Origin: a virus
IMG/VR virus record: IMGVR_UViG_3300019468_000025
Location: 1 to 41,085 of that record
Strand: one strand, 5' to 3'
Length of the DNA stretch: 41,085 nt
Shown here: one piece after another, positions 1 to 41,085 of the stretch
How the letters are laid out: every line of letters starts with the position of its first letter
Numbering within the stretch: position 1 is the first letter of the stretch
Program-made: the position numbers and the translations under genes
Notes under the pieces: generated by a model
Told to the model about the DNA's origin: nothing
Database searches by the model: none
Seen by the model: the letters and a program-made list of their open reading frames with translations, nothing else

Positions 1-1
1 A

Positions 2-799
2 GTGGTACCTTGTGCTGAGCTTACTGTTCAGCAGCATCTAGACTCTATGGCTTATACTAATGCTTGTAACCCTGATACTGTGTATGCTTTTACTTCTAAG
101 GCTGCCGAAGACTTACAAGGTGCTGATGGTAGTATCTTTAAGAAAGCCAAAGACCTAAAATATCGCCGTACTATTGGTATCTACTCCACTAAGCATGAAG
201 ATGCCGTAGCTGGTATCATGGCTTATGCTATGGGTATGATGACTGGCACAGTAAATAGTGCTTTCACATTGAAGTTTAAGAGCATCTCTGGTGTAGCAAC
301 TGAGAACTCTGAATCTGCTGTATCTGTATCCGCCGTTGACAAACTTAAAAAGCAAAATGGTAATATCTATGTGAACCGCGGCTATTACTATGATATGTTC
401 GAAGAAGGCACTATGGCGGATGGCACATTCTTTGATGAAATCATTTACTTGGATAAATTAAAGAATGACTGCCAACTTGCACTCATGGACTTGTTTGTAC
501 AGAATGCCAAAATTGCCCAAACAGAGGGTGGCATGACTCGTATTCATAACGCACTCAATGGTGTGTTAAAAGACTACCAAAAAATTGGTTACTTAGAGAC
601 CGGTATTTGGCGTGGTAGTAATATTTTGGACCTCAAATATGGCGATACTGTCAACAATGGCTATCTAGTTCAATCTGAGCCTATTGCTGAACAGAATCAG
701 TCTGACCGTGAGAACCGTATTGCTCCGCCTATCTATATCGCTCTAAAACTTGCTGGTGCTATTCATAGTGCAGTAGTTCAAATTGATGTTAACCGATAG
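2..799 (+). CDS. Tail sheath protein, 3' portion; the 5' part is at 40630..41085, joined across the circular junction
   Basis: The ORF entering from the window start is in frame with the ORF at 40630 when the 127-bp terminal duplication is collapsed. It sits upstream of the tube, chaperone and tape measure genes, and its size and position fit a sheath. Confidence 0.55.
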   Translation: MVPCAELTVQQHLDSMAYTNACNPDTVYAFTSKAAEDLQGADGSIFKKAKDLKYRRTIGIYSTKHEDAVAGIMAYAMGMMTGTVNSAFTLKFKSISGVATENSESAVSVSAVDKLKKQNGNIYVNRGYYYDMFEEGTMADGTFFDEIIYLDKLKNDCQLALMDLFVQNAKIAQTEGGMTRIHNALNGVLKDYQKIGYLETGIWRGSNILDLKYGDTVNNGYLVQSEPIAEQNQSDRENRIAPPIYIALKLAGAIHSAVVQIDVNR

Positions 800-808
800 G
801 AGGCAACA

Positions 809-1255
809 ATGGCTAACTTCTCTACTTACTCTTTTACTGATATTGAGTTAGTACTCTCCCACCCGAGCTATGGACAATTCTCCTTGAATGGCGAAGGTGC
901 TGGCTCTATTCAGATTAACAAAACTACTGAGCGTTCTACCCACAATGTGGCCGCAGATGGCTCCGTTATGACCTCTAAAATTGCTGGTGATAATGGTACA
1001 GTGGTAGTCAATGCTCAGCAAACTAGTGACTTACATTCATGGTTACAAGGCCTCTTTAATTACTTAAAAGGCGCTAATACCAACGAATGGGCCCAAATCT
1101 CTATGACTATGCGAGCACCACATATGGGCCGTAATGTGATTGGTACATATGGCTCTATTCAGAAAGAGCCTGATGAAACCTTTGAAACACAGGGCGGATT
1201 GCTTGCATGGACTTTACTATTTGGTGATATCCAAAAAACTAACCGTTCTATCTAA
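809..1255 (+). CDS. Tail tube protein
   Basis: A 148-aa ORF with an AGGAGG ribosome-binding site, lying between the sheath and the chaperone/tape measure genes (the XkdM-like position). Confidence 0.5.
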   Translation: MANFSTYSFTDIELVLSHPSYGQFSLNGEGAGSIQINKTTERSTHNVAADGSVMTSKIAGDNGTVVVNAQQTSDLHSWLQGLFNYLKGANTNEWAQISMTMRAPHMGRNVIGTYGSIQKEPDETFETQGGLLAWTLLFGDIQKTNRSI

Positions 1256-1266
1256 GGAGACACATT

Positions 1267-1734
1267 ATGAAAGAAAAATTGGTTGAAATCGAGACAGATG
1301 GTAAAAAGCGTACCTTTATTGTGAAGAAATTTGACGCTAGAACTGGCTCTTATGTTATCTACACAGTATTGAACCGACTTTTACCATCTATCCTTGAATT
1401 TGCTCAGCCTGAGGCTCGTCAGAAGCTTACTGGTGGTACCGAGGCAGTCACAGAAATGGCTACCAAGGTACTCACTAGCTCTACACTAAGTGAGGCTGAG
1501 TTCTTAGACTTGCAGAATAAATGCTTGCGGGTATGTTACGAAGTACTACCAGCGGGCAATACTCCTGTAATCACCAGCACTGGTCAGTATGGTGTAATTG
1601 GCTTAGAAGATGACCTTGTGACTATCTTCCGTTTGACATTGGAGGCCCTTGTGTTCAACCTAAAGGGTTTTTTCACCGGAGGCGGCTTGACACAAGCATT
1701 CCAGAGCCTGCAGGGTATGAAGTCTGCCAACTAA
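1267..1734 (+). CDS. Tail assembly chaperone (gpG-like)
   Basis: A 155-aa ORF immediately upstream of the tape measure gene, with a strong ribosome-binding site (AAGGAGA). Confidence 0.5.
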   Translation: MKEKLVEIETDGKKRTFIVKKFDARTGSYVIYTVLNRLLPSILEFAQPEARQKLTGGTEAVTEMATKVLTSSTLSEAEFLDLQNKCLRVCYEVLPAGNTPVITSTGQYGVIGLEDDLVTIFRLTLEALVFNLKGFFTGGGLTQAFQSLQGMKSAN

Positions 1735-1913
1735 AAAACCTTGACCCCTTCGTATATCTGCCTGTAATAGAGGGTATGTGGAGCCAGCATGAGGTCTTTG
1801 ATGGCACCTATGACTTTGATGACCTCATGGACGCTCATGAGATACTCATGGTAAGACAGGAGAATAAACGAAGAGCACAAGAACACCAAGAGTTATTACA
1901 GGGGGCATTATAA
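1267..1913 (+). CDS. Tail assembly chaperone, -1 frameshift-extended form (gpGT-like)
   Basis: A slippery heptamer T_TTT_TTC lies at 1668-1674 inside the chaperone ORF. The -1 frame stays open from about 1674 to a TAA at 1911-1913, which overlaps the tape measure ATG. The extension reads protein-like (...VYLPVIEGMWSQHEVFDGTYDFDDLMDAHEIL...). Confidence 0.45.
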
Positions 1914-4177
1914 TGGCGAGAAATATAATTGATGAATATCTAGTCTCACTAGGCATAGATATTGACCACTCTTCTATCTCTAAGTTAGATACCGCTCTGG
2001 GTAAAATTGAAGGTATGGTAAATGCTACTGCTTCGCTCGGTAAGAACTTAGCAGTAGCTTCTACCGCTATCATAGGCTCTATCTTTGGAATCATTAGTGC
2101 TGGTACAGCTCTAGTTGCTTCTAATGCTGATGTAGAGAATTCTTACACAACACTCTCTACTAGCATGATGATAACCGAGAAACAAGCTAAGTCCATGAAA
2201 ATGGCATTAGATGCTCTAGGTAAATCACAAAACGAGGTAATGCTCAATCCTAAACTCCGTGAGCAATATAGAATGCTGCTTGCTGATAGCCAAGCTATGA
2301 TGGCAGGCGGTGACTATAAAGCCATGATGGGTGAAGTCACAGACTTTATGTTTGAGTTTACTCGGCTCAAACAAGAGATAGCTGTGGGCATGCAGTGGAT
2401 ATCTTACTATATCATCAAAGACTTGGCTGGACCCTTAGGTGAAGCTAAGGACATCATGAAGCAGATTAATGCTTATATTATCCAAAACATGCCTAGAATC
2501 ACTCGTACCATTGCAACTGGCTTTGGATATGTGAGGAATATATTCTTTACTATATGGCGAGTCATTAAGGGTATAGCTTCACACATCAAAGAGTTCTGGG
2601 AGAATTTACCAAAGGCTGGCAAGAAAGCCTTTATAGCACTAGGTGTGGCGCTTTATGCTGCCAGTGGACCAGTTGGGTTACTCCTTGTTGGACTAAGTAG
2701 CTTACTACTCTTACTAGAAGACTACTTTGCATACATGGACGGTAAAGAGTCCATGTATGGTGAGTACTGGGAGAAGCTTAATGAAAAGCTAGAAGTACTC
2801 AACGGTGCATGGGACACTATGCTCAGGTATGTGAGAGAATTCTTCGAGTGGGTAGATAAATCTGAGAATGTGAAGAGATTCACTGACCTCATCACTCGAC
2901 TAGCTAAGGGCGTTGCCTGGCTTGCTTATGAGATAGGCAATCTTATCTATAACTTCTTGACTAAGTTCTATGATACACTTAGTAGAAAAGGTGTATTAGA
3001 TGAATATCAAGAAGCATTGGGTGACATCACAGAAGCAATAATAGAGCTTTATAACGCTGTTGGAGACTTAGTGTATGATGTACTAAGTATCTTCTTTGAA
3101 GACATGGAAAAAACTGATATATTACAGTCTTTCTGTGACTTATTAGTAGAGATAGTTAGAATCTTTGCTATGTGGATACGACTTGTAGCAAGTATCATAA
3201 AGCTATTTGCTAAGTTCCTATCACAGCTCAAAGGTGACCCAAAAATAAAAGCATTCTGGAAGAGTGTTACACACCTCTTTGATGAGTTCTTTAAAAAGCT
3301 TGCTGGGGGTTTATCTACCTTAGGTAAGATTGGTAAGATTATCGGTCTATTACTCACCGGTAACTTTACTGAGGCCGCTAAACTAGCTGGCCAGACAATT
3401 ACTGGTGGTAGTGGTATGTTCACTGGTGAAGGTGAGGCCGGTACTACTGCTCTTGAAGATATTGACTATCTTGTAAAGAATGGCCTATCAGAGAAGCTAG
3501 CTATCGCTATCGTATCTAATCATGGGCAAGAATCTGAGCATGACCCAACAAACTATGTGGCCAACGATGGTGACGGTAAGCCTTCTGGTGGTTTAGGTAT
3601 GTGGCATGCTGACCGGCTTGAAGACTTGAAATCGTTTGCTGCCGAGCGTGGTACTGATTGGACTGATAGAAAGACCCAGCTAGATTATATTATAGCTGAG
3701 GTTAGAGGTCTACGTCAGGGTTATAACTATTCACACGTAGCAGCTGCTGCTGAGGCTGCTGGCTCGGTAGAAGAGGCATCTCGTATATGGACAGATGGTT
3801 ACGAGATACCAGACCCGGCATATGCTAACTATGAACGAAGACGGGCAGATGCTACTGCATTAGCTTCTGTATTACAGTCTAAAAAAGACACAAAAGTTGC
3901 TATGGGTGACGGCTCTGGTATGGGTATAATCAAAGGCCATATAGAACTTGCTAAGCAAAAGTTCAATAACTGGGTGGGTAATACTAATAGCCTCAGTAGT
4001 TCAGCTAGCTCTTTCACTTCTTCGCCAGTTGTATTCAATGGCGGAATTAATGTGAATGTAGCCAACTCTAATGCGTCCGCATCAGATATAGCCAATGCTA
4101 CTGTACAAGGTATCAAGAAAGTATTACCTCAACGCAATCTAGACAGCATTTACGATAGGGGGTCCGGCGTAGTATGA
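1913..4177 (+). CDS. Tail tape measure protein with a C-terminal tail-lysozyme-like domain
   Basis: A 754-aa ORF with helical and hydrophobic segments. The C-terminal region (HGQESEHDP...GGLGMWHADRLEDL...WTDRKTQLDYIIAEV) matches the phage tail lysozyme domain pattern. Confidence 0.75.
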   Translation: MARNIIDEYLVSLGIDIDHSSISKLDTALGKIEGMVNATASLGKNLAVASTAIIGSIFGIISAGTALVASNADVENSYTTLSTSMMITEKQAKSMKMALDALGKSQNEVMLNPKLREQYRMLLADSQAMMAGGDYKAMMGEVTDFMFEFTRLKQEIAVGMQWISYYIIKDLAGPLGEAKDIMKQINAYIIQNMPRITRTIATGFGYVRNIFFTIWRVIKGIASHIKEFWENLPKAGKKAFIALGVALYAASGPVGLLLVGLSSLLLLLEDYFAYMDGKESMYGEYWEKLNEKLEVLNGAWDTMLRYVREFFEWVDKSENVKRFTDLITRLAKGVAWLAYEIGNLIYNFLTKFYDTLSRKGVLDEYQEALGDITEAIIELYNAVGDLVYDVLSIFFEDMEKTDILQSFCDLLVEIVRIFAMWIRLVASIIKLFAKFLSQLKGDPKIKAFWKSVTHLFDEFFKKLAGGLSTLGKIGKIIGLLLTGNFTEAAKLAGQTITGGSGMFTGEGEAGTTALEDIDYLVKNGLSEKLAIAIVSNHGQESEHDPTNYVANDGDGKPSGGLGMWHADRLEDLKSFAAERGTDWTDRKTQLDYIIAEVRGLRQGYNYSHVAAAAEAAGSVEEASRIWTDGYEIPDPAYANYERRRADATALASVLQSKKDTKVAMGDGSGMGIIKGHIELAKQKFNNWVGNTNSLSSSASSFTSSPVVFNGGINVNVANSNASASDIANATVQGIKKVLPQRNLDSIYDRGSGVV

Positions 4178-4965
4178 ATCTAAAACCATTAATTACTTCC
4201 GTTAAAGACTACGGAAAAGAAATTACTAGCTCTCGTGCTAGCTGGACCGACTTCACAAAGCAAGTAGCTAAGACCTTTGGGAATCGTACTTTACTTGATT
4301 ATACAACCATGTTCAATAATATGGACACATTCCTACTAAGGTCCAATAGCTGGACTATTGGTGGTGCTGTGTTCAATGGTATCATGAGTACTGGTCACAT
4401 GATTGAAGTGAATCCAACACATTACCCGGTGCAATCAGGTGCTACTATGACTGACCATGCAGTATTACAACCAGCTGAGCTAGATATTGATATACTAGTC
4501 TCTGACGCTCAGAATAATACTGCCTCTTGGGGTAGTGTTCGCACCGGCAATAAGTTTGTGGACCGGCTCTTAGATGGCTATGGTAAGGTACAAAAGTACA
4601 AGAACCTAAAAACTATGTTCTCTGAGCCAGGTCAGGTAGCTACCTCAGGTGAACGAGGTGCTTCTGCTTGGGCACTGTTAAAATCAATGGCGGAGGCTCG
4701 TATACCCGTAGATATTGTGACTAGGCTTGGTACATATCACAATATGCTCATTCAAAGTGTGCATACTCAGGACGAACTCTCTACACTATATGGCTTACGT
4801 GTTACTATTCATTGCTTACAAGTACAGGTAGCTAATGTGGCTGAGGTAGCAGTATCTGCTAGAAAGCAAGTGAGTCAAAATACCAATGGTGGTGTTCAAC
4901 CGGTGGCTACTGAATCTTCTGCTAATAACAAGAGTATATTAAAGTCGATTGATGATAGCTTATAG
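4174..4965 (+). CDS. Tail/baseplate assembly protein (XkdP/gpU-like position)
   Basis: Its start codon overlaps the tape measure stop (ATGA). The call rests on position in the tail module. Confidence 0.4.
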   Translation: MNLKPLITSVKDYGKEITSSRASWTDFTKQVAKTFGNRTLLDYTTMFNNMDTFLLRSNSWTIGGAVFNGIMSTGHMIEVNPTHYPVQSGATMTDHAVLQPAELDIDILVSDAQNNTASWGSVRTGNKFVDRLLDGYGKVQKYKNLKTMFSEPGQVATSGERGASAWALLKSMAEARIPVDIVTRLGTYHNMLIQSVHTQDELSTLYGLRVTIHCLQVQVANVAEVAVSARKQVSQNTNGGVQPVATESSANNKSILKSIDDSL

Positions 4966-4975
4966 GGGGTAAGAT

Positions 4976-5302
4976 ATGAAGACGATAATACCTATTAGTA
5001 ATAGGCCAAATAATACTTTCTCCTGTAAGATACCAGTGGACCATAAGAATATCACTCTTACCTTTACTACTCATTTCAATGAGGTAGCTGGTTATTGGTC
5101 AGTATCTATCTCTAACTCCGAAGGTATAGAGCTTATACATAATTTGCCGGTATTACCTAGCCAGAATATACTATCACAATTAGCATATATGCGTATCGGG
5201 AGCGCTTATATCGTGAAAGGTGATAATCTCAGCGAGGAAGAATGGCCAAGTGAGGAGTCACTAGGCTCTAATTGGTATTTAGTTTGGAGTGATACACCAT
5301 GA
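4976..5302 (+). CDS. Hypothetical small tail protein
   Basis: A 108-aa ORF with a GGGGG ribosome-binding site, lying within the tail module. Confidence 0.4.
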   Translation: MKTIIPISNRPNNTFSCKIPVDHKNITLTFTTHFNEVAGYWSVSISNSEGIELIHNLPVLPSQNILSQLAYMRIGSAYIVKGDNLSEEEWPSEESLGSNWYLVWSDTP

Positions 5303-6300
5303 GTGCTAAGCAAGAAATACTAGGCAATGACCAACAAACCTTATATGGTAGAATGTGGCAAGTATTAGTGTGGACTGGAGAAGAGAAAGCTCTTGATGTA
5401 TCAGACCTAAGGGTTGTGTTTGAGGTTAAGCAAAATGCGTTAGGGCAACCCGGGATACTACACTTAGTGATATATAATCTGAGCCCAGAATCAGAAGCAC
5501 AGATTATCCAAGAAGGCTTTCATATTCAGCTTATTGCTGGGTATCAAGCTCAGTATGGTATTATCTTTGACGGCGATATTATACAAGTATTCCGGAACAA
5601 GGATGACGGCATAGACTATAAGTTGGAGATTATAGCCGCTGACGGTAAGAATTGGATGGGGTTAAACTTCGTCCGAACTACACTAGCTGCTGGCTGTAAC
5701 CCACGGCAAATAGTTGAAGGTGTGGCTAAGCTATCATACCACCCTATTGAGATTGAGACTATCTCTGACACTTTACCTAAGCAGGAGCTACCTCGTGGTA
5801 AAGTGTGTTGGGGTCAACCAAATAAGATACTCAATGACATTTCAAAGGGTACTGATTCTTTTTATCATGTGAGCCAAGGTAAACTTACTGTCCGTAAATA
5901 CACCGACCCGATACCGGAGGATAAAATGATTGTTTTAACGCCGGAATCTGGCCTTGTAGGGACGCCAGAATATACTGATGACGGTATACATATCAAAATG
6001 CTCTTAAACCCCCTTGTGGGCCTTCATAGCATGGTTAAAATTGATAATGAAATCATACAACGCCAAGCGATTGACCTTGGTATACTTACTGGTACTACCA
6101 CAATGGACCCTAAGTCTATCAAAGCTACTGACCAGAAGCTAAAATTTGACCCCGACGGTGAATATGAAGTATATTCTTATGTTCACTCGGGTGATACTCA
6201 TGGACAAGTATGGACCACCGAGGTTGTTGGTATAGGTAGGAATGGTAGAGCGGGTTTACCAGTAGCAGTTGAAAGTGCAGAAGGGACGGTGAGAAGTTGA
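5299..6300 (+). CDS. Baseplate hub / late control gene D-like protein
   Basis: A 333-aa ORF translationally coupled to its neighbour (ATGA overlap), upstream of gpV/W/J/I-like genes. Confidence 0.45.
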   Translation: MSAKQEILGNDQQTLYGRMWQVLVWTGEEKALDVSDLRVVFEVKQNALGQPGILHLVIYNLSPESEAQIIQEGFHIQLIAGYQAQYGIIFDGDIIQVFRNKDDGIDYKLEIIAADGKNWMGLNFVRTTLAAGCNPRQIVEGVAKLSYHPIEIETISDTLPKQELPRGKVCWGQPNKILNDISKGTDSFYHVSQGKLTVRKYTDPIPEDKMIVLTPESGLVGTPEYTDDGIHIKMLLNPLVGLHSMVKIDNEIIQRQAIDLGILTGTTTMDPKSIKATDQKLKFDPDGEYEVYSYVHSGDTHGQVWTTEVVGIGRNGRAGLPVAVESAEGTVRS

Positions 6301-6932
6301 TAAGTGTTGAAAACAGGACACTAGGTGAGTTAGATAATCAGCAAAAGACTGAGGACCAAATTGCTCGTTCATTGTGGACAGCAATACCCGGTATTGTTAC
6401 TTCTGTTAACTACAATGAGCAGACTGTGACTGTACAACCTACTATACGTGAGAAGGTAAATCTTGAAGGTAAGTATCAATGGCTAGAATTACCTGAGCTT
6501 ATACATGTACCTTTCTTTATTTATAGTGGTGGCGGTTATACTATCACAATGCCAATAGCTGTTGGTGATGAGTGTCTAGTGGTATTTGCTGATATGTGTA
6601 TAGACGCTTGGTGGCAGTCCGGTGGCATACAAAATCAAATAGACCGTAGGAGACATGACCTATCAGACGGCTTTGCTATATGTGGATTCAAATCACAGCC
6701 ACACACCGTATCTGGTTATAGTGGTAATTCAGTCCAAATCAAGCATGGTGGCTCTACTATCTTTGACATTAGAGCAGGGCAAGTGACTATAAATGCTGAT
6801 GTTACTATCAACGGTAGTCAAACTGTCTCTTCTAATCACACAGTCAATGGTACTCTTACCACCGGTGGAATTAATATGAATAACCATACACATCGTGGTG
6901 ATAGTGGTGGTAGTACAGGAGGTCCAAGATGA
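6297..6932 (+). CDS. Baseplate spike (gpV-like)
   Basis: A 211-aa ORF with a probable TTG start overlapping the upstream stop. It has a glycine-rich C-terminal apex containing a His-Thr-His motif (NMNNHTHRGDSGGSTGG). Confidence 0.5.
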   Translation: MISVENRTLGELDNQQKTEDQIARSLWTAIPGIVTSVNYNEQTVTVQPTIREKVNLEGKYQWLELPELIHVPFFIYSGGGYTITMPIAVGDECLVVFADMCIDAWWQSGGIQNQIDRRRHDLSDGFAICGFKSQPHTVSGYSGNSVQIKHGGSTIFDIRAGQVTINADVTINGSQTVSSNHTVNGTLTTGGINMNNHTHRGDSGGSTGGPR

Positions 6933-7282
6933 GGTATCGCAGATTAGACAATGAAGGTGATTATACCTTTGGTGCTGGTGGTGCTGATATGCTCACCGAT
7001 ATAGAAGCCTGTGCTCAGTCTATCAGAACTAGGTTGTGGCTATTATTTGGAGAATGGTGGGAAGACCTCACAGATGGCTTACCACTGTTCCAAAAGATAT
7101 TAGCCCAGCGTGATATTAACATAGCCTCTGAGGCTATTCGTAACCGTATATTGGGTACTCCTCATGTAAGAGATATTATCTATTTTAGCGCTGACTGGGA
7201 TAACGAGCAAAGACACTTACTTATCTCGTGTGTGGTAGATACTGATTATGGTCAAGTTACAGTGGAAGGAGTGAAATTCTAG
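6929..7282 (+). CDS. Baseplate wedge protein (gpW-like)
   Basis: A 117-aa ORF with an AGGAGG ribosome-binding site, in the position between the spike and J-like genes. Confidence 0.5.
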   Translation: MRYRRLDNEGDYTFGAGGADMLTDIEACAQSIRTRLWLLFGEWWEDLTDGLPLFQKILAQRDINIASEAIRNRILGTPHVRDIIYFSADWDNEQRHLLISCVVDTDYGQVTVEGVKF

Positions 7283-8451
7283 TGGCCTATTTCAAGCCAT
7301 ATGTGGACGCCTCTGGCTTCCATTATCCGTCATATGATGACATCAAGCAAGAACTCATAGAGGAAATGAAGCGAATCTATGGGCAAGACCTATACCTAGA
7401 GAATGATAGTCAAGACTACCAGATGATAAGTGCCTTTGCTTTAAAGATATATGATACTTATCAAGCTATAGAGCTTGACTATAATAATAGGTCTGTAAAG
7501 ACCGCTATTGGTACTGCCTTAGATACCTTAGTAAAGAATAATGGTATTACTCGTAAGAAAGCCTCTTACAGTACTGTAAAGCTTACTATTACGGGTGAGC
7601 CAAATACTAATATTATAGGAGGTCAAGCTAAGGATAGTTCTGATAACACCTGGGCACTCAGTGAGTATTATGTCACTATACCAGCTAGTGGTACTATTGA
7701 TGTAGATGCTACTTGCACTAAGCTTGGTGACATCACTACTAATGTGAATACTATCACAAAGATAGTAAACCCAACTAAGGGTTGGCTATCTGTGACCAAC
7801 AAAGCTATACCTACCCCAGGGCAACCAGTAGAAACTGATGAGCAACTTAGAAAACGTCAGTCTATCTCTGTGGCTAACCCTTCACAAACTGTAATAGAAT
7901 CTACTGAGGGTGCTATAGCTGCTATCGAGGGTGTAACTCGGTATCGTGTGTATGAGAACGATACTTCTATTACTGATTCCAAAGGTATACCTTCACATAG
8001 TATAAGTGCTGTGGTTGAAGGGGGTACAGACAAAGAAATAGCACAAGCTATATACCTACGTAAAGGCCCAGGTTGTGGTACCTATGGCAATACCACTATA
8101 CAACTTATACCAAGGTCTACTGTACCAATCGACATTAAATTCTCTAGGCCTACTTACGCAGATATAGACGTTCAGGTTAAAGTAAAAGCACTTACTGGCT
8201 ATAATAATGAAGTAGAAAACGCTATACTAGAGCAAGTGCGTTATTATTTATCTATTTTAGAGATAGGCCAAAATGTGTATATTTCGTCCATATGGGCGGT
8301 GGCAGCTCGTGCTATATCAAATATTACAGCACCAACTTTCTCCGTGTTAGAAGTGAAATTAGCCTCTAATAATGGCAATTTAGCTACTACTGACATCACA
8401 ATAGCACATAATGCTGTGGCTAGATTTAAAAGCTGTAAGGTGGTGAAGTAG
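7282..8451 (+). CDS. Baseplate J-like protein
   Basis: A 389-aa ORF with a GTG start overlapping the upstream TAG. Its size and order match gpJ/XkdT. Confidence 0.55.
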   Translation: MAYFKPYVDASGFHYPSYDDIKQELIEEMKRIYGQDLYLENDSQDYQMISAFALKIYDTYQAIELDYNNRSVKTAIGTALDTLVKNNGITRKKASYSTVKLTITGEPNTNIIGGQAKDSSDNTWALSEYYVTIPASGTIDVDATCTKLGDITTNVNTITKIVNPTKGWLSVTNKAIPTPGQPVETDEQLRKRQSISVANPSQTVIESTEGAIAAIEGVTRYRVYENDTSITDSKGIPSHSISAVVEGGTDKEIAQAIYLRKGPGCGTYGNTTIQLIPRSTVPIDIKFSRPTYADIDVQVKVKALTGYNNEVENAILEQVRYYLSILEIGQNVYISSIWAVAARAISNITAPTFSVLEVKLASNNGNLATTDITIAHNAVARFKSCKVVK

Positions 8452-9015
8452 ATGGCGTTGTATGAAGGCTACCTAGACCTTATTACGAGTGAGCACCGTA
8501 TCAGACCCAAGTATATAGCAACTGTGAAAAAGCTAATTGAAAGCACAGACTCTATCATGGAGCTTTCACTTATACTGCCAAGCTACTTTGATATAGATAA
8601 TGCTGTTGGTGAGCAGTTAGATATACTTGGTGAGCAGCTCGGTAAATCTCGTGTACTGCCATTCAACTCCGTAGCTGGCCGTAGCAGTATACTCACTGAT
8701 GACTTATATAGGGTACTACTTAAAGCTACTATTGCTAAATTCAACTGGCATGGTGGTATAGAGGAGTTATATAAACACTGGGACTCCTTACTACCAGATA
8801 TCAAAATCTCTATCAGAGACAACCAAGACATGACTATAGATATTACTCTTATTGGGGTTAAAAATGAGCAGCTTAAAGAGATGATACGGCTAGGTTATAT
8901 TATACCTAAGCCACAGGGTGTGAGATTAAACTTACAAGTATCTGCTAACCCAGTATTTGCTTATGATTTAGATAATAGCTCTTTTGCGGGCTATGAGAAA
9001 GGTGAGTGGTCATAG
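8452..9015 (+). CDS. Baseplate/tail protein (gpI/XkdU-like)
   Basis: A 187-aa ORF following the J-like gene. Confidence 0.45.
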   Translation: MALYEGYLDLITSEHRIRPKYIATVKKLIESTDSIMELSLILPSYFDIDNAVGEQLDILGEQLGKSRVLPFNSVAGRSSILTDDLYRVLLKATIAKFNWHGGIEELYKHWDSLLPDIKISIRDNQDMTIDITLIGVKNEQLKEMIRLGYIIPKPQGVRLNLQVSANPVFAYDLDNSSFAGYEKGEWS

Positions 9016-9016
9016 T

Positions 9017-10351
9017 ATGGCAGCTAATAACTTCAAGGTCTTTAATGAGTCTAAGACCAATATTATGAATGATACCGATTATGGTACTCACATTCAACGG
9101 AAGAACGGTGTAGTGAGTGGGGTTGCTATCTCAGCCCTCCACAACAAGCTTTACCGACAAACTTCTATTGTAGCTAAAGCTGTGGCTGACTTTATCGCTA
9201 GCCAAGAGCTAGATGCTACGGACAATGACTCGGCACTATTCTCTACTAACCTAATAAAGGCATTAGAGAAAGTAACTAAGTTACCTCTTGACGGTCACCG
9301 TACACAAGAAGTACTTGACCACCCAGACCAATCTGTGACTACCGCTAAGGTCAAAGACCTAGCTATCACAGAGGGTAAATTAGCCAAGGATTCAGTCACA
9401 GAAGCCAAAATAAAAGACCTATCAGTGACTACTCGTAAGCTTAATGATAAGTCTGTAACCATGACCAAGGTAGATGATGAAGTCAAGAAATACCTAGTGG
9501 ATACTTATATTAAAAAGTCTGGCGATAGTATAGACGGTGACCTTATATTCAAAGGCTCTAAGGGCTCTGTATACTTTAACCCTAACAACTCTGTAAGTGC
9601 TAAGGTCTATGTGAATAACAATGGCACATTGGACATTGGTGTGAATAACTCTGCTAATGGGGCAGTAGATAATATAGCACTATGCAGTATGAATAAACCT
9701 AAGTGGTATAATAAAAACAGCGGGCCCAAAGCTCTTGCTACGGAGGAAGATGTGACCAATGCGGTAGCTAAGAAAGTATCTAAGGCCGGTGATACCATGA
9801 CTGGTAACCTCACCTTAGATACTACCTCTACTATTATCATCAATAAGAAAGGAGGTAAAGGTAGTCATACCATCGGTGATGGTGGCTCTAATGGCGGTGA
9901 TACCAACCTGGATATAGGGTCCTATATAGACACACCAGAAGCTAATCTGTGCTGTTATGAAAGACCAGGATGGTGGGGTGAAAATAAGCAAAAGGTATGG
10001 AAGCCATTCCTAACTATACCAGATATAAGTATTACCTCTGGCAATATCAATAACGGTGAGCTGTTGCCTATACCAGAAGGGTTTACTGAAAGTGAGTGTC
10101 ATTGGCTTTTAAGTATGGACCAATCTAACCCAGAGAGATGGTTCCTAGACATTAGAGAAGGCGGCCCTTGTAACATGATTAATTTTGAGTGCTGGAGGGA
10201 AGGACGTACAGTCCATGTGGGTGTTAGATATGGTGGCGTTGATGGCTTATCTAAGAACTATGCTTCACAAAATCAAATAGGTGTAAATGGCGCCGAGGTG
10301 TTTATTGGCGGTAGAGCTAATTATATTTGTATTGCAGTCAAGAAAGCCTAG
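9017..10351 (+). CDS. Tail fiber protein
   Basis: An ATG at 9017 follows a ribosome-binding site and lies just after the upstream stop. The protein contains roughly 10-aa repeats (SVTxAKIKDLSVTTRKL...). Confidence 0.55.
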   Translation: MAANNFKVFNESKTNIMNDTDYGTHIQRKNGVVSGVAISALHNKLYRQTSIVAKAVADFIASQELDATDNDSALFSTNLIKALEKVTKLPLDGHRTQEVLDHPDQSVTTAKVKDLAITEGKLAKDSVTEAKIKDLSVTTRKLNDKSVTMTKVDDEVKKYLVDTYIKKSGDSIDGDLIFKGSKGSVYFNPNNSVSAKVYVNNNGTLDIGVNNSANGAVDNIALCSMNKPKWYNKNSGPKALATEEDVTNAVAKKVSKAGDTMTGNLTLDTTSTIIINKKGGKGSHTIGDGGSNGGDTNLDIGSYIDTPEANLCCYERPGWWGENKQKVWKPFLTIPDISITSGNINNGELLPIPEGFTESECHWLLSMDQSNPERWFLDIREGGPCNMINFECWREGRTVHVGVRYGGVDGLSKNYASQNQIGVNGAEVFIGGRANYICIAVKKA

Positions 10352-10359
10352 GTGATAGT

Positions 10360-10680
10360 ATGGATTTTGTAAAGAGAATCAACGAGACACTACACACTGG
10401 CGATGACTGGGGCCGAGTATACAATATCAAAGGTGATATACCACTAGAGAATGCTCATGGTGTGTGTAAGCTACGCACTGTTAGTGATAAGCTTATACTA
10501 GAGGCTGATTGCACATTAGAGGGTAATCGTCTCACCGTGTGGATAAGGGGTAATAAGAGCCTACAAATCAAGCGTAGCTTACTTAGGTGTAAGTATGATG
10601 TATTCATTATCACACCTAGCCAGACTATCAAGCTAGTTATGGGCACTATGACTATAGTCCATGATGTGAGTATGCACTAA
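10360..10680 (+). CDS. Hypothetical protein (possible fiber assembly or accessory)
   Basis: An in-frame ATG after the fiber stop with an AGGTGA ribosome-binding site. The track ORF 10327 starts inside the upstream gene. Confidence 0.35.
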   Translation: MDFVKRINETLHTGDDWGRVYNIKGDIPLENAHGVCKLRTVSDKLILEADCTLEGNRLTVWIRGNKSLQIKRSLLRCKYDVFIITPSQTIKLVMGTMTIVHDVSMH

Positions 10681-10692
10681 GGAGGTGAAGAA

Positions 10693-11133
10693 ATGTCACT
10701 AGAGGTAGAATCTATTACACCGGTCAAACAGGCAGAGGTAGACGTAAGTATACCGGGGCCTAAAGGTGACCCAGGTGAAAGAGGTGAACCCGGTCCTATT
10801 GGACCACCTGGTCCGCCAGGAAAACCTTTCACATTTAGTGATTTTACGCAAGAGCAGCTAGAATCACTACGAGGGCCAAAAGGTGAAAGAGGTGAACCTG
10901 GGCCCAAGGGTGAGCCAGGTAATCCTGGTAAAGATGGTGAAAGAGGTGAACAAGGTCCTCCGGGTCCTAAGGGCGAACCATTACGCTTTGAGGATTTAAC
11001 CGAAAGCCAAAAGCAACAACTCAAAGGGCAAAAGGGTGACCCTGGCCCATCACCTGATACGAGTGAGTTCTTAGTAAAAGATGAGCTCGAACAGATTATT
11101 ATTAAACTAAGAGAAATCAACGGAGGTAACTAA
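10693..11133 (+). CDS. Collagen-like (Gly-X-Y) repeat protein
   Basis: Two runs of [24 protein letters not shown]-type triplets and a strong ribosome-binding site (AAGGAGGTGA). Confidence 0.75.
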
Positions 11134-11134
11134 C

Positions 11135-11836
11135 ATGGCTAGACCGAAACAAGCAATTATTAGCGATTTAATGGGTGAGTTAGATAAATTTGGTGGACAC
11201 ATTACACAAATTAGAGACGCTATCCAATCTAAGGGCGTCTCTTCTGAGGGTAAACTCTTTAAGTTTGCTGATGAAATCAACAGTATTGACCCAGCTAGTA
11301 ACTATGCATATGTGTTAGACGCTGTGAAGCGTGCTAATGCCAAGGGGTACTCTGATACAGAGGTAGTAGAGACCCTTAATAACTTACAGGACAAACATCA
11401 ACCGCCTAAACCTGAACCACAACCAGACCCAAGCTTTGACCCAGCTACTGCAACTGAAATTCCAGCTAGACAGTTCTATAACCGCAGTGACTTAGAGGGT
11501 GAACTTACATGCCCTAATGTAGTTAAAGTAGGCGCCGAAGCTTTTGTAGGCTGTGAATACTCCGTGGTGAAATTACCAAAAGCCAATGATATTGACCCAA
11601 CCGCATTTAAAATTTCTGAAATCAAGGTATTAGAAATCCCAGCCTTTGTTTGGAAAGATAATAACTTAAATCTTCGAGATAAGTTCTCTAATAAATACGG
11701 TCCTAATAAAATTATTGTAGCAGATGAGTCTGTTCCACCTAGTGATATTAGTTTTAATAATGTAAGTTTAGAAGTTTATAATCACGACTCCACTAAAAAA
11801 TGGGATATCTATAGTAACGTGTGGAAAGCTGTTTAA
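11135..11836 (+). CDS. LRR_5 (BspA-type) leucine-rich-repeat protein
   Basis: It contains VVKVGAEAFVGCEYSVVKLP- and IKVLEIPAF-type repeats, and its N-terminus is proline-rich. Confidence 0.4.
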   Translation: MARPKQAIISDLMGELDKFGGHITQIRDAIQSKGVSSEGKLFKFADEINSIDPASNYAYVLDAVKRANAKGYSDTEVVETLNNLQDKHQPPKPEPQPDPSFDPATATEIPARQFYNRSDLEGELTCPNVVKVGAEAFVGCEYSVVKLPKANDIDPTAFKISEIKVLEIPAFVWKDNNLNLRDKFSNKYGPNKIIVADESVPPSDISFNNVSLEVYNHDSTKKWDIYSNVWKAV

Positions 11837-11855
11837 TACTTTGGGGGAGTAAATA

Positions 11856-12386
11856 ATGAATGAGCTAATACACTTTACTAGTGAAGCATGGAGGACTCTT
11901 ACTGAGTCCTTTGTGCTAAAAACTCTCTTGGCTATCATTGCCGAGGTAGCTATCTATATGCTTGGGTTAAAGCATGTCCAGGTACTAGGTATCTTTATAT
12001 TATTGGTATTCCTAGACCTAATCACAAAATGGGCCGCTATTGGCTACCAGATGCTACTAGACCTAGGTGCAAACCCTGATACACTAAGCGGCTCAGATAA
12101 GTACCTAGCTATACCAGCCGCATGGGGTAAAGGGCTAATTAATTCTAAGCATATGAGAAAGCCTTTTGTTACTAAGGTACTTACCTATTGCCTAGCTACT
12201 GGTGCTGCTTGGTGTTTTGACTTCATGGCCGGTAATTATGCTTTTGCTGTAAACCTTACATGGCTATACCTTGGGTCTGTGGAGTTCCTGTCTATCATGG
12301 AGAATATGCGTGATGGAGGTAATACCACTATAGCTGGCTTATTAGAGCTAGTTCAAGCTAAGATTGACGGTATTTTAAAGAAATGA
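11856..12386 (+). CDS. Holin
   Basis: A 176-aa ORF with several predicted transmembrane segments, immediately upstream of the endolysin. Confidence 0.5.
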   Translation: MNELIHFTSEAWRTLTESFVLKTLLAIIAEVAIYMLGLKHVQVLGIFILLVFLDLITKWAAIGYQMLLDLGANPDTLSGSDKYLAIPAAWGKGLINSKHMRKPFVTKVLTYCLATGAAWCFDFMAGNYAFAVNLTWLYLGSVEFLSIMENMRDGGNTTIAGLLELVQAKIDGILKK

Positions 12387-12394
12387 GGTAAAAG

Positions 12395-12799
12395 ATGAAA
12401 ATTGGTACTTACTTTGATGATTATGAGTTCTCTTGTAGTTGTTATAGGCATGAGCAAGACGGACAAGGTCATAATGTGTTAGACCACATTATTGATAAGC
12501 GATTGGTGGACTTACTAGACGCTATTCGTGAACGTATTGGCCAACCAATCACAATCAATAGTGGCTATCGTTGTGAGCCTCACAATGAGGAAGTTGGTGG
12601 TGTATCTAACTCCCAACACTGCCTAGGTACAGCCGCAGACATCACATATGATGGTGTTGATGTGGACTACCTAGCACAAGTAGCTGAGGAATGTGGTAGT
12701 GAGCTTGGTATCGAGGGTGGTATTGGCCGATACTATCACCAGGACTTTGTCCATGTTGATGTGAGAGGCTACGAAGCTCGCTGGGACGATTTAGACTAA
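12395..12799 (+). CDS. Endolysin, peptidase M15 (zinc D-Ala-D-Ala carboxypeptidase-like)
   Basis: It carries the SGYRCxxHN...H.xGxAADI...HVD zinc-binding motif pattern. Confidence 0.8.
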   Translation: MKIGTYFDDYEFSCSCYRHEQDGQGHNVLDHIIDKRLVDLLDAIRERIGQPITINSGYRCEPHNEEVGGVSNSQHCLGTAADITYDGVDVDYLAQVAEECGSELGIEGGIGRYYHQDFVHVDVRGYEARWDDLD

Positions 12800-12809
12800 G
12801 AGGTGTGTA

Positions 12810-13259
12810 ATGTATGAAAACTACATCAAGAAGATTAAATCTACGCTTACTACTAAGCGCCTTATTGCTGGTGCTCTTTGTGTGTTGCTCCTCATTGGTA
12901 TTGGCCAACTCGTCAGAGGTTACCTCACAGCCAGAGCCAACTATAACCGTGCCATTGAGCACTTGGAACGAGCTCAAAGAGAACTCGAAAGAAGCAAGCA
13001 ACTTAATCGAGAGCTCCAGCAAATCATTGAGCGAAGCACAATCCTCAATGACGAAGCAGGGAACAGCATTAACAGAATTGAAGATTATCAACGAAGAACG
13101 GAGCAAGGAATTAGCCGAGCTCAAAGCTATCAACGAGAAGCAAGCGAACGAGTTGAAGAAGGCCTCCATGACGCTCAAAGAGCAAGAGAGCTCATTGAAC
13201 GAAACCTCCAACTCATTGATAGAGTTGAAAGAAGAAATCAAGAAGAGCAAAGCCACTGA
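12810..13259 (+). CDS. Alternative overlapping frame (frame A): N-terminal transmembrane domain plus coiled coil, i-spanin-like architecture
   Basis: It is offset by +1 from frame B. The N-terminal transmembrane segment (LIAGALCVLLLIGIGQLV) shows the T-rich third-position codon bias of the rest of the genome, but the ribosome-binding-site spacing is only 4 nt. Only one of the two frames may be real. Confidence 0.3.
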   Translation: MYENYIKKIKSTLTTKRLIAGALCVLLLIGIGQLVRGYLTARANYNRAIEHLERAQRELERSKQLNRELQQIIERSTILNDEAGNSINRIEDYQRRTEQGISRAQSYQREASERVEEGLHDAQRARELIERNLQLIDRVERRNQEEQSH

Positions 13260-13335
13260 GCAGCGGCTACGGAGACAGCGCAATACTTGGTCCTATCTTA
13301 CTGGTATAACTGTGATTGCGGCAGCAATTAAATAA
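12814..13335 (+). CDS. Membrane-anchored coiled-coil protein (frame B): signal-like N-terminus and C-terminal transmembrane anchor
   Basis: An AGGTG ribosome-binding site lies 8 nt upstream. The N-terminus reads MKTTSRRLNLRLLLSALLLVLFVCCSS, followed by an E/K heptad coiled coil, and the C-terminus (RLRRQRNTWSYLTGITVIAAAIK) looks like a tail anchor. The stop lies about 55 nt before a terminator. Confidence 0.35.
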   Translation: MKTTSRRLNLRLLLSALLLVLFVCCSSLVLANSSEVTSQPEPTITVPLSTWNELKENSKEASNLIESSSKSLSEAQSSMTKQGTALTELKIINEERSKELAELKAINEKQANELKKASMTLKEQESSLNETSNSLIELKEEIKKSKATEQRLRRQRNTWSYLTGITVIAAAIK

Positions 13336-13389
13336 TGTGGAGGTGGTCCACCCATATCTCCAGAGTGTAGTCTGGCGGAACTACACATA

Positions 13390-13423
13390 CCCACTGGCTT
13401 TATAGCTGGTGGGTAATTTTTTT
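13390..13423 (+). terminator. Rho-independent terminator after the lysis module
   Basis: A stem cccactggc/gctggtggg (with G-U pairs) followed by TTTTTTT. A second hairpin (gtgtagt...actacac) precedes it at 13365-13386. Confidence 0.55.
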
Positions 13424-13426
13424 AGA

Positions 13427-13462
13427 TTGACTATTTACAATCTCTAAGATATCTGATAATAA
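13427..13462 (+). promoter_or_regulatory. Early promoter P1 (cTATTTACA-17-TGaTAATAA)
   Basis: A -35 TTTACA at 13434-13439 and a TGn-extended -10 at 13454-13462. Confidence 0.45.
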
Positions 13463-13507
13463 TGTAAGTAATGAATGATAATAATTTCTTTATAGGAGGA
13501 GAAAACA

Positions 13508-13687
13508 ATGAAGAAATTTAAAAACAATGCTTTAAAAGAAGTGCTCATGCGTACGTACTGGGGTAAGATTGGGGAAGTATTAAGAACTGATACTGAATGG
13601 GGTATCAGTGAAGAAGACCTATATGAGAAAGCTATCAATATAGCTAACAGACATCAAACAGAAGCTCTCACAAGAAGAATGAAATAG
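13508..13687 (+). CDS. Small early protein (59 aa), not in the ORF track
   Basis: A GGAGGAG ribosome-binding site precedes it. The protein reads MKKFKNNALKEVLMRTYWGKIGEVLRTDTEWGISEEDLYEKAINIANRHQTEALTRRMK, and the stop is a TAG at 13685-13687. Confidence 0.5.
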   Translation: MKKFKNNALKEVLMRTYWGKIGEVLRTDTEWGISEEDLYEKAINIANRHQTEALTRRMK

Positions 13688-13695
13688 TAAACTAA

Positions 13696-13728
13696 GCAAG
13701 CTTAGGGGATAACCTTCTAAGCTTGCTA
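13696..13728 (+). terminator. Intercistronic hairpin (10-bp perfect stem)
   Basis: Stem gcaagcttag/ctaagcttgc with an 11-nt loop. There is no clear U-tract, so this could be an attenuator or an RNA-processing site. Confidence 0.35.
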
Positions 13729-13754
13729 ATTAATATAAACCGGAGGTAAATACT

Positions 13755-13985
13755 ATGTTCATCAATAGACTATTCAACCAAGCACTAGACTTTACATACA
13801 GACAACTAAGACATGAGTGCGGTCCTATATCAGCTCATTTTGACGGCCACAGCAACTCTAGCTTATATGTGATACATAACCATTACACAAACGAGAAAGC
13901 CGTCTTACGCCGTCAATTTGGCATACCGGGCTCACATCGCCATGTGTTTGGTGAGATACGTAGCAATATTTGGAAAAGATTTTAG
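13755..13985 (+). CDS. Hypothetical early protein (76 aa)
   Basis: A GGAGG ribosome-binding site at the right spacing. Confidence 0.5.
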   Translation: MFINRLFNQALDFTYRQLRHECGPISAHFDGHSNSSLYVIHNHYTNEKAVLRRQFGIPGSHRHVFGEIRSNIWKRF

Positions 13986-13994
13986 AGATTGCTA

Positions 13995-14023
13995 TTTACA
14001 ATTTTCAAGATTTATGGTATAAT
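13995..14023 (+). promoter_or_regulatory. Early promoter P2 (TTTACA-17-TGgTATAAT)
   Basis: A -35 at 13995-14000 and a consensus -10 at 14018-14023 with a TG extension. Confidence 0.65.
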
Positions 14024-14067
14024 GTAATTAATCTAATAAATATGTATTTGATGAAGAGGAGACAATT

Positions 14068-14298
14068 ATGAAAAAGTTCATCAATCAAAAATTCATTAAA
14101 GCTATTAGTGTTGCTGATGACCATATCTGGGTAGAATACCTAGAACAGTATAATGTTGAATTTGAGGAGGTAGACCTAATTTCACAGTATCACTGGGATA
14201 GGAAGGCATGCCGTGAAGCTAAAGCTAATACTCATAAGGTACTACTACGTAGAACACCGGCCACTACCGTACCAACAGGGTATCTTCCATTAATCTAA
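14068..14298 (+). CDS. Hypothetical early protein (76 aa)
   Basis: A GAGGAG ribosome-binding site. Confidence 0.5.
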   Translation: MKKFINQKFIKAISVADDHIWVEYLEQYNVEFEEVDLISQYHWDRKACREAKANTHKVLLRRTPATTVPTGYLPLI

Positions 14299-14307
14299 AG
14301 TTTTCTA

Positions 14308-14336
14308 TTTACATTCTTCTTGATATGTGATATATT
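14308..14336 (+). promoter_or_regulatory. Early promoter P3 (TTTACA-17-TGaTATATT)
   Basis: The -10 is overlapped by a 14-bp perfect inverted repeat at 14322-14359. Confidence 0.5.
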
Positions 14337-14383
14337 ATAAATAAGATATATCACATATCTGGAAGAAATAAATAAGATTACTA

Positions 14384-14412
14384 TTGACACCATCCAAGAT
14401 ATATGATATACT
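14384..14412 (+). promoter_or_regulatory. Early promoter P4 (TTGACA-17-TGaTATACT)
   Basis: A consensus -35 and a TG-extended -10. Confidence 0.55.
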
Positions 14413-14452
14413 ATAATTAATCTAATACTTATATATTCTCAAAGAGGAGACA

Positions 14453-14893
14453 ATGAAAATGAGAAATCTAAAAGCAGAAGAAAAACAATTACTTATCAAC
14501 TTATTCCAATCCGTAGAAGCTGACATGACGCCGGAAGAAAAAGCTAAACATATCTGGCCAGAAGCTCTTAAACAATGCAAAGGTCTCATGTACGCAACTA
14601 AGAAGCAATCCATTGCTTTCCTTGTTGACTGGGCTGACCAACCAGTTGACGAAGTAGAAGAAGCTGTGGAAGACCTTGAAGTACAACTCACAGCAACAGT
14701 AGAACCAGCTACCTCCAACGATAAGGAAGAAGCCATGTTCACTGTGAAAGACCTTGCTGATGAGCTAGGCCTCACACCATACAAAGCACGTGTAGCACTA
14801 CGCAAAGCATTTGGTAAAGCTAAAGGTAGATGGCAATGGTCCACAGAGGAAGCCTACCAAGAAGCAGTAGATGCAATCGGAGGTAACAAATAA
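14453..14893 (+). CDS. Early protein with a C-terminal HTH_17 (AlpA/excisionase-like) DNA-binding motif
   Basis: The C-terminus reads FTVKDLADELGLTPYKARVALRKAFGKAKGRWQWSTEE, and a strong GAGGAG ribosome-binding site precedes the gene. Confidence 0.5.
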   Translation: MKMRNLKAEEKQLLINLFQSVEADMTPEEKAKHIWPEALKQCKGLMYATKKQSIAFLVDWADQPVDEVEEAVEDLEVQLTATVEPATSNDKEEAMFTVKDLADELGLTPYKARVALRKAFGKAKGRWQWSTEEAYQEAVDAIGGNK

Positions 14894-15189
14894 TGTGGAA
14901 ATCTTTTCTAATCGGTTTAATCATAGTGGTAGTGGGCTCTACTACCACTTACATACTCAAACCACGATACAACACTTTACCCGTACAGCACGTAGTGACA
15001 GTACACCAAGGTGATACTTTGCATAGCCTAATCTATAAGCACTATGATGACATCATAGACAAGAGCATTACCATAGACCAAGTAGATTTAATAGACTCAA
15101 CCGTAGTGACGATGAGAGAGAATAATATCACATCATATCTACAACCGGGTCAACGTATTAAAATCTACATCACATATCGCACTAACTAA
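14893..15189 (+). CDS. Membrane-anchored LysM-domain protein
   Basis: An N-terminal transmembrane segment (LIGLIIVVVGSTTTYIL) and a LysM-like core (VHQGDTLHSLIYKHY...LQPGQRIKIYI). Confidence 0.5.
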   Translation: MWKSFLIGLIIVVVGSTTTYILKPRYNTLPVQHVVTVHQGDTLHSLIYKHYDDIIDKSITIDQVDLIDSTVVTMRENNITSYLQPGQRIKIYITYRTN

Positions 15190-15200
15190 CCTATAGAAAT

Positions 15201-15236
15201 ACCCACATCATGTATTATGTGATGTGGGTTTTCTTT
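15201..15236. terminator. Bidirectional rho-independent terminator between convergent operons
   Basis: A 10-bp perfect stem acccacatca/tgatgtgggt flanked by T-rich sequence on both strands. Confidence 0.65.
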
Positions 15237-16636
15237 TAGCCAGCTAGTATCTCTCGTAGGTCATCTATCGTATAATCAGCGATGTCTTTCTTATCGAGTA
15301 TCGACTGCCAGAACAGCTCATCTACGGTGTCCTCTGCGATGAGGTATATGTATTTGATCAATCGGGACTGTTGGCCAATACGGTTGATACGGTCACAAGC
15401 CTGTGTGTGGTCTGTGTATGAACGGCCGAGTGAGTAGAAAATCATCGTATGAGCGGCTGTAAGGGTGATTCCTACCCCTCCTGTACTAATTTGTATTACG
15501 ATAACACGGGGCTCCTCTCTCGACTGAAATTGGCTAATGATTTTGCCCCTTATTTTTTTGCTGGTAGCACCTGTGATACACAGGGTCTCTATGCCTACGT
15601 CTTCAAGGGCATCTACGATACCATGAATTTCAGGTATATACTGGGCAAAGATAACTAGCTTCTCTTCACTGTCTTTGACATACTCAACAAGGGCATTGAG
15701 CTTAGCCTTGCTCACCAGGGTAACCTCTCTACCGTTATCACCCTCGGTGGTGAGATAGCCCCCAGCGATTTGGTGACATCGCATACCAACAAGAGCTGGT
15801 ATCGGAGCTGTACTGAACTTACCATCCATTTGTACAATGGCTTCTTTGGCCATCTTCTCATATATCTTACGTGCCTTAGGCTCTAGGGTTACATAGATAT
15901 TCTGACGTACTATTTCTGGTGGTGGTAACTCTTTGACGTCCTTCTTTAACTTCCGGTAAGCATATTTATACACAATGCCCATGAGGTGGTCTAGGTCCTT
16001 ATATTTGCGTGGCCTATTCCACATATCAAGCACAGCATATCTCTCACGGAAGGACTTATAAGTGCAATCAAAGATAGAGCTATCTAGGAAGTTGATTTGT
16101 GAATACAAATCTAATGGATATTTTGTGACCGGTGTGCCGGTTAGAATCGCTTTGAATGGTATACCCTTACCGATACGAGAAGCTGCCTTTGTGGCGTGTG
16201 TATTCCAATTTTTTATCTTGTGTGACTCATCACACACCATAATGTCCGCCTTGTACTTCATCAATCGCACCGATGGCTCCCAGCGTTTATTCTTCTTTTT
16301 GGAGAACTCCCATAGCTTTTCATAATTGACGATGACTATTTCTAGGCAGTTCTTAGGTGATGTACCTAGCTTGTCTAGCTCAACTACATTGTATGGGAAA
16401 GCAGCATGCTCTTTGAGCTGCCTCTCCCAATCATACACCACAGAGAGCGGGCATACTACGATAGCACGGCGAGCGTTATCGTGGTAGAACCGGTAACCCA
16501 TCATGGCTATAGTGGGCAATGTCTTACCGGTACCAGGCTCCATAAACAAAGCAAAGCTAGGTAAATGAATACCTAGCTCATATGCTTCTTTTTGATGTTC
16601 GAGGAATTGCGTCTTTATGATACGTTTTAGCTCCAT
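15236..16636 (-). CDS. SNF2-family helicase
   Basis: Walker A GTGKT, a DESH box, LTGTP, and helicase-C motif VI QACDRINRIGQ. Confidence 0.85.
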   Translation of the reverse strand: MELKRIIKTQFLEHQKEAYELGIHLPSFALFMEPGTGKTLPTIAMMGYRFYHDNARRAIVVCPLSVVYDWERQLKEHAAFPYNVVELDKLGTSPKNCLEIVIVNYEKLWEFSKKKNKRWEPSVRLMKYKADIMVCDESHKIKNWNTHATKAASRIGKGIPFKAILTGTPVTKYPLDLYSQINFLDSSIFDCTYKSFRERYAVLDMWNRPRKYKDLDHLMGIVYKYAYRKLKKDVKELPPPEIVRQNIYVTLEPKARKIYEKMAKEAIVQMDGKFSTAPIPALVGMRCHQIAGGYLTTEGDNGREVTLVSKAKLNALVEYVKDSEEKLVIFAQYIPEIHGIVDALEDVGIETLCITGATSKKIRGKIISQFQSREEPRVIVIQISTGGVGITLTAAHTMIFYSLGRSYTDHTQACDRINRIGQQSRLIKYIYLIAEDTVDELFWQSILDKKDIADYTIDDLREILAG

Positions 16637-17301
16637 GATTGGACTACTCCCATGATATCAGCAATTTCATCCTCACCTTCCCAGCTCCAAGAGCCTTTGT
16701 GATTAGGGTAGAGCTTACGGAGTTGACGGCGGATAACCTTGGCCTCTATACCTAGTTGGTCAGCTAGCTCAGCCAGTGTTAGCTTGTCACCATTACTAGC
16801 AGACTTCTTTTTAGTTTTCTTAGGCTCTGATGCGGTTACATCATCAGCCTTAACCTCTTTTGGCACTATAATCACACGTTTATCTCTTCTGTGAATAGGT
16901 GCTAAGTTTTGGTCTGGTTTATTAGCCGGGTCACGTAGCTCAGCTTCTAATTTAGCTATTGTATCATCAATAAGCTTAGACCGTTCTTCTGCGGAGAGAG
17001 CTCGTTCTTTAATGTGTTTCTTTACCAAAGCTACTGCCTCCTCTGGTGATTCTACAACAGCGGCCATGCCGCCAGAGTCATGAATTTGTTTAATATTATA
17101 TAGTTGATAGTCTGAGGCACCATATTGGCTGGAATCACATTTTACCTCTAAGGCGAAGAATAACCCAGCCACACAACCGAGCAAGTCCGGTATACCTTTT
17201 GTCTGGAATTGAGAGCCATGAATCTTCATCCAGTGGCCCCCAACTTCACGACTTAGTGCCTCAACTATCTTACGTTGTAAGGTAGTTTCTGGCTTTTTCA
17301 T
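16627..17301 (-). CDS. VRR-NUC nuclease fused to a C-terminal HTH_17-like domain
   Basis: The VRR-NUC core reads GIPDLLGC...ALEVKC. The C-terminus reads LTLAELADQLGIEAKVIRRQLRKL...KGSWSWEGED. Confidence 0.55.
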   Translation of the reverse strand: MKKPETTLQRKIVEALSREVGGHWMKIHGSQFQTKGIPDLLGCVAGLFFALEVKCDSSQYGASDYQLYNIKQIHDSGGMAAVVESPEEAVALVKKHIKERALSAEERSKLIDDTIAKLEAELRDPANKPDQNLAPIHRRDKRVIIVPKEVKADDVTASEPKKTKKKSASNGDKLTLAELADQLGIEAKVIRRQLRKLYPNHKGSWSWEGEDEIADIMGVVQSWS

Positions 17302-18239
17302 TAGATATCCTCATCAAGTTTTTCTTGGATATATTCACGTACTTTGTCTAAGTTCTTGCGGTCTTTCACAGGCATCTTAGCAAGGCTGATACCATTGTCT
17401 TTGGCGAATGAACGGCACTCGGATAAGTTCAATGTGAATACATCGACCTCATCTGAGTCTCCCTCCCCCTCGTCATCTTCTTCCTCATCGTCAGTTTCTT
17501 CTAACGCTTCTTGGATAGCGGCTAAGGCAGCAGATTTACGTTTCTTTTGCTTAGCAGTAAGCTTAATATCGTTCTCTTCTGCGAATTCTACGAGTTGCTC
17601 TAGGGGCATATCCTCTAGGTCTACATCGTCATCATCTTCCTCAGACTCTGTATCATCTTCTTCCGTTTCTTCGTCCTCTGCTTCTTCCTCTTCGTCTTCA
17701 TCACCAAGGGCTTCTTGAATAGCTTCTAGAGCAGCTGACTTACGTTTCTTTTGCTTAGCTGTGAGTTTGATGTCATTTTCTTCCGCAAATTCGATAAGTT
17801 CTTCTAAGGACATTTCTTCCAAGTCTACGTCTTCGCTATCGTCATCATCTTCTACCCCAGTAGAATCCAGTGGGAATACATCAGTTACACGAGAGCGCTT
17901 CTTGCCGTCATATGTTTCATGAGCGATAGTTACACCACAGTTGCAGCCTTCACATTCATCTAAGTTTAATTGGAATGCTTTATCTGGAACAGGTACACCA
18001 AGGGCGATAAGTAAGTTTTTAAGGTTAAATAAAGATTGTGGTAATAGACTAGTATTGTGATAGATTTTACTACCTTTTTGCTTGCCATCAAGTACTTTAA
18101 ATACCCATTTTAAATATTGATTGCCTTGCTGGGATTCCTCTACGCTTACTTCATCAACGGTTACAGCGTATTCACCTTCTGGAATCACACCACCAACAGA
18201 TACGTCTTTCATGTTTAGATTTAATACACGTTTAGCCAT
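17301..18239 (-). CDS. SSB-like (DUF669/gp2.5-like) protein with tandem HeH/Rho_N-like repeats and acidic linkers
   Basis: The N-terminal domain (EGEYAVTVDEVSV...YLKWVFKVLDG) is followed by two 68-aa repeats (DVDLEEMSLEELIEFAEENDIKLTAKQKKRKSAALEAIQEAL) with a degenerate third copy, and by poly-D/E tracts. Confidence 0.45.
   Translation of the reverse strand: MAKRVLNLNMKDVSVGGVIPEGEYAVTVDEVSVEESQQGNQYLKWVFKVLDGKQKGSKIYHNTSLLPQSLFNLKNLLIALGVPVPDKAFQLNLDECEGCNCGVTIAHETYDGKKRSRVTDVFPLDSTGVEDDDDSEDVDLEEMSLEELIEFAEENDIKLTAKQKKRKSAALEAIQEALGDEDEEEEAEDEETEEDDTESEEDDDDVDLEDMPLEQLVEFAEENDIKLTAKQKKRKSAALAAIQEALEETDDEEEDDEGEGDSDEVDVFTLNLSECRSFAKDNGISLAKMPVKDRKNLDKVREYIQEKLDEDI
17423..17831. repeat. Tandem direct repeat of 2 x 204 bp plus a degenerate third unit
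   Basis: ttacgtttcttttgcttagc recurs at about 17541 and 17745. The repeats encode the HeH repeats of the SSB-like protein. Confidence 0.6.
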
Positions 18240-18240
18240 T

Positions 18241-19023
18241 TTAGTCTTCTCCTGTCATTAATTCAACAATGTCCTTATAAGTAGGATTCACAATAGATTT
18301 AGGTACTTCGCCTTCGAGCTTAGGGTCCCGGCGTAGTTTAGTGATATATTTCGAATGTGGACCAAGTCTCATGCGGTATTCTACTACCTCCTTAGAGGTT
18401 ACTTTACCACCTTTCTTAACTTGCTTCACGGTCTCACTAATATAGGTATTACCAATCACACCGACAGCAGCATTTAGAATCTTAGCTACGGATGGTGATA
18501 CGTATGGGCCTACCTCTGGAGTAATCATGTTATCTTCATCATAATCCTCTACCCGGGTCTCGCGGTCTTGTGCCGTAAATACAATATTGAATGGTAGGTC
18601 TCTGAATAACATAAGCCAGGTCTTCATAAGGCCCGATATTTCACCCCAGCCACGTTGGCTGATAGTGCCAGTAGGTGCTACCTTCTTAGCAGCTAGTTCT
18701 TGTAGAGCTGTGACCGTATCAATACATACAGTCTTATACTTATCAGTATCTTTCAGGTACCAATAGAGCTCTTCGAATTCATCCCAAGACTCAATGGGTA
18801 CAACATAAGCATCCTTAGTCTCACGGATAGAGGTAGTGCCCTTTTCACGGATATCCACAATTAGGATGGGCCCAGGGCAACTAGCGAGGAATGTGGTCTT
18901 GCCAGTACCACTACGACCGTAGACAAGCATTTTGAGGTGATTCTCCACGTCCTTCACTGATTTGATACGGTCAGCTATCGGATGGCTCACTGTCGGCTTC
19001 CTCGCCTTCGTCTTTACTCTCAT
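18241..19023 (-). CDS. Sak4-like RecA-family ATPase (AAA_24)
   Basis: A P-loop LVYGRSGTGKTTF. The start is taken at the second ATG (MRVKT), which has an AAAGGAG ribosome-binding site. Confidence 0.65.
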   Translation of the reverse strand: MRVKTKARKPTVSHPIADRIKSVKDVENHLKMLVYGRSGTGKTTFLASCPGPILIVDIREKGTTSIRETKDAYVVPIESWDEFEELYWYLKDTDKYKTVCIDTVTALQELAAKKVAPTGTISQRGWGEISGLMKTWLMLFRDLPFNIVFTAQDRETRVEDYDEDNMITPEVGPYVSPSVAKILNAAVGVIGNTYISETVKQVKKGGKVTSKEVVEYRMRLGPHSKYITKLRRDPKLEGEVPKSIVNPTYKDIVELMTGED

Positions 19024-19981
19024 GTGAGTATCTCCTTTCTTCAAATTCATATTCTTTAATATAATGAGTATCTAAACCCATCATCTCTGCTTGGCAGAGA
19101 CTATAAAACTCACAGTGCTCACATTCACGGGACAATAGCCGATAGGGAAAGTCTTTTAGGTATTCCATTTCCTTAGCTATGATTTGTAATTCTGAAAGCA
19201 ATATATCAACCATACCATCAGGCTTGGGCATGAATCTGCGTTCATAGAACTTATTTCTACGAGCATTTTCTAGCTCAGCTTGATAGTCATTTGGGTCCAG
19301 ACCATTATCTAGAATAGCTTGCATATAAGTAGCCTCGTCCGTTTTGATTTTCTTATTACGGCTGAGGGTACCGTTTTTTAGTAACTGGGGTACTGTCGGT
19401 GGTTTTGTGAGTAAGTAGTCGAATGCTACTCCAGTTGGCTCATATCCAAGTATCTGACATACACGGATATAGATAGCGGTTTGTAAGTCATTCATTCGAT
19501 ACCCCTCGGTAGGGATAGCTCTACCTACCGTCTTATGTTCACCTACCCACATACCTCGATTGTTTTCAAAGAGCCAGTCAATTCGTCCGGTAATGAATAC
19601 ACCAGGCACTATCTCGAATGGCTCTTGACCTTCTTTCACATTACCGAAGGACAACTCTGTGGCTATTGTGTGAAATTCTTCATCAGCCCAATGCTCTTCA
19701 TAGCCAATCATGATTCTTTCACATTCAGCGGGAAGGTTACCATAGTACTCCTTCTCCTCTTCCATGAGTTTATCATACTCGGCTTGGGCTTCTTCAATGA
19801 CTGGGTACCAATCCTCGCCTTTTAGATACAATTCTAAGCAATCATGGATAATGGAGCCCCTTCGTAGCGGCAGGCTTTTCCTCCGCTTCTGTAACTTCTG
19901 GACTCGCTTATAATGCCACAACTGACGGCAGAACTTCCAGTCTCTGATGGAGCTAAATGATAATATTACAGGTGGCTCCAT
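18971..19981 (-). CDS. PD-(D/E)XK exonuclease, Cas4/RecB-like, with an Fe-S cysteine cluster
   Basis: The motif GRIDWLFE...VGEHKTV, and a C-terminal CEHCEFYSLC paired with an N-terminal cysteine. Confidence 0.65.
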   Translation of the reverse strand: MEPPVILSFSSIRDWKFCRQLWHYKRVQKLQKRRKSLPLRRGSIIHDCLELYLKGEDWYPVIEEAQAEYDKLMEEEKEYYGNLPAECERIMIGYEEHWADEEFHTIATELSFGNVKEGQEPFEIVPGVFITGRIDWLFENNRGMWVGEHKTVGRAIPTEGYRMNDLQTAIYIRVCQILGYEPTGVAFDYLLTKPPTVPQLLKNGTLSRNKKIKTDEATYMQAILDNGLDPNDYQAELENARRNKFYERRFMPKPDGMVDILLSELQIIAKEMEYLKDFPYRLLSRECEHCEFYSLCQAEMMGLDTHYIKEYEFEERRYSHESKDEGEEADSEPSDS

Positions 19982-20044
19982 CTAGTCACCTCCTTTCATG
20001 CTTATAATATATCATGTATGATATGTGATGTCAATGGTAAAATT

Positions 20045-22381
20045 CTACGATTTAGAGAGCTCTTTAAGTCTTTTAAAGTTCACTCCGTTGATGTCATCAT
20101 ACACCACTTCACCTGAGCCCCAAGGGCCAGCCTTTACCTCAACGTCTATAGGCACAGTAATTTGTGTCTTAAAGACTTTCTCGATGTGTTCCATATCCGT
20201 CATGATGTCTACAATCACAGGTACCGCTTCCTCTAGATAGTCATTACGTACCTCAAAGAGAATAGCGTCATGGACAGTACCTATAATTTTAACTCTTTCC
20301 ATGTCTAAGGTGTGAGCGATTCTAACCAGAGAGAATATATTGAAATCAGAGCCCAACCCCTGTACAGGTGAGTTTATAGCTTGACGTTCAGCTTCTGCGG
20401 CCAGTTTTTTGTCGCTGCTGTATATATCAGGCAAGTTCCTCTTACGTCCAACTAGGCTCCTTACATACCCATATTTTTTAACAATACGCCTCATGCGGTC
20501 ATGCCATGTAGGTAAGGCAAAGTAGGATTCAAAGAATCTCTGGCGAGTCTCGATAGCTTCTTCCTCGGTGTAATCTACTCCATATTTATCACGGGCATAC
20601 TCACGGAATTTCTTAGCGGACATACCATACAGGAAGCCAAAGTTAACTGCCTTGGCTTTCTTACGTTGGTCCTTTGTGACTTCCTCGAGTGGTACGCCCA
20701 TCACATTGGAGGCAGTCTTCTGGTGTACATCAATACCAGTTTGAAAGCACATTTTTAGTGTTGGGTCACCACTCATGATAGCGGCTATACGTAGCTCAGC
20801 TTGTGAGTAGTCGGCTTCACATAATGTCCAGCCAGGTGGTGCACTAATCAAAGAGCGTACTAGCTTATTACGTGGCACCTGTTGGAGATTAGGGTCCTTG
20901 CAGGAGATACGGCCAGTCACTGTGCCATGCAGTAGGAAAGAAGGGTGTATACGGTTATCAATGCTGACCTCTTTCCACTTGGTAGGGAATTCCAGCAATT
21001 TCTTTTGCTCACGGTAAGACAATAACTCACCAATGATGGGGTGCTGGTCTTTCAACCGTGGTAGCACACTTTCACCATTGGTGCTTGGCTTACCTGATTT
21101 TGTGAGCTCTAATATCGGTAGTCCCATTTCATCATAAAGTAGCTTAGCTAATTGCTGTGAGCTATTCCAATTAATATCATCATGACCAGACAGTTCAGCT
21201 AATGTCTTCAAAGAGGCTTGCATACTACCAGAGAGTTGACTAATCACACTGTCTACTTTGTCTGGGTCTATGTATGCACCATGTAGCTCAACGTCTTCAA
21301 AAGCTCGTGAAGCGGGCATAATAAGCTTGTTAAACAATCTAGCCAAAGGCTTATCAGCCATAAGCTCCTTACGTTGTAAGTGATATAGCCGGAGAGTATA
21401 ATGTACATCATAGGCATTATATTTGGCTAGCTTTCTCATATCTAGCTCATTAGCACCGTGGTCTTCTAAGGCATAACTAGGTGCATTGAGTAATACAGTA
21501 GCCATAGCTTTGAGCCCATTAGGTGTGTTTTCATTCAATAGAGCAGAGGCTAACATGGTATCAAAGGTCTGGTGAAATCTCCAACCCAGTTTGGTATACA
21601 TCATTTTGTTATCAAACTTGCCATTTTGTGCTATCAATTTCTTGCCTTTTGTGACCTGTGAGACCTGCTCTAATATTTTGATAAGGTTTCTATCGTCAGA
21701 GGACCAAGGGGACCCGTCATGGTCAATTGGGATAACCCATTCAGCGCCATCAACGCCTAATCCTAAACAGGTAATTTTGACATCAGGGTCTAGTGGGTTA
21801 AGGCCTGTGGTCTCAATATCATAAGAGATAGCGTCAGCAGCAGCGAGTGACCTAATCATAGCTTTGGCTTTATTAGGTGTATTCACAAGAGTAAAATTAA
21901 GTACATTCTCATCTTCGATACGGCCACCGATGACCTTAGAGAAGGTGTTCCAATGTGCTTTAACAAGCTCCCACTTCTGTGGCTGTCTAAATGTGATTGC
22001 AGGGTCCATGCTGAACATATAGGTCCTATCATCAATAGTAGTATTCATACCAGCATTCTCTGTGATTTTACCTTTACCAAGTATAGCGGTCACAGCCATA
22101 GCACCAATACCAATCACATAATTAAATTTGTCTAATATAGGTACGATACGCTCCTTATATGATTCTTGTATTTGCTTCTTAGGTACCTTCTCAGTGACTA
22201 GCTGCTCACAGATATAGGCCGTAGAACATTCCTCAGGCTCTACACCTAATATGGCTATAAGCTCATTGAGTTGTTTCTTGATTCTACCAGAGAATGGTTT
22301 ACCTGTGGCCTCATCAGAGTAACCAGGTTGACCCCCTAGTATAAGTATATTAGAGCATTTCTTAATATCTAAGTACATCAT
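20045..22381 (-). CDS. Family A DNA polymerase with 3'-5' exonuclease and an N-terminal family-4 UDG-like domain
   Basis: ExoI ISYDIETTG; motif A DYSQAELRIAA; motif B KAKAVNFGFLYGMS; motif C VHDAILFEV. The N-terminus reads ILGGQPGYSDEATGKPFSG, which resembles the UDG-family-4 GEAPG...GxPFxG motif. Confidence 0.85.
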   Translation of the reverse strand: MMYLDIKKCSNILILGGQPGYSDEATGKPFSGRIKKQLNELIAILGVEPEECSTAYICEQLVTEKVPKKQIQESYKERIVPILDKFNYVIGIGAMAVTAILGKGKITENAGMNTTIDDRTYMFSMDPAITFRQPQKWELVKAHWNTFSKVIGGRIEDENVLNFTLVNTPNKAKAMIRSLAAADAISYDIETTGLNPLDPDVKITCLGLGVDGAEWVIPIDHDGSPWSSDDRNLIKILEQVSQVTKGKKLIAQNGKFDNKMMYTKLGWRFHQTFDTMLASALLNENTPNGLKAMATVLLNAPSYALEDHGANELDMRKLAKYNAYDVHYTLRLYHLQRKELMADKPLARLFNKLIMPASRAFEDVELHGAYIDPDKVDSVISQLSGSMQASLKTLAELSGHDDINWNSSQQLAKLLYDEMGLPILELTKSGKPSTNGESVLPRLKDQHPIIGELLSYREQKKLLEFPTKWKEVSIDNRIHPSFLLHGTVTGRISCKDPNLQQVPRNKLVRSLISAPPGWTLCEADYSQAELRIAAIMSGDPTLKMCFQTGIDVHQKTASNVMGVPLEEVTKDQRKKAKAVNFGFLYGMSAKKFREYARDKYGVDYTEEEAIETRQRFFESYFALPTWHDRMRRIVKKYGYVRSLVGRKRNLPDIYSSDKKLAAEAERQAINSPVQGLGSDFNIFSLVRIAHTLDMERVKIIGTVHDAILFEVRNDYLEEAVPVIVDIMTDMEHIEKVFKTQITVPIDVEVKAGPWGSGEVVYDDINGVNFKRLKELSKS

Positions 22382-22797
22382 CTTACCACCTCGATACCAG
22401 CATACACAAGAGTTCTATAACCATTGTGCTTGCCATTGTATTCACTCATAATCACTACTTTCTTTACTCCCGCATTGATAAGTAGCTTAGCACAAGAGTG
22501 ACATGGGCATACAGTCACATAGCATGTAGAGCCTTCGAGAGCGATACCTTTCCGAGCGGCATAGCTAATAGCCGAGGCCTCTGCATGAAGAGCATTAGTA
22601 CAGTGGTGGTCACTGTCTTCTTGACAGCCAACTTCTGTACAATGTGGCATACCAGAGGGAGCACCATTGTAGCCCGTACATACGATTCTACCATCTAGTG
22701 TGAATACTGCCCCAACTTGAAGTTTAGGGCAGGTACCACGTTTGGACACAAGTTGAGCTATTTCTTTGTATAGTTCATCTCGTGCAATTCTTTCCAT
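22378..22797 (-). CDS. dCMP deaminase (cytidine/deoxycytidylate deaminase zinc-binding fold)
   Basis: HAEASAI and CPCHSCAKLL motifs. Confidence 0.8.
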   Translation of the reverse strand: MERIARDELYKEIAQLVSKRGTCPKLQVGAVFTLDGRIVCTGYNGAPSGMPHCTEVGCQEDSDHHCTNALHAEASAISYAARKGIALEGSTCYVTVCPCHSCAKLLINAGVKKVVIMSEYNGKHNGYRTLVYAGIEVVR

Positions 22798-23480
22798 TAG
22801 AATACTCCTTTGATATCCTTAATGAATACATGGAGAGAGCCTATCCAGTGAGTAAATACACCCGGCCTTATTCCAAGCTTTTTAGCTATATGATGTTGCA
22901 TAAGTACGGCTAAATACACATCATTATTGAAATGTGTAGCGAAGTCACTAGAGCGCTGTAGGTAGGTGATATTAAGCTTCCCTTTACGTATTTGGAATTG
23001 ATAACCAAGAGTACAAGGTACACGAGATACACCACCTGTTTTAGTGATATCTTCCGGAGTCCAGACAGACATATAGGCTTGTCGGCTATACATATCATTT
23101 TCAAGGGTAGACACTACACGGTCTATTTGATTGAAGTCACTGATGCGGTCAGGGTAAGTATAACCAAACTTGCCTTCATCGTCTAGGAAATCGTCCCATA
23201 CGTCTTTACGTAGTCTATAGGCTTCACCTGGATTCATGTGCTTACCAGAGATACGCTCCTGGAACTCAGCATCTGCCCATGGCTGTGTTGGTTGCATTTC
23301 AGAAGGGTTACTTGTATCATACACACAGTACATATAGTTCTGGAGCTCCTTAGTGGCCATCTGTGGGTCATCGCCAATATATTTATCTTGGTAGGTTTGT
23401 GTATGTACACCGATACCCATCTCAGCTAAATCACGTCTTACCTCTGAGCGTACTTCTCTAAAATCTTGGTATATTCTCAT
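22797..23480 (-). CDS. Thymidylate-synthase-fold protein (ThyA or dNMP hydroxymethylase family), divergent and short
   Basis: The C-terminal half aligns with the ThyA core (VPCTLGYQFQIRKGKLNITYLQRSSDF...GSLHVF against PCH..QFYV.DGKLSCQLYQRS.D...GD.H.Y). The N-terminal half lacks the ThyA-like TGTGT loop region. Confidence 0.55.
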   Translation of the reverse strand: MRIYQDFREVRSEVRRDLAEMGIGVHTQTYQDKYIGDDPQMATKELQNYMYCVYDTSNPSEMQPTQPWADAEFQERISGKHMNPGEAYRLRKDVWDDFLDDEGKFGYTYPDRISDFNQIDRVVSTLENDMYSRQAYMSVWTPEDITKTGGVSRVPCTLGYQFQIRKGKLNITYLQRSSDFATHFNNDVYLAVLMQHHIAKKLGIRPGVFTHWIGSLHVFIKDIKGVF

Positions 23481-24241
23481 TTGATATATCCTTCTTTCTT
23501 TAATACTTTATAGCAGTAATCTAAATCATCACAATATGAGTAGTAGAATTCATGCATACGTCTTTGGGCACGGAATTTATCCTGGTGCTCTGGGTCAAGA
23601 CTCGCATGGTGACCAATACAGTAAAGCATCTTATGTCTCCAATAGTCATGTGGGCATTTAACCACAAAATCCATAACCTCTTTGGCCGGCATGAATTGAA
23701 ATAGTAAGATAGTGAATAGTCCTTGACTATAGGCAGACCCGAACGTAAAGTCTACATATTGTAGCTCTTTCCCTTTGATAAGTGGCGGTATGATATTATG
23801 ATGGAGCCAATATAGGTCAGCACCGAACTTCTGGATAATCTCAGTAGAACGGTAATTCAGGAATACCCATGCTCTCTTCTTATCTACCACAAGAGTTAAG
23901 TTGTTTAAGCAATACCCTTGGGACTTAGCTCTTTTAGGTTTGTGACCAAAGTCAAATGTCAAGATACTAGCGCCCATATCACTCCTGAGGTCAAGCTTAT
24001 CTAGGAACATTTGATAGCGTTCTTTATCTAAGTAGTTCCGTTCAAGATGTTTTATCTTGCTTTCATTACTACTATAGGATAAGTCCACAAGGTCATGTGA
24101 GCACCCTTCTAGCCAGTCATCACCGGGTATTCTAAATCTATGGCCAATACGTAGCTTCGTGAGCCCCTTTACAATCATGGGCTCCGAGCTATCATAGGCT
24201 AAGTCTTTAATTTGTTGTAGCCAATGTTCCGTAATGTTCAT
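23477..24241 (-). CDS. Hypothetical protein (254 aa) within the nucleotide-metabolism cluster
   Basis: No motif recognised. It is translationally coupled to both neighbours. Confidence 0.5.
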   Translation of the reverse strand: MNITEHWLQQIKDLAYDSSEPMIVKGLTKLRIGHRFRIPGDDWLEGCSHDLVDLSYSSNESKIKHLERNYLDKERYQMFLDKLDLRSDMGASILTFDFGHKPKRAKSQGYCLNNLTLVVDKKRAWVFLNYRSTEIIQKFGADLYWLHHNIIPPLIKGKELQYVDFTFGSAYSQGLFTILLFQFMPAKEVMDFVVKCPHDYWRHKMLYCIGHHASLDPEHQDKFRAQRRMHEFYYSYCDDLDYCYKVLKKEGYIK

Positions 24242-24891
24242 TAGTAGTTACTCCGTTGGCGGAACTTATTGACTTCATTCTTACGGAAATAGAGACCATA
24301 TACCTCTTTGGCTGTGAGACCAGCTCTTACAAGTACAGCAAGTAGCATAAGTAGTGCTTCTTTCATGTAGCCGTAGAACTTGTCTTCATCGGTCATCATT
24401 TGTGATTGTTTCCATGGCTTATTTTTGAGGCAGTTCATAGCAAGACCCACCTTCTCAATGATGTGGTATTCAGTAACCGGCTTCATACCCATCACATATA
24501 AATTTCCTAGGTCCATGAGGTAGACTAATAGGTCAGTTTTTAGACCGTCTGGTCGGTATGATTCAGGGCTAAGACCAGCTAAGATTTGTTGCTCAACCAT
24601 GAAGTGTAGAGCGTCAATCATTTCTTCTAGGTAGTGTTCATAGTGGTCTAACACATCACGTGCCTCAGTGGCTTCTGTGACTTCTTCTGTAATACGCCAA
24701 GCAAAGTCTTTCAATCGTGCTTGACCCTTAGAGTCATGGATATTTACAGGGCAGTCAGGTGTCTGGAGCAAGCCATTACGTTCTTCGATAGGGTGATATT
24801 TCACCATAAGAGCTGCTTGACGTTCGAAGATAGCTTCTAAGTAACCCCCTTGTGGGTAGTCTGTTGGCGCTGTAAAATCATTAATGTTCAT
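24241..24891 (-). CDS. All-alpha NTP pyrophosphatase, dimeric dUTPase/dCTPase-like
   Basis: EEMIDALHFMV and a C-terminal LYFRKNEVNKFRQRSNY resemble dimeric dUTPase motifs (vDiwHFil; YigKNvLNifRQ..GY). Confidence 0.45.
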   Translation of the reverse strand: MNINDFTAPTDYPQGGYLEAIFERQAALMVKYHPIEERNGLLQTPDCPVNIHDSKGQARLKDFAWRITEEVTEATEARDVLDHYEHYLEEMIDALHFMVEQQILAGLSPESYRPDGLKTDLLVYLMDLGNLYVMGMKPVTEYHIIEKVGLAMNCLKNKPWKQSQMMTDEDKFYGYMKEALLMLLAVLVRAGLTAKEVYGLYFRKNEVNKFRQRSNY

Positions 24892-24892
24892 T

Positions 24893-25396
24893 TTAGTGTT
24901 CCTCCAATCTGTCTAGTACACGTTGAGCATCTGGGTCTTTTGTGAAGTCATAATAAATCACATTATCCTTACCCAATAGCTTCTGTGCAGTTCTCATCAA
25001 GTTTCTATATGCTAATAAGCATTTAATGTCGTTCTCTTTGACACCGTCCATCTGTTCACGTTCATGGAATGTACCACGAATAACCTCTATACCTGGGTCA
25101 CAATAGATAACCAACGGATGAGCATCTACTAGCATGAATAGTAAATCTTCTAGGTAGTTGCTGATGTCACTATACCCACGTATGATATTGCCATAGACAG
25201 TCTCACTGAATATAGGGAATCTATCGTAGATTCTGCTGTCAGTGCGAGCTAGCTCATCTTTACACCATTGAACGTGTTCAGCACATGGGCCGGGTGAGAC
25301 TACTACCTCGTGATGAGGTAGGTAGCTCGACAGTTTTTTAACTAAGGTGGACTTACCGGTGTTGTCCATGCCTTCAATGATTATGAGTTTCTTCAT
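24893..25396 (-). CDS. Thymidylate-kinase-like dNMP kinase
   Basis: A P-loop IIIEGMDNTGKST and a DRF..S..VYG motif (the Tmk DRY motif). Confidence 0.65.
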   Translation of the reverse strand: MKKLIIIEGMDNTGKSTLVKKLSSYLPHHEVVVSPGPCAEHVQWCKDELARTDSRIYDRFPIFSETVYGNIIRGYSDISNYLEDLLFMLVDAHPLVIYCDPGIEVIRGTFHEREQMDGVKENDIKCLLAYRNLMRTAQKLLGKDNVIYYDFTKDPDAQRVLDRLEEH

Positions 25397-25754
25397 TGGC
25401 CTGGTTTTCCTCCTTAGCTTTTTCTTTCTCTACTGCGTTTATTACTTCTTTAAGTAATGGTACATCAAGATATTGGAGTGTTTCTAATGTGGCGATAGAT
25501 AATGGTACATTATTACCATTCGCAAAGCAAGAGAAAGCCTCCTCGTCACCCCGTTTATCTAAATAGAGTACGTTCTTTTGGCCACTAGCTGAGTATGCTG
25601 TCATAATGGCCTCTGCAAACTCCATATTATCTTCTGGGAATCGTAGTAAGAGTTGATACAACAAGGTATACATAGCATGAGCTATTTCTTTACCTTGTAA
25701 CTCCTGGTCAATAACTACTGTAAGATTATTGTCTTTCTCTAGTACAATCTTCAT
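25374..25754 (-). CDS. Hypothetical protein (126 aa)
   Basis: An ORF in the early leftward operon. Confidence 0.45.
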   Translation of the reverse strand: MKIVLEKDNNLTVVIDQELQGKEIAHAMYTLLYQLLLRFPEDNMEFAEAIMTAYSASGQKNVLYLDKRGDEEAFSCFANGNNVPLSIATLETLQYLDVPLLKEVINAVEKEKAKEENQANEETHNH

Positions 25755-25755
25755 C

Positions 25756-26070
25756 TTAACCTTCTTTCTGCCAAAGATGATTGGCGTTTTTTACATTAAA
25801 GTCACGGGTACTAATACCGCATACAGAGCAGTTTTTAGTACCTAAATGGTTGTTGGTAATGAAAGTACGTTCTTGACCACAGTATGGGCACCAGTACTTA
25901 CTACCTCTGTGCTTATAACCAACAGGCGGCTCACCATTGCCATCATTGTTAACTATCATAGCTCTGGTATTCCCATCTCTCATGCGATTAGCCACCTCTT
26001 GTGCAATCGGTAAAGCTAGGGGCTTTGTTTCAGCCTTCTTACCATTTCTTGATACAAATACCTTGTACAT
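25756..26070 (-). CDS. Zinc-ribbon protein (CxxC...CxxC), first gene of the leftward early operon
   Basis: The motif CPYCGQERTF...CSVCG, and an AAAGGAGG ribosome-binding site. Confidence 0.5.
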   Translation of the reverse strand: MYKVFVSRNGKKAETKPLALPIAQEVANRMRDGNTRAMIVNNDGNGEPPVGYKHRGSKYWCPYCGQERTFITNNHLGTKNCSVCGISTRDFNVKNANHLWQKEG

Positions 26071-26116
26071 ATTTACCTCCTTTTAGTAGCTACGATAGTA
26101 GCAATACAAGTATTGG

Positions 26117-26145
26117 TTATGCTCATATTATATCACCCCGAAAGT
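26117..26145 (-). promoter_or_regulatory. Leftward early promoter (TTTACA-17-TGaTATAAT on the minus strand)
   Basis: On the minus strand the sequence reads ctatttacaaattactttcggggtgatataat. Confidence 0.6.
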
Positions 26146-26176
26146 AATTTGTAAATAGTAAAATTCTACAAAATGA

Positions 26177-26205
26177 TTGACAATTTATAGTAGCATATTT
26201 ATAAT
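26177..26205 (+). promoter_or_regulatory. Rightward early promoter (TTGACA-17-TATAAT)
   Basis: Consensus hexamers with a 17-nt spacer, divergent from the leftward promoter. Confidence 0.65.
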
Positions 26206-26256
26206 GTAATCATACAACAATATCTATATTATATACATTATAAAGGTGGTGAGACA

Positions 26257-26427
26257 GTGCTGATAAGTACCAATGAAGTCGCTAAGCGCTATGGTGTAAC
26301 TAATCGCCAGGTGCTATATGCTATTCGTATGAAGAAGATTAAGGGTAAAAAAGTAGGTTGGTCATGGGTGTGTGATACGAGGTATCTACCTGAAAAGTGG
26401 CCCGTTAGAGGTTATAATAATGATTGA
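26257..26427 (+). CDS. Small HTH_17/excisionase-like DNA-binding protein (56 aa, GTG start)
   Basis: An AAGGTGGTGAG ribosome-binding site. The protein reads VLISTNEVAKRYGVTNRQVLYAIRMKKIKGKKVGWSWVC. It is not in the ORF track. Confidence 0.5.
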   Translation: MLISTNEVAKRYGVTNRQVLYAIRMKKIKGKKVGWSWVCDTRYLPEKWPVRGYNND

Positions 26428-28264
26428 TATTTTATTCAAAGTGTGGAACGCTCAGAAAGTGCATGGGTATGTAAGTATGAGCGAGAGGAACACTAACCTC
26501 TCTAGCACCGAGGATGGTTACTGGAGTGACCGTTCGTGGAAGTGGCCACAGGATAAAGCTAAGGTGCAAGAGTGGTATAGTGAACATAGCCAGAAGGACG
26601 GCTATGATATTTACTGGAGCCCAGCCGTGTATAGTAAGCCAGGTAGACACCAGCAAGATGTGATAAGTCACAATGTGTTCTATGCTGACCTTGACCCTGT
26701 GGACCCACGCACCATAGGTACAAAGCCAAGTGTAGCCTGGGAGAGCAGTCCAGGTAGGTACCAGGCTGTGTGGCTCTATCAGAATGACCTCAGTGTAGAG
26801 GATTGGCTCGCAAGGAACCGCAATCTTTCCTATGCTGTGGGCGCTGACAGAAGTGGCTGGGACCTGACCCAAGTGCTGAGAGTACCAGGTGGTAAGAATC
26901 ATAAGTATAAGCCCGTGGTGACAGGTAAACTCTTATGGCAGAGGTGGGACAACCTTGATAGTGTGCCAGAGAGTGAGGTAGAAGTAGTAGTTGATGAGGT
27001 AAGTACGCACGAGAACCTCTTGCTACGACTGCTCACTAAGTACAAGCGAGAGATACCGGCCAAGGTGAGTCGTATGCTACAATATCCACCAAGTCGTATT
27101 GAGCCTGGTCATCGCAGTGATATGCTATGGTACCTAGAGAGTGAACTCGTGAAGTCACAGATACCGCTAGAGGACATAGTGGTTCTTATCCGTGATAGCG
27201 CTTGGAATAAGTATCGTGGCCGCTCTGACGAGCAAGAACGTATCTACACAGAGGTCAGCAAGGTGTACCAACAGAGCATACAAGGTACGCTCCGTGTGAA
27301 AGAGCCTGTGGACGATGTGCTATCAAATTATGAGGACATCATGGGAAGCCTCGTAGATAGGCCTGGTTGGTTGATTCGTGATATATGGATGAAGAACAGC
27401 CATGGTATTGTTGCTGGTGAGCCTAAGACCTATAAAAGTACTATCACCACAGATATAGCCGTGAGTGTAGCGAGTGGCGCTAAGCTATGGGACAAGTATG
27501 AGGTAGAAGACCCAGGGCCTGTGCTTATCATACAGAACGAGAACGCCCCATGGATAGTGAAGAGCCGCCTTGAAGCTATCATAGAGAGCAAAGGCTTAGT
27601 GGGTAATGTCGTACAGAATGGCCGAACGCTCACTATCACATGGCCTCCAGTGTTGCCTATCTATCACATCAATAACAGTGGTTTCTCGCTCGATAGCTCT
27701 GAGGACTGTGATATGCTGATGAGTTATGTGGAGAAGATACGGCCAAAGCTACTGATACTTGACCCACTGTACCTGATGTTCGAAGGTGACATAAACTCCG
27801 CCAAGGAGTTATCGCCAGTGCTCCAGTTCTTGCTCAGTGTACGTGATACCTATGGGTGTAGTATCATGGTCATTCATCACTGGAACAAGAATGGCTCTAG
27901 TAGTCGTGGTGGGCAGAGAATGCTAGGTAGTGCAACGCTACATGGCTGGACTGATAGCTCGCTCTTCCTCAGTAGAGACGAAGGCGATGTAGTCATAGAG
28001 CGAGAGTTCCGATGCGCTAGCAGTGGTGGTAAGCTTGTCCTGCAGGTTGACGCTGACGAGGTAAGGTACAGGGTTAGGGTAGGTGAGCAGAAGGCTGACG
28101 GTGAGGATAGTGTGGGTGTTGTGCTTGACTATCTCAGCATGTACCCTGGTGGACAGAGGTTGTCTGACATCGTGCGAGGGACAGGCCTCACCAAGTATGA
28201 GGTCAGCAAGGTGCTCACAGGAGATAGCCGTGTGAAGAGGAAAGGAGCTCTGTATAGTCTATGA
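26420..28264 (+). CDS. Primase-polymerase N-terminal domain plus AAA_25 (RepA/DnaB-like P-loop) helicase domain
   Basis: A P-loop GEPKTYKST; LILDPLYLMFEGD...MVIHHWNKNG; and an N-terminal DIYWSPAVY...YADLDPVD primase-like region. The internal ATG at 26420 is taken as the start. Confidence 0.55.
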   Translation: MIDILFKVWNAQKVHGYVSMSERNTNLSSTEDGYWSDRSWKWPQDKAKVQEWYSEHSQKDGYDIYWSPAVYSKPGRHQQDVISHNVFYADLDPVDPRTIGTKPSVAWESSPGRYQAVWLYQNDLSVEDWLARNRNLSYAVGADRSGWDLTQVLRVPGGKNHKYKPVVTGKLLWQRWDNLDSVPESEVEVVVDEVSTHENLLLRLLTKYKREIPAKVSRMLQYPPSRIEPGHRSDMLWYLESELVKSQIPLEDIVVLIRDSAWNKYRGRSDEQERIYTEVSKVYQQSIQGTLRVKEPVDDVLSNYEDIMGSLVDRPGWLIRDIWMKNSHGIVAGEPKTYKSTITTDIAVSVASGAKLWDKYEVEDPGPVLIIQNENAPWIVKSRLEAIIESKGLVGNVVQNGRTLTITWPPVLPIYHINNSGFSLDSSEDCDMLMSYVEKIRPKLLILDPLYLMFEGDINSAKELSPVLQFLLSVRDTYGCSIMVIHHWNKNGSSSRGGQRMLGSATLHGWTDSSLFLSRDEGDVVIEREFRCASSGGKLVLQVDADEVRYRVRVGEQKADGEDSVGVVLDYLSMYPGGQRLSDIVRGTGLTKYEVSKVLTGDSRVKRKGALYSL

Positions 28265-29052
28265 TGACAGCGATAGGACGCCTAGGGTATAGGTGGGTAA
28301 ATGTCTATGACGACAGGTGGGAGTGTGAGGGCGAGGACTTACCTCGTCTGGTGATACCCGCCAACAAGAGTTATAGACCTGGTAGGTACAGGATAGGCAC
28401 AGTCTGCACAGATGGTGGCTTGAAGCGTCTGGAGGGTGTACGTGCCAGCAAAGGTACAGGTAGATACGTGTGGGTAGGTACACCTCTGCTGGCTAACATG
28501 GCCATGGCAGGTGTACAGGTGTTCACAATCACTAACTATGGTGATGTCATCAGTCAACCCAGCGAAGGTCACATGCCTATTGTGTGGGGTCACAGGTATG
28601 AAGAGCCACTGTTCGAAGGTATACTGAGCGGTCATTATCGTATAGAGGTTGATAGTCGTTGTAGGGTTAAGAACTGGTACCGAATCCTCAAAAGCGAGAG
28701 ATGGCCACAGAGAGCCTATAACGTAAAGCAATGGGGTGATGACTATAAACGGAAGATGACAGATGGCTATAAAGTTGCCTCAGCTGACCCACAAGGGCGG
28801 AGACGTGTCGAGGTGGTATATTTAGATGGCGAGGACGAGGAAGACGCCCCATGGACGATAATTCGCTATTTGAGGAGCGAAGGTTGGACCACAATACATA
28901 AACGAGGGAATCTGGTGCGTTGTACGGGCAGAGATGCTCCGTTCCTGTTGTGTGGTAATGCTGATTGGCATATACGGGACGGTGTCTACTACGTAGAGCA
29001 GGAAGGCAAAAATCGTGATTATTCACCACTGAGAATGGTGCAAATAGCATAG
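28261..29052 (+). CDS. Hypothetical protein (263 aa, R/W/Y-rich), GC-richer than the surrounding genome
   Basis: An ORF translationally coupled to the primase-helicase. No motif recognised. Confidence 0.45.
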   Translation: MMTAIGRLGYRWVNVYDDRWECEGEDLPRLVIPANKSYRPGRYRIGTVCTDGGLKRLEGVRASKGTGRYVWVGTPLLANMAMAGVQVFTITNYGDVISQPSEGHMPIVWGHRYEEPLFEGILSGHYRIEVDSRCRVKNWYRILKSERWPQRAYNVKQWGDDYKRKMTDGYKVASADPQGRRRVEVVYLDGEDEEDAPWTIIRYLRSEGWTTIHKRGNLVRCTGRDAPFLLCGNADWHIRDGVYYVEQEGKNRDYSPLRMVQIA

Positions 29053-29429
29053 AGGTATGATGTGATTTACCACCAAGACGCGAGCATAGGCTATAGAGTG
29101 ATATCTATGGCCTATTCTTTTTGCAGTCTTTAGGTAGGTGGTAAAGGTACACTGGGTGGTGTAGTGGGTGAGGTAACGCTCGCATGACCTGAGCGCCAAT
29201 CTTACGACAGGTACGGCATAGTGTACTTGCTGAGATGGCGAAGGTCCAAGTGGCCAAGTCAATTTTGTCCGTGTGCACTGTACATCGCCAGCGCTGGATT
29301 CTGTATTGGCGTCCCATCTTTCATCAGGCTCTAACGGTACTATGCGGTGTCGGAGCGTTTTTTCGAACATATGTAGCAAACAGGATTCGCCCACACTACC
29401 TCCGTAACTTCGCCGCTCATAAAATACAT

Positions 29430-29750
29430 TTTTTCCAAATTTTTCCAAACGATTTGTCCGGGACTCCTCGCCAGCCACATTGATAGCATGAACGCCAGTG
29501 CAGTCACCATTTTGGAAAAAATTTGGAAAAAAATGGAAAACTTTTTCCAAAATATTTTTGGGACTTTCGCCGGCGCACTCCAATAGAGAACGCCACCACA
29601 ATTATGAAATTTTTTGGAAAATTTTTGGAAAAAGACTGGCAAAAATTTTCCAAAACTTTTTCCAAAAATTTTTGGCCTCGAGGACTTAATCACACCAAAG
29701 GCAATTATGAATTTTTCGCACCAGGTCATAATTTTTTTGGAAAAAATGAC
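29430..29750. repeat. Iteron-like array of TTTTCCAAAA / TTTTGGAAAA motifs in both orientations
   Basis: At least 12 copies: 29430-29449 (two direct copies); 29511-29540 (three copies); 29543-29552 (inverted); 29612-29633 (two copies); 29647-29668 (two copies, inverted); 29733-29747 (one copy). Confidence 0.7.
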
Positions 29751-29810
29751 GTATTACTACGTAATACGATATACGTAATTTACGTTACGTATTTCGTACA
29801 TCGTATCAGT
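29748..29810. repeat. Cluster of TACGTA-containing palindromes
   Basis: acgtattac-tac-gtaatacg (8-bp arms) plus tacgtaatttacgttacgta, immediately upstream of promoter P5. Confidence 0.55.
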
Positions 29811-29849
29811 AGTACCCCACCAATCCGTAAACTACGAAGAATTTTCTAT

Positions 29850-29880
29850 TTGACACAAGACCACCCTCATATGCTATAAT
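29850..29880 (+). promoter_or_regulatory. Early promoter P5 (TTGACA-19-TGcTATAAT)
   Basis: It shares the 22-bp upstream element cgaagaattttctatttgacac with P6. Confidence 0.5.
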
Positions 29881-29917
29881 GTGAGCAATGAACTGATGAC
29901 ATAACTAGGAGGATAAA

Positions 29918-30130
29918 ATGGAGACTAAAATTTGTGAACTCTTTAAACCCAAAGGCTTGGTGCAAAACCAACCTGTGATGTACAACCGCCAAAGCAAGTT
30001 TATGAACGCTCGCTGGCTCATTGGTCACTATGCTTGCCAGATAAATGGTGTGGATTATGTGTACCTTGGTGGCCGTACCTCATACACACAAGAAGGCATG
30101 ATTGCTGTTGATGAGGTGATACCACTATGA
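29918..30130 (+). CDS. Small protein, paralog 1
   Basis: A GGAGGA ribosome-binding site. It shares W...HYA...G.DYV..GGRTS.T motifs with the next gene. Confidence 0.5.
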   Translation: METKICELFKPKGLVQNQPVMYNRQSKFMNARWLIGHYACQINGVDYVYLGGRTSYTQEGMIAVDEVIPL

Positions 30131-30333
30131 TTAAGCAACGCAAAATGATACCCCATGACGCTGGCCCTGTACCTGTGAATACACCTGTATTCTACCAACC
30201 GCTCTACTCTGATGTGTGGATACCTGCTCACTACGCCGGTCGCAAAGACGGCAAAGATTATGTGTTCAGCTGTGGGCGTACCTCACACACTACTCGTAGT
30301 GTTGTACCCGTGCGAGAGTGGGTGAAGAAATGA
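30127..30333 (+). CDS. Small protein, paralog 2
   Basis: Translationally coupled (ATGA). The paralogous motif reads IPAHYAGRKDGKDYVFSCGRTSHT. Confidence 0.5.
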   Translation: MIKQRKMIPHDAGPVPVNTPVFYQPLYSDVWIPAHYAGRKDGKDYVFSCGRTSHTTRSVVPVREWVKK

Positions 30334-30500
30334 AGCTTACAGATGAACAGGTAGAGGGCTGGAAGGAAGCGTACCATGACAGCTTGAAGAAAAAGAGTAA
30401 TAAACCGGGTGGTGTAGACCCTGTGGGTACATGGAAACCTAAGGGGGGTAAGAAACCTGTGTACCGTTGGGGTGATGACAAACTAGACCACTACCGCTGA
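30330..30500 (+). CDS. Hypothetical small basic protein (56 aa)
   Basis: The start is taken at MKLTDEQ and overlaps the upstream stop. Confidence 0.4.
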   Translation: MKLTDEQVEGWKEAYHDSLKKKSNKPGGVDPVGTWKPKGGKKPVYRWGDDKLDHYR

Positions 30501-30534
30501 TTGGTTGTGTACAATGTAGCGAAGAATTTTCTAT

Positions 30535-30563
30535 TTGACACTACCAAAAATCAATGGTATAAT
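30535..30563 (+). promoter_or_regulatory. Early promoter P6 (TTGACA-17-TGgTATAAT)
   Basis: A near-identical copy of the P5 upstream element. Confidence 0.65.
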
Positions 30564-30612
30564 GTGAGCATAACCAATACTATTTGTTTAACCATGAAAG
30601 GAGGCAAACACC

Positions 30613-30834
30613 ATGGCAAAAGCAAAGAAAGAAGCAGCAGTAGTTACTATCGCTGATTTAGCAGCTGAGTACGAACTCGAAGGCAAGGATATCCGTGCCG
30701 TAGCTCGTAAAATCGGCTTGAAAGCAACTCCCTGTGAGCAAGATGGTTTTGGCCCTAAGTCCAAATACCAATGGGACGCTGATTCCGAAGAATTAGCAGA
30801 CCTTCGTAAAGCTATCGAAGAAAAACTAGCTTAA
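30613..30834 (+). CDS. Small protein with an HTH_17-like motif
   Basis: VTIADLAAEYELEGKDIRAVARKIGLK...KSKYQWDADSEE, and a strong AAAGGAGG ribosome-binding site. Confidence 0.5.
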   Translation: MAKAKKEAAVVTIADLAAEYELEGKDIRAVARKIGLKATPCEQDGFGPKSKYQWDADSEELADLRKAIEEKLA

Positions 30835-30888
30835 CCGTATACTTCCCTATACAACACACACTAACTAAACCTCTATAAATACTTTTCA

Positions 30889-30921
30889 ACACAGCTCAAC
30901 TCTCCTCTGAGCTGTGTTTTT
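30889..30921 (+). terminator. Rho-independent terminator
   Basis: A 10-bp perfect stem acacagctca/tgagctgtgt with a 9-nt loop, followed by TTTTT. Confidence 0.75.
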
Positions 30922-30963
30922 CAGTGTTCAAACTCTGTTTATAAAACTTTTATATTTTTACTG

Positions 30964-30992
30964 TTGACAGAGTTAAAAACTTATGATATGAT
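30964..30992 (+). promoter_or_regulatory. Promoter of the packaging and head operon (TTGACA-17-TGaTATGAT)
   Basis: Consensus spacing, lying upstream of TerS. Confidence 0.55.
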
Positions 30993-31042
30993 GAACTTGT
31001 ACCCGACAGGGTATTTTTTCTTTAGGATTGTGGGGTGATACT

Positions 31043-31543
31043 ATGAAAAAACGGCCTCGCAGCAAAAAGAGCAAGCGCCCTGAGGCAAATGTTATCATAG
31101 CACCTGAGACCGCCCTTCCCGCTCAAAATAGGTACAAAAATAAGCTACTTATGGACCAGCTTCCACCTGACATCATGGGCTTTATACTCGAACATGATAA
31201 CCTTGACGCTCAGCAGATGGTCTATGAAGGCATGATAGTACAATACACTATGATTGTGCGAGCGTTGCGATTCTTGACCATGTGTGAAGAAGCAGGCGAT
31301 ATCTACGTCTCTAAATACTTCGCTAATCTCATGCGTGCAATCAGCCAAGCAAATGCAACTCTTGCTAGTATGGCTGTACAATGGAAGCGTCTACTCGCTG
31401 ACGATATACTCAACGAAGAGCAACGTCTACGAGTGGCTAAGCTTCAAATGGAGATTAAGTTGCTAGACCGAGACACTGACAAAGGTAACCTCCGAGACCT
31501 TGTCAATACGCTCAAAGCTGCCATGGAGGTTGAAGATGATTGA
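31043..31543 (+). CDS. Terminase small subunit (putative)
   Basis: The start is at MKKRPRSKK, with a GGGGTGA ribosome-binding site. The N-terminus is basic. The gene lies immediately upstream of TerL and overlaps it. Confidence 0.45.
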   Translation: MKKRPRSKKSKRPEANVIIAPETALPAQNRYKNKLLMDQLPPDIMGFILEHDNLDAQQMVYEGMIVQYTMIVRALRFLTMCEEAGDIYVSKYFANLMRAISQANATLASMAVQWKRLLADDILNEEQRLRVAKLQMEIKLLDRDTDKGNLRDLVNTLKAAMEVEDD

Positions 31544-32759
31544 GTTTGGCAAATGGGGTCCTAAGCATTTGGAGTTCATATGCTGCCCAATTCATAAAGA
31601 TGCCAGAATCAACATACTAGACGGTAGTGTTCGTTCTGGTAAAACTGTGGCCATGATTCCTAAATGGCTATCCTACATCGAGCAAGGTCCACCTGGACTA
31701 TTGCTGATGACGGGTGTCTCCAAAGATACTCTCTATGATAATGTGCTCAATGACCTATTCGATACCGTAGGCCAAGAGAACTACACCTATAACCGTCAGA
31801 CCGGTGACCTGGTGCTCTTTGGCCGTAAGATTAAGGTCATAGGTGCGAAGGACGAAGGCTCCGAGAAATATCTACGAGGCAAAACACTTGCTGGAGCTTA
31901 CTGTGATGAAGTCTCACTCATGCCTGAGCGATTCTTCAACCAGTTGCTCAATAGAATGTCTGTGGCTGGCTCTAAGCTGTATGCTACGACCAACCCAGAC
32001 ACACCTTTCCACTACCTGTATAAAAACTTCTTGACTGATGAAACCAAGCTATCTTCTGGTATGGTTAAACGCTACCACATGCTACTAGACGACAACCCGA
32101 ACCTAGACCCAGAATACTTGCAATTTATCAAGAGTGCTTATACAGGTATGTGGTATAAGCGAATGATAGAGGGCCAATGGGTGAACGCCGAGGGCCTTAT
32201 CTATGATTCTTTCAATGAGTCCATGGTGTATGAAACTCTTCCTACCTGGGACTATAATGTGGACTACTTCATAGCGATTGACTATGGTACCACTAACCCT
32301 ATGGTATTCTTAGAGATTGTGGATACTGGTGATGACTCCTATGTAGAGCGTGAATACTACTGGAATTCACGTGTAGAGCAACGCCAGAAATCTGACAATG
32401 AATACCTCCAAGACTTGTTGAAATTCATGGGCAATGCTGATAAGTATACCGCTGTCATCATTGACCCATCCGCTGCTTCCTTTATTGCGTTGCTCCGTCA
32501 AAATGGCATTGTGGTAATCGAAGCAGATAATAGTGTGCTAGATGGCATTCGTCTGATGAGTACGATGTTTAATCTAGGCAAGCTGAAAGTGAATAAGTCT
32601 TGTACTAACTTCCTCCAAGAGTTATCCGTGTACCAATGGGACGAGACCTCAGCATTGAAAGGTATTGAGAAGCCTGTGAAAGCGAATGACCATGCCTGCG
32701 ACGCTTGCCGATACTACTGTAAGACGATTGTCCAAGAATGGAGAATGCCTAGCTTATGA
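31536..32759 (+). CDS. Terminase large subunit
   Basis: Walker A DGSVRSGKT and a C-terminal nuclease-like region. The start is taken at MIEFGKW, which has a GGAGG ribosome-binding site. Confidence 0.75.
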   Translation: MIEFGKWGPKHLEFICCPIHKDARINILDGSVRSGKTVAMIPKWLSYIEQGPPGLLLMTGVSKDTLYDNVLNDLFDTVGQENYTYNRQTGDLVLFGRKIKVIGAKDEGSEKYLRGKTLAGAYCDEVSLMPERFFNQLLNRMSVAGSKLYATTNPDTPFHYLYKNFLTDETKLSSGMVKRYHMLLDDNPNLDPEYLQFIKSAYTGMWYKRMIEGQWVNAEGLIYDSFNESMVYETLPTWDYNVDYFIAIDYGTTNPMVFLEIVDTGDDSYVEREYYWNSRVEQRQKSDNEYLQDLLKFMGNADKYTAVIIDPSAASFIALLRQNGIVVIEADNSVLDGIRLMSTMFNLGKLKVNKSCTNFLQELSVYQWDETSALKGIEKPVKANDHACDACRYYCKTIVQEWRMPSL

Positions 32760-34192
32760 GTAAAAGACGTAAGAAAAAGACTGTTGTAGTCAATGACGGA
32801 TTCTCTAACCCGGCCACACGTGCTGGAGCTGGTATGCCTAATGTTCTCAATCACACTATCTACCCATTAGAGCGTAAGTCCTGGGACTACCAGAAACTGA
32901 CTGCACTCTATCGTAACCACTGGGTTATCCAGAACATGGTGAATGTGGTGCCACAAGATATGCTTAAAAACGGCTATGACCTTGTGACTACACTATCACC
33001 AGAAGACCTTGATAAGGTGTGGTCTTTACTTCGTAAGAAGCGAGTGGATACTAAACTTTATGAAGGTCTCGCATGGGGTAGATTGTATGGCGGTGCTATT
33101 GGTGTCATGATTATCAATGATATGCAAAATCTAGACCAACCAATAGACTATGATACACTTATGCCTGATTGCTTTAAGGGTATCTTGATTCTAGACCGTT
33201 GGGTGGGTGTAAACCCTTCTAGTGAGCTAGTCACTGACCTAGATAGTGAAGAACTTAACTTACCAAAATATTACCAAGTCAACCTAGAAGACGGCTCAGC
33301 TGTGAAAATACATCATAGCCGAGTACTTCGCTTTATTGGTCGTAAAATGCCAAAAATGGAAGAGCAAGCAGAGCAATACTGGGGCACCTCGCTGATTGAG
33401 CATATCTTGCCAGAGCTTGAAAAGCGGGATAATGTGTCCTGGAATGTGGCTTTGCTTACTTTTATGGCTAATATGAGGGTAATGAAAGCCCCGGGCGTTA
33501 GTTCAATGATGTTAAGCGGTACAGACGCTGCCCGTGATAAACTTTACAACACAGTGAGTGCTGTAAATGAAATCATGAATAACAATGCTCTCATGTTGCT
33601 TGATGAGAAAGCTAGCTATGAATCACATCAATATACGTTTAGTGGTATTGGTGAGGTTTATGATAGGTTTATGATGGATGTTAGTGGTGCCTGTGGTATT
33701 CCTGTGACTAAACTCTTTGGCCGCTCACCAGCGGGCATGGATGCTACCGGTGAATCTGACTTACAGAACTACTATGATAGAATCGAGGGTGACCAGCAAA
33801 CACAACTCTTGCCAGTGCTAGAGAAATTGATACCAATTATCTTTATCTCTGCTGTGGGTGCTGTCCCTGATGATTTACAAATAGTATTCAACCCAGTAAG
33901 ACGGCCTACTGACGATGAGAAGTCTGACCTTGGTGCTAAGCAAACCTCAGCGGTAGTAGAAGCATTTACAGCCGGACTTATCAGTCAGCAAACAGCTCTC
34001 CGTGAGTTACAGCAATCCTCTGACGTCACCGGAATGTGGTCTAACATTACTGATGAAATTGTAGAGAAAGCTGATACTGAGACTCAGCTGATGGGTGAGG
34101 AGGTGCCGGATGTTGAACAGGCGCTTGGAGCTACAAGTACAGAAGGAGCTCCTAAAGATACTCAAAAAGGCCAAGGTACTGATTCTGAATGA
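32756..34192 (+). CDS. Portal protein
   Basis: A 478-aa ORF translationally coupled to TerL. The call rests on position. Confidence 0.55.
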   Translation: MSKRRKKKTVVVNDGFSNPATRAGAGMPNVLNHTIYPLERKSWDYQKLTALYRNHWVIQNMVNVVPQDMLKNGYDLVTTLSPEDLDKVWSLLRKKRVDTKLYEGLAWGRLYGGAIGVMIINDMQNLDQPIDYDTLMPDCFKGILILDRWVGVNPSSELVTDLDSEELNLPKYYQVNLEDGSAVKIHHSRVLRFIGRKMPKMEEQAEQYWGTSLIEHILPELEKRDNVSWNVALLTFMANMRVMKAPGVSSMMLSGTDAARDKLYNTVSAVNEIMNNNALMLLDEKASYESHQYTFSGIGEVYDRFMMDVSGACGIPVTKLFGRSPAGMDATGESDLQNYYDRIEGDQQTQLLPVLEKLIPIIFISAVGAVPDDLQIVFNPVRRPTDDEKSDLGAKQTSAVVEAFTAGLISQQTALRELQQSSDVTGMWSNITDEIVEKADTETQLMGEEVPDVEQALGATSTEGAPKDTQKGQGTDSE

Positions 34193-34877
34193 GCAAAAGC
34201 TCAAAGCATGGGTCAATAGTACACAGTTCCAAGAGTATACCATTAGCTTAGCTTCTCGTATTGTGAGCAAATTGCTTGGCGGTTATCGTAGACAATACCC
34301 ACAACTTTACCGGCTTATCAGTAAAGAGCGTAGGGCTACGATGATACAAACCCAAGTACTAGAGACTGCCCGTCTGATACGCTCTATGCCATTGAACATG
34401 GCCCAAGAGATATCTGTACAAATTGCTAACCAGCACCTAAAAGGTGTGAGGGCTACAACACTTGCCGCTGAAATATTAGAGAAATACCCACAACTCTCTA
34501 AGGCAAAGGCTAACCTTGTGGCTAGGACAGAAGTGGCTCGTACTAACACTATGCTCCTAGAAAATGACTGCCATGAAGTTGGAATTGGGTGGTATATCTG
34601 GCGGTCTACTCATGACGTTCGCACTCGTTCATCTCACAACCATATGGACGGTGTGGTGTGTTCATGGAGTGACCCACCTAACCCAGAGAAACTAGCTGGG
34701 TCTAGTAAAGACTATGGGTCATACCATCCAGGTTGTATATTTAACTGCCGTTGCTTTCCGTCTCCTTTGGTGACAGCAGACCAAATACCTAGCAACCTAC
34801 AAGTCCACCTTCATGGCAAAATAGTACGACTCTCTAAAAAGGAGTTTATACAAAAATATTGGAAGGAGGTATTGTGA
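34110..34877 (+). CDS. Head morphogenesis protein (Mu F / SPP1 gp7 family)
   Basis: The motif HDVRTRSSHNHMDG...HPGCIFNCRC. The start is ambiguous: a GTG at 34095 or an ATG at 34110. Confidence 0.6.
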   Translation: MLNRRLELQVQKELLKILKKAKVLILNEQKLKAWVNSTQFQEYTISLASRIVSKLLGGYRRQYPQLYRLISKERRATMIQTQVLETARLIRSMPLNMAQEISVQIANQHLKGVRATTLAAEILEKYPQLSKAKANLVARTEVARTNTMLLENDCHEVGIGWYIWRSTHDVRTRSSHNHMDGVVCSWSDPPNPEKLAGSSKDYGSYHPGCIFNCRCFPSPLVTADQIPSNLQVHLHGKIVRLSKKEFIQKYWKEVL

Positions 34878-35735
34878 TTGAACTTTGACAAGCTAATAGC
34901 TTGCTTTGACGCTGATTGGGACGAATCTAAGCATCCACGTGCTAAGAATGGCCAATTTGGTAAGAAAGGCAGCGGTGGTAGTACATCGACTGGCTCTAAG
35001 GAGAAGAAATCTTCTACGATGAGCAAGTCTTACAAAGCTCTTTCGCCGAGTCAAAAGGCGGATGCTAAATCACACGTAGCTAGCCAAATCAAATCAATGA
35101 GCAAAGAGAAACAAATTTCTGTTGCTAATCGTGTGTTGAAAGCACAAGGCAAAGAGCTAATCGTTGCCAACAAAGACGGCACTTATACGTGGACTAACAA
35201 AGGTGAACGTGTGACCACACAGAAGCCACCTCGTATCAAGTCAGACAAGCTAGCTAGAGCGATTGTCTCCAATGGTTACGCTGTACCTGGTATCAAAACT
35301 GGCGTAAGTACTAACACTGCCGCATCAGCTACTAAGCCTAGTAAATCAGAGTCATCTGGTGGTATCACTAGTGAGCAACTAGCTGCTGCTAGACGACTAT
35401 CATCTAAGATGAATGGTGGTAATGGCGGTTCTAAATCCCATAAGGATTTTATCAATACTAAGCTTACACCTAAGCTACGTCAATCATTAGAACGTAACCT
35501 AGGTGAAGCAGAGGACAACCTTTATAGACGTTCCCATGATGAAGGCTGGAGGATGAAGCGCTCTGACATTTACCAAGTAGCTACTTTGGTAAAGCAAGGT
35601 CTACGTAGTATGGCTAGTAATACTGATACTCTTAATAAGATTGTAGGTGTAATTCGTATGTTCCCAAAAAAGGGTGATATGAATGGTGATATTGCTGACC
35701 GGCTCATAAAAGAGCTACATAAAATTCATAAATAG
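34878..35735 (+). CDS. Minor head or internal protein carrying an HPRAKNGQF motif
   Basis: A TTG start with GGAGG 8 nt upstream. The protein is Ser/Lys-rich. Confidence 0.35.
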   Translation: MNFDKLIACFDADWDESKHPRAKNGQFGKKGSGGSTSTGSKEKKSSTMSKSYKALSPSQKADAKSHVASQIKSMSKEKQISVANRVLKAQGKELIVANKDGTYTWTNKGERVTTQKPPRIKSDKLARAIVSNGYAVPGIKTGVSTNTAASATKPSKSESSGGITSEQLAAARRLSSKMNGGNGGSKSHKDFINTKLTPKLRQSLERNLGEAEDNLYRRSHDEGWRMKRSDIYQVATLVKQGLRSMASNTDTLNKIVGVIRMFPKKGDMNGDIADRLIKELHKIHK

Positions 35736-35743
35736 GTGATACC

Positions 35744-36889
35744 ATGGCAAATAGTTACTATGGCTCCAGAATCAGTGACAATCTAGCTAAAACACCTGAG
35801 GGGTTCCTTGTATGTCATAATGTACCTGTTGCTAGAGTTGGTACACAGGAATACCTGGGTCATGAGGTTGGTAAACCTGATAAAGATATTGTGACTGTAT
35901 ACCGCAGACCAGACGAAGTCTTTAAAAAGTCTGCTATTGACTCCTTTGAGGGTAAACCTGTAACGAATGACCATCCACCTAAATTGGTTGAGGGTGGTGA
36001 CGCTATGGCGTACCTCAAAGGTGTCTGTAAGAATGTTCACAGAGGTACTGGCGATGATTCAGATAAAGTTGTTGCTGACCTTGTGATATATGACCCAATG
36101 CTTATCTCCCTTATCGAGAATGGTAAACGTGAGATAAGTGCTGGTTATACTTGCTCCTATGCTGACTACAACGGCGAGCTGGAGCAGGTTGATATTGTGG
36201 GAAACCACATCGCTGTTGTAGACAAAGGCAGAGCTGGAAACTCTGTTGCTATCCGTGATGAGAAGCCTACAAGGAGGAAGAAGATGGCAAAGAAAAAACA
36301 AAGCATTCTGGACAGAATGTTCCATGTCTTTGTGAATGACGAAGACACAACTCCAGAGGACATCAAAGAGGCTGCTGACGCTGTAAACGAACTCGAAGAG
36401 GAGACAACTGACGATACTCCTACTACTGAGGACCCAACAGCAAAAGCTATCCAAGATGCCCTAAAACCAATCATGGACCGTTTAGAAGCACTTGAAGCTA
36501 CTAAGGACTCTGATGATGATAAGGAAGACTTCGTTGAGGACTCTGATGATGACGAGGACGAAGAATTCCTTACAGATGCAGACGAGGACGAAGATGACGA
36601 AGTCAACGACGAAGACGGCGAAGCATCCCCAGAGGAAATTGCTGAGCATTTAGACCATGATACTGTGGCCTATATGTTAAAAGCTATCCGTCCGCAAGTA
36701 GCACGTATGCCGGCAAAAGATGCACAGGCTATCACTAAGACTTTAAATCAAGCGCTTAAACGTCAACCTACCAACGATTATGACAAGCTTTTCAATCATG
36801 TAACCAAAACTAAAAACACACCTGAAAAAGGTGCATTTGGTGAAGCTTGCCGTTCCCGTAACCCACATTACAAAGGAGGTAACAAATAA
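35744..36889 (+). CDS. Scaffolding-like protein with an acidic C-terminal tract
   Basis: A 381-aa ORF carrying a poly-D/E segment (DSDDDKEDFVEDSDDDEDEEF...). The position before the decoration and capsid genes supports the call. Confidence 0.4.
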   Translation: MANSYYGSRISDNLAKTPEGFLVCHNVPVARVGTQEYLGHEVGKPDKDIVTVYRRPDEVFKKSAIDSFEGKPVTNDHPPKLVEGGDAMAYLKGVCKNVHRGTGDDSDKVVADLVIYDPMLISLIENGKREISAGYTCSYADYNGELEQVDIVGNHIAVVDKGRAGNSVAIRDEKPTRRKKMAKKKQSILDRMFHVFVNDEDTTPEDIKEAADAVNELEEETTDDTPTTEDPTAKAIQDALKPIMDRLEALEATKDSDDDKEDFVEDSDDDEDEEFLTDADEDEDDEVNDEDGEASPEEIAEHLDHDTVAYMLKAIRPQVARMPAKDAQAITKTLNQALKRQPTNDYDKLFNHVTKTKNTPEKGAFGEACRSRNPHYKGGNK

Positions 36890-37371
36890 TGCCAGGAAAA
36901 GTTATTGGTAAATCTTTAAATTATGGCTATCCAGGTCAAATCGCACGTACTGGCGATGAAGTATCCCGTACATTCCCAGTTAAATCTGGTACAATTAACT
37001 TTGGTCAAGCTGTACAACTTAACGCAGATGGCCTAGTGATTCCATTTGCTGGTGAGTTCGCTGGTGTAGCTATGAGACGTGTGAAGTCTGCATTATCCTA
37101 CATTGGTCAAAACCTTGGTCAATACATCGAAGGAGATGCCTGTGATGTGTTAGAACGTGGCTCTATCACTGTTAAGGTTGTAGCTGGTACAGCTAAACCA
37201 GGCGGTAAAGTATACGTATATAAAACAGCAGCAGCTGGTAAAGCTGTTGGTGACTTCGCAGCTTCGGCAGATGCAACAAACACAACTGAGCTAACAGATG
37301 TGAAGTTTGTTACTACTGCTGACGCTAACGGCGTTGCTGAAATCGTTATCTTAAATCGTAAAGGGCTATAG
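36889..37371 (+). CDS. Head decoration-like protein
   Basis: A 160-aa Gly/Ala-rich ORF immediately upstream of the major capsid protein, with a strong ribosome-binding site. Confidence 0.35.
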   Translation: MPGKVIGKSLNYGYPGQIARTGDEVSRTFPVKSGTINFGQAVQLNADGLVIPFAGEFAGVAMRRVKSALSYIGQNLGQYIEGDACDVLERGSITVKVVAGTAKPGGKVYVYKTAAAGKAVGDFAASADATNTTELTDVKFVTTADANGVAEIVILNRKGL

Positions 37372-37382
37372 GAGGTTAAAGT

Positions 37383-38381
37383 ATGACATTCCCTAAATTT
37401 GGTGGCAACCCAATGCCTGTAATGGACGCTTCTGCTATCACTTCTGGCTTAGCGTTCTTGGAGTCTGAACTTGAAAAGAAAGACTCTATGCTTCGTGAAC
37501 CTTTGCAGTCCACTACTTATCCCCGTGATATCACCATTCAATCTGGTGGTGGTTGGGTAGAAGCTACTTCCGCATTTAATGTGGACTACGGTGTGACTGG
37601 TGGCTCTGGCTCTGGTGCCGTAGGTGGCGTAGCTAATGCTATCCGTTCTATCCAAGCTAACGTAGGTAAAGACCTATTCAAGGTATTACCTTATGAAGTA
37701 ACTATGAACATTAAGTATGTTGATGTTCAACGTGGTATGGTTACTGGCCGCTCTATTGAAAAAATGTACAATGACGGTATCCGCTTGGACTTTGATAAGT
37801 TCATGGACTCCAATGTATATATTGGTAATGCTGAGTACGGTACACAAGGCTTGGTTAACCAGCCTAACATTACTCCAGCTTCTGTTAAAGTGAACGCAGC
37901 TTCTAAAACAGAATGGGTAAACAAAACCCCACAAGAAATTCTTGATGACATCAACGAAGCTATTCTAGCTGCATGGGAAGCTTCTGGATATGATGAATCT
38001 GCTATCCCTAACCATATCTTGTTACCGCCTGCACATTATACCCGCTTGGTAAATACAACTCTTGCAGTAGCTGGAGTTGCTTCTGGTGGTATTTCTTTAT
38101 TGAACTACTTGCTTGAAAACAACCTAGCTAAGTCCAAAGGTGTGGATTTATTCATTGGCGAGTGTCGTTGGTGCATTGGTGCTGGTGCTGCTGGTAAAGA
38201 CCGCATGATTGCTTACCGCAATGAGGAACGCTTTGTGGGTATGGACTTGCCTGTTGAGCTCAGCCGTGCTATGACTCAACCTGACCCTAACACTGCTTCT
38301 TATGTATCTTTATTTGTAGCTAACGTAGGTCAAGTTAAAGTTCATTATGTTGAGCCATTTGTATACCGTGACGGTATCTAA
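37383..38381 (+). CDS. Major capsid protein
   Basis: A 332-aa ORF with a strong ribosome-binding site (TAGGAGG). Its position after the scaffold and decoration genes supports the call. Confidence 0.55.
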   Translation: MTFPKFGGNPMPVMDASAITSGLAFLESELEKKDSMLREPLQSTTYPRDITIQSGGGWVEATSAFNVDYGVTGGSGSGAVGGVANAIRSIQANVGKDLFKVLPYEVTMNIKYVDVQRGMVTGRSIEKMYNDGIRLDFDKFMDSNVYIGNAEYGTQGLVNQPNITPASVKVNAASKTEWVNKTPQEILDDINEAILAAWEASGYDESAIPNHILLPPAHYTRLVNTTLAVAGVASGGISLLNYLLENNLAKSKGVDLFIGECRWCIGAGAAGKDRMIAYRNEERFVGMDLPVELSRAMTQPDPNTASYVSLFVANVGQVKVHYVEPFVYRDGI

Positions 38382-38392
38382 GGAGGTAAATT

Positions 38393-38764
38393 ATGGTACG
38401 AATCTTTGCACGTAAAGCCGTTGGCTTCCGTAATCATGAAACCAACCAGATTATCCCAGTACGGGCATTAGACTTTGCTGAGTTACCTGATTGGGTTGAA
38501 AAAGACCCCATGTTTGATTGGGCAGTACAGGACGGCACTATTGATGTGATTGAGGGCTCTGGTCCAAAAACGGAAAAAACAATGCCACAAGGCGCTCCAG
38601 ATACTCAACCTGAGGGTAACCCAGGGGGAGACCCTTCTACTGACCCTGAGGACTTAAATTCGCTCTCTAAGGACGAGTTAAAAGCAAAAGCTAAGGAATT
38701 AGGCTTACCTTATTCTGGTAAATCTAAGGATGAGCTTATTGAAGCAATTCAACAAGGTGAGTAA
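38393..38764 (+). CDS. Small protein with a C-terminal HeH/Rho_N-like motif
   Basis: LSKDELKAKAKELGLPYSGKSKDELIEAI. Confidence 0.45.
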   Translation: MVRIFARKAVGFRNHETNQIIPVRALDFAELPDWVEKDPMFDWAVQDGTIDVIEGSGPKTEKTMPQGAPDTQPEGNPGGDPSTDPEDLNSLSKDELKAKAKELGLPYSGKSKDELIEAIQQGE

Positions 38765-38766
38765 TC

Positions 38767-39231
38767 ATGTGGCGCCTAGCAGAACTCCATGCTGTAATAG
38801 CTAGAGCTGCTGGTATGTATTCCACAACTGATAACCCTGAGTACACGAGTGATAACTTTCTAGAAGCTTACCCACAATTCTCTATACTTGATACAAGTGT
38901 AGTAGATGCGTGGGTAGGTATCGCTCATCAGTGCGTTAAATACTCCTTGTGGGATAAAACTTGGGAGTTGGGTATGGGTTTATTCATAGCCCACTTCCTT
39001 ACTTTATATCAACAAACTATGGAAGAAGACTTAGACAACCCTGTACTTTCTAAGGGTTTATCTAAGGGCCTCATAACTTCTGAGTCTGTGGGTGGAATGA
39101 ATGTCTCTTATGACCTAGGCTCATTTACAAGTGAGTTTGACGGGTGGGGCACTTTTAAACAGACTATATTTGGCCAACAGTACGTCCATTTCTTACAGAT
39201 GATGGGCGGCTTCTTTGTATTAGTATGGTGA
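38767..39231 (+). CDS. Head-tail connector or adaptor protein (putative)
   Basis: Position between the capsid gene and the tail module. Confidence 0.35.
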   Translation: MWRLAELHAVIARAAGMYSTTDNPEYTSDNFLEAYPQFSILDTSVVDAWVGIAHQCVKYSLWDKTWELGMGLFIAHFLTLYQQTMEEDLDNPVLSKGLSKGLITSESVGGMNVSYDLGSFTSEFDGWGTFKQTIFGQQYVHFLQMMGGFFVLVW

Positions 39232-39683
39232 TGAAAGTAACCAAGCGCTCTTTGATAAAGCCTAGGAGTATACTCACTAAGCTTAGCAATGTGGACTTGT
39301 TAGTAGGTATACCGCAAGAAACTGATGACAGAAAAGATAGTGAAATAGGTAATGCTGCATTACTTATGCTCCATACTGTTGGTAGTCCAGTGCAAGGTAT
39401 TCCACCTAGACCTACTATACAGCCTACTATAGCGAAACACCAGTCTTTTATTAGAAAATCTCTCTTTACTGCACTAGAAGAATATACAAAGACTGGTAGT
39501 GACGCTAAGCTCCGTGCTTTGGGTATGTATGTGGCTTCACAGATTAAAGAGTTCATTAATGACCCAAACAATGGTCTTACGCCAAACAGCCCTAGGACTA
39601 TACAAAGAAAAGGCTCTTCCTTACCGCTGGTAGATACTGGTGAGATGAGGAATAGCATAACCTATGTGATTAGAAAGAGGTAG
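39225..39683 (+). CDS. Head closure or neck protein (putative)
   Basis: Position. Confidence 0.3.
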   Translation: MVMKVTKRSLIKPRSILTKLSNVDLLVGIPQETDDRKDSEIGNAALLMLHTVGSPVQGIPPRPTIQPTIAKHQSFIRKSLFTALEEYTKTGSDAKLRALGMYVASQIKEFINDPNNGLTPNSPRTIQRKGSSLPLVDTGEMRNSITYVIRKR

Positions 39684-39686
39684 CAT

Positions 39687-40040
39687 ATGATTGATATTTC
39701 TTTCCTACTTTTACGCTCAGCCTTTACCACTAGCTTTACGTTAATAGAGTCAGTAGGTAAGTGGGTGAACGGCAAGTGGGTGGTGTCAGAAGGCCAAGAA
39801 CGTATACTTCATGGCGCTGTATCACCTACATCACAGAAAGACCTTGAACGAATGCCAGAGACTTCTCGCCTAGAATGTACAACTACCTTCTGGGTTAAGG
39901 GTGCTACTCACTTAAATATTGACGCTAGCCACCCACCAAGAATCCGGTATCAGGGTGCTACCTATACTATCACGCAAGAGGAAGACTATTCAAATCATGG
40001 CTTCACAAAGTTATATGGTAAGAAATTAGGGGGTATATAA
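39687..40040 (+). CDS. Tail completion or neck protein (putative)
   Basis: Position and a ribosome-binding site (AAGAGG). Confidence 0.3.
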   Translation: MIDISFLLLRSAFTTSFTLIESVGKWVNGKWVVSEGQERILHGAVSPTSQKDLERMPETSRLECTTTFWVKGATHLNIDASHPPRIRYQGATYTITQEEDYSNHGFTKLYGKKLGGI

Positions 40041-40621
40041 TGAAGTACAATGAGTTATATACCCTTTTAAAGTCTTGTATCTGTGATTGCTTAGTCGTTG
40101 ATATTGATAGCGGTAAAGTCCGTGAAGCTTATCAACAATCAGACGCACCACAGTTCACTATTAATGATGATGTAATTATCACTTATCTCACTGAGAAAGA
40201 TGATAGCTATGCTCATCAACGTAATGTCTCTTATAGTGATAGTAGTAACTCTGTTATTCGTCACCATAAAGGCACTAGGGTGTGGTCTTTACATTGCTAT
40301 TGCTATGGTCCAAACGCCTATGACAATGCGGACCTTATCCGTAGTAAGATATTGACACATGCCTTGAAATCCAAGTTACACTCTAATGGTGTAGCTATTG
40401 TACCTGAAATTCCAACTATTGTCAATACACCTGAGCAGGCCCAAGGTCAATGGTGGACAAGGTATGATATTACTTTGGTATTTAATGAGTCTTATGATTA
40501 TACTGAGGACGTTGGTACGATTGAACATATCAATACTACTGTGAGTATTGCTAAATCACCGGACCCAGCGACACCAGATAAACATAGGGCCACTCATGAT
40601 ATGTTTAACACTAACCGATAG
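40040..40621 (+). CDS. Tail terminator or sheath initiator (putative)
   Basis: Position immediately upstream of the sheath gene, with a GGGGG ribosome-binding site. Confidence 0.3.
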   Translation: MKYNELYTLLKSCICDCLVVDIDSGKVREAYQQSDAPQFTINDDVIITYLTEKDDSYAHQRNVSYSDSSNSVIRHHKGTRVWSLHCYCYGPNAYDNADLIRSKILTHALKSKLHSNGVAIVPEIPTIVNTPEQAQGQWWTRYDITLVFNESYDYTEDVGTIEHINTTVSIAKSPDPATPDKHRATHDMFNTNR

Positions 40622-40629
40622 GAGGACAA

Positions 40630-41085
40630 ATGCCAACTAAACCTTTACAACTCAATGAGGTAGTTAACTTTGTGGTTAACCTAGCTCAGCGCTCTGCTCA
40701 ACGTAAAGCCTTTAATGTTATGCTCCTCGTAGGTAAGAACTCTGTGATTCCTAAGGAAGAACGTGTACGAACTTACACTACACTAGAAGCTATGCTTAGT
40801 GACGGCTTTACTGTAACTGACCGACTATATAAAGCTGCTGCTTTGATTAAAGCACAGTCTCGGTCTCCAGTGAAATTCTGTATTGGTACACAAGATACCA
40901 ATGAAACCATGGTACAAGCTATTACTGCTTGCCGTGAAGCTAATTATGAGTGGTATGTAGTGGTACCTTGTGCTGAGCTTACTGTTCAGCAGCATCTAGA
41001 CTCTATGGCTTATACTAATGCTTGTAACCCTGATACTGTGTATGCTTTTACTTCTAAGGCTGCCGAAGACTTACAAGGTGCTGAT
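40630..41085 (+). CDS. Tail sheath protein, 5' portion (continues at window position 128)
   Basis: A ribosome-binding site (TAGGAGGACAA). The frame matches ORF 2..799 through the terminal duplication. Confidence 0.55.
   Translation, partial: MPTKPLQLNEVVNFVVNLAQRSAQRKAFNVMLLVGKNSVIPKEERVRTYTTLEAMLSDGFTVTDRLYKAAALIKAQSRSPVKFCIGTQDTNETMVQAITACREANYEWYVVVPCAELTVQQHLDSMAYTNACNPDTVYAFTSKAAEDLQGAD
40959..41085. repeat. 127-bp terminal duplication of window positions 1-127 (circular-contig overlap)
   Basis: Identity checked by direct reading of both ends. Confidence 0.9.

Follow-up and report, generated by a model that had tools for sequence, protein, structure and literature searches.

In the Veillonella phage contig analysed here (IMG/VR record IMGVR_UViG_3300019468_000025; "the window" is this whole stretch of 41,085 nt), the lysis cassette ends with 450 bases which code, in two frames, for two membrane-anchored helical proteins, A and B. 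That these are two real protein-coding genes sharing the same DNA appears to us almost certain, and a role of the pair in lysis is probable. As an explanation of the whole we favour, on balance, a terminal lysis module of Veillonella phages that represents a lipoprotein-independent analogue of the two-component spanins. The function itself, a spanin-equivalent disruption of the outer membrane, which we infer from position and predicted topology, has slightly better than even chances.

The genes in the window are arranged in the order holin, endolysin, A/B, terminator (Table 1), and in the related loci no further gene of the lysis cassette ever follows the A/B module, and equivalent terminators are present 3' of it. 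The preliminary description of this region had reported two long overlapping frames after the endolysin, and both ORFs were recovered at the same positions with identical sequences. B is in the +1 frame relative to A; the start codons are 4 nt apart (ATGTATGA), the shared DNA amounts to ~445 nt, and ~99% of A is inside the overlap. One common Shine-Dalgarno sequence is located upstream: the distance from the end of GAGG is 6 nt to the A ATG and 10 nt to the B ATG in the window (5 and 9 nt in most relatives), and in all related loci an SD-like GGAG/GGGGG lies 5–6 nt 5' of the A ATG and 9–10 nt 5' of the B ATG. Since both starts share this single sequence, the ribosome-binding site of B is not clearly the better spaced one, as had been suggested. 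Gene callers report one frame per contig, and this is why practically all records lack either A or B; the annotation gap covers the window's own source record, in which A is called alone, and a gene with the exact B product is not on record.

Table 1. Features of the lysis cassette end in the window
Feature	Position	Strand	Basis or remark
Holin, Phage_holin_4_1	11856-12386		upstream of A/B
Endolysin, Peptidase_M15_3	12395-12799		directly before A/B
Shared Shine-Dalgarno GAGGTG, both starts	12800..12805	+	read from sequence
Gene A, 149-aa type II membrane protein, i-spanin-like, phrog_18860 member	12810..13259	+	ORF, profile match, selection
A transmembrane segment, residues 18-35, LIAGALCVLLLIGIGQLV	12861..12914	+	hydropathy, uncharged run
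Gene B, 173-aa predicted exported coiled-coil protein with C-terminal hydrophobic tail	12814..13335	+	ORF, selection, homologues
B signal peptide (predicted), residues 1-31	12814..12906	+	basic n-region, h-region, c-region V-L-A before N32; alignments
B mature-protein N-terminal motif PTITVPLSTWNELK	12937..12978	+	invariance in group 1; recurs in group 2
B basic cluster RLRRQRN, Trp, 13-16-residue hydrophobic tail ending in Lys	13264..13332	+	beyond the A stop
3' element: anti-16S-tail mimic GGAGGTGGTCC (consensus GAGGTGATCC), ATCTCC, H-type pseudoknot	13339..13386	+	conservation, covariation
Pseudoknot stem S1	13360-13363/13372-13375		
Pseudoknot stem S2	13365-13371/13380-13386		
Intrinsic terminator, closing the late/lysis operon	13388..13424	+	12-bp stem, then T-run

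Conservation and selection in the two frames

We found ~630 homologues of B, and those with an organism name belong to Veillonella parvula or Veillonella sp. The homologous loci fall into three groups, between which A identity is 22–32% (in the between-group comparison, 44% for B versus 32% for A). Aligned with one another by hhalign, the groups give E-values of 6e-38 and 6e-8 (B) and of 3e-30 and 2e-9 (A), and one 14-codon indel is common to both frames in the between-group alignments. In group 1, ATGnATG and both intact ORFs are present in 147 of the 155 loci; the remaining eight comprise six loci truncated at a contig end, a chimeric join and L155, in which there are two frameshifts. The same two-frame architecture occurs in all 76 complete loci of group 2 (80 in total) and in 35/35 group 3 loci from the P0280 scan, the third forward frame having 13–22 stops in both of these groups. 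Homologues with only one frame open, the observation proposed beforehand as decisive against the pair, number zero among the complete loci examined. Throughout this deep divergence the two genes have stayed together, and they accompany unrelated endolysins: the enzyme preceding A/B belongs to Peptidase_M15_3, Amidase_3, Amidase_2 or Glyco_hydro_25, which are four unrelated families, and the holins differ too. The module was detected in none of 50,697 phage records searched by blastn and tblastn with the region, both proteins and the group 2 and 3 relatives; three chance matches (E = 0.4) to tape-measure genes were obtained. A genome-contig scan with the single B sequence gave no match, and its repetition with an alignment query gave one V. 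parvula MAG.

Stop probabilities were calculated exactly, given the protein of one frame and the codon usage of the window itself. If only B were a gene, with A open by accident of B composition or codon bias, 17.9 stops would be expected in A, and the probability of finding none is 5.6e-11 (3e-12 to 4e-8 across all groups); the third forward frame has 17 stops versus ~16 expected. The skewed codon usage of B does not account for the open A frame either, as synonymous-codon shuffling within B under its own usage left A open in 0–1.5% of trials in six lineages. T at the third codon position of B has a frequency of 0.11 versus 0.21–0.49 in 45 other window ORFs, and it returns to 0.29 past the A stop. 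In addition, the ATG, the transmembrane domain (TMD) and the helix of A are kept in all three deeply diverged groups.

The selection analysis, performed on 115 unique sequences with 1619 substitutions by NJ trees and parsimony and ignoring recombination among phages, shows that both A and B are under purifying selection. Sites that are synonymous in B and nonsynonymous in A evolve at 0.40–0.48 of the rate which B-synonymous sites show outside the overlap (p ~1e-10). B-synonymous A<->C changes amount to 39 events on 5.0 sites where they are also synonymous in A and to 74 events on 40.7 sites where they are nonsynonymous in A, i.e., the doubly synonymous changes are enriched 4–5x (p = 3e-11). 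Amino acid exchanges in A as well as in B are conservative ones (z = 6.8 in each), and B shows a synonymous divergence of 0.081, whereas the adjacent endolysin reaches 0.373 with the same nonsynonymous divergence. In the overlap, ~30 single-base changes would introduce a stop into A and be silent in B, and for ~32 the opposite holds. On the A-synonymous/B-nonsynonymous axis the constraint on A is barely visible (rate ratio 0.8–0.85). The third codon position of B is the fastest-evolving site, and this, together with the better conservation of B and the frequent choice of B alone by gene callers, is what can be said for B as the only gene; against the A-directed enrichment, the conservative A replacements and the stop statistics given above, this explanation is extremely improbable.

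The opposite possibility, that only the annotated gene A is real and B is open by chance, draws on the annotation of the source record and on codon usage, which is nearer to that of the genome in A (z = -2.0) than in B (z = -4.3); moreover, B stays open in 3–63% of shuffles under A's own codon usage. However, the probability that B is stop-free given the A protein is 1.0e-7 with the window codon usage, and it ranges from 1e-7 to 1e-4 with genome codon usage across all groups. The third position of A is not the fast site, and B non-synonymous changes are suppressed relative to synonymous ones (rate ratio ~0.2–0.5) both inside the overlap and beyond it. The conservation of the B signal peptide, of its PTITVPLxxWNELK motif and of the basic cluster with the tail, which partly lies past the A stop, also contradicts this possibility, to which we assign next to no probability. 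A single gene with an unclear frame, the alternative envisaged at the outset, is rejected, as both frames are open and constrained across hundreds of loci; the check proposed there, conservation and synonymous-site constraint across homologues, came out in favour of both frames.

The minus strand, too, had been described as open, and a 213-aa ORF is indeed present opposite A/B (12642-13283). It represents a by-product of the B protein sequence: given this sequence alone, 1.1 stops are expected (P(0) = 0.19), and the share of members without a stop in this frame falls from 89% in group 1 to 21% in group 2 and 0% in group 3. Chance accounts for this ORF, and groups 2 and 3 have not kept it; as a gene we therefore rejected it.

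The characters of dual coding are found together in A/B: both frames are open, both are constrained and the synonymous rate is suppressed in the overlap. The pair resembles viral overprinted pairs in these constraints, in the long same-strand overlap and in the more genome-like codon usage of one frame (A). In the usual pattern of overprinting, as Rancurel et al. are cited in PMC6139136, the newer protein is short or disordered, whereas A and B are both confidently predicted as long helices with heptads in register, and their overlap is essentially complete. As an example of dual coding A/B is uncommonly clear-cut and extreme, with ~445 nt for two long ordered helices kept down to ~22–30% identity, and it provides good material for studying the simultaneous encoding of two coiled coils.

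Predicted proteins and their likeness to known lysis systems

Protein A strongly matches phrog_18860 (E = 2.7e-35), a family without assigned function; all 25 aligned relatives match it as well (best E = 1.3e-49). Its TMD (KD19 = 2.19) has an N-terminal flank of net charge +4, a layout repeated in all three groups, and AF2 predicts one helix over residues 15–148 (pLDDT 82–93). Hydropathy and the AF2 model agree with the earlier suggestion of an i-spanin-like type II protein: at the level of sequence-based prediction, A fits the i-spanin topology with its N-terminal TMD, positive flank and largely coiled-coil domain. It is similar in layout and length to the lambda Rz i-spanin, which has ~153 aa. 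The matches of the A family to Rz-like PHROGs 6197, 1403, 739, 214 and 5151 are weak (E = 8e-4 to 0.08), come from a minority of the 25 members scanned and could be explained by coiled-coil composition alone. The sole Cys of A in the window protein sits inside the TMD.

Judged from its sequence, B has a signal peptide of the signal-peptidase-I type and a helix of ~125 residues with a basic cluster, its tail being short and hydrophobic, and it is not a lipoprotein. Small residues at positions -3/-1 of the signal are conserved (VLA, ALA, VHA, SFA, SHA, VYG), as in an AxA-type signal-peptidase-I site. The double Cys in the hydrophobic N-terminus (LVLFVCCSS), emphasised in the preliminary description, is not a conserved feature: both Cys of the window protein are within the signal peptide, and Cys is shifted or absent in many homologues, including L001, L064 and the main clade. 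Therefore no lipobox [LVI][ASTVI][GAS]C can be recognised in B among the homologues aligned, and LFVC of the window does not fit it; lacking both the lipobox and a conserved Cys, B was rejected as a lipoprotein. In the N-terminal motif of the mature protein, T43, I44, V46, W51 and N52 are invariant in group 1, and group 2 has PTI(T/S)VPLTQWNELK. At the other end, TEQRLRRQR(D/N)TW is invariant in group 1, and its counterparts in groups 2 and 3 are IKRLRMQRN and KMQQRNSK, after which come Gly-rich tails. The uncharged run of the tail is only 15–18 residues long, and the basic cluster precedes the tail and does not follow it. AF2 gives one helix for residues 48–172 (pLDDT 93–98). The codons for the hydrophobic heptads of A coincide with those for the heptads of B, and the hydropathy profiles of both proteins are consistent across groups. 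Searches in Pfam, NCBIfam and PDB sequences gave only sub-threshold coiled-coil matches (SMC, tape measure, Lpp/OprI).

Like lambda Rz/Rz1 (embedded) and the P2-type two-component spanins (overlapped), A and B follow the endolysin and close the lysis cassette. Spanin genes adjoin holin and endolysin, the partner gene being embedded, overlapped or separated and often in the +1 frame, and such an arrangement is found here. As in lambda Rz/Rz1, one partner (A) is a predicted type II inner-membrane protein of ~150 aa with a periplasmic coiled coil, and the frame of the second gene (B) is +1 relative to the first. The extent of the overlap is outside the range described for two-component spanins: B begins at 0.01 L and ends beyond A (just inside A in group 2), while ~70% of embedded o-spanin genes run from 0.4–0.5 L to 0.9–1 L. 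Periplasmic Cys with intermolecular disulfides are described as universal in two-component spanins (PMC6139136), whereas the periplasmic domains of A and B have none. Compared with an o-spanin, which is a short proline-rich lipoprotein peptide, B is three times the typical length, forms a predicted helix of about 125–140 residues and has neither the conserved Cys nor the lipobox. The A/B pair differs from lambda Rz/Rz1 also in the host, which has no Lol pathway; its similarity to the Rz families reaches only E ~1e-3 and does not establish homology.

With the T1 gp11 u-spanin B shares the N-terminal export signal, the periplasmic domain, the C-terminal hydrophobic segment and the last position in the cassette. 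However, the lipoprotein signal of gp11 directs it to the outer membrane and the signal of B is of the signal-peptidase-I type; B is all-helical, has an obligatory overlapped partner (A), and its tail is limited to 15–18 uncharged residues. Not being lipoprotein-like, B is neither a canonical o-spanin nor a canonical u-spanin. The proposal of a genuine spanin-like overlapped pair is favoured by the constraint on both frames, by the position at the end of the cassette and by the Veillonella origin of the named homologues. Another parallel is gene S of lambda, in which two in-frame starts a few nt apart behind one ribosome-binding region give the S105 holin and the S107 antiholin, differing by two residues. 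A/B similarly yields two probable lysis proteins from one DNA stretch with adjacent starts, but these starts lie in different frames (+4 nt) and no sequence is common to the two proteins.

Proposed outer-membrane step in Veillonella phages

The preliminary description saw in the spanin-like arrangement a hint of a diderm host, which agrees with the named homologues, since Veillonella is a two-membraned Firmicute. LolA/LolB occur in no Negativicutes genome, and V. parvula has no known outer-membrane lipoproteins (PMC5007114, PMC10665443); a lipid-free design would suit such a host, to which the usual lipoprotein-based phage system is not available. The Halanaerobiales do have LolA. Large spanin surveys define o- and u-spanins by the lipobox, and one of them, in which diderm Firmicutes are left unmentioned, found no spanins in phages that infect Gram-positive bacteria or Cyanobacteria. 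Our literature search revealed no paper on lysis by Veillonella phages, and in the spanin literature searched, phage exit from diderm Firmicutes is not addressed. A canonical o- or u-spanin hidden elsewhere in the window was considered and rejected: the only two lipobox-like ORFs are far from the cassette, short, in alternative frames and overlap replication genes.

We suppose that both products would be translated from the starts 4 nt apart behind the single Shine-Dalgarno sequence. A would be inserted N-in into the cytoplasmic membrane, exposing a periplasmic helix of ~110 residues, as an i-spanin does; B would be exported by Sec and cleaved by signal peptidase I, its ~125-residue helix having the conserved N-terminal motif at one end and the basic cluster with the short hydrophobic tail at the other. 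Together they may form a coiled-coil complex spanning the periplasm, which, upon removal of the wall by the endolysin, could destabilise the outer membrane or fuse it with the inner one. Contact with the outer membrane would be provided by the non-lipidated B, through either its hydrophobic tail or its N-terminal motif.

Both proteins may also be real and yet not be outer-membrane disruptors, acting as regulators of holin timing (antiholin-like or Lcc6-like) or as envelope proteins for superinfection exclusion. The similarity to known spanins is marginal (E ~1e-3), accessory lysis factors at the cytoplasmic membrane do exist, e.g., LambdaSo Lcc6, and the signal, coiled coil and C-terminal anchor of B give a match to TIGR04211 (SH3_and_anchor), which is sub-threshold and far below the cut-off. 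Hydropathy is compatible with both proteins residing in the cytoplasmic membrane; if both are anchored there, the link to the outer membrane is unexplained. Nevertheless, the module is found exactly at the spanin position behind four different endolysins and different holins, which speaks for a task independent of the holin and directed at the envelope. Some outer-membrane step is necessary for phages of diderm hosts, no lipobox ORF is present near the cassette in the window, and A has the i-spanin layout and length; for these reasons we hold the non-disruptor roles to be unlikely, although they deserve consideration.

A more far-reaching version of the spanin-equivalent reading can be put forward tentatively, with less than even chances: A/B would constitute a new spanin class of diderm Firmicutes lacking lipoprotein sorting, based on a heteromeric coiled coil with in-register heptads, with the B tail inserting in the outer membrane without a lipid anchor and the downstream covarying pseudoknot, together with its sequence complementary to the 16S tail, serving as a dedicated control or stability element of the module. 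The ends of the coiled coil would then carry the inner-membrane anchor of A and the basic-Trp-hydrophobic tail of B, and the complex would draw the two membranes together after wall removal. In layout this tail resembles the juxtamembrane part of SNAREs. With a conserved candidate at the spanin position that is not a lipoprotein, the exit of Veillonella phages becomes directly testable, and the pair suggests a way of disrupting the outer membrane that needs no lipid anchor.

Frame-switching proteins and the conserved 3' element

Programmed ribosomal frameshifting, which would join the frames into fusions such as the A TMD with the B tail, might be considered in view of the frame-switching proteins in databases (P0242, P0245, P0249, P0263, P0279) and of the SD-like sequence and pseudoknot nearby. 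However, these chimeras switch at various points and from either frame to the other, as expected of random indels in assembly; because the junctions differ, such indels are the simplest explanation, and we rejected the chimeric proteins as evidence of recoding. The two conserved ATGs behind one Shine-Dalgarno sequence explain both products without recoding, and the pseudoknot lies 3' of both stop codons, outside the overlap. The probability of frameshifting is thus very small.

The 3' element itself is tied to A/B by position only. It occurs 0–6 nt past the B stop in 228 of the 258 loci, and no Rfam family matches either the window or the element. In its pseudoknot 96.7% of cells are paired, 9/11 pairs have changed on both sides, and the observed covariation is reached in 0/500 shuffles.

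Layout of the lysis cassette

The window represents a complete tailed-phage genome of about 41 kb, in which genes for the terminase, portal, tape measure, baseplate and tail fibre are accompanied on the other strand by those for DNA polymerase, helicase, primase and exonuclease. Next after the endolysin are two nearly coextensive ORFs, A (i-spanin-like, phrog_18860) and B, and their coordinates and peptide strings in the preliminary description were matched exactly on re-checking. Both ATG codons are contained in ATGTATGA, with the GAGG Shine–Dalgarno core 6 nt upstream of the start of A and 10 nt upstream of that of B. A collagen-like Gly-X-Y repeat gene is found amid the tail genes, and the long ORF open opposite to it is probably a compositional by-product of the repeat.

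Features of the lysis region and related loci (window coordinates unless a locus is named)
Feature	Position	Strand	Remarks
Collagen-like protein	10693-11133	+	146 aa
ORF opposite collagen-like gene	10677-11120	-	147 aa
Holin	11856-12386		Phage_holin_4_1; late genes, near their end
Endolysin	12395-12799		Peptidase_M15_3; directly after holin
ORF A	12810-13259	+	149 aa
ORF B	12814-13335	+	173 aa; +1 frame relative to A
3' element	13339-13386		
Intrinsic terminator	13388-13415		strong; 3' of A/B
Lipobox-like ORFs	22128-22217; 28083-28235	+	
Endolysins before module, other loci	L021 1913-2488; L162 1980-2501; L243 1868-2491		
3' element, other loci	L021 ~3034-3080; L064 3040-3090; L237 ~2989-3040		
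End of A in long-A group-2 loci	~2975-2990		L162, L163, L164 and others
Frameshifted module	L155 2450-2990		two frameshifts

Evidence for coding in both frames

Stop codon expectations were derived from the codon usage of 36 other window genes. Given the protein of B, 17.9 stops are expected in frame A, and the probability of its being open is 5.6e-11; for B, given the protein of A, it is 1.0e-7. The third forward frame contains 17 stops, which is close to expectation. T occupies 0.11 of the third codon positions of B, compared with 0.21–0.49 across all 45 other ORFs, and it is present in none of the contexts in which a T would give A a stop codon (47–64 per sequence), while its share returns to 0.29 past the end of A. 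When synonymous codons of B were shuffled under its own skewed usage in six diverged lineages, A stayed open in 0–1.5% of shuffles, and in each of the three diverged groups of homologous loci (the window belongs to group 1) the probability of either frame staying open is tiny. The minus strand, also pointed out as open in the preliminary description, does carry an ORF there; since only 1.1 stops are predicted from the protein of B, it needs no special explanation, and it was rejected as a gene, being broken in the majority or all of the loci in each diverged group.

Selection was analysed on 115 unique group-1 sequences, with 1619 substitutions placed by parsimony on neighbour-joining trees and recombination ignored. 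B is clearly coding: its fastest-evolving site is the third position, and non-synonymous changes occur at 0.2–0.5 of the synonymous rate. A is constrained too, as B-synonymous changes that alter A occur at 0.40–0.48 times the rate of B-synonymous changes past the stop of A (p ~1e-10). Of the B-synonymous A<->C changes, the ones silent in A as well (Arg CGR/AGR) amount to 39 events per 5.0 sites versus 74 per 40.7 for those altering A (p = 3e-11). The replacements in A are conservative (mean BLOSUM62 0.69 vs. 0.26 expected, z = 6.8), and the reciprocal test for B likewise gives z = 6.8. In the main clade, the synonymous divergence of B is 0.081 in the overlap and 0.373 in the adjacent endolysin, although the non-synonymous divergence is equal. 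Real truncations of A are confined to codons 146–153, and the constraint on A is weak along the A-synonymous/B-nonsynonymous axis. These data strongly support dual coding. Codon usage is atypical in both frames and nearer to that of the genome in A (z = -2.0 vs. -4.3 for B), which by the usual logic tentatively suggests that A is the older of the two.

Conservation across the three groups

In public data each frame matches about 600 predicted proteins, and the frame picked by gene callers, A or B, varies from contig to contig. The public record of the window contig (JGI 3300022580 Ga0248024_175) has A called alone, and the exact product of B is found in no record, while other contigs have B called alone; it appears that one of the two genes is lost from each record during automated annotation. 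DNA of 155 close loci was collected for group 1, and 147 of them retain the ATGnATG pair and both ORFs intact (A 145–166 aa, B 173–179 aa), the remainder being six loci cut by contig ends, one chimeric join and L155, which has two frameshifts. A profile of A run against 1.8 billion representative proteins demonstrated that nearly all distant relatives start with M-[Y/N/H]-[E/D/G/A], that is ATG NAT GNN, so a second ATG is present at +4 in these relatives too.

DNA was retrieved for two groups of these distant relatives, and the architecture is unchanged in every complete locus of group 2 (80 loci, 76 complete; A 133–162 aa, B 152–160 aa) and group 3 (36 loci), whose third forward frame carries 13–22 stops. 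In group 3, A has 143–144 aa and B 161–162 aa in the 35 loci from the P0280 scan, and in the remaining one, L236, A starts 12 nt further upstream. Profile–profile comparison demonstrates homology between groups both for B (E = 6e-38 with 44% identity, and 6e-8) and for A (E = 3e-30 with 32% identity, and 2e-9 with 22%), and a single 14-codon indel is seen in both frames. In many group-2 loci, those with a long A (160–162 aa), B is fully embedded and A ends beyond it, at a TGA within the conserved GAGGTGATCC, whereas in those with a short A (133–136 aa) B extends past A; the embedded and overlapped architectures therefore flip inside one family. Five proteins (P0242, P0245, P0249, P0263 and P0279) begin in one frame and end in the other at differing junctions. 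Assembly indels or the decay of a prophage copy are the simplest account of these proteins and of L155, the alternative being real frame-switch variants.

A conserved non-coding element lies 0–6 nt past the stop of B in 228 of 258 loci, in all three groups, with an intrinsic terminator after it. Its first part, GAGGTGATCC (GGAGGTGGTCC in the window), is perfectly complementary to the 3' tail of 16S rRNA; ATCTCC and an H-type pseudoknot come next, with both stems of the pseudoknot covarying: 96.7% of cells are paired and 9 of 11 pairs are altered on both sides, a value reached in 0 of 500 shuffles (slid controls, 27–55%). A search of Rfam gave no match for this element.

Possible role in lysis

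The module is located directly 3' of the endolysin in every locus inspected, and a terminator comes after it. These endolysins belong to four unrelated families (Peptidase_M15_3, Amidase_3, Amidase_2 and Glyco_hydro_25) and the holins differ, which indicates that the module travels as a lysis-cassette unit. Lysis cassettes shuffle modularly among Veillonella phages, with the A/B unit staying last. Where homologues carry an organism name, in groups 1 and 3, it is Veillonella parvula or Veillonella sp., which bears out the earlier hint at a diderm host, as Veillonella is a diderm Firmicute. No phage genome with the module was found in the INPHARED collection, and a search of the literature turned up no publication on how Veillonella phages lyse their hosts.

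A is predicted to have a basic N-terminus, a transmembrane segment of 18–25 residues and a single long helix (AF2, residues 15–148, pLDDT 82–93) with a variable C-terminal end. In B, a basic n-region and an h-region lead to a cleavage site of the conserved small-x-small type. A disordered stretch of about 16 residues follows, closed by the conserved PTITVPLxxWNELK motif; then come a single helix (48–172, pLDDT 93–98), a conserved basic cluster (RLRRQR(D/N)TW, IKRLRMQRN or KMQQRNSK by group), and 15–18 uncharged Gly-rich residues followed by one or two charged ones. In the helical parts (window 12950-13250) the LIVMF residues of A and B share codons (cross-correlation peak at lag 0, r = 0.35–0.57), with a heptad phase difference below 35 degrees; a single DNA stretch thus specifies both coiled-coil seams in register.

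The closest analogue is Rz/Rz1, which resembles A/B in its +1 overlap, its place in the cassette and its i-spanin layout. However, o-spanins and u-spanins are defined by a lipobox, which B lacks: the double Cys noticed in the signal peptide of the window's B is not conserved and forms no lipobox. Scanning the window revealed no lipobox ORF near the cassette; its sole ORFs with lipobox-like signals are short, in alternative frames and overlap replication genes far from the cassette, probably by chance. The periplasmic Cys of two-component spanins is also absent from A/B, similarity to Rz families is marginal, and the overlap (starts 4 nt apart, ~99% of A shared) falls outside what has been described for 528 two-component spanins. 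For these reasons, we class the pair as a variant and not as belonging to any described spanin family.

Negativicutes genomes have no LolA/LolB, and V. parvula is not known to possess outer-membrane lipoproteins (PMC5007114, PMC10665443). On the basis of the cassette position, the i-spanin layout of A and the host's need for a lipoprotein-free outer-membrane step, we propose that A and B form a two-component analogue of spanins in which one partner is not lipidated; the main rival is that they are non-spanin accessory factors acting at the cytoplasmic membrane. Of the spanin-type overlapped pair suggested in the preliminary description, the overlapping genes, the position and the layout of A thus stand, while B does not conform in lacking a lipobox and the function is inferred. 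For such a spanin analogue, the tail of B may reside in the outer membrane and the transmembrane segment of A in the inner one, with helices of ~16–19 nm each that could bridge the periplasm. Alternatively, both proteins would be anchored in the inner membrane, and a distal tip formed by the A C-terminus and the N-terminal motif of B would touch the outer membrane or wall. A classical stop-transfer anchor for the B tail is mildly, not decisively, disfavoured, since the basic cluster precedes the tail and the tail is short.

Follow-up and report, generated by a model that had tools for sequence, protein, structure and literature searches.

A candidate host-takeover-type accessory module with a variable cassette array in a ~41-kb Veillonella phage

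In the early region of phage T7, a unit that ends at a terminator and contains intercistronic hairpins, gp0.4 acts as an inhibitor of cell division. A different kind of accessory unit is the moron, which in the classic definition of Juhala and Hendrix is said to carry its own promoter and terminator and to have a low GC content. In Bacillus phage SPO1, genes 37–60 form a host-takeover module (PMC6873191), and acr-aca loci follow the Aca paradigm, in which an HTH-type regulator is accompanied by an inverted repeat at the promoter (PMC9410906, PMC8633003). Small early membrane proteins that inhibit division have precedents in PhiNM1 Gp11 (PMC11237401) and SPO1 gp56 (bioRxiv 10.1101/2020.02.06.938217). 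In YneA, the SOS-induced division suppressor of Bacillus and Listeria, the transmembrane segment binds FtsW and the LysM domain binds peptidoglycan, and septal peptidoglycan synthesis is blocked in a manner that requires peptidoglycan binding (PMC13396833). Here we describe a 1.8-kb self-contained block of phage DNA that belongs to a known kind, a host-takeover or moron-like accessory module, rather than being unprecedented. The reading we favor, with a probability of about 0.5, is that the block is an autonomous host-takeover-type accessory module of a ~41-kb Veillonella phage, composed of a constant core and a variable cassette array.

The window, that is, the whole 41,085-nt stretch of DNA analysed, represents a ~41-kb phage that has genes for a baseplate and a sheath initiator and a replication module of the lytic type (PolA, SNF2, Sak4, and nucleotide-modification genes). 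Judged from sequence relationships, the host is Veillonella, an abundant commensal of the mouth and the gut, because relatives of the lysis cassette sit as prophages in V. parvula genomes. The relatives that share the lysis cassette alone with the phage are temperate; no integrase, repressor, or partition gene was found among the phage ORFs scanned. There was no nucleotide match to the GenBank phages of the INPHARED collection, no characterised relative was found, and a literature search turned up no work on a phage of this kind; the lineage itself is represented by well over a hundred public metagenome contigs. Among the lineage contigs longer than 35 kb that were listed, nearly all measure ~40–42 kb. 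The exception, a 71-kb scaffold bearing the module, differs in its upstream baseplate module; it was taken for two related phages scaffolded together and was not counted as evidence of integration. In the closest relatives the sequence is circularly permuted and cut at arbitrary points (127-nt overlap). We also considered whether the genome might end, or be packaged from an end, at this locus, as 66 of 80 IMG/VR contigs sharing the endolysin stop within 6 kb downstream, but these contigs are temperate relatives that carry an integrase and CI/Cro after the spanin, so their ends fit prophage boundaries or assembly breaks and the idea was rejected. Scans of the window for Rfam families and tRNAs gave no hits.

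The block holds four promoter copies in register between two strong terminators (Table 1). T1 (RNA fold −19.4 kcal/mol, z −5.6) is nearly invariant among relatives, and T2, also kept in relatives, has a strong fold on both strands (−21.9 kcal/mol on the plus strand and −19.0 on the minus strand), T2 being common to the block and to the convergent SNF2 helicase/replication operon on the minus strand. A preliminary description of this DNA had seen a promoter-dense cluster of five small genes, wedged between the lysis module and the replication operon and closed by a bidirectional terminator, and this picture is borne out, with T1 and T2 insulating the cluster. All five ORFs are present with strong Shine-Dalgarno sites and are under purifying selection (dN/dS 0.15–0.21), including the 59-aa ORF, which independent gene callers find in most relatives. 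Their dN/dS values are 2–5 times those of endolysin, holin, and SNF2, and they evolve faster than the flanking genes (endolysin 96% identical, SNF2 91%). The GC content is 33% in the array and 33–36% in the block, compared with 42.5% in the genome, and the gene families are confined to one phage lineage. A 140-aa antisense ORF at 14422–14844 was not treated as a gene, as the overlapping plus-strand frame, ORF146, is under purifying selection. The same description had placed each gene behind its own promoter copy, which does not hold. The sequence layout predicts three transcription units rather than five, namely P1 with ORF59 and ORF76a, P2 with ORF76b, and the tandem P3/P4 with ORF146 and ORF98, because ORF76a has no promoter of its own (no promoter-like site was found in 13688–13754), ORF98 overlaps the ORF146 stop codon, and P3 and P4 lie in tandem ahead of ORF146. 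Within the first unit, the hairpin stem between ORF59 and ORF76a is kept in all four ORF59-carrying genomes of a 5-genome alignment.

Table 1. Positions in the window of the promoters, genes, hairpins, and terminators of the block.
Feature	Position	Strand	Description
T1, intrinsic terminator	13388..13425	+	12-bp stem, 6 GC pairs, T7 tail; closes late/lysis operon
P1	13431..13463	+	−35 TTTACA (13434–13439); −10 AATAAT (13458–13463); 18-nt spacer; 10/12 match
ORF59 (cassette H)	13508..13687	+	SD TAGGAGGAG; small basic protein; dN/dS 0.21 over 12 genomes
Intercistronic hairpin ORF59/ORF76a	13695..13727	+	−20.8 kcal/mol, z −5.8; without U-tract
ORF76a (FIN type A)	13755..13985	+	Basic, pI 10.2; dN/dS 0.15; predicted to be driven by P1
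P2	13992..14023	+	TTTACA-17-TGGTATAAT; 11/12 + TG; kept in relatives
ORF76b (FIN type B)	14068..14298	+	dN/dS 0.18; predicted to be driven by P2
P3	14305..14336	+	TTTACA-17-TGATATATT; family D3
Long inverted repeat/hairpin	14314..14367	+	Perfect 14-bp core (14322–14335 / 14346–14359) + 7-bp lower stem
P4	14381..14412	+	TTGACA-17-TGATATACT; 11/12 + TG; tandem with P3
ORF146	14453..14893	+	dN/dS 0.19; predicted to be driven by P3/P4
ORF98	14893..15189	+	Predicted N-terminal transmembrane segment + LysM-like domain; dN/dS 0.15
T2, hairpin terminator	15201..15229	both	13-bp stem; + tail TTTTCTTTT, − tail UAUUUCUAU

The repeated promoter sequence (family D3) has copies at 13430, 13991, 14304, and 14380, and P2 and P4 additionally have an 83-nt repeat (family D2) in common. 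That the promoter occurs four times was already known from the preliminary description; the 17-nt spacer holds for P2–P4 and the register for all four copies, whereas P1 departs from the pattern through a 1-nt insertion and its AATAAT hexamer, its counterpart in relatives being a perfect TTTACA-17-TGGTATAAT. P2, P3, and P4 read TTTACA/TTGACA-17-TGnTATAAT/TATATT/TATACT and score 10–11 of 12, and the hexamers, the spacer of 17 ± 1 nt, and the TG at −15/−14 are those of a housekeeping-sigma (sigma-70/sigma-A) extended −10 promoter. The 31-nt consensus occurs at 8 sites in the whole window, where 0.30 would be expected; three of the eight are inside the cluster and the other five lie ahead of the replication, primase, and late operons. 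By their common CTATT[T/G]ACA prefix and TG-extended −10 element, the cluster promoters are of the same class as the replication and primase promoters. Directly after the late promoter at 30964 there is a small terminator, and none such directly follows P1–P4. We infer early timing of the module only from this promoter class and from the insulation, and late transcription, if antiterminated, could read through T1 into the module. Each of 15 relatives scanned has 3–5 promoter copies (59 in total, 46 distinct). Over the 15 genomes the hexamers carry 1.86 and 1.77 bits of information, the spacer 1.26, and the flanks 0.85, figures that are partly circular because the scan used a fixed −35/17-nt/−10 pattern, which itself set some positions, hexamers and spacing included.

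The variable part of the block is the array ahead of ORF146. In the 33 related ~41-kb genomes whose arrays are complete, it consists of 0–4 cassettes in 8 architectures, chimeric genes included, and falls into length classes of about 212, 531, 785, 1090, and 1400 nt. A cassette (~305–313 nt) is made up of a promoter, a 5'UTR, and a gene of ~60–80 codons, which is either ORF59 or one of the FIN paralogs A–E; the chimeric FIN genes include L102 (A/B), P0131 (A/C), and P0141 (A/D). ORF76b is the last cassette in 29 of the 33 arrays and is missing from the two zero-cassette genomes and from the C-D and H-A arrays, and the gene content of the block differs between otherwise near-identical genomes. 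Behind the array, ORF146 and ORF98 remain as a constant core. The range of cassette numbers, the eight architectures, and the chimeras point to the repeated promoters being duplication units, a by-product of cassette duplication.

Alignment shows ORF76a and ORF76b to be paralogs within a family restricted to this lineage, here called FIN, with an invariant F-I-N..F ... N...VL.R....P pattern in common. ORF59, which exists in two allelic forms and is missing from some genomes, is related to this family through its N-terminal 26 residues (hhalign probability 71%, E 3.7e-5). The charge of FIN proteins spans a wide range (pI 4.3–10.2), type C being very acidic with a pI of 4.3. The AF2 model of ORF76b is a helical hairpin (pLDDT 68) and gave generic helical-hairpin matches in Foldseek, all with E > 4. 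Searches of Pfam, PHROGs, PADLOC, and NCBIfam returned chance-level matches only and no function for ORF59, ORF76a, or ORF76b; none of the cluster proteins showed homology to defence or anti-defence proteins in PADLOC, Pfam, or PHROGs. Relatives of FIN and of ORF98 were found in the same lineage and in no other phage group.

Close inspection of the core gave a clearer picture of ORF98, which is translationally coupled to ORF146 by a stop/start overlap (TAATG). It occurs as two alleles of 98 and 87 aa, 41–47% identical, in both of which the N-terminus is hydrophobic (FLIGLIIVVVG / ILAILAIAAGVYF) and a LysM-like motif, GDTL...PGQRI, is present. Against Pfam LysM (PF01476) the alleles score 15.5 and 15.8 bits (E 0.017 and 0.014), below the 20.9-bit cutoff, and match opposite ends of the model; sequence matches in the PDB are weak and are to LysM proteins. 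The NCBIfam model of YneA (NF010723) gives 21.9 bits (E 1.2e-4), below its curated 60-bit cutoff, and is matched at E ≤ 0.01 by 19 of 19 family members (best E 7.3e-6) over residues 4–91 of the protein and positions 5–84 of the 87 in the model. The membrane LysM protein of the preliminary description is thereby sharpened to a YneA-like combination of transmembrane segment and LysM likeness, with the Pfam LysM match itself staying sub-threshold; the superinfection exclusion proposed for it found no specific support. Like YneA, ORF98 has ~90–100 residues, with one predicted N-terminal transmembrane segment and a predicted extracytoplasmic LysM-like domain. In contrast to YneA, it has helices 1 and 2 of the LysM-like region joined by a longer loop, is encoded by a phage, is co-translated with an HTH-like protein, and lacks an upstream LexA/SOS box (CGAAC-N4-GTTCG), none being found in the cluster. 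The cell envelope differs as well, as Veillonella is a diderm and YneA has been characterised in monoderms. The analogy makes it most likely that ORF98 attaches to peptidoglycan and stops host cells from dividing by blocking wall synthesis at the septum, although the YneA match may reflect only a common architecture of transmembrane segment and LysM domain.

Translation of ORF146 probably starts at the ATG at 14459 rather than at 14453, because the Shine-Dalgarno spacing is then 9 nt instead of 3 nt and the first ATG is missing in relatives. The protein consists of an acidic helical N-domain, a disordered acidic linker (residues ~65–93), and a basic winged-helix-like 'GRWxW' C-domain (residues 94–146). 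In the AF2 model (overall pLDDT 66), the C-domain has the order strand-helix-helix-strand-helix at a pLDDT of ~70–84, and its top Foldseek matches are winged HTH domains of the MerR type (pSK1 Par DNA-binding domain, probability 0.92, E 0.76; RacA, BldC, and NmlR), none of them at E ≤ 0.001. Structure prediction, which had been put forward as a check, thus yielded models of moderate confidence for ORF146 and ORF76b but no significant fold match. The protein had also been called HTH_17-tailed; Pfam HTH_17 (PF12728) has no match at E ≤ 1 in either allele and, of the 17 remote C-domain relatives, matches only 2 (best E 1.7e-5), which leaves a weak fold-level likeness to MerR-type winged helices. 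We regard ORF146 as a candidate DNA-binding protein. The N-domain has no relatives besides P0173 and P0174, low-complexity repeat proteins whose matches were judged spurious. The C-domain shares 36% identity with the C-terminal end of a VRR-NUC-like ORF at 16627–17301 and constitutes the body of a 73-aa ORF at 30613–30834; elsewhere it terminates a SNF2 helicase of another phage, P0186, and in another phage it stands alone as a gene flanked by DUF669 and SNF2.

In the host-takeover reading, the host RNA polymerase would probably read the module through its near-consensus housekeeping-sigma promoters with TG-extended −10 elements, with T1 separating it from the late/lysis operon and T2 from the replication operon that converges on it. 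P3 and P4 would drive ORF146, with its winged-helix-like putative DNA-binding domain, together with the coupled ORF98, a predicted single-pass membrane protein with a periplasmic LysM-like domain that would, by the YneA analogy, block host cell division. The FIN proteins and ORF59 would be small cytoplasmic helical-hairpin proteins of very different charge, each probably binding a different, putative host target. The array would expand, contract, and shuffle through homologous recombination, with the repeated promoter, 5'UTR, and first codons (MKKFIN/MFIN) as the sites of exchange, which would explain why the promoter looks repeated. As in the SPO1 module and the T7 class I early region, very small, mostly orphan genes are densely packed behind several strong host-RNA-polymerase promoters and strong ribosome-binding sites, and a division inhibitor is included (the membrane protein gp56 in SPO1 and gp0.4 in T7), a role that ORF98 would have here by analogy only. 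Unlike in these systems, promoters and genes alternate here in the form of duplicated cassettes, and the genes form a paralog family of variable copy number; no cluster protein has sequence or fold homology to SPO1 or T7 early proteins.

An acr-aca-type anti-defence locus is conceivable but unlikely. In such a locus, ORF59 and the FIN cassettes would inhibit host immunity in combinations suited to the defences of each strain, and ORF146 would be an Aca-like regulator damping the promoters via the palindrome at P3. As in acr-aca loci, variable small orphan genes with strong promoters lie directly upstream of a conserved HTH-type gene (0–4 cassettes before ORF146 in 33 genomes), and an inverted repeat overlaps a promoter. 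Each paralog type is under purifying selection, yet its presence differs between near-identical genomes, and within the wide charge range of the family the acidic type C could be a DNA mimic. However, the only inverted repeat sits at P3, ORF146's own promoter, downstream of the cassettes, where its 21 bp overlap the spacer and the −10 element (RNA fold z −5.2). A pattern test finds it in 30 of the 33 complete arrays, a variant form is kept in the two zero-cassette genomes, and it is absent only from c405, which carries cassettes; the palindrome travels with ORF146 and not with the cassettes. In addition, ORF146 is not the last gene of a cassette operon but has promoters of its own, its HTH-like domain is MerR/excisionase-like and common to replication proteins, and recurrence of the C-domain on replication and recombination proteins (VRR-NUC, SNF2) is atypical for Aca proteins. 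No Acr/Aca homology and no PADLOC-related or Acr-like matches were found. The changes in the palindrome stem are G.U-compatible, which favors an RNA hairpin over an operator: in 11 variants 98.3% of cells are paired, with an A-U / G.U / G-C series at one pair. Covariation is too sparse to count the palindrome as a proven RNA structure, as 147 of 500 shuffles reach the observed value, which is not significant, and a terminator was rejected because no U-tract follows the palindrome.

The host-takeover reading could be taken further, to a recombination-driven 'cassette shuffler', although we consider this extension quite unlikely. The array would then give the phage population a repertoire of inhibitors, directed at the host or its defences and matched to the diversity of Veillonella strains, accompanied by a YneA-like division blocker, with the P3 hairpin setting the dosage of the core at the RNA level. 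The promoter, the 5'UTR, and the N-terminal (MKKFIN) and C-terminal (VLxRR..P) scaffold would allow phages to swap, duplicate, delete, and hybridise small helical-hairpin effectors that differ in their surfaces, and the hairpin would act on the processing or stability of read-through transcripts.

We also compared the block with lambdoid morons (HK97, lambda bor/lom), which it resembles in being an autonomous promoter-gene-terminator unit of lower GC content just past the lysis cassette. It could be a moron or superinfection-exclusion block from temperate ancestors, a constitutive accessory unit in which ORF98, as a predicted envelope protein, would exclude other phages at the envelope. Temperate Veillonella relatives have the same architecture in the slot after the lysis genes, where the spanin is followed by a terminator, a separate promoter, small plus-strand genes, and the integrase. 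The block likewise has its own promoters and terminators between conserved modules and a deviant composition, but its carrier does not appear to be temperate: the lineage has no recognisable lysogeny genes among the ORFs scanned, nearly all of its long contigs listed are of similar length, and none of the cluster genes was found in the temperate relatives. A multi-cassette array instead of a single gene is a further difference, and we consider this origin very doubtful. The least likely proposal is that the core (ORF146 alone or together with ORF98) serves the neighboring replication/recombination module instead of acting on the host, the GRWxW domain tethering proteins to phage DNA that is possibly base-modified; the other proteins with this domain and the adjoining SNF2 helicase speak for it, but ORF146 lies on the strand opposite to the replication operon with its own promoters and T2 in between, is coupled to a membrane protein, and has an N-domain without any relatives.

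The module does not overturn the current understanding, and it provides a documented example of how phage accessory regions assemble and diversify. The 'GRWxW' winged-helix-like domain emerges as a portable unit that ORF146 has in common with a nuclease, a helicase, and further phage proteins. FIN is a new family of small proteins whose natural presence and absence, paralog swaps, and chimeras offer a ready set of genetic variants with which host targets or defence systems could be sought. If ORF98 is a phage YneA-like protein, a phage of a diderm Firmicute would join the cases in which septal wall synthesis is inhibited through FtsW.

The five small open reading frames at 13427-15189 (ORF59, ORF76a, ORF76b, ORF146 and ORF98, named for their lengths in residues) are real genes, with dN/dS values of 0.21, 0.15, 0.18, 0.19 and 0.15, respectively, and a GGAGG-type Shine-Dalgarno sequence ahead of each. 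The corresponding dN/dS values for endolysin, holin and SNF2 helicase are 0.04-0.07. The anatomy given in the preliminary description is likewise real and beyond chance, except that its placement of each gene behind its own promoter copy was wrong: ORF76a lacks a promoter, ORF98 and the ORF146 stop codon overlap, and P3 and P4 lie in tandem, which gives three transcription units. The start of ORF146 is most likely at 14459. Both bounding terminators, T1 and T2, consist of a strong hairpin and a U-tract, T2 folding on the minus strand as well, and a 14-bp hairpin lacking a U-tract lies between ORF59 and ORF76a. The module exactly fills the gap from the end of the lysis cassette to the 3' end of the convergent helicase gene.

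Searches with the SNF2 helicase, endolysin and ORF146 as queries retrieved five IMG/VR contigs, four of which carry most of the cluster. With ORF146, over 150 protein clusters were retrieved as well, each at least 72% identical and mainly on metagenome contigs of about 41 kb, and 44 loci from the ORF146-matching contigs served as the comparison set. The region between T1 and ORF146 is an array of cassettes, each a promoter, a 5'UTR and one small gene, and falls into length classes of about 212, 531, 785, 1090 and 1400 nt. With H denoting the ORF59 cassette, A ORF76a, B ORF76b and C and D further gene types, the 33 complete arrays show eight architectures: H-A-B, the type of the window (12 genomes), H-A-C-B (7), B (5), H-C-B (4), no cassette (at least 2), and C-D, H-(A/B chimera) and H-A (1 each). 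Cassette content differs among genomes whose ORF146 protein is identical, and the array has a GC content of 33% versus 42.5% for the genome. The constant core consists of P3-hairpin-P4, ORF146, ORF98 and T2, with one genome having a single promoter. Every cassette carries its own promoter copy save the one after ORF59, with three to five copies in each of 15 genomes scanned with the promoter pattern and two in both complete zero-cassette loci. Because the promoters move with the cassettes, the repeated promoter is the signature of cassette duplication.

Alignments place ORF76a and ORF76b, which are paralogs, in one family with types C, D and E of the relatives, which we call FIN. Its invariant residues are an N-terminal F-I-N-x-x-F and, near the C-terminus, N-x3-V-L-x-R-x(n)-P; the first 26 residues of ORF59 are shared with the family (hhalign probability 71%), and the members' net charges extend from +5 in type A to -11 in type C. 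Chimeric A/C (P0131), A/D (P0141) and A/B (locus L102) proteins show recombination within the conserved coding segments at the 5' and 3' ends. An AF2 model of ORF76b (pLDDT 68) is a two-helix hairpin (H7-28, H37-62) with a disordered tail, for which Foldseek returned nothing meaningful. The conserved residues at the two chain ends are adjacent in this model, in which the variable part would be the loop-proximal half of the hairpin. Word-index searches and pattern scans found no relatives of the module's protein families beyond this phage lineage.

A repeat search confirmed the repeated promoter itself, locating a ~29-49-nt element four times, in register, at 13430, 13991, 14304 and 14380. P2, P4, P1 and P3, in that order, are the four best plus-strand sites of the promoter scan at 12-17 kb. 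The 31-nt promoter consensus matches eight sites in the window against 0.30 expected, five of them outside the cluster and three of these five being promoters of known operons; the module "repeat" is therefore partly just the phage's standard strong promoter. The cluster copies have far more in common: the shared stretch reaches 83 nt and takes in the 5'UTR motif TAATTAATCTAATA, the Shine-Dalgarno sequence and the first codons. A second repeated promoter family, GAAGAATTTTCTATTTGACAC...TATAATGTGAGCA, occurs at 29830-29885 and 30518-30570, upstream of terS, where it precedes small unannotated ORFs in two groups, at 29918-30500 and at 30613-30834. The non-coding stretch 29400-29760, which precedes the promoter at 29843, is dense in direct and inverted TTTTTCCAAA / TTTGGAAAAA motifs, an iteron-like array that may represent an origin of replication or a packaging site.

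Features of the module and of related sites in the window
Feature	Position	Strand	Remarks
T1	13388-13415		bounding terminator
P1		+	TTTACA-18-AATAAT (promoter scan)
P2		+	TTTACA-17-TATAAT, with TG (promoter scan)
P3		+	TTTACA-17-TATATT, with TG (promoter scan)
P4		+	TTGACA-17-TATACT, with TG (promoter scan)
P3 hairpin	14322-14335 / 14346-14359		perfect 14-bp inverted repeat plus 7-bp lower stem; overlaps P3 spacer and -10
T2	15201-15229		bounding terminator
Promoter site, replication operon	26127-26157	-	31-nt consensus
Promoter site ahead of 73-aa gene	30533	+	31-nt consensus
Promoter site, late operon	30962	+	31-nt consensus
Site inside replication operon, between PolA and exonuclease gene	20006-20036	-	31-nt consensus
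Match inside plus-strand structural region	40397-40427	-	31-nt consensus
Primase-operon promoter	26177-26205	+	generic promoter scan, separate from 31-nt consensus matches
Late (terS-to-lysis) promoter	30964-30992		TTGACA-17-TGATATGAT
Small U-tract hairpin/terminator	30999-31014		directly after late promoter; -9.9 kcal/mol, z -2.7
Holin	11856-12386	+
M15 endolysin	12395-12799	+
Two overlapping spanin frames	12810-13335	+
Replication/recombination operon	26070 down to 15236	-
GRWxW domain, ORF146 C-terminus	14732-14890	+
GRWxW domain, VRR-NUC-like nuclease C-terminus	16627-16797	-	36% identity to ORF146 C-domain
GRWxW domain, 73-aa ORF	30613-30834	+

A pattern test found the P3 hairpin in 30 of the 33 complete arrays; both zero-cassette genomes have a variant form, and only one genome (c405) lacks it. 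Across 11 sequence variants 98.3% of cells pair, with one pair occurring in A-U, G.U and G-C states and two others alternating between Watson-Crick and G.U, and the covariation was not significant in a shuffling control (147/500). We rejected a role as terminator, as no U-tract follows. A transcript started at P3 holds the 3' arm only, so any RNA role would fall to read-through transcripts from upstream; alternatively, the inverted repeat could be an operator. The motif in the arm of the P3 hairpin, ATCACATATC, recurs in the spacer of the minus-strand promoter at 20006-20036, a site that has a palindrome of 7 bp (ATATCAT-AC-ATGATAT) as well. Words like GATATGTGATAT are overrepresented across the window, with 15 found versus 6.4 expected.

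The HTH_17 label given earlier to ORF146 was not borne out, as the protein has no Pfam HTH_17 match. Its AlphaFold2 model (pLDDT 66, 35-sequence alignment) has three parts: a helical N-domain (8-80), a disordered acidic linker and a C-terminal strand-helix-helix-strand-helix unit. The nearest Foldseek neighbours of this unit are MerR-type winged-helix proteins, namely pSK1 Par (probability 0.92, E 0.76), RacA, BldC and NmlR, a modelled likeness that is suggestive and not significant. The acidic N-domain is an orphan. The C-domain, with the motif T-V-K-D-L-A-x-E-L-G-x-x-P-x-x-x-R-x-x-L-R-K...G-R-W-x-W, turned up, in an exhaustive HMMER search, in 15 further small proteins and as the C-terminal end of a SNF2 helicase of 865 aa. 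This GRWxW domain of about 50 residues occurs three times in the window, with the pattern TxxxLAxxLGxxPxxxRxxLRK...GRWxW; other phages carry it fused to SNF2 helicases or Rho_N-like domains and, in one, as a standalone gene between DUF669 and SNF2. Its recurrence on nuclease, SNF2 and standalone genes makes it a portable module tied to replication and recombination proteins, which is probably DNA-binding. The primase operon begins with a 56-aa excisionase-like HTH ORF (26257-26427; sub-threshold TIGR01764 match, E 0.0036).

ORF98 had been described as a membrane LysM protein. Pfam LysM stays below threshold for both alleles (98 and 87 aa), which match opposite ends of the model and share 41-47% identity between flanking genes that are 91-96% identical. 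What stands is a full-length match of the window protein to the NCBIfam YneA model (NF010723; E 1.2e-4), a model that every one of the 19 members of the family matches (E<=0.01, with 7.3e-6 the best), although far under its 60-bit equivalog cutoff. YneA, of about 100 residues with one transmembrane segment and an extracellular LysM domain, stops septal peptidoglycan synthesis through contact of its transmembrane segment with FtsW, and its action requires peptidoglycan binding by the LysM domain (PMC13396833). PhiNM1 Gp11 (PMC11237401) and SPO1 gp56 (bioRxiv 10.1101/2020.02.06.938217) are small division-inhibiting membrane proteins made as early or host-takeover products. Because of these model matches, the YneA mechanism and the two phage precedents, we read ORF98 by analogy as probably YneA-like in architecture and in action, without filing it as a member of the YneA family.

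The window (41,085 bp) represents a whole phage genome or almost all of one, with no nucleotide match among 50,697 GenBank phage records. Its plus strand runs from the primase operon (26372) through terS/terL/portal (from 31028) and past the window end to tail/baseplate and lysis genes. The minus-strand operon encodes SNF2 helicase, a VRR-NUC-like nuclease, a DUF669/SSB-like protein, Sak4, exonuclease and PolA, together with dCMP deaminase, a ThyA-like protein, NTP pyrophosphohydrolase and dNMP kinase. These nucleotide genes, with a 254-aa protein and the pyrophosphohydrolase as NTP pyrophosphohydrolase/dUTPase_2, lie beside PolA at 22378-25396 and 20045-22381 on the minus strand, a set like that found in phages with replaced or hypermodified thymidine; PolA of relatives has a weak UDG-like N-terminal match. 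The 173-aa spanin product (12810-13335) has a lipoprotein-like N-terminal signal (LVLFVCC) and a C-terminal transmembrane segment, resembling a unimolecular spanin, and a 149-aa ORF with an N-terminal transmembrane segment overlaps it out of frame.

Integrase, repressor and partition genes were absent among the ORFs scanned in the window. A far larger set of phages shares only holin, endolysin and spanin with it, at 75-85% identity; these (L010-L085 from IMG/VR, L091-L095 from Veillonella genomes) are temperate phages or prophages with integrase and CI/Cro after the spanin, which is why 66 of 80 such contigs stop at most 6 kb downstream of the endolysin. The pile-up of contig ends was rejected as a property of the window phage. 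The host is Veillonella: genomes of this genus, two of them V. parvula, carry lysis-cassette copies (74-93% identical, one further at 55%). The temperate relatives fill the slot alike, with a terminator, then their own promoter and small plus-strand genes, and comparison of temperate and lytic-type genomes, which have the lysis cassette in common, indicates clear module mosaicism. A 71,000-bp ENA scaffold (L108) has the same module and replication operon with another baseplate set upstream (YQBQ, DUF2577, Mu Gp48-like), and probably either joins two related phages in one scaffold or reflects a swap of the tail module.

Early expression of the module, though not proven by the sequence itself, is favoured on three grounds: it shares its promoter class with the replication and primase operons, it is insulated by T1 and T2, and a terminator directly follows the late promoter. 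The last arrangement suggests Q-like antitermination control of the late genes only, under which late transcription might also pass T1 by read-through. The module is best explained as an insulated accessory or host-takeover-type unit, probably transcribed by host polymerase, in which a recombining array of paralogous mini-gene cassettes precedes a conserved operon whose products are a winged-helix-like protein and a membrane protein of YneA-like type. It is possible that the unit serves anti-defence in the manner of acr-aca loci, acts as a moron/exclusion module, or is accessory to replication, and these readings are not mutually exclusive. Early clusters of SPO1 and T7, morons and acr-aca loci are known systems of this kind; novelty lies in the protein families, in the dynamics of the cassettes and in the YneA-like lead.

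Follow-up and report, generated by a model that had tools for sequence, protein, structure and literature searches.

A compact phage operon encoding two ThyA-fold proteins, a candidate pathway for pre-replicative modification of dCMP

In the 41,085-nucleotide viral sequence analysed here (IMG/VR record IMGVR_UViG_3300019468_000025; the whole stretch is referred to as the window), five nucleotide-metabolism genes lie together on the minus strand between positions 22378 and 25396, as an earlier sequence-only reading had reported, and all five were found in the ORF list. They form part of a tightly packed operon that runs on into the gene for DNA polymerase A (Table 1). Between adjacent genes there is an overlap of 1-4 nt or a gap of 1 nt; the deaminase gene overlaps the polymerase gene by 4 nt, and the overlap between the 126-aa ORF and the kinase gene is 23 nt. 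A consensus scan gave a promoter-like site, which would drive the leftward operon, and an opposite-facing perfect TTGACA-17-TATAAT at 26177-26205 on the plus strand, toward the primase gene, this too being a pattern match. Pfam and PHROG matches bear out the identities previously given to the deaminase, the ThyA-type protein, the pyrophosphatase and the Tmk-like kinase.

Table 1. Features of the operon, listed from the promoter-like site to the polymerase gene.
Feature	Position	Strand	Evidence
Promoter-like site, TTTACA-17-TATAAT with TG	26127..26155	-	Consensus scan, pattern match only
Zinc-ribbon protein, 104 aa, encoded first in the operon	25756..26070	-	Weak Zn-ribbon and Lar-like matches only; phrog_28450 E=7e-8
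126-aa protein, lineage-specific	25374..25754	-	ORF without family match
P-loop nucleoside-monophosphate kinase-like protein, 167 aa	24893..25396	-	phrog_761 'thymidylate kinase' 3.2e-21
All-alpha NTP pyrophosphohydrolase (dimeric dUTPase / MazG-like), 216 aa	24241..24891	-	PF08761 dUTPase_2 E=4.3e-8; phrog_12184 NTP pyrophosphohydrolase E=1.4e-29
Strongly diverged second ThyA-fold protein, 254 aa	23477..24241	-	ThyA fold, conserved core residues
Compact ThyA homolog, 227 aa	22797..23480	-	Thymidylat_synt E=4.9e-23
dCMP-deaminase-family zinc deaminase, 139 aa	22378..22797	-	dCMP_cyt_deam_1 (PF00383) E=1.2e-22; phrog_174 1.3e-47
Family A DNA polymerase with 3'-5' exonuclease and N-terminal UDG-like domain	20045..22381	-	PF00476 3.7e-92, PF01612 4.9e-16, PF03167 1.3e-5

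The Thymidylat_synt match of the 227-aa protein covers residues 93-224 (profile positions 78-216 of 266). The C-terminal motif quoted in the earlier reading was approximately right, the exact letters being PCTLGYQFQIRKGKLNITYLQRSSD, and its description of the N-terminal half as unlike ThyA holds for the sequence but not for the structure, because an AF2 model (pLDDT 95.0) aligns over 208 residues with a ThyA-fold structure. In E. coli numbering the protein has Arg143, Cys146, Thr147, Arg166, Ser167, Asp169, Asp177, His207 and Phe209, together with Arg126-Gln127; the catalytic cysteine and the folate-linked residues are retained. Equivalents of Trp80, Asp169 and Tyr94 are present both here and in the closer relatives, and an equivalent of Glu58 was placed by eye. 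Arg143 does not vary within the clade; at position 169, 79 of 80 examined loci have Asp and the remaining one has Glu. The C-terminal lid is absent, only 10 residues remaining past His207.

The uracil/cytosine selector, Asn177 in E. coli ThyA, had been overlooked in the earlier reading and is Asp in the 227-aa protein. Both ThyA-fold proteins of the operon carry Asp at this position, invariantly in 80 loci. The column aligns with Asp179 of T4 gp42 and with an Asp of the Xp12 TS, whereas Asn occupies it in E. coli ThyA and SPO1 gp29; because of this Asp, a PDB sequence search with the 227-aa protein places an L. casei TS mutant, N229D, first. Published work names N177D as the determinant of dCMP over dUMP, and experimentally modified metavirome contigs are enriched in it (PMC8670742; PMC13326640). 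Since both proteins have Asp where dUMP-specific enzymes have Asn, the substrate is predicted to be dCMP. The alignment with ThyA and the hydroxymethylases that had been suggested as a check gives a dCMP-type selector, but when the 227-aa enzyme is set against four characterised ThyA types it matches none of them: missing are the Leu143 and C-terminal lid of TS, the Asp at -3 from the Cys of the T4 and SPO1 hydroxymethylases, the Asp/Glu at -3 and the Ser/Thr two residues ahead of Tyr of the T4 dCH signature, and the D169N mark of the 5-hydroxy-dCMP synthases.

The 254-aa protein had been listed as unknown, its ThyA fold having been overlooked; it has no Pfam or NCBIfam match, and PF00303 fails to detect it. 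Lys62, Tyr70, Lys103, Cys111, Arg131 and Asp142 are invariant in its family, and the position of Asp169 is occupied by a nearly invariant Glu. The folate-binding helix region of ThyA is missing and the C-terminal part is all-helical. For both ThyA-fold proteins the nearest solved structure is a flavin-dependent 5-hydroxy-dCMP synthase (PDB 9iqc/9iqu), and the 254-aa protein most resembles this flavin-dependent dCMP hydroxylase, with an identity of about 11%. No other family of the module evolves as fast, and in a mirror-tree test it showed no particular co-evolution with that of the ThyA homolog. The suggestion that this gene is a candidate for an extra modification step is supported, although its role in the pathway is purely inferred.

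A gene of the 254-aa family lies within 2.5 kb of the ThyA gene, and usually abuts it, in 63 of 70 viral loci with an R143/D177 ThyA. Among 21 loci found through the 254-aa family, a ThyA homolog adjoins wherever there is sequence to both sides of the gene; in one locus found separately (L002) the 254-family homolog has no ThyA partner. Clostridium, Serratia, Yersinia, Pseudomonas and Mycobacterium phages share the order kinase, pyrophosphatase, 254-aa gene, ThyA, (deaminase), PolA, the module being kept in CPD4, Serbin, P744, PMBT14 and Muddy. In most related loci the kinase keeps its position and the deaminase is next to the ThyA gene, PolA is syntenic in nearly all of them, and the C. perfringens-type loci retain the four core genes while lacking a deaminase. 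The pyrophosphohydrolase is 46% identical to CPD4_73 and the kinase 36% identical to CPD4_72; in the PDB the kinase is closest in sequence to SPbeta YorR (2axp), and in Pfam it gives only a P-loop match below the cut-off. For phages with this module, a literature search gave no paper dealing with modification of their DNA. The uncharacterised pair of ThyA-like enzymes also occurs in therapeutic phages, mycobacteriophage Muddy among them.

We propose, with a probability of about 0.55, that the operon carries out pre-replicative modification of dCMP at C5, so that a 5-substituted cytosine replaces some or all of the cytosine in the phage DNA. On the best reading the logic would be that of T4 and Xp12, and the group placed at C5 could be methyl, hydroxymethyl or a novel one. 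On the model of T4 gp56, the 216-aa pyrophosphatase would be a dCTPase, possibly also a dUTPase, turning dCTP into dCMP and thereby removing the canonical precursor while feeding the pathway. Cys156 of the 227-aa homolog would then attack C6 of dCMP, with the cytosine recognised through Asp187, and a one-carbon unit would be moved from methylene-tetrahydrofolate to C5. The missing lid and the polar Arg143 lead us to favour slightly a non-reductive product, 5-hydroxymethyl-dCMP, over reductive 5-methyl-dCMP. The 254-aa protein, which has a Cys/Arg/Asp core and no folate-binding helices, may catalyse a folate-independent step on dCMP or on this product. The 167-aa kinase, like T4 gp1, would phosphorylate the modified dCMP, host NDP kinase would give the triphosphate, and the phage PolA would need to incorporate it. 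The deaminase, for which dCMP and 5-substituted dCMP or dCTP are candidate substrates, may feed the thymidine branch, either from dCMP to dUMP as in T4 or from 5-methyl-dC to dT nucleotides on the Xp12/mSCD-B5 model.

The earlier reading was right in taking the cluster for a candidate base-modification operon rather than plain salvage, and in its T4 analogy: the four functional classes of the T4 hmC pathway (gp56 dCTPase/dUTPase, gp42 dCMP hydroxymethylase, gp1 dNMP kinase and cd dCMP deaminase) are all present, and the pre-replicative logic is shared. T4 gp42 and the 227-aa protein are alike in the Asp at the selector, the Thr after the catalytic Cys and the absence of a lid, but the latter has Arg for Asp at -3 from the Cys, Tyr for Ser two residues before the catalytic Tyr, and R126-Q127 where T4 has R-R. 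Unlike T4, the phage has no glucosyltransferases, separate true TS or DHFR here, it has an additional ThyA-fold protein, and its genes form one compact operon beside PolA. In the 5-methylcytosine pathway of Xp12, PaMx74 and mSCD-B5, an Asp177 ThyA homolog works with a 5mC-selective deaminase, and here too such a homolog adjoins a dCMP-deaminase-family gene near PolA and an all-alpha pyrophosphatase. The Xp12 TS, however, is a 289-aa protein whose C-terminal extension is complete, it has R-R at 126/127 and Asn at 143, and a DHFR gene adjoins its own; the 227-aa enzyme ends 10 residues past His207, has Arg143 and a second ThyA-fold partner, and has no DHFR nearby. In modified-cytosine metaviromes, dCMP-deaminase genes co-localise with Asp177 ThyA homologs, all-alpha pyrophosphatase and PolA, the same neighbourhood as in the window, and five of seven such homologs made 5mdCMP (bioRxiv 10.1101/2024.12.05.627091). 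A Pfam scan of the larger ORFs across the window turned up neither glycosyltransferases nor other tailoring enzymes, as would suit a simple pre-replicative modification. Against the proposal, the 227-aa enzyme fits no published product signature, and the Pfam/PHROG names of the pyrophosphatase and kinase are dUTPase and thymidylate kinase, their roles on dCTP and modified dCMP being predicted by analogy. The strong avoidance of the C-containing sites GATC and CGCG in the window also counts against it, as this would not be required under fully protective cytosine modification, although RB69, with hypermodified C, likewise avoids GATC. The fast evolution of the 254-aa family, its mirror-tree result and the lone homolog at L002 weigh against the proposal too.

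It is unlikely that the DNA is unmodified and that the operon instead bypasses dUMP, the 227-aa homolog making 5-methyl-dCMP, the deaminase or the second ThyA-fold protein (by covalent C6 catalysis) converting it to dTMP, and the Tmk-like kinase giving dTDP and a boost in dTTP. Such a route offers a role for every gene, suits the two database names, the AT-rich genome (42% GC) and the continued avoidance of GATC and CGCG, and draws on deaminases selective for 5mC, converting 5-methyl-dC to dT nucleotides, documented beside Asp177 ThyA homologs (bioRxiv 10.1101/2024.12.05.627091). However, in Xp12 and the mSCD-B5 contig the same enzymes accompany full replacement of C by 5mC, modified contigs are enriched in Asp177 homologs, and 5-methyl-dCMP escaping deamination would be phosphorylated and incorporated; moreover, the C. 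perfringens-type loci dispense with the deaminase, and TS-type reductive methylation depends on the missing lid. A 5-hydroxycytosine pathway, with one or both ThyA-fold proteins acting as flavin-dependent dCMP 5-hydroxylases, is distinctly unlikely. The known synthases (RB69 gp48, DLP3 gp80, HY126 AfhB) share the short fold without a lid and Asp177, the very short C-terminus and Phe209 are common to RB69 gp48 and the 227-aa protein, and the 254-aa protein lacks the folate-binding helices; but the diagnostic D169N is absent from both families, Trp80 is kept here and missing in RB69 gp48, and known 5hoC phages have sugar-activation and glycosyltransferase genes, whereas no arabinose or glycosyl-transfer genes were found by Pfam in the window ORFs scanned.

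Thymidine replacement or hypermodification through 5-hydroxymethyl-dUMP, formed by a dUMP hydroxymethylase or by deamination of 5-hydroxymethyl-dC nucleotides, had been the earlier proposal and now seems quite improbable. The gene set resembles that of SPO1 (dUMP hydroxymethylase, dUTPase/dTTPase, kinase, deaminase), R126-Q127 is common to SPO1 gp29 and the 227-aa clade, and some phage deaminases converted 5hmdC nucleotides to 5hmdU in vivo (bioRxiv 10.1101/2024.12.05.627091). The invariant selector Asp of both ThyA-fold proteins speaks against it, as do the absence of the -3 Asp common to gp29 and T4 gp42 and the lack of a match to 5-HMUDK, aGPT-Pplase or other thymidine-hypermodification families in the cluster or the other window ORFs scanned; gp29 itself differs in having Asn177 and 383 aa with a long C-terminal extension. 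Plain dTTP-boosting salvage by a dCMP deaminase, true thymidylate synthase, dUTPase and thymidylate kinase, as the database names and the current GenBank annotations of phage homologs would have it, is very improbable indeed, given the changes of Asn177 to Asp, Leu143 to Arg and Arg127 to Gln and the missing lid, and it leaves the co-conserved second ThyA-fold gene unexplained.

Of the two ORFs upstream of the kinase, the 126-aa ORF had also been put forward for a modification step; it has no Pfam, PHROG or NCBIfam match, its homologs were found only in closely related contigs (L008-L012 and L029-L033), and it is outside the conserved module. A minority of related loci have a homolog of the 104-aa protein at the corresponding place upstream of the kinase.

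We aligned the 227-aa ThyA homolog with E. coli ThyA, T4 gp42, Xp12 TS, RB69 gp48 and SPO1 gp29, using GenBank records for the last three. The T4 gp42 sequence used is 100% identical to the T4 records, and the numbered residues of the E. coli sequence agree. The 227-aa protein has the ThyA fold, with equivalents of the catalytic Cys146 (C156) and of the phosphate-binding Arg166/Ser167 (R176/S177), and the residue that selects dUMP in ThyA, Asn177, has no counterpart, the column holding Asp187. Of the remaining E. coli positions compared, H147 corresponds to T157, D169 to D179, H207 to H217, Y209 to F219, W80 to W95, W83 to F98, Y94 to Y109, R126/R127 to R133/Q134 and L143 to R153, and the protein terminates 10 residues past His217. 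Replacement of Asn177 by Asp is known to switch specificity from dUMP to dCMP, and N177D ranks first among the residues that set apart the ThyA homologs of metavirome contigs found by experiment to be modified (PMC8670742; PMC13326640). Across 80 IMG/VR loci, Asp at position 177 was invariant, the set R143-C146-(S/T)147-R166-D169-D177-H207-(F/Y)209, together with R126-Q127, was near-invariant, and the C-terminal tail was very short in every member in which it could be measured; a word-indexed search gave 1,147 matches for this Arg143/Asp177 clade. The top PDB sequence match of the protein is the N229D mutant of L. casei thymidylate synthase, which outranks the wild type because the query carries Asp in that column. 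The residues thus compared predict an enzyme suited to cytosine, not uracil.

The neighbouring 254-aa protein, an unknown in the sequence-only reading, is on its predicted structure a second ThyA fold, the AF2 model having been built from 77 homolog sequences (pLDDT 95.8, pTM 0.92). Homology to ThyA rests on structure, because the sequence profiles give nothing: Pfam and NCBIfam returned zero matches for the protein and for 62 of its homologs, the 254-family profile returned zero matches against PDB sequences, and hhalign between the 254-aa and 227-aa families yielded a probability of 0.1%. A word-indexed search found 2 matches only, and an exhaustive HMMER search was required to collect the homologs, of which there are 129 representatives at 50% identity; the long members showed no informative domain fusions. 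K62, Y70, K103, C111, R131 and D142 are invariant in the family. The intervals C111 to R131 (+20) and R131 to D142 (+11) equal those of C146, R166 and N177 in ThyA, the model places the first two on strands and the third on a helix, as in ThyA, and the same register recurs in weak profile alignments; the putative equivalence is one of spacing and weak alignment. The model lacks the segment of ThyA that holds helix B and the folate-binding W80/W83, and its C-terminal third forms a novel helical bundle. From the invariant residues and the model we infer a covalent Cys-C6 enzyme that would act on a cytosine nucleotide with a non-folate cofactor.

The two ThyA-fold genes travel together. Among the 21 IMG/VR loci found by the 254-family search, those that had sequence on both sides all contained an adjoining Arg143/Asp177 ThyA gene, in either order. 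Conversely, of the 70 ThyA-clade loci with flanks of 1 kb or more on either side, 63 had a 254-family gene within 2.5 kb. It was upstream of the ThyA gene in 58 of them and downstream in five, and in most cases it overlapped the ThyA gene or was separated from it by no more than about 75 bp. The genes recur in the order kinase, pyrophosphatase, 254-family gene, ThyA, (deaminase), PolA, and cultured carriers of this module are C. perfringens phage CPD4 and its relatives, Serratia phage Serbin, Yersinia phage vB_YenM_P744 (whose 254-aa homolog bears the annotation 'pyrimidine hmase synthase'), Pseudomonas phage PMBT14 and Mycobacterium phage Muddy, which has the whole module. The records of phages FF47 and Maco match the ThyA query at Muddy's identity. 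Both ThyA-fold genes were detected in Brevundimonas phages, and the 254-family gene alone in Pseudomonas phages Lebethron and Almagne. In a mirror-tree test the module genes co-varied equally (r = 0.81-0.92), the 254-aa family being the fastest evolving; this supports functional coupling and gives no specific support for an obligate heterodimer of the 227-aa and 254-aa proteins. Such an obligate heterodimer is also argued against by one locus (L002) whose 281-aa family member has no ThyA partner detected within 6 kb, which indicates that the 254 family can occur alone. That lone gene adjoins a NADAR-domain gene, and a nearby ORF resembles an NTP pyrophosphatase by eye.

The module has variants. 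In two loci (L086 and L088) the 254-family gene is replaced by a C5-cytosine DNA methylase (PF00145, E=3e-20 and 8e-19), a substitution which may be a clue to what the 254-aa protein does; the methylase slot lies between the pyrophosphatase gene and the Arg143/Asp177 ThyA gene. Two 254-family copies stand beside the ThyA gene in five loci (L058, L061, L083, L051 and L076), which suggests duplication and divergence of the enzyme. In a further locus (L096) the upstream gene encodes an N6/N4 DNA methylase. The deaminase gene is extended to 319-357 aa in three loci, in one of which (L003) it carries a LAGLIDADG domain that suggests an intein or homing-endonuclease insertion.

In the window itself, ORF calling placed seven tightly packed genes on the minus strand, running into a family A DNA polymerase gene, and ORF and family matches bore out the five genes of the sequence-only reading. 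The N-terminal region of the polymerase, about 135 aa, is a UDG-like domain (PF03167, E=1.3e-5) with the motif GGQPG and no obvious HPS motif. The corresponding motif of family 4 UDGs is GE(A/G)PG, and on these motifs the domain may be catalytically inactive; the fusion is kept in related loci, for example L003. A consensus scan placed a promoter-like site for the operon opposite a perfect plus-strand consensus (TTGACA-17-TATAAT) that would serve the primase/helicase gene, and the placement suggests that the cluster opens a leftward replication operon; the plus-strand site points to a host whose promoters are of the canonical sigma-70 type. These divergent sites fall within the 300 bp that separate the operon from the primase/helicase gene. 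Homologs of the 104-aa zinc-ribbon protein occupy the same place upstream of the kinase gene in a minority of related loci, the CPD4 counterpart having 175 aa. Contractile-tail structural, lysis, terminase, portal, capsid and replication/recombination proteins account for the other larger ORFs of the window, and among those scanned with Pfam no glycosyltransferase or other tailoring enzyme was recognizable.

Features of the window and of related viral loci
Feature	Position	Strand	Remark
ORF with tail-sheath-like similarity	window 2-799		C-terminal part; DUF3383, profile positions 227-491
Single GATC site	window 15356
Family A DNA polymerase	window 20045-22381	-	N-terminal UDG-like domain; 4-nt overlap with deaminase gene
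Seven-ORF cluster	window 26070 to 22378	-
139-aa dCMP-deaminase-family protein		-	cluster ORF
227-aa ThyA homolog	window 22797-23480	-	cluster ORF
254-aa protein	window 23477-24241	-	cluster ORF
216-aa dimeric-dUTPase/MazG-like pyrophosphatase		-	cluster ORF
167-aa P-loop kinase-like protein		-	cluster ORF
126-aa protein		-	cluster ORF
104-aa zinc-ribbon protein	window 25756-26070	-	cluster ORF; weak Lar-like matches
Promoter-like site of operon	window 26155-26127	-
Divergent promoter-like sites	window 26127-26266
Window end	window 40621-41085
Muddy module (L110)	NC_022054, 3078-8609		gp49 kinase, gp48 pyrophosphatase, gp47 254-family, gp46 R143/D177 ThyA, gp45 deaminase, gp44 PolA
Lone 254-family gene	L002:6001-6846
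ORF near lone 254-family gene	L002:9624-10265
C5-cytosine DNA methylase	L086:3844-5004
C5-cytosine DNA methylase	L088:2343-3497
Long deaminase gene	L003:2456-3529		LAGLIDADG domain
Long deaminase gene	L013:7587-8546
Long deaminase gene	L015:7451-8416

We favour, with a probability of roughly 0.55, the reading that the operon produces a 5-substituted deoxycytidine nucleotide which is then built into phage DNA. The roles assigned here to the pyrophosphatase, kinase and deaminase are those of the T4 pathway, and the window operon shares its gene neighbourhood with modified-cytosine metavirome contigs, on which dCMP-deaminase genes occur with Asp177 ThyA homologs, an all-alpha pyrophosphatase and PolA (bioRxiv 10.1101/2024.12.05.627091). 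The sequence-only reading had proposed a candidate thymidine replacement or modification pathway, and this is the reading least consistent with the residues. Thymidine hypermodification systems use a dUMP hydroxymethylase with Asn177, whereas position 177 is Asp here, and the hypermodification families 5-HMUDK and aGPT-Pplase had zero Pfam matches in the cluster or the other window ORFs scanned; as for hmdU, SPO1 gp29 has an Asp three residues before the catalytic Cys, where the 227-aa protein has Arg. That reading had also left the enzyme between a reductive thymidylate synthase and a hydroxymethylase. The alignment yielded the cytosine-selecting Asp but no match to a published product signature, and the protein falls outside every published class compared (T4-type, TS and 5-hydroxy-dCMP synthase). 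In TS, which the rival of ordinary salvage assumes, the C-terminal tail and Leu143 seal the active site for hydride transfer (PMC6400193), and the 227-aa protein has neither, position 143 being Arg. It resembles T4-type dCMP hydroxymethylase in the equivalent of T4 Asp179, which there serves in cytosine recognition and N3 protonation, and in having no C-terminal tail. However, the T4-type signature of Asp/Glu at -3 from the Cys and Ser/Thr at -2 from the catalytic Tyr (PMC6400193) is replaced by Arg153, invariant in the clade, and Tyr107; the D145N mutant of the T4-type enzyme is inactive (PMC6400193).

Within the favoured reading of cytosine modification, a hydroxymethyl group is favoured by the polar character of residue 143 and by the lack of a C-terminal lid. 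In favour of a methyl group are the adjacent deaminase and the metavirome results, in which five of the seven ThyA homologs tested made 5-methyl-dCMP (bioRxiv 10.1101/2024.12.05.627091). The Xp12 system likewise has an Asp177 ThyA homolog adjoining a dCMP-deaminase-family gene, but Xp12 TS, the one example of a verified dCMP methylase in the comparison, has 289 aa, a long C-terminus and an adjacent DHFR gene, whereas the 227-aa protein is short, and the Pfam scan of window ORFs detected no DHFR gene. As a guide to methyl against hydroxymethyl, the Leu143 rule is not decisive, since that methylase has Asn at position 143 and the window protein Arg. A rival in which dCMP is merely routed to dTMP, with no modification of the DNA, can be set beside the deaminase mSCD-B5, which neighbours a ThyA homolog and converts 5-methyl-dCTP to dTTP (bioRxiv 10.1101/2024.12.05.627091); the C. 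perfringens-type loci are without the deaminase, CPD4 having a thymidine kinase instead. For 5-hydroxycytosine, the RB69 gp48/AfhB class of 5-hydroxy-dCMP synthases is the closest structural neighbour of both the 227-aa and 254-aa proteins, but its mark, D169N, is absent from both (Asp179 and Glu134, respectively). The failure of every product signature, together with a conserved second ThyA fold, leaves room for a different chemistry, possibly neither methyl nor hydroxymethyl.

A more specific version of the cytosine reading, which we consider rather unlikely, is that the 254-aa family is a new folate-independent branch of the ThyA superfamily, paired with the Arg143/Asp177 clade, and that their product is an undescribed 5-substituted deoxycytidine. 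The first enzyme would place a one-carbon unit onto dCMP; the second, by covalent Cys-C6 chemistry, would re-form the exocyclic methylene and resolve it differently, or would carry out a flavin oxidation or hydroxylation, so that the product would be made wholly at the nucleotide level. Were this so, a novel base would be carried by many phages of the gut and soil and by many used in therapy, with Muddy and the C. perfringens phages among them. If cytosine is modified at all, non-canonical DNA would be expected in Muddy and in CPD4-group C. perfringens, Serratia, Yersinia and Pseudomonas phages, which are already in use or development, with a bearing on restriction and CRISPR evasion, sensitivity to Type IV restriction, host range, sequencing and cloning artefacts, and engineering. 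The product of the Arg143/Asp177 clade, with more than 1,100 public homologs, is predicted by none of the published residue rules, and the 254-aa family, missing from Pfam and NCBIfam, would be a further unannotated branch of a fold whose cofactor- and product-switching members recently gave new chemistry (5-hydroxycytosine) and tools (5mC-selective deaminases). In open-access papers and preprints we found nothing on the Arg143 clade, the 254-aa family or their pairing, and no report on the DNA chemistry of any phage carrying them, among these CPD4, Serbin, P744 and Muddy; cultured isolates exist, so the chemistry of the operon is directly testable.

Site avoidance proved uninformative as a proxy for modification, because the hypermodified phage RB69 likewise avoids GATC. 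The window has one GATC site where a second-order Markov model predicts about 117 (z = -13), three CGCG sites where 24 are expected and 72 TGCA sites where 119 are expected; its CpG observed/expected ratio is 0.60. The module regions of Serbin, P744 and L054 contain almost no GATC either, and the RB69 region is depleted of it. No exact k-mers of the window were found in the MetaGPA 'modified contigs' file.

The phage is uncultivated, with IMG/VR gut contigs as its nearest relatives, and a megablast search of the phage collection with the 6-kb region gave zero matches. Joining the window ends as a circle did not restore the tail-sheath reading frame cut at position 2, so the window is possibly no complete circle, and the contig is probably close to full length without being closed. 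The related IMG/VR contigs are 41.1-41.3 kb in length.

Follow-up and report, generated by a model that had tools for sequence, protein, structure and literature searches.

The question raised by this locus is why a phage of about 41 kb, uncultivated and seen as metagenomic contigs alone, carries a dense array of short repeats in a non-coding stretch of its genome, and whether that array is a replication origin or a regulatory hub, as an earlier note on this DNA had proposed. In the window, by which we mean the whole stretch of 41,085 bp that was analysed, positions 29431-29744 hold ten exact and two degenerate copies of a T4-GG/CC-A4 repeat (TTTGGAAAA, or TTTTCCAAA on the opposite strand), and one further exact copy lies elsewhere, at 13969; the earlier count of at least 12 copies in both orientations is thus borne out. 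With up to one mismatch to TTTGGAAAA allowed, the window yields 21 matches, against 10.1 +/- 3.4 in shuffled sequences, none of 100 of which reached 21. The pattern TTTT..AAAA occurs 7 times in the whole window, each time inside the array and each time with a GG or CC centre, and by k-mer repeat score the array (76) is by far the top short-repeat cluster of the genome, the runner-up scoring 28. The copies, five exact ones on each strand, form four clusters laid out as < <, > > (>) <, > > (>) < < and >, with the degenerate copies in parentheses. Cluster 1 (29429..29450) has two TTTTCCAAA copies at 29431 and 29441; cluster 2 (29509..29553) has + strand copies at 29511 and 29522, a degenerate in-register copy, AATGGAAAA, at 29533 and an inverted copy at 29543, at a spacing of 10-11 bp; cluster 3 (29607..29672) repeats the scheme with copies at 29613 and 29624, degenerate CTGGCAAAA at 29636 and inverted copies at 29646 and 29658; and cluster 4 (29730..29746) is a single + strand copy at 29736. 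Inside the clusters the repeats follow each other every 10-12 bp, about one helical turn, and the clusters are separated by GC-rich spacers of 50-70 bp.

Cluster 4 adjoins a palindromic, ACGT-rich core (29748..29800), made up of a 19-bp palindrome at 29750-29768 (CGTATTAC-TAC-GTAATACG, at the place where it had been reported before), a 13-bp palindrome at 29773-29785 and TACGTA at 29786-29791, with TACGTAA sites at 29758, 29772 and, on the - strand, 29785. At 12 CGTA/TACG per 80 bp, against a mean of 0.5, the core is the genome's densest cluster of these tetramers. Beyond it stands a sigma-70 promoter with an extended -10 element (29850..29880, + strand; TTGACA at 29850-29855, a 19-nt spacer and TGcTATAAT ending at 29880), which points away from the core into the gene at 29918-30130 and whose hexamers are invariant in relatives. 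The earlier note had TACGTAA repeats ending about 40 bp before this promoter; the repeats are there, but the gap from the last TACGTA is 58 bp.

Whether these features matter to the phage was judged on 12 sequences, the window and 11 close relatives. Motif positions have a nucleotide diversity (pi) of 0.024. The value is about 5-fold higher in the spacers, which make up the rest of the array (0.111), and 6-14-fold higher at third codon positions of neighbouring genes (0.15-0.33); for the core it is 0.04-0.05. Cluster 1 is unchanged in most relatives, and cluster 2 is essentially invariant in all 12 sequences, the sole change being 2 nt between copies in two of them (L022/L023). Array and core are under purifying selection. 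The copy at 29624 is flipped from GG to CC in 9 of the 12 sequences, so that the site is kept and its orientation changed, which the quasi-palindromic motif allows. Since this flip destroys the window's long hairpin, it argues for protein sites and against RNA or a cruciform. It also bears on the notion that the region yields a gene product, be it a folded non-coding RNA or small peptides rich in K and F (MKFFGKFLEKDWQKF, for example). In its favour one could point to ORFs of 32-129 aa in several frames and to the long hairpins that the inverted repeats could form. We consider that notion scarcely credible. The long hairpin is abolished in those 9 sequences, 1-nt indels and a different stop codon break every ORF in relatives (the one that starts at the ATG at 29603 is 92 aa long in the window but shrinks to about 25 aa in relatives), and these ORFs have no Shine-Dalgarno sequence; an Rfam search of the whole window gave no match at the gathering score and, at an E-value threshold, sub-threshold chance hairpins in the array only. 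Array and core thus show no coding function, the small ORFs there were rightly dismissed before as artefacts of the repeat, and no tRNAs were found. A DNA search of the region, tuned to both near and distant matches, found none among 50,697 phage records, and the motif string retrieved from the literature only irrelevant shRNA and macrophage matches.

The array had been placed just downstream of the primase-helicase gene (26420..28264, + strand, 614 aa). It in fact starts 1.17 kb past that gene's stop codon, and a 263-aa gene, an intrinsic terminator and a GC-rich segment of 260 bp lie between. The 263-aa orphan gene (28261..29052, +) is translationally coupled to the primase-helicase, has a GC content of 0.51 against 0.42 for the genome and is the fastest-evolving gene of the neighbourhood; its product has no Pfam or PHROG match, and an exhaustive profile search found homologues confined to this phage group. 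It was considered as a possible RepC-like initiator; its AF2 model (pLDDT 46) is too poor to use. The terminator (29086..29122, +), a hairpin with a T-run, ends the primase-helicase operon, and among relatives the sequence of its stem varies while the pairing is kept. The GC-rich non-coding segment (29170..29428) is itself conserved, with pi of 0.05 against the 0.15-0.33 of third codon positions. A coding role for it was rejected: every ORF is closed in at least one of the 12 sequences, and codon periodicity is absent (p=0.25). A structured RNA is likewise unsupported, with fold z-scores of 0.14 and 0.04 for the two strands, and the alignment fold has almost no covariation, the sequences being too alike to vary.

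The decisive evidence that this module is a candidate origin comes from comparison across distant lineages. Among 12 lineages with primase-helicases of 39-49% identity, 11 have their strongest short-repeat array at 0-4 kb downstream of the gene for this protein, and in 10 a TA-rich palindrome (ACGT-rich in the window) follows the array, L038 being the one exception among the array-bearing lineages listed. Each lineage has its own array motif, apart from L033 and L034, which share CTGYGCA: TCCGCAG in MW202455, TGCGAGA in L032, GGGTAGAGA in L036, TTGCG(T/G)A in L037, GATCGCAAATA in L038, CTGGGAA in L039, GTTGCCAC in L040, TACATAAA in L041 and GCGCAAAAG in L042. On whether the motif recurs in related phages, the answer is therefore divided: it is near-invariant in the 11 close relatives, but distant lineages use other motifs in the same layout. 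The window's ACGT-rich core is the positional counterpart of TA-rich palindromes in 9 other lineages, so that the TACGTA palindromes are not the side feature they had been taken for. No such array was found in the sequence examined for L035, nor in that examined for distant relatives with another gene order (PMBT14, Tlacuache and L026-L028); the repeat arrays flagged in L026-L028 and Tlacuache are coding acidic repeats. A two-part module of array and core thus accompanies the primase-helicase gene in most lineages. Downstream the genes are unrelated between lineages, and the constant neighbour is the primase-helicase upstream.

This constancy weighs on the suggestion that the array is a pac site, at which the small terminase would bind the repeats and start headful packaging. 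In its favour, the large terminase most resembles headful enzymes of the pac type, the contigs of about 41 kb have the look of circular permutation, and both the window and MW202455 have terS 1.1-1.6 kb downstream of the array; P1 and SPP1 are examples of phages whose pac sites use short repeats in bent DNA. However, terminase is not linked to the array: opposite-strand genes come next in L034 and L041, between the array and any terminase, and L033 has no terminase within 8 kb. In the window itself, four small genes and two promoters separate array and terS. With the primase-helicase as the array's constant neighbour, we give packaging a very small chance.

A somewhat different possibility is that the region is a structural element, in which phased A-tracts offer curved DNA to a host nucleoid protein (H-NS-, IHF-, HU- or Fis-like) or to gyrase and thereby organise or insulate the region, with no phage protein reading the sequence. 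In a wedge model, cluster 3 is the most curved segment of the genome (29592-29650, z=5.6-5.8) and cluster 2 ranks third to fourth genome-wide (29502-29555), the two together spanning z 4-5.8, and a quasi-palindromic motif of flippable orientation would suit such a role. Intrinsic bends are, equally, classic at iteron origins, for example ori lambda. Curvature would tolerate many substitutions, whereas the 9-mers are nearly invariant and their centre is always GG or CC; moreover, the motifs of relatives are GC-rich and free of A-tracts (CTGYGCA, GTTGCCAC, GCGCAAAAG), which means that curvature is not the property the modules share. For these reasons only a small chance is left to a purely structural element.

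The main rival is a transcription-control region, in which repeats and palindrome would be regulator sites that time the promoter at 29850 and the operon leading into the packaging and structural genes, either alone or alongside an origin. The conserved sigma-70 promoter lies directly downstream of the module, and sigma-70-like promoters follow the module in at least 4 lineages, among them a similar one after the palindrome in L036, L037 and MW202455, so that the position suits a role in transcription just as well. In addition, the next gene in MW202455 encodes a MarR-like winged-helix protein, the palindromes of L033, L034 and L037 contain TATAAATA, the T4 late-promoter consensus, and curved A-tract DNA is common upstream of promoters. 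But the repeats lie 100-420 bp upstream of the -35 element, far outside the usual range of operators and activators, and a second promoter of the same family, at 30535, does without such an array. The unrelated genes after the module and the constant primase-helicase before it also speak against a regulatory site, as does the failure of any candidate regulator to co-vary with the motif. This last point applies to the small HTH protein that the earlier note had put forward as a possible binder of the repeats, a 56-aa HTH_17-like protein (26257..26427, +; a weak Pfam HTH_17 match) whose gene comes immediately before that of the primase-helicase. L032, L033, L034, L036 and L038 have a homologue in this same place, which makes it a conserved partner gene, but its recognition helix, R-x-VLYA-x-R, is nearly unchanged across lineages with completely different motifs; it is an unlikely reader of the repeats. 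Patterns of known regulators were also compared: CodY (T4-CWG-A4), AbrB (TGGNA pairs), UP elements and sigma-54 were each set aside because spacing or centre misfits, and the host is probably Gram-negative. On balance we regard transcription control as unlikely to be the explanation, although a role as regulatory hub may coexist with origin function.

The more natural candidate for a reader is the primase-helicase itself, as had also been suggested, and the gene linkage in 11 of 12 lineages is now joined by a predicted DNA-binding domain. The protein had been likened to the P4 alpha type, which does not hold: Pfam finds RepB_primase (4.6e-08, 33.6 bits against a cut-off of 24.3), an archaeo-eukaryotic-type primase, and AAA_25 (2e-26, 93.3 bits), a RepA-like RecA-fold helicase, and detects in it neither a Toprim/DnaG-type primase nor an SF3 (D5-like) helicase. 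Its only sequence matches in the PDB, both weak, are RSF1010 RepA (1g8y) and RepB' (3h20/3h25). A winged helix is confidently predicted at its C-terminus (about residues 560-614): in an AF2 model of residues 495-614, the last 50 residues reach pLDDT 93-97 in the order helix-helix-helix-strand-strand, winged-helix domains rank top when the model is searched with Foldseek, and some homologues have Pfam matches to MarR_2, HTH_24 or TrmB. The domain is the most divergent of the protein, its identity between lineages being 12-45% compared with 42-58% in the remainder. Co-variation of recognition helix and motif is weak. L033 and L034 share both a motif and the helix start SRR(R/K), but L036 contradicts the pattern, with SRRA and a different motif, and such co-variation is thus not usable as proof.

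Taken together, 29429-29800 is probably the replication origin of this phage, built on the plan of self-loading initiator-helicase origins, and after the comparison with relatives the earlier proposal of an origin is the best-supported reading of the sequence. As at iteron origins, the repeats are selected as units, lie 10-12 bp apart and stand next to a palindromic AT-rich core. The twelve repeats would be iterons, read by the C-terminal winged helix of the primase-helicase; set about one helical turn apart on curved DNA, they would let several subunits dock on one face and assemble into rings, and the duplex would then open at the adjacent core. The core has palindromes able to form hairpins on both strands, which may act as start signals for the RepB'-type primase in the manner of ssiA and ssiB of RSF1010, and the primers would be extended by the PolA that this phage, described as lytic, encodes. 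The promoter 58 bp downstream may contribute transcriptional activation. Binding of the winged helix, melting of the core, priming from its hairpins and origin activity of the module are all steps that we infer, and two observations qualify them. Folded as ssDNA, the hairpins of the core have z-scores of -1.8 and -2.5, a moderate propensity, as against -3.6 to -6.8 for six palindromes of relatives, and unlike these the core is not pure TA. Furthermore, contrary to expectation, nearest-neighbour energies do not make the array the stability minimum of the genome; the divergent early-promoter region at 26145-26260 and the stretch 13400-14450 melt more easily, and the early-promoter region is on this account a rival origin site.

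In its logic the module corresponds to the origins that self-loading initiator-helicases use (those of SaPI Rep, P4 alpha and IncQ), though with other protein families. In HSV oriS with UL9, and in SV40 with large T antigen, inverted sites flank or border an AT-rich palindrome, which opens or extrudes, and a helicase brings its own origin-binding domain; L042, L033 and L034, with inverted iterons on both sides of the palindrome, show this arrangement of sites exactly, but the proteins are unrelated and the likeness is one of logic only. The crr of P4 has higher-order repeats of about 120 bp with several octamers each, which the roughly 100-bp periodicity of the clusters resembles.

In the SaPIs of S. 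aureus, Rep and PriRep5 (a primase fused to the initiator-helicase) end in a winged helix that reads short iterons, and directly 3' of rep an AT-rich centre is surrounded by 6-12 of these, in both orientations (PMC9371898). The phage would share with them the winged helix predicted on its initiator-helicase, and it has 12 iterons in both orientations adjoining a core, in a module 3' of the primase-helicase gene. It differs in its AAA_25 RepA-like RecA-fold helicase, for which the PDB sequence search did not retrieve SaPI Rep (a 3'-5' helicase of AAA+/MCM-like type), in its RepB'-type primase, in iterons that are A-tract quasi-palindromes of 9-10 bp, grouped in four clusters across 315 bp and placed almost entirely to one side of the core, in the 1.17 kb between gene and module, and in being a lytic phage with its own PolA. 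With the IncQ plasmid RSF1010 (oriV, RepA, RepB' and RepC) it has the primase and helicase families, RepB_primase and AAA_25, in common and, by analogy, the proposed sequence of iterons, helicase-driven opening and hairpin priming on both strands; in RSF1010, RepB' primes at hairpins that RepA exposes (PMC8567376). Unlike in RSF1010, primase and helicase form a single polypeptide, no RepC homologue was found, so that the fused winged helix appears to replace RepC, and the iterons are of 9-10 bp in both orientations, as opposed to three to four direct repeats of 20-22 bp bound by RepC. Primase, helicase and C-terminal winged helix in one polypeptide are also the build of P4 alpha, pRN1 ORF904 and Bordetella phage BIP-1, and in those systems, as proposed here, the origin elements lie outside the gene on its 3' side: repeats in P4, bound by the alpha winged helix, and a stem-loop in pRN1 and BIP-1 (PMC4234260). 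Neither the Toprim/DnaG-type primase and SF3 helicase of P4 alpha nor the prim-pol and SF3 helicase of pRN1 was detected here.

A more ambitious version combines an IncQ-like origin in a lytic phage with a Zalpha-like winged helix, hairpin priming, promoter coupling and an exclusivity code, and as a whole we hold it to be quite unlikely. The winged helix may, on this account, read the iterons and also sense a structural transition of the palindrome, whose purines and pyrimidines alternate, to a cruciform or a left-handed form, and the extruded hairpins may be sequence-specific primase starts on both strands that give two leading strands. The same event may fire the neighbouring promoter, which would tie late gene expression to replication, and the fast-evolving, lineage-specific pair of iteron and winged helix may serve as an incompatibility or exclusivity code among co-infecting relatives.

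To our knowledge, very few phages have an experimentally established origin, and none of them belongs to this uncultivated group, which is widespread (well over a hundred metagenomic contigs, some from human-microbiome samples). The comparison yields a portable rule for a large family of phages, with at least 838 homologues, whose replication protein joins RepB', RepA and a winged helix, namely to look for an iteron array and then a TA-rich palindrome 0-4 kb downstream of the gene. The origin reading would also add a third, independent build of the one-polypeptide initiator-helicase-primase, made from IncQ-type parts where P4 and the SaPIs use their own. The evolution of DNA-recognition specificity could be studied on the dozen or so iteron and winged-helix pairs that nature supplies here, and such origins, once cloned, might find use in vectors or as PER-type resistance elements that act by titration against particular phages.

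The strongest short-repeat cluster of the genome, by far, is the array at 29431-29744. Ten exact copies of TTTGGAAAA, five per orientation, lie within it, as against one in the rest of the window, and allowing up to one mismatch yields 21 matches, compared with 10.1 ± 3.4 in shuffles. With two degenerate copies in register (29533 and 29636), the total comes to twelve in both orientations, in confirmation of the earlier note. All seven occurrences of TTTT..AAAA in the genome fall inside the array, each with GG or CC at its centre. The copies form four clusters at a spacing of 10-12 bp, with GC-rich spacers in between, and in a wedge model of curvature 29592-29650 ranks first in the genome and 29502-29555 third to fourth (z up to 5.8). 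In duplex stability the array is not the genome minimum, since melting is easier both in the divergent early-promoter region (26145-26260) and at 13400-14450. The latter stretch has the highest AT content and the lowest stability in the genome and is a run of small genes (59-76 aa) with a strong promoter for each; the sole exact TTTGGAAAA beyond the array (13969) is upstream of one of these promoters. A much weaker second cluster, four copies of GAGGTGAA at ~10650-11050, sits within a tail-fibre-like gene. The core that follows the array contains the 19-bp palindrome (29750-29768) and TACGTA-type repeats that had been described from the sequence, and it is here that CGTA/TACG is densest in the genome (12 in 80 bp, mean 0.5). 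A promoter lies 58 bp beyond the core repeats (TTGACA at 29850, a 19-nt spacer and TGcTATAAT ending at 29880). An extended consensus, CGAAGAATTTTCTATTTGACA...TATAATGTGAGCA, is common to two promoters, at 29840-29890 and 30525-30575; a third consensus promoter (30964-30992) is directly followed by a hairpin and T-run (30999-31020) and then terS, a layout that recalls a promoter-terminator pair requiring antitermination.

The motif does recur in related phages, a point that the earlier note had left to be checked: eleven close-relative contigs carry the same region, with primase-helicases 89-91% identical in amino acid sequence and, in those relatives where it was compared, a 263-aa protein 74-89% identical. 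Within the array, nucleotide diversity (pi) is 0.024 at motif positions and 0.111 at non-motif positions; it is 0.04-0.05 in the palindromic ACGT core, 0.29 in the terminator plus a variable stretch, and 0.15-0.33 at third codon positions of neighbouring genes. Motifs and core therefore evolve as slowly as the first and second codon positions of conserved proteins. The full intergenic gap (29053-29917) is larger than the region first flagged, and also includes an intrinsic terminator (29086-29122) and a 260-bp GC-rich segment (29170-29428). With pi at 0.05, this segment matches in conservation both the array and the first and second positions of protein-coding codons, and no conserved ORF, codon periodicity, RNA folding signal or Rfam match was found in it. 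The small ORFs predicted in the array are artefacts, as had been proposed, since in relatives every one is interrupted, whether by one-nucleotide indels or by a different stop codon. The copy at 29624 has GG in 3 sequences and CC in 9, so that the site is retained with its orientation reversed and the 26-bp hairpin of the window is lost. A copy kept but flipped fits quasi-palindromic protein sites and does not fit an RNA or a cruciform. The indels and the flipped copy, along with the Rfam search, contradict an RNA or peptide product as the means by which the region acts.

The 263-aa gene itself (28261-29052) is translationally coupled to the primase-helicase gene, has a GC content of 0.51 (genome, 0.42), and is the fastest-evolving gene nearby; its product is an orphan with homologues confined to the window's phage group. 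Together with the segment at 29170-29428, it looks like an insertion between primase-helicase and array, and in two of the more distant loci (L037 and L039) the array directly follows the primase-helicase gene. Such an insertion would not explain the conservation of 29170-29428.

The window comprises the genome, complete or nearly so, of an uncultivated tailed phage. The minus strand carries a helicase, nucleases, Sak4, PolA and a nucleotide-metabolism set (15236-26070). On the plus strand are a small HTH gene, the primase-helicase gene (26420-28264) and the orphan gene, then, beyond the long non-coding stretch, small genes, terS/terL (31028-32759), structural and lysis genes, and a block of small genes with a promoter each. 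Among 50,697 phage records there was no DNA match, near or distant; identical or near-identical proteins are encoded by many ~41-kb contigs in ENA, Logan and JGI data, none from an isolate. A 71,000-bp contig with the capsid and portal genes of the window phage (cluster members P0018/P0035), ~1.7 genome lengths, reflects either assembly of a concatemer or insertion into a larger replicon. In the lysis region (12395-13335), the gene for a short endolysin (134 aa) precedes two ORFs, 12810-13259 and 12814-13335, that overlap out of frame. These ORFs resemble embedded spanins, suggesting that the host is Gram-negative (diderm). GATC occurs once (15356-15359) in 41,085 bp, where ~117-127 sites are expected, and CGCG 3 times against ~24 expected, an extreme avoidance of restriction or methylation sites. 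Adjoining PolA on the minus strand (22378-25396) are genes for a dCMP deaminase, a thymidylate-synthase-like protein, an unknown 254-aa protein, an NTP pyrophosphohydrolase/dUTPase_2 and a dNMP kinase, and this set beside PolA is also present in loci L030 and L032-L042 of other phages. Such gene sets are associated with hydroxymethyl- or hypermodified pyrimidines in phage DNA; the annotation of one compared phage genome, MW202455, includes "pyrimidine hmase". If thymine were modified in the window phage, the T-rich iterons would carry heavy modification.

The genomic context of homologues 39-49% identical to the primase-helicase reveals a common architecture in most of the lineages, those with the upstream side covered: minus-strand nucleotide metabolism (with PolA where the locus extends that far), a divergent junction, a small HTH gene and the primase-helicase. 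With the window counted, 11 of 12 lineages have their top- or second-scoring cluster of short repeats at 0-4 kb downstream from the primase-helicase gene; the sole exception, L035, has a contig end just upstream of the gene and converging genes after it. These arrays are non-coding or doubtfully called coding, with repeats in both orientations or direct at about one helical turn, and in 10 of the 11 lineages a TA-rich palindrome (ACGT-rich in the window) follows. MW202455 has 8 copies of TCCGCAG before TAAATATATAGTCATATATTT, with flanks CCTGTG/CACAGG; L032, about 8 of TGCGAGA before ATATATATTTATATATAT; and L033 and L034, about 10 and about 18 of CTGYGCA, before GTGCAC-TATATAAATATATA-GTGCGC and GACGC-TATATAAATATAA-GCGTC, respectively. 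TA-rich palindromes likewise follow 4-5 copies of GGGTAGAGA in L036 (38 bp), 8 direct repeats of TTGCG(T/G)A in L037 (44 bp), 9 of CTGGGAA in L039, 9 of GTTGCCAC in L040, 10 of TACATAAA in L041 and about 12 of GCGCAAAAG in L042, there with inverted iterons on the palindrome's flanks. L038 has repeats only (3-4 copies of GATCGCAAATA), with no palindrome seen and a short gap. The TACGTA palindromes of the window are therefore the positional counterpart of the conserved second half of the module. Six palindromes tested for single-stranded DNA folding gave z of -3.6 to -6.8. By a rough estimate, the top array would fall by chance within a 4-kb interval of a locus of 12-18 kb with a probability of ~0.3 per lineage, making ten or more coincidences very unlikely. 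The T4 late-promoter consensus TATAAATA occurs in both orientations in the palindromes of L033 (11075-11100), L034 (10545-10565) and L037 (7343-7386). The element in Pseudomonas phage PMBT14 (L011) is of another kind, with a 33-bp direct repeat, GGTGTCCCAAAGGAATTCCTCGGATTTAGTGAC, in two copies ~130 bp apart (3455-3500 and 3585-3620), upstream of the divergent junction near the primase-helicase gene.

The genes downstream of the module are unrelated across lineages, and the constant neighbour is the primase-helicase. A pac site is contradicted by the lack of terminase linkage, the terminase not being near the array in L033, L034 and L041. A pure curvature or host-factor element is contradicted too, since the relatives' motifs are GC-rich and not A-tracts and the 9-mer is invariant. 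A control region for transcription from the promoter at 29850 is a less likely alternative that may also coexist with origin function; the position fits, since in at least four lineages a promoter comes after the module, but the constant primase-helicase linkage and the 400-bp extent of the array would be left unexplained.

The earlier note assigned the primase-helicase to the P4 alpha type, and this assignment was wrong: Toprim primase and SF3 helicase are both absent. Pfam detects RepB_primase (4.6e-08) and AAA_25 (2e-26), and the only PDB sequence matches, both weak, are RSF1010 RepA and RepB'. Alignment reveals a C-terminal module common to homologues with MarR_2, HTH_24 or TrmB matches. 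In an AF2 model of residues 495-614 (46 sequences), the last 50 residues, three helices and then a two-strand hairpin, have pLDDT 93-97, and the top matches in Foldseek are winged-helix domains (Zalpha, IclR/TtgV and MarR; probability ~1, target TM-score 0.65-0.77, rmsd ~2 Å). One chain would therefore comprise primase, helicase and a predicted terminal winged helix. The top structural matches of this C-terminal ~50-aa domain (28103-28261) are Z-DNA-binding Zalpha domains, a resemblance that may merely follow from minimal domain size; the palindromes adjoining the array are largely alternating purine-pyrimidine. As to which protein reads the repeats, the HTH_17 recognition helix (R-x-VLYA-x-R) is nearly identical across lineages with T4GGA4, TGCGAGA and CTGYGCA motifs, and the small HTH_17 protein is therefore an unlikely specific reader. 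Divergence within the primase-helicase is greatest in the winged helix (12-45% identity, versus 42-58% for the core), as would be expected if this domain tracked the changing motif. L033 and L034 have both the motif and the SRR(R/K) recognition-helix start in common, yet L036, with SRRA, has a different motif, so co-variation of helix and motif is suggestive only.

Taken together, the comparisons indicate a two-part DNA module under selection and linked to the gene for a primase-helicase with a predicted, fast-evolving DNA-binding domain. The best-supported reading, which we regard as probable, is that array and core are the phage replication origin. Winged helices of several subunits would dock on the phased, pre-bent iterons, rings would assemble, and the palindromic core would open; core hairpins may act as start signals for the RepB'-type primase, like ssiA and ssiB of RSF1010 for RepB' after RepA unwinding (PMC8567376), with primers extended by PolA. 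The main way for this explanation to fail remains that the origin could instead be at 26.1-26.3 kb, in the divergent promoter region, which is very AT-rich. The origin logic of the module would match that of P4 alpha and the pRN1/BIP-1 group (PMC4234260). It is also like that of SaPI Rep and PriRep5 (PMC9371898), where the winged helix is C-terminal and an array of 6-12 iterons, in both orientations and with an AT-rich centre, is found 3' of rep. The window protein is not a SaPI Rep homologue. Nor is the window a full IncQ replicon, lacking RepC and the 20-22-bp direct iterons. By analogy, the system would work like those of SaPI, P4 and IncQ, but be built from IncQ-type parts plus a winged helix. 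What is new would be a variant within a known kind of origin, and a useful generalisation across a large family of uncultivated phages.
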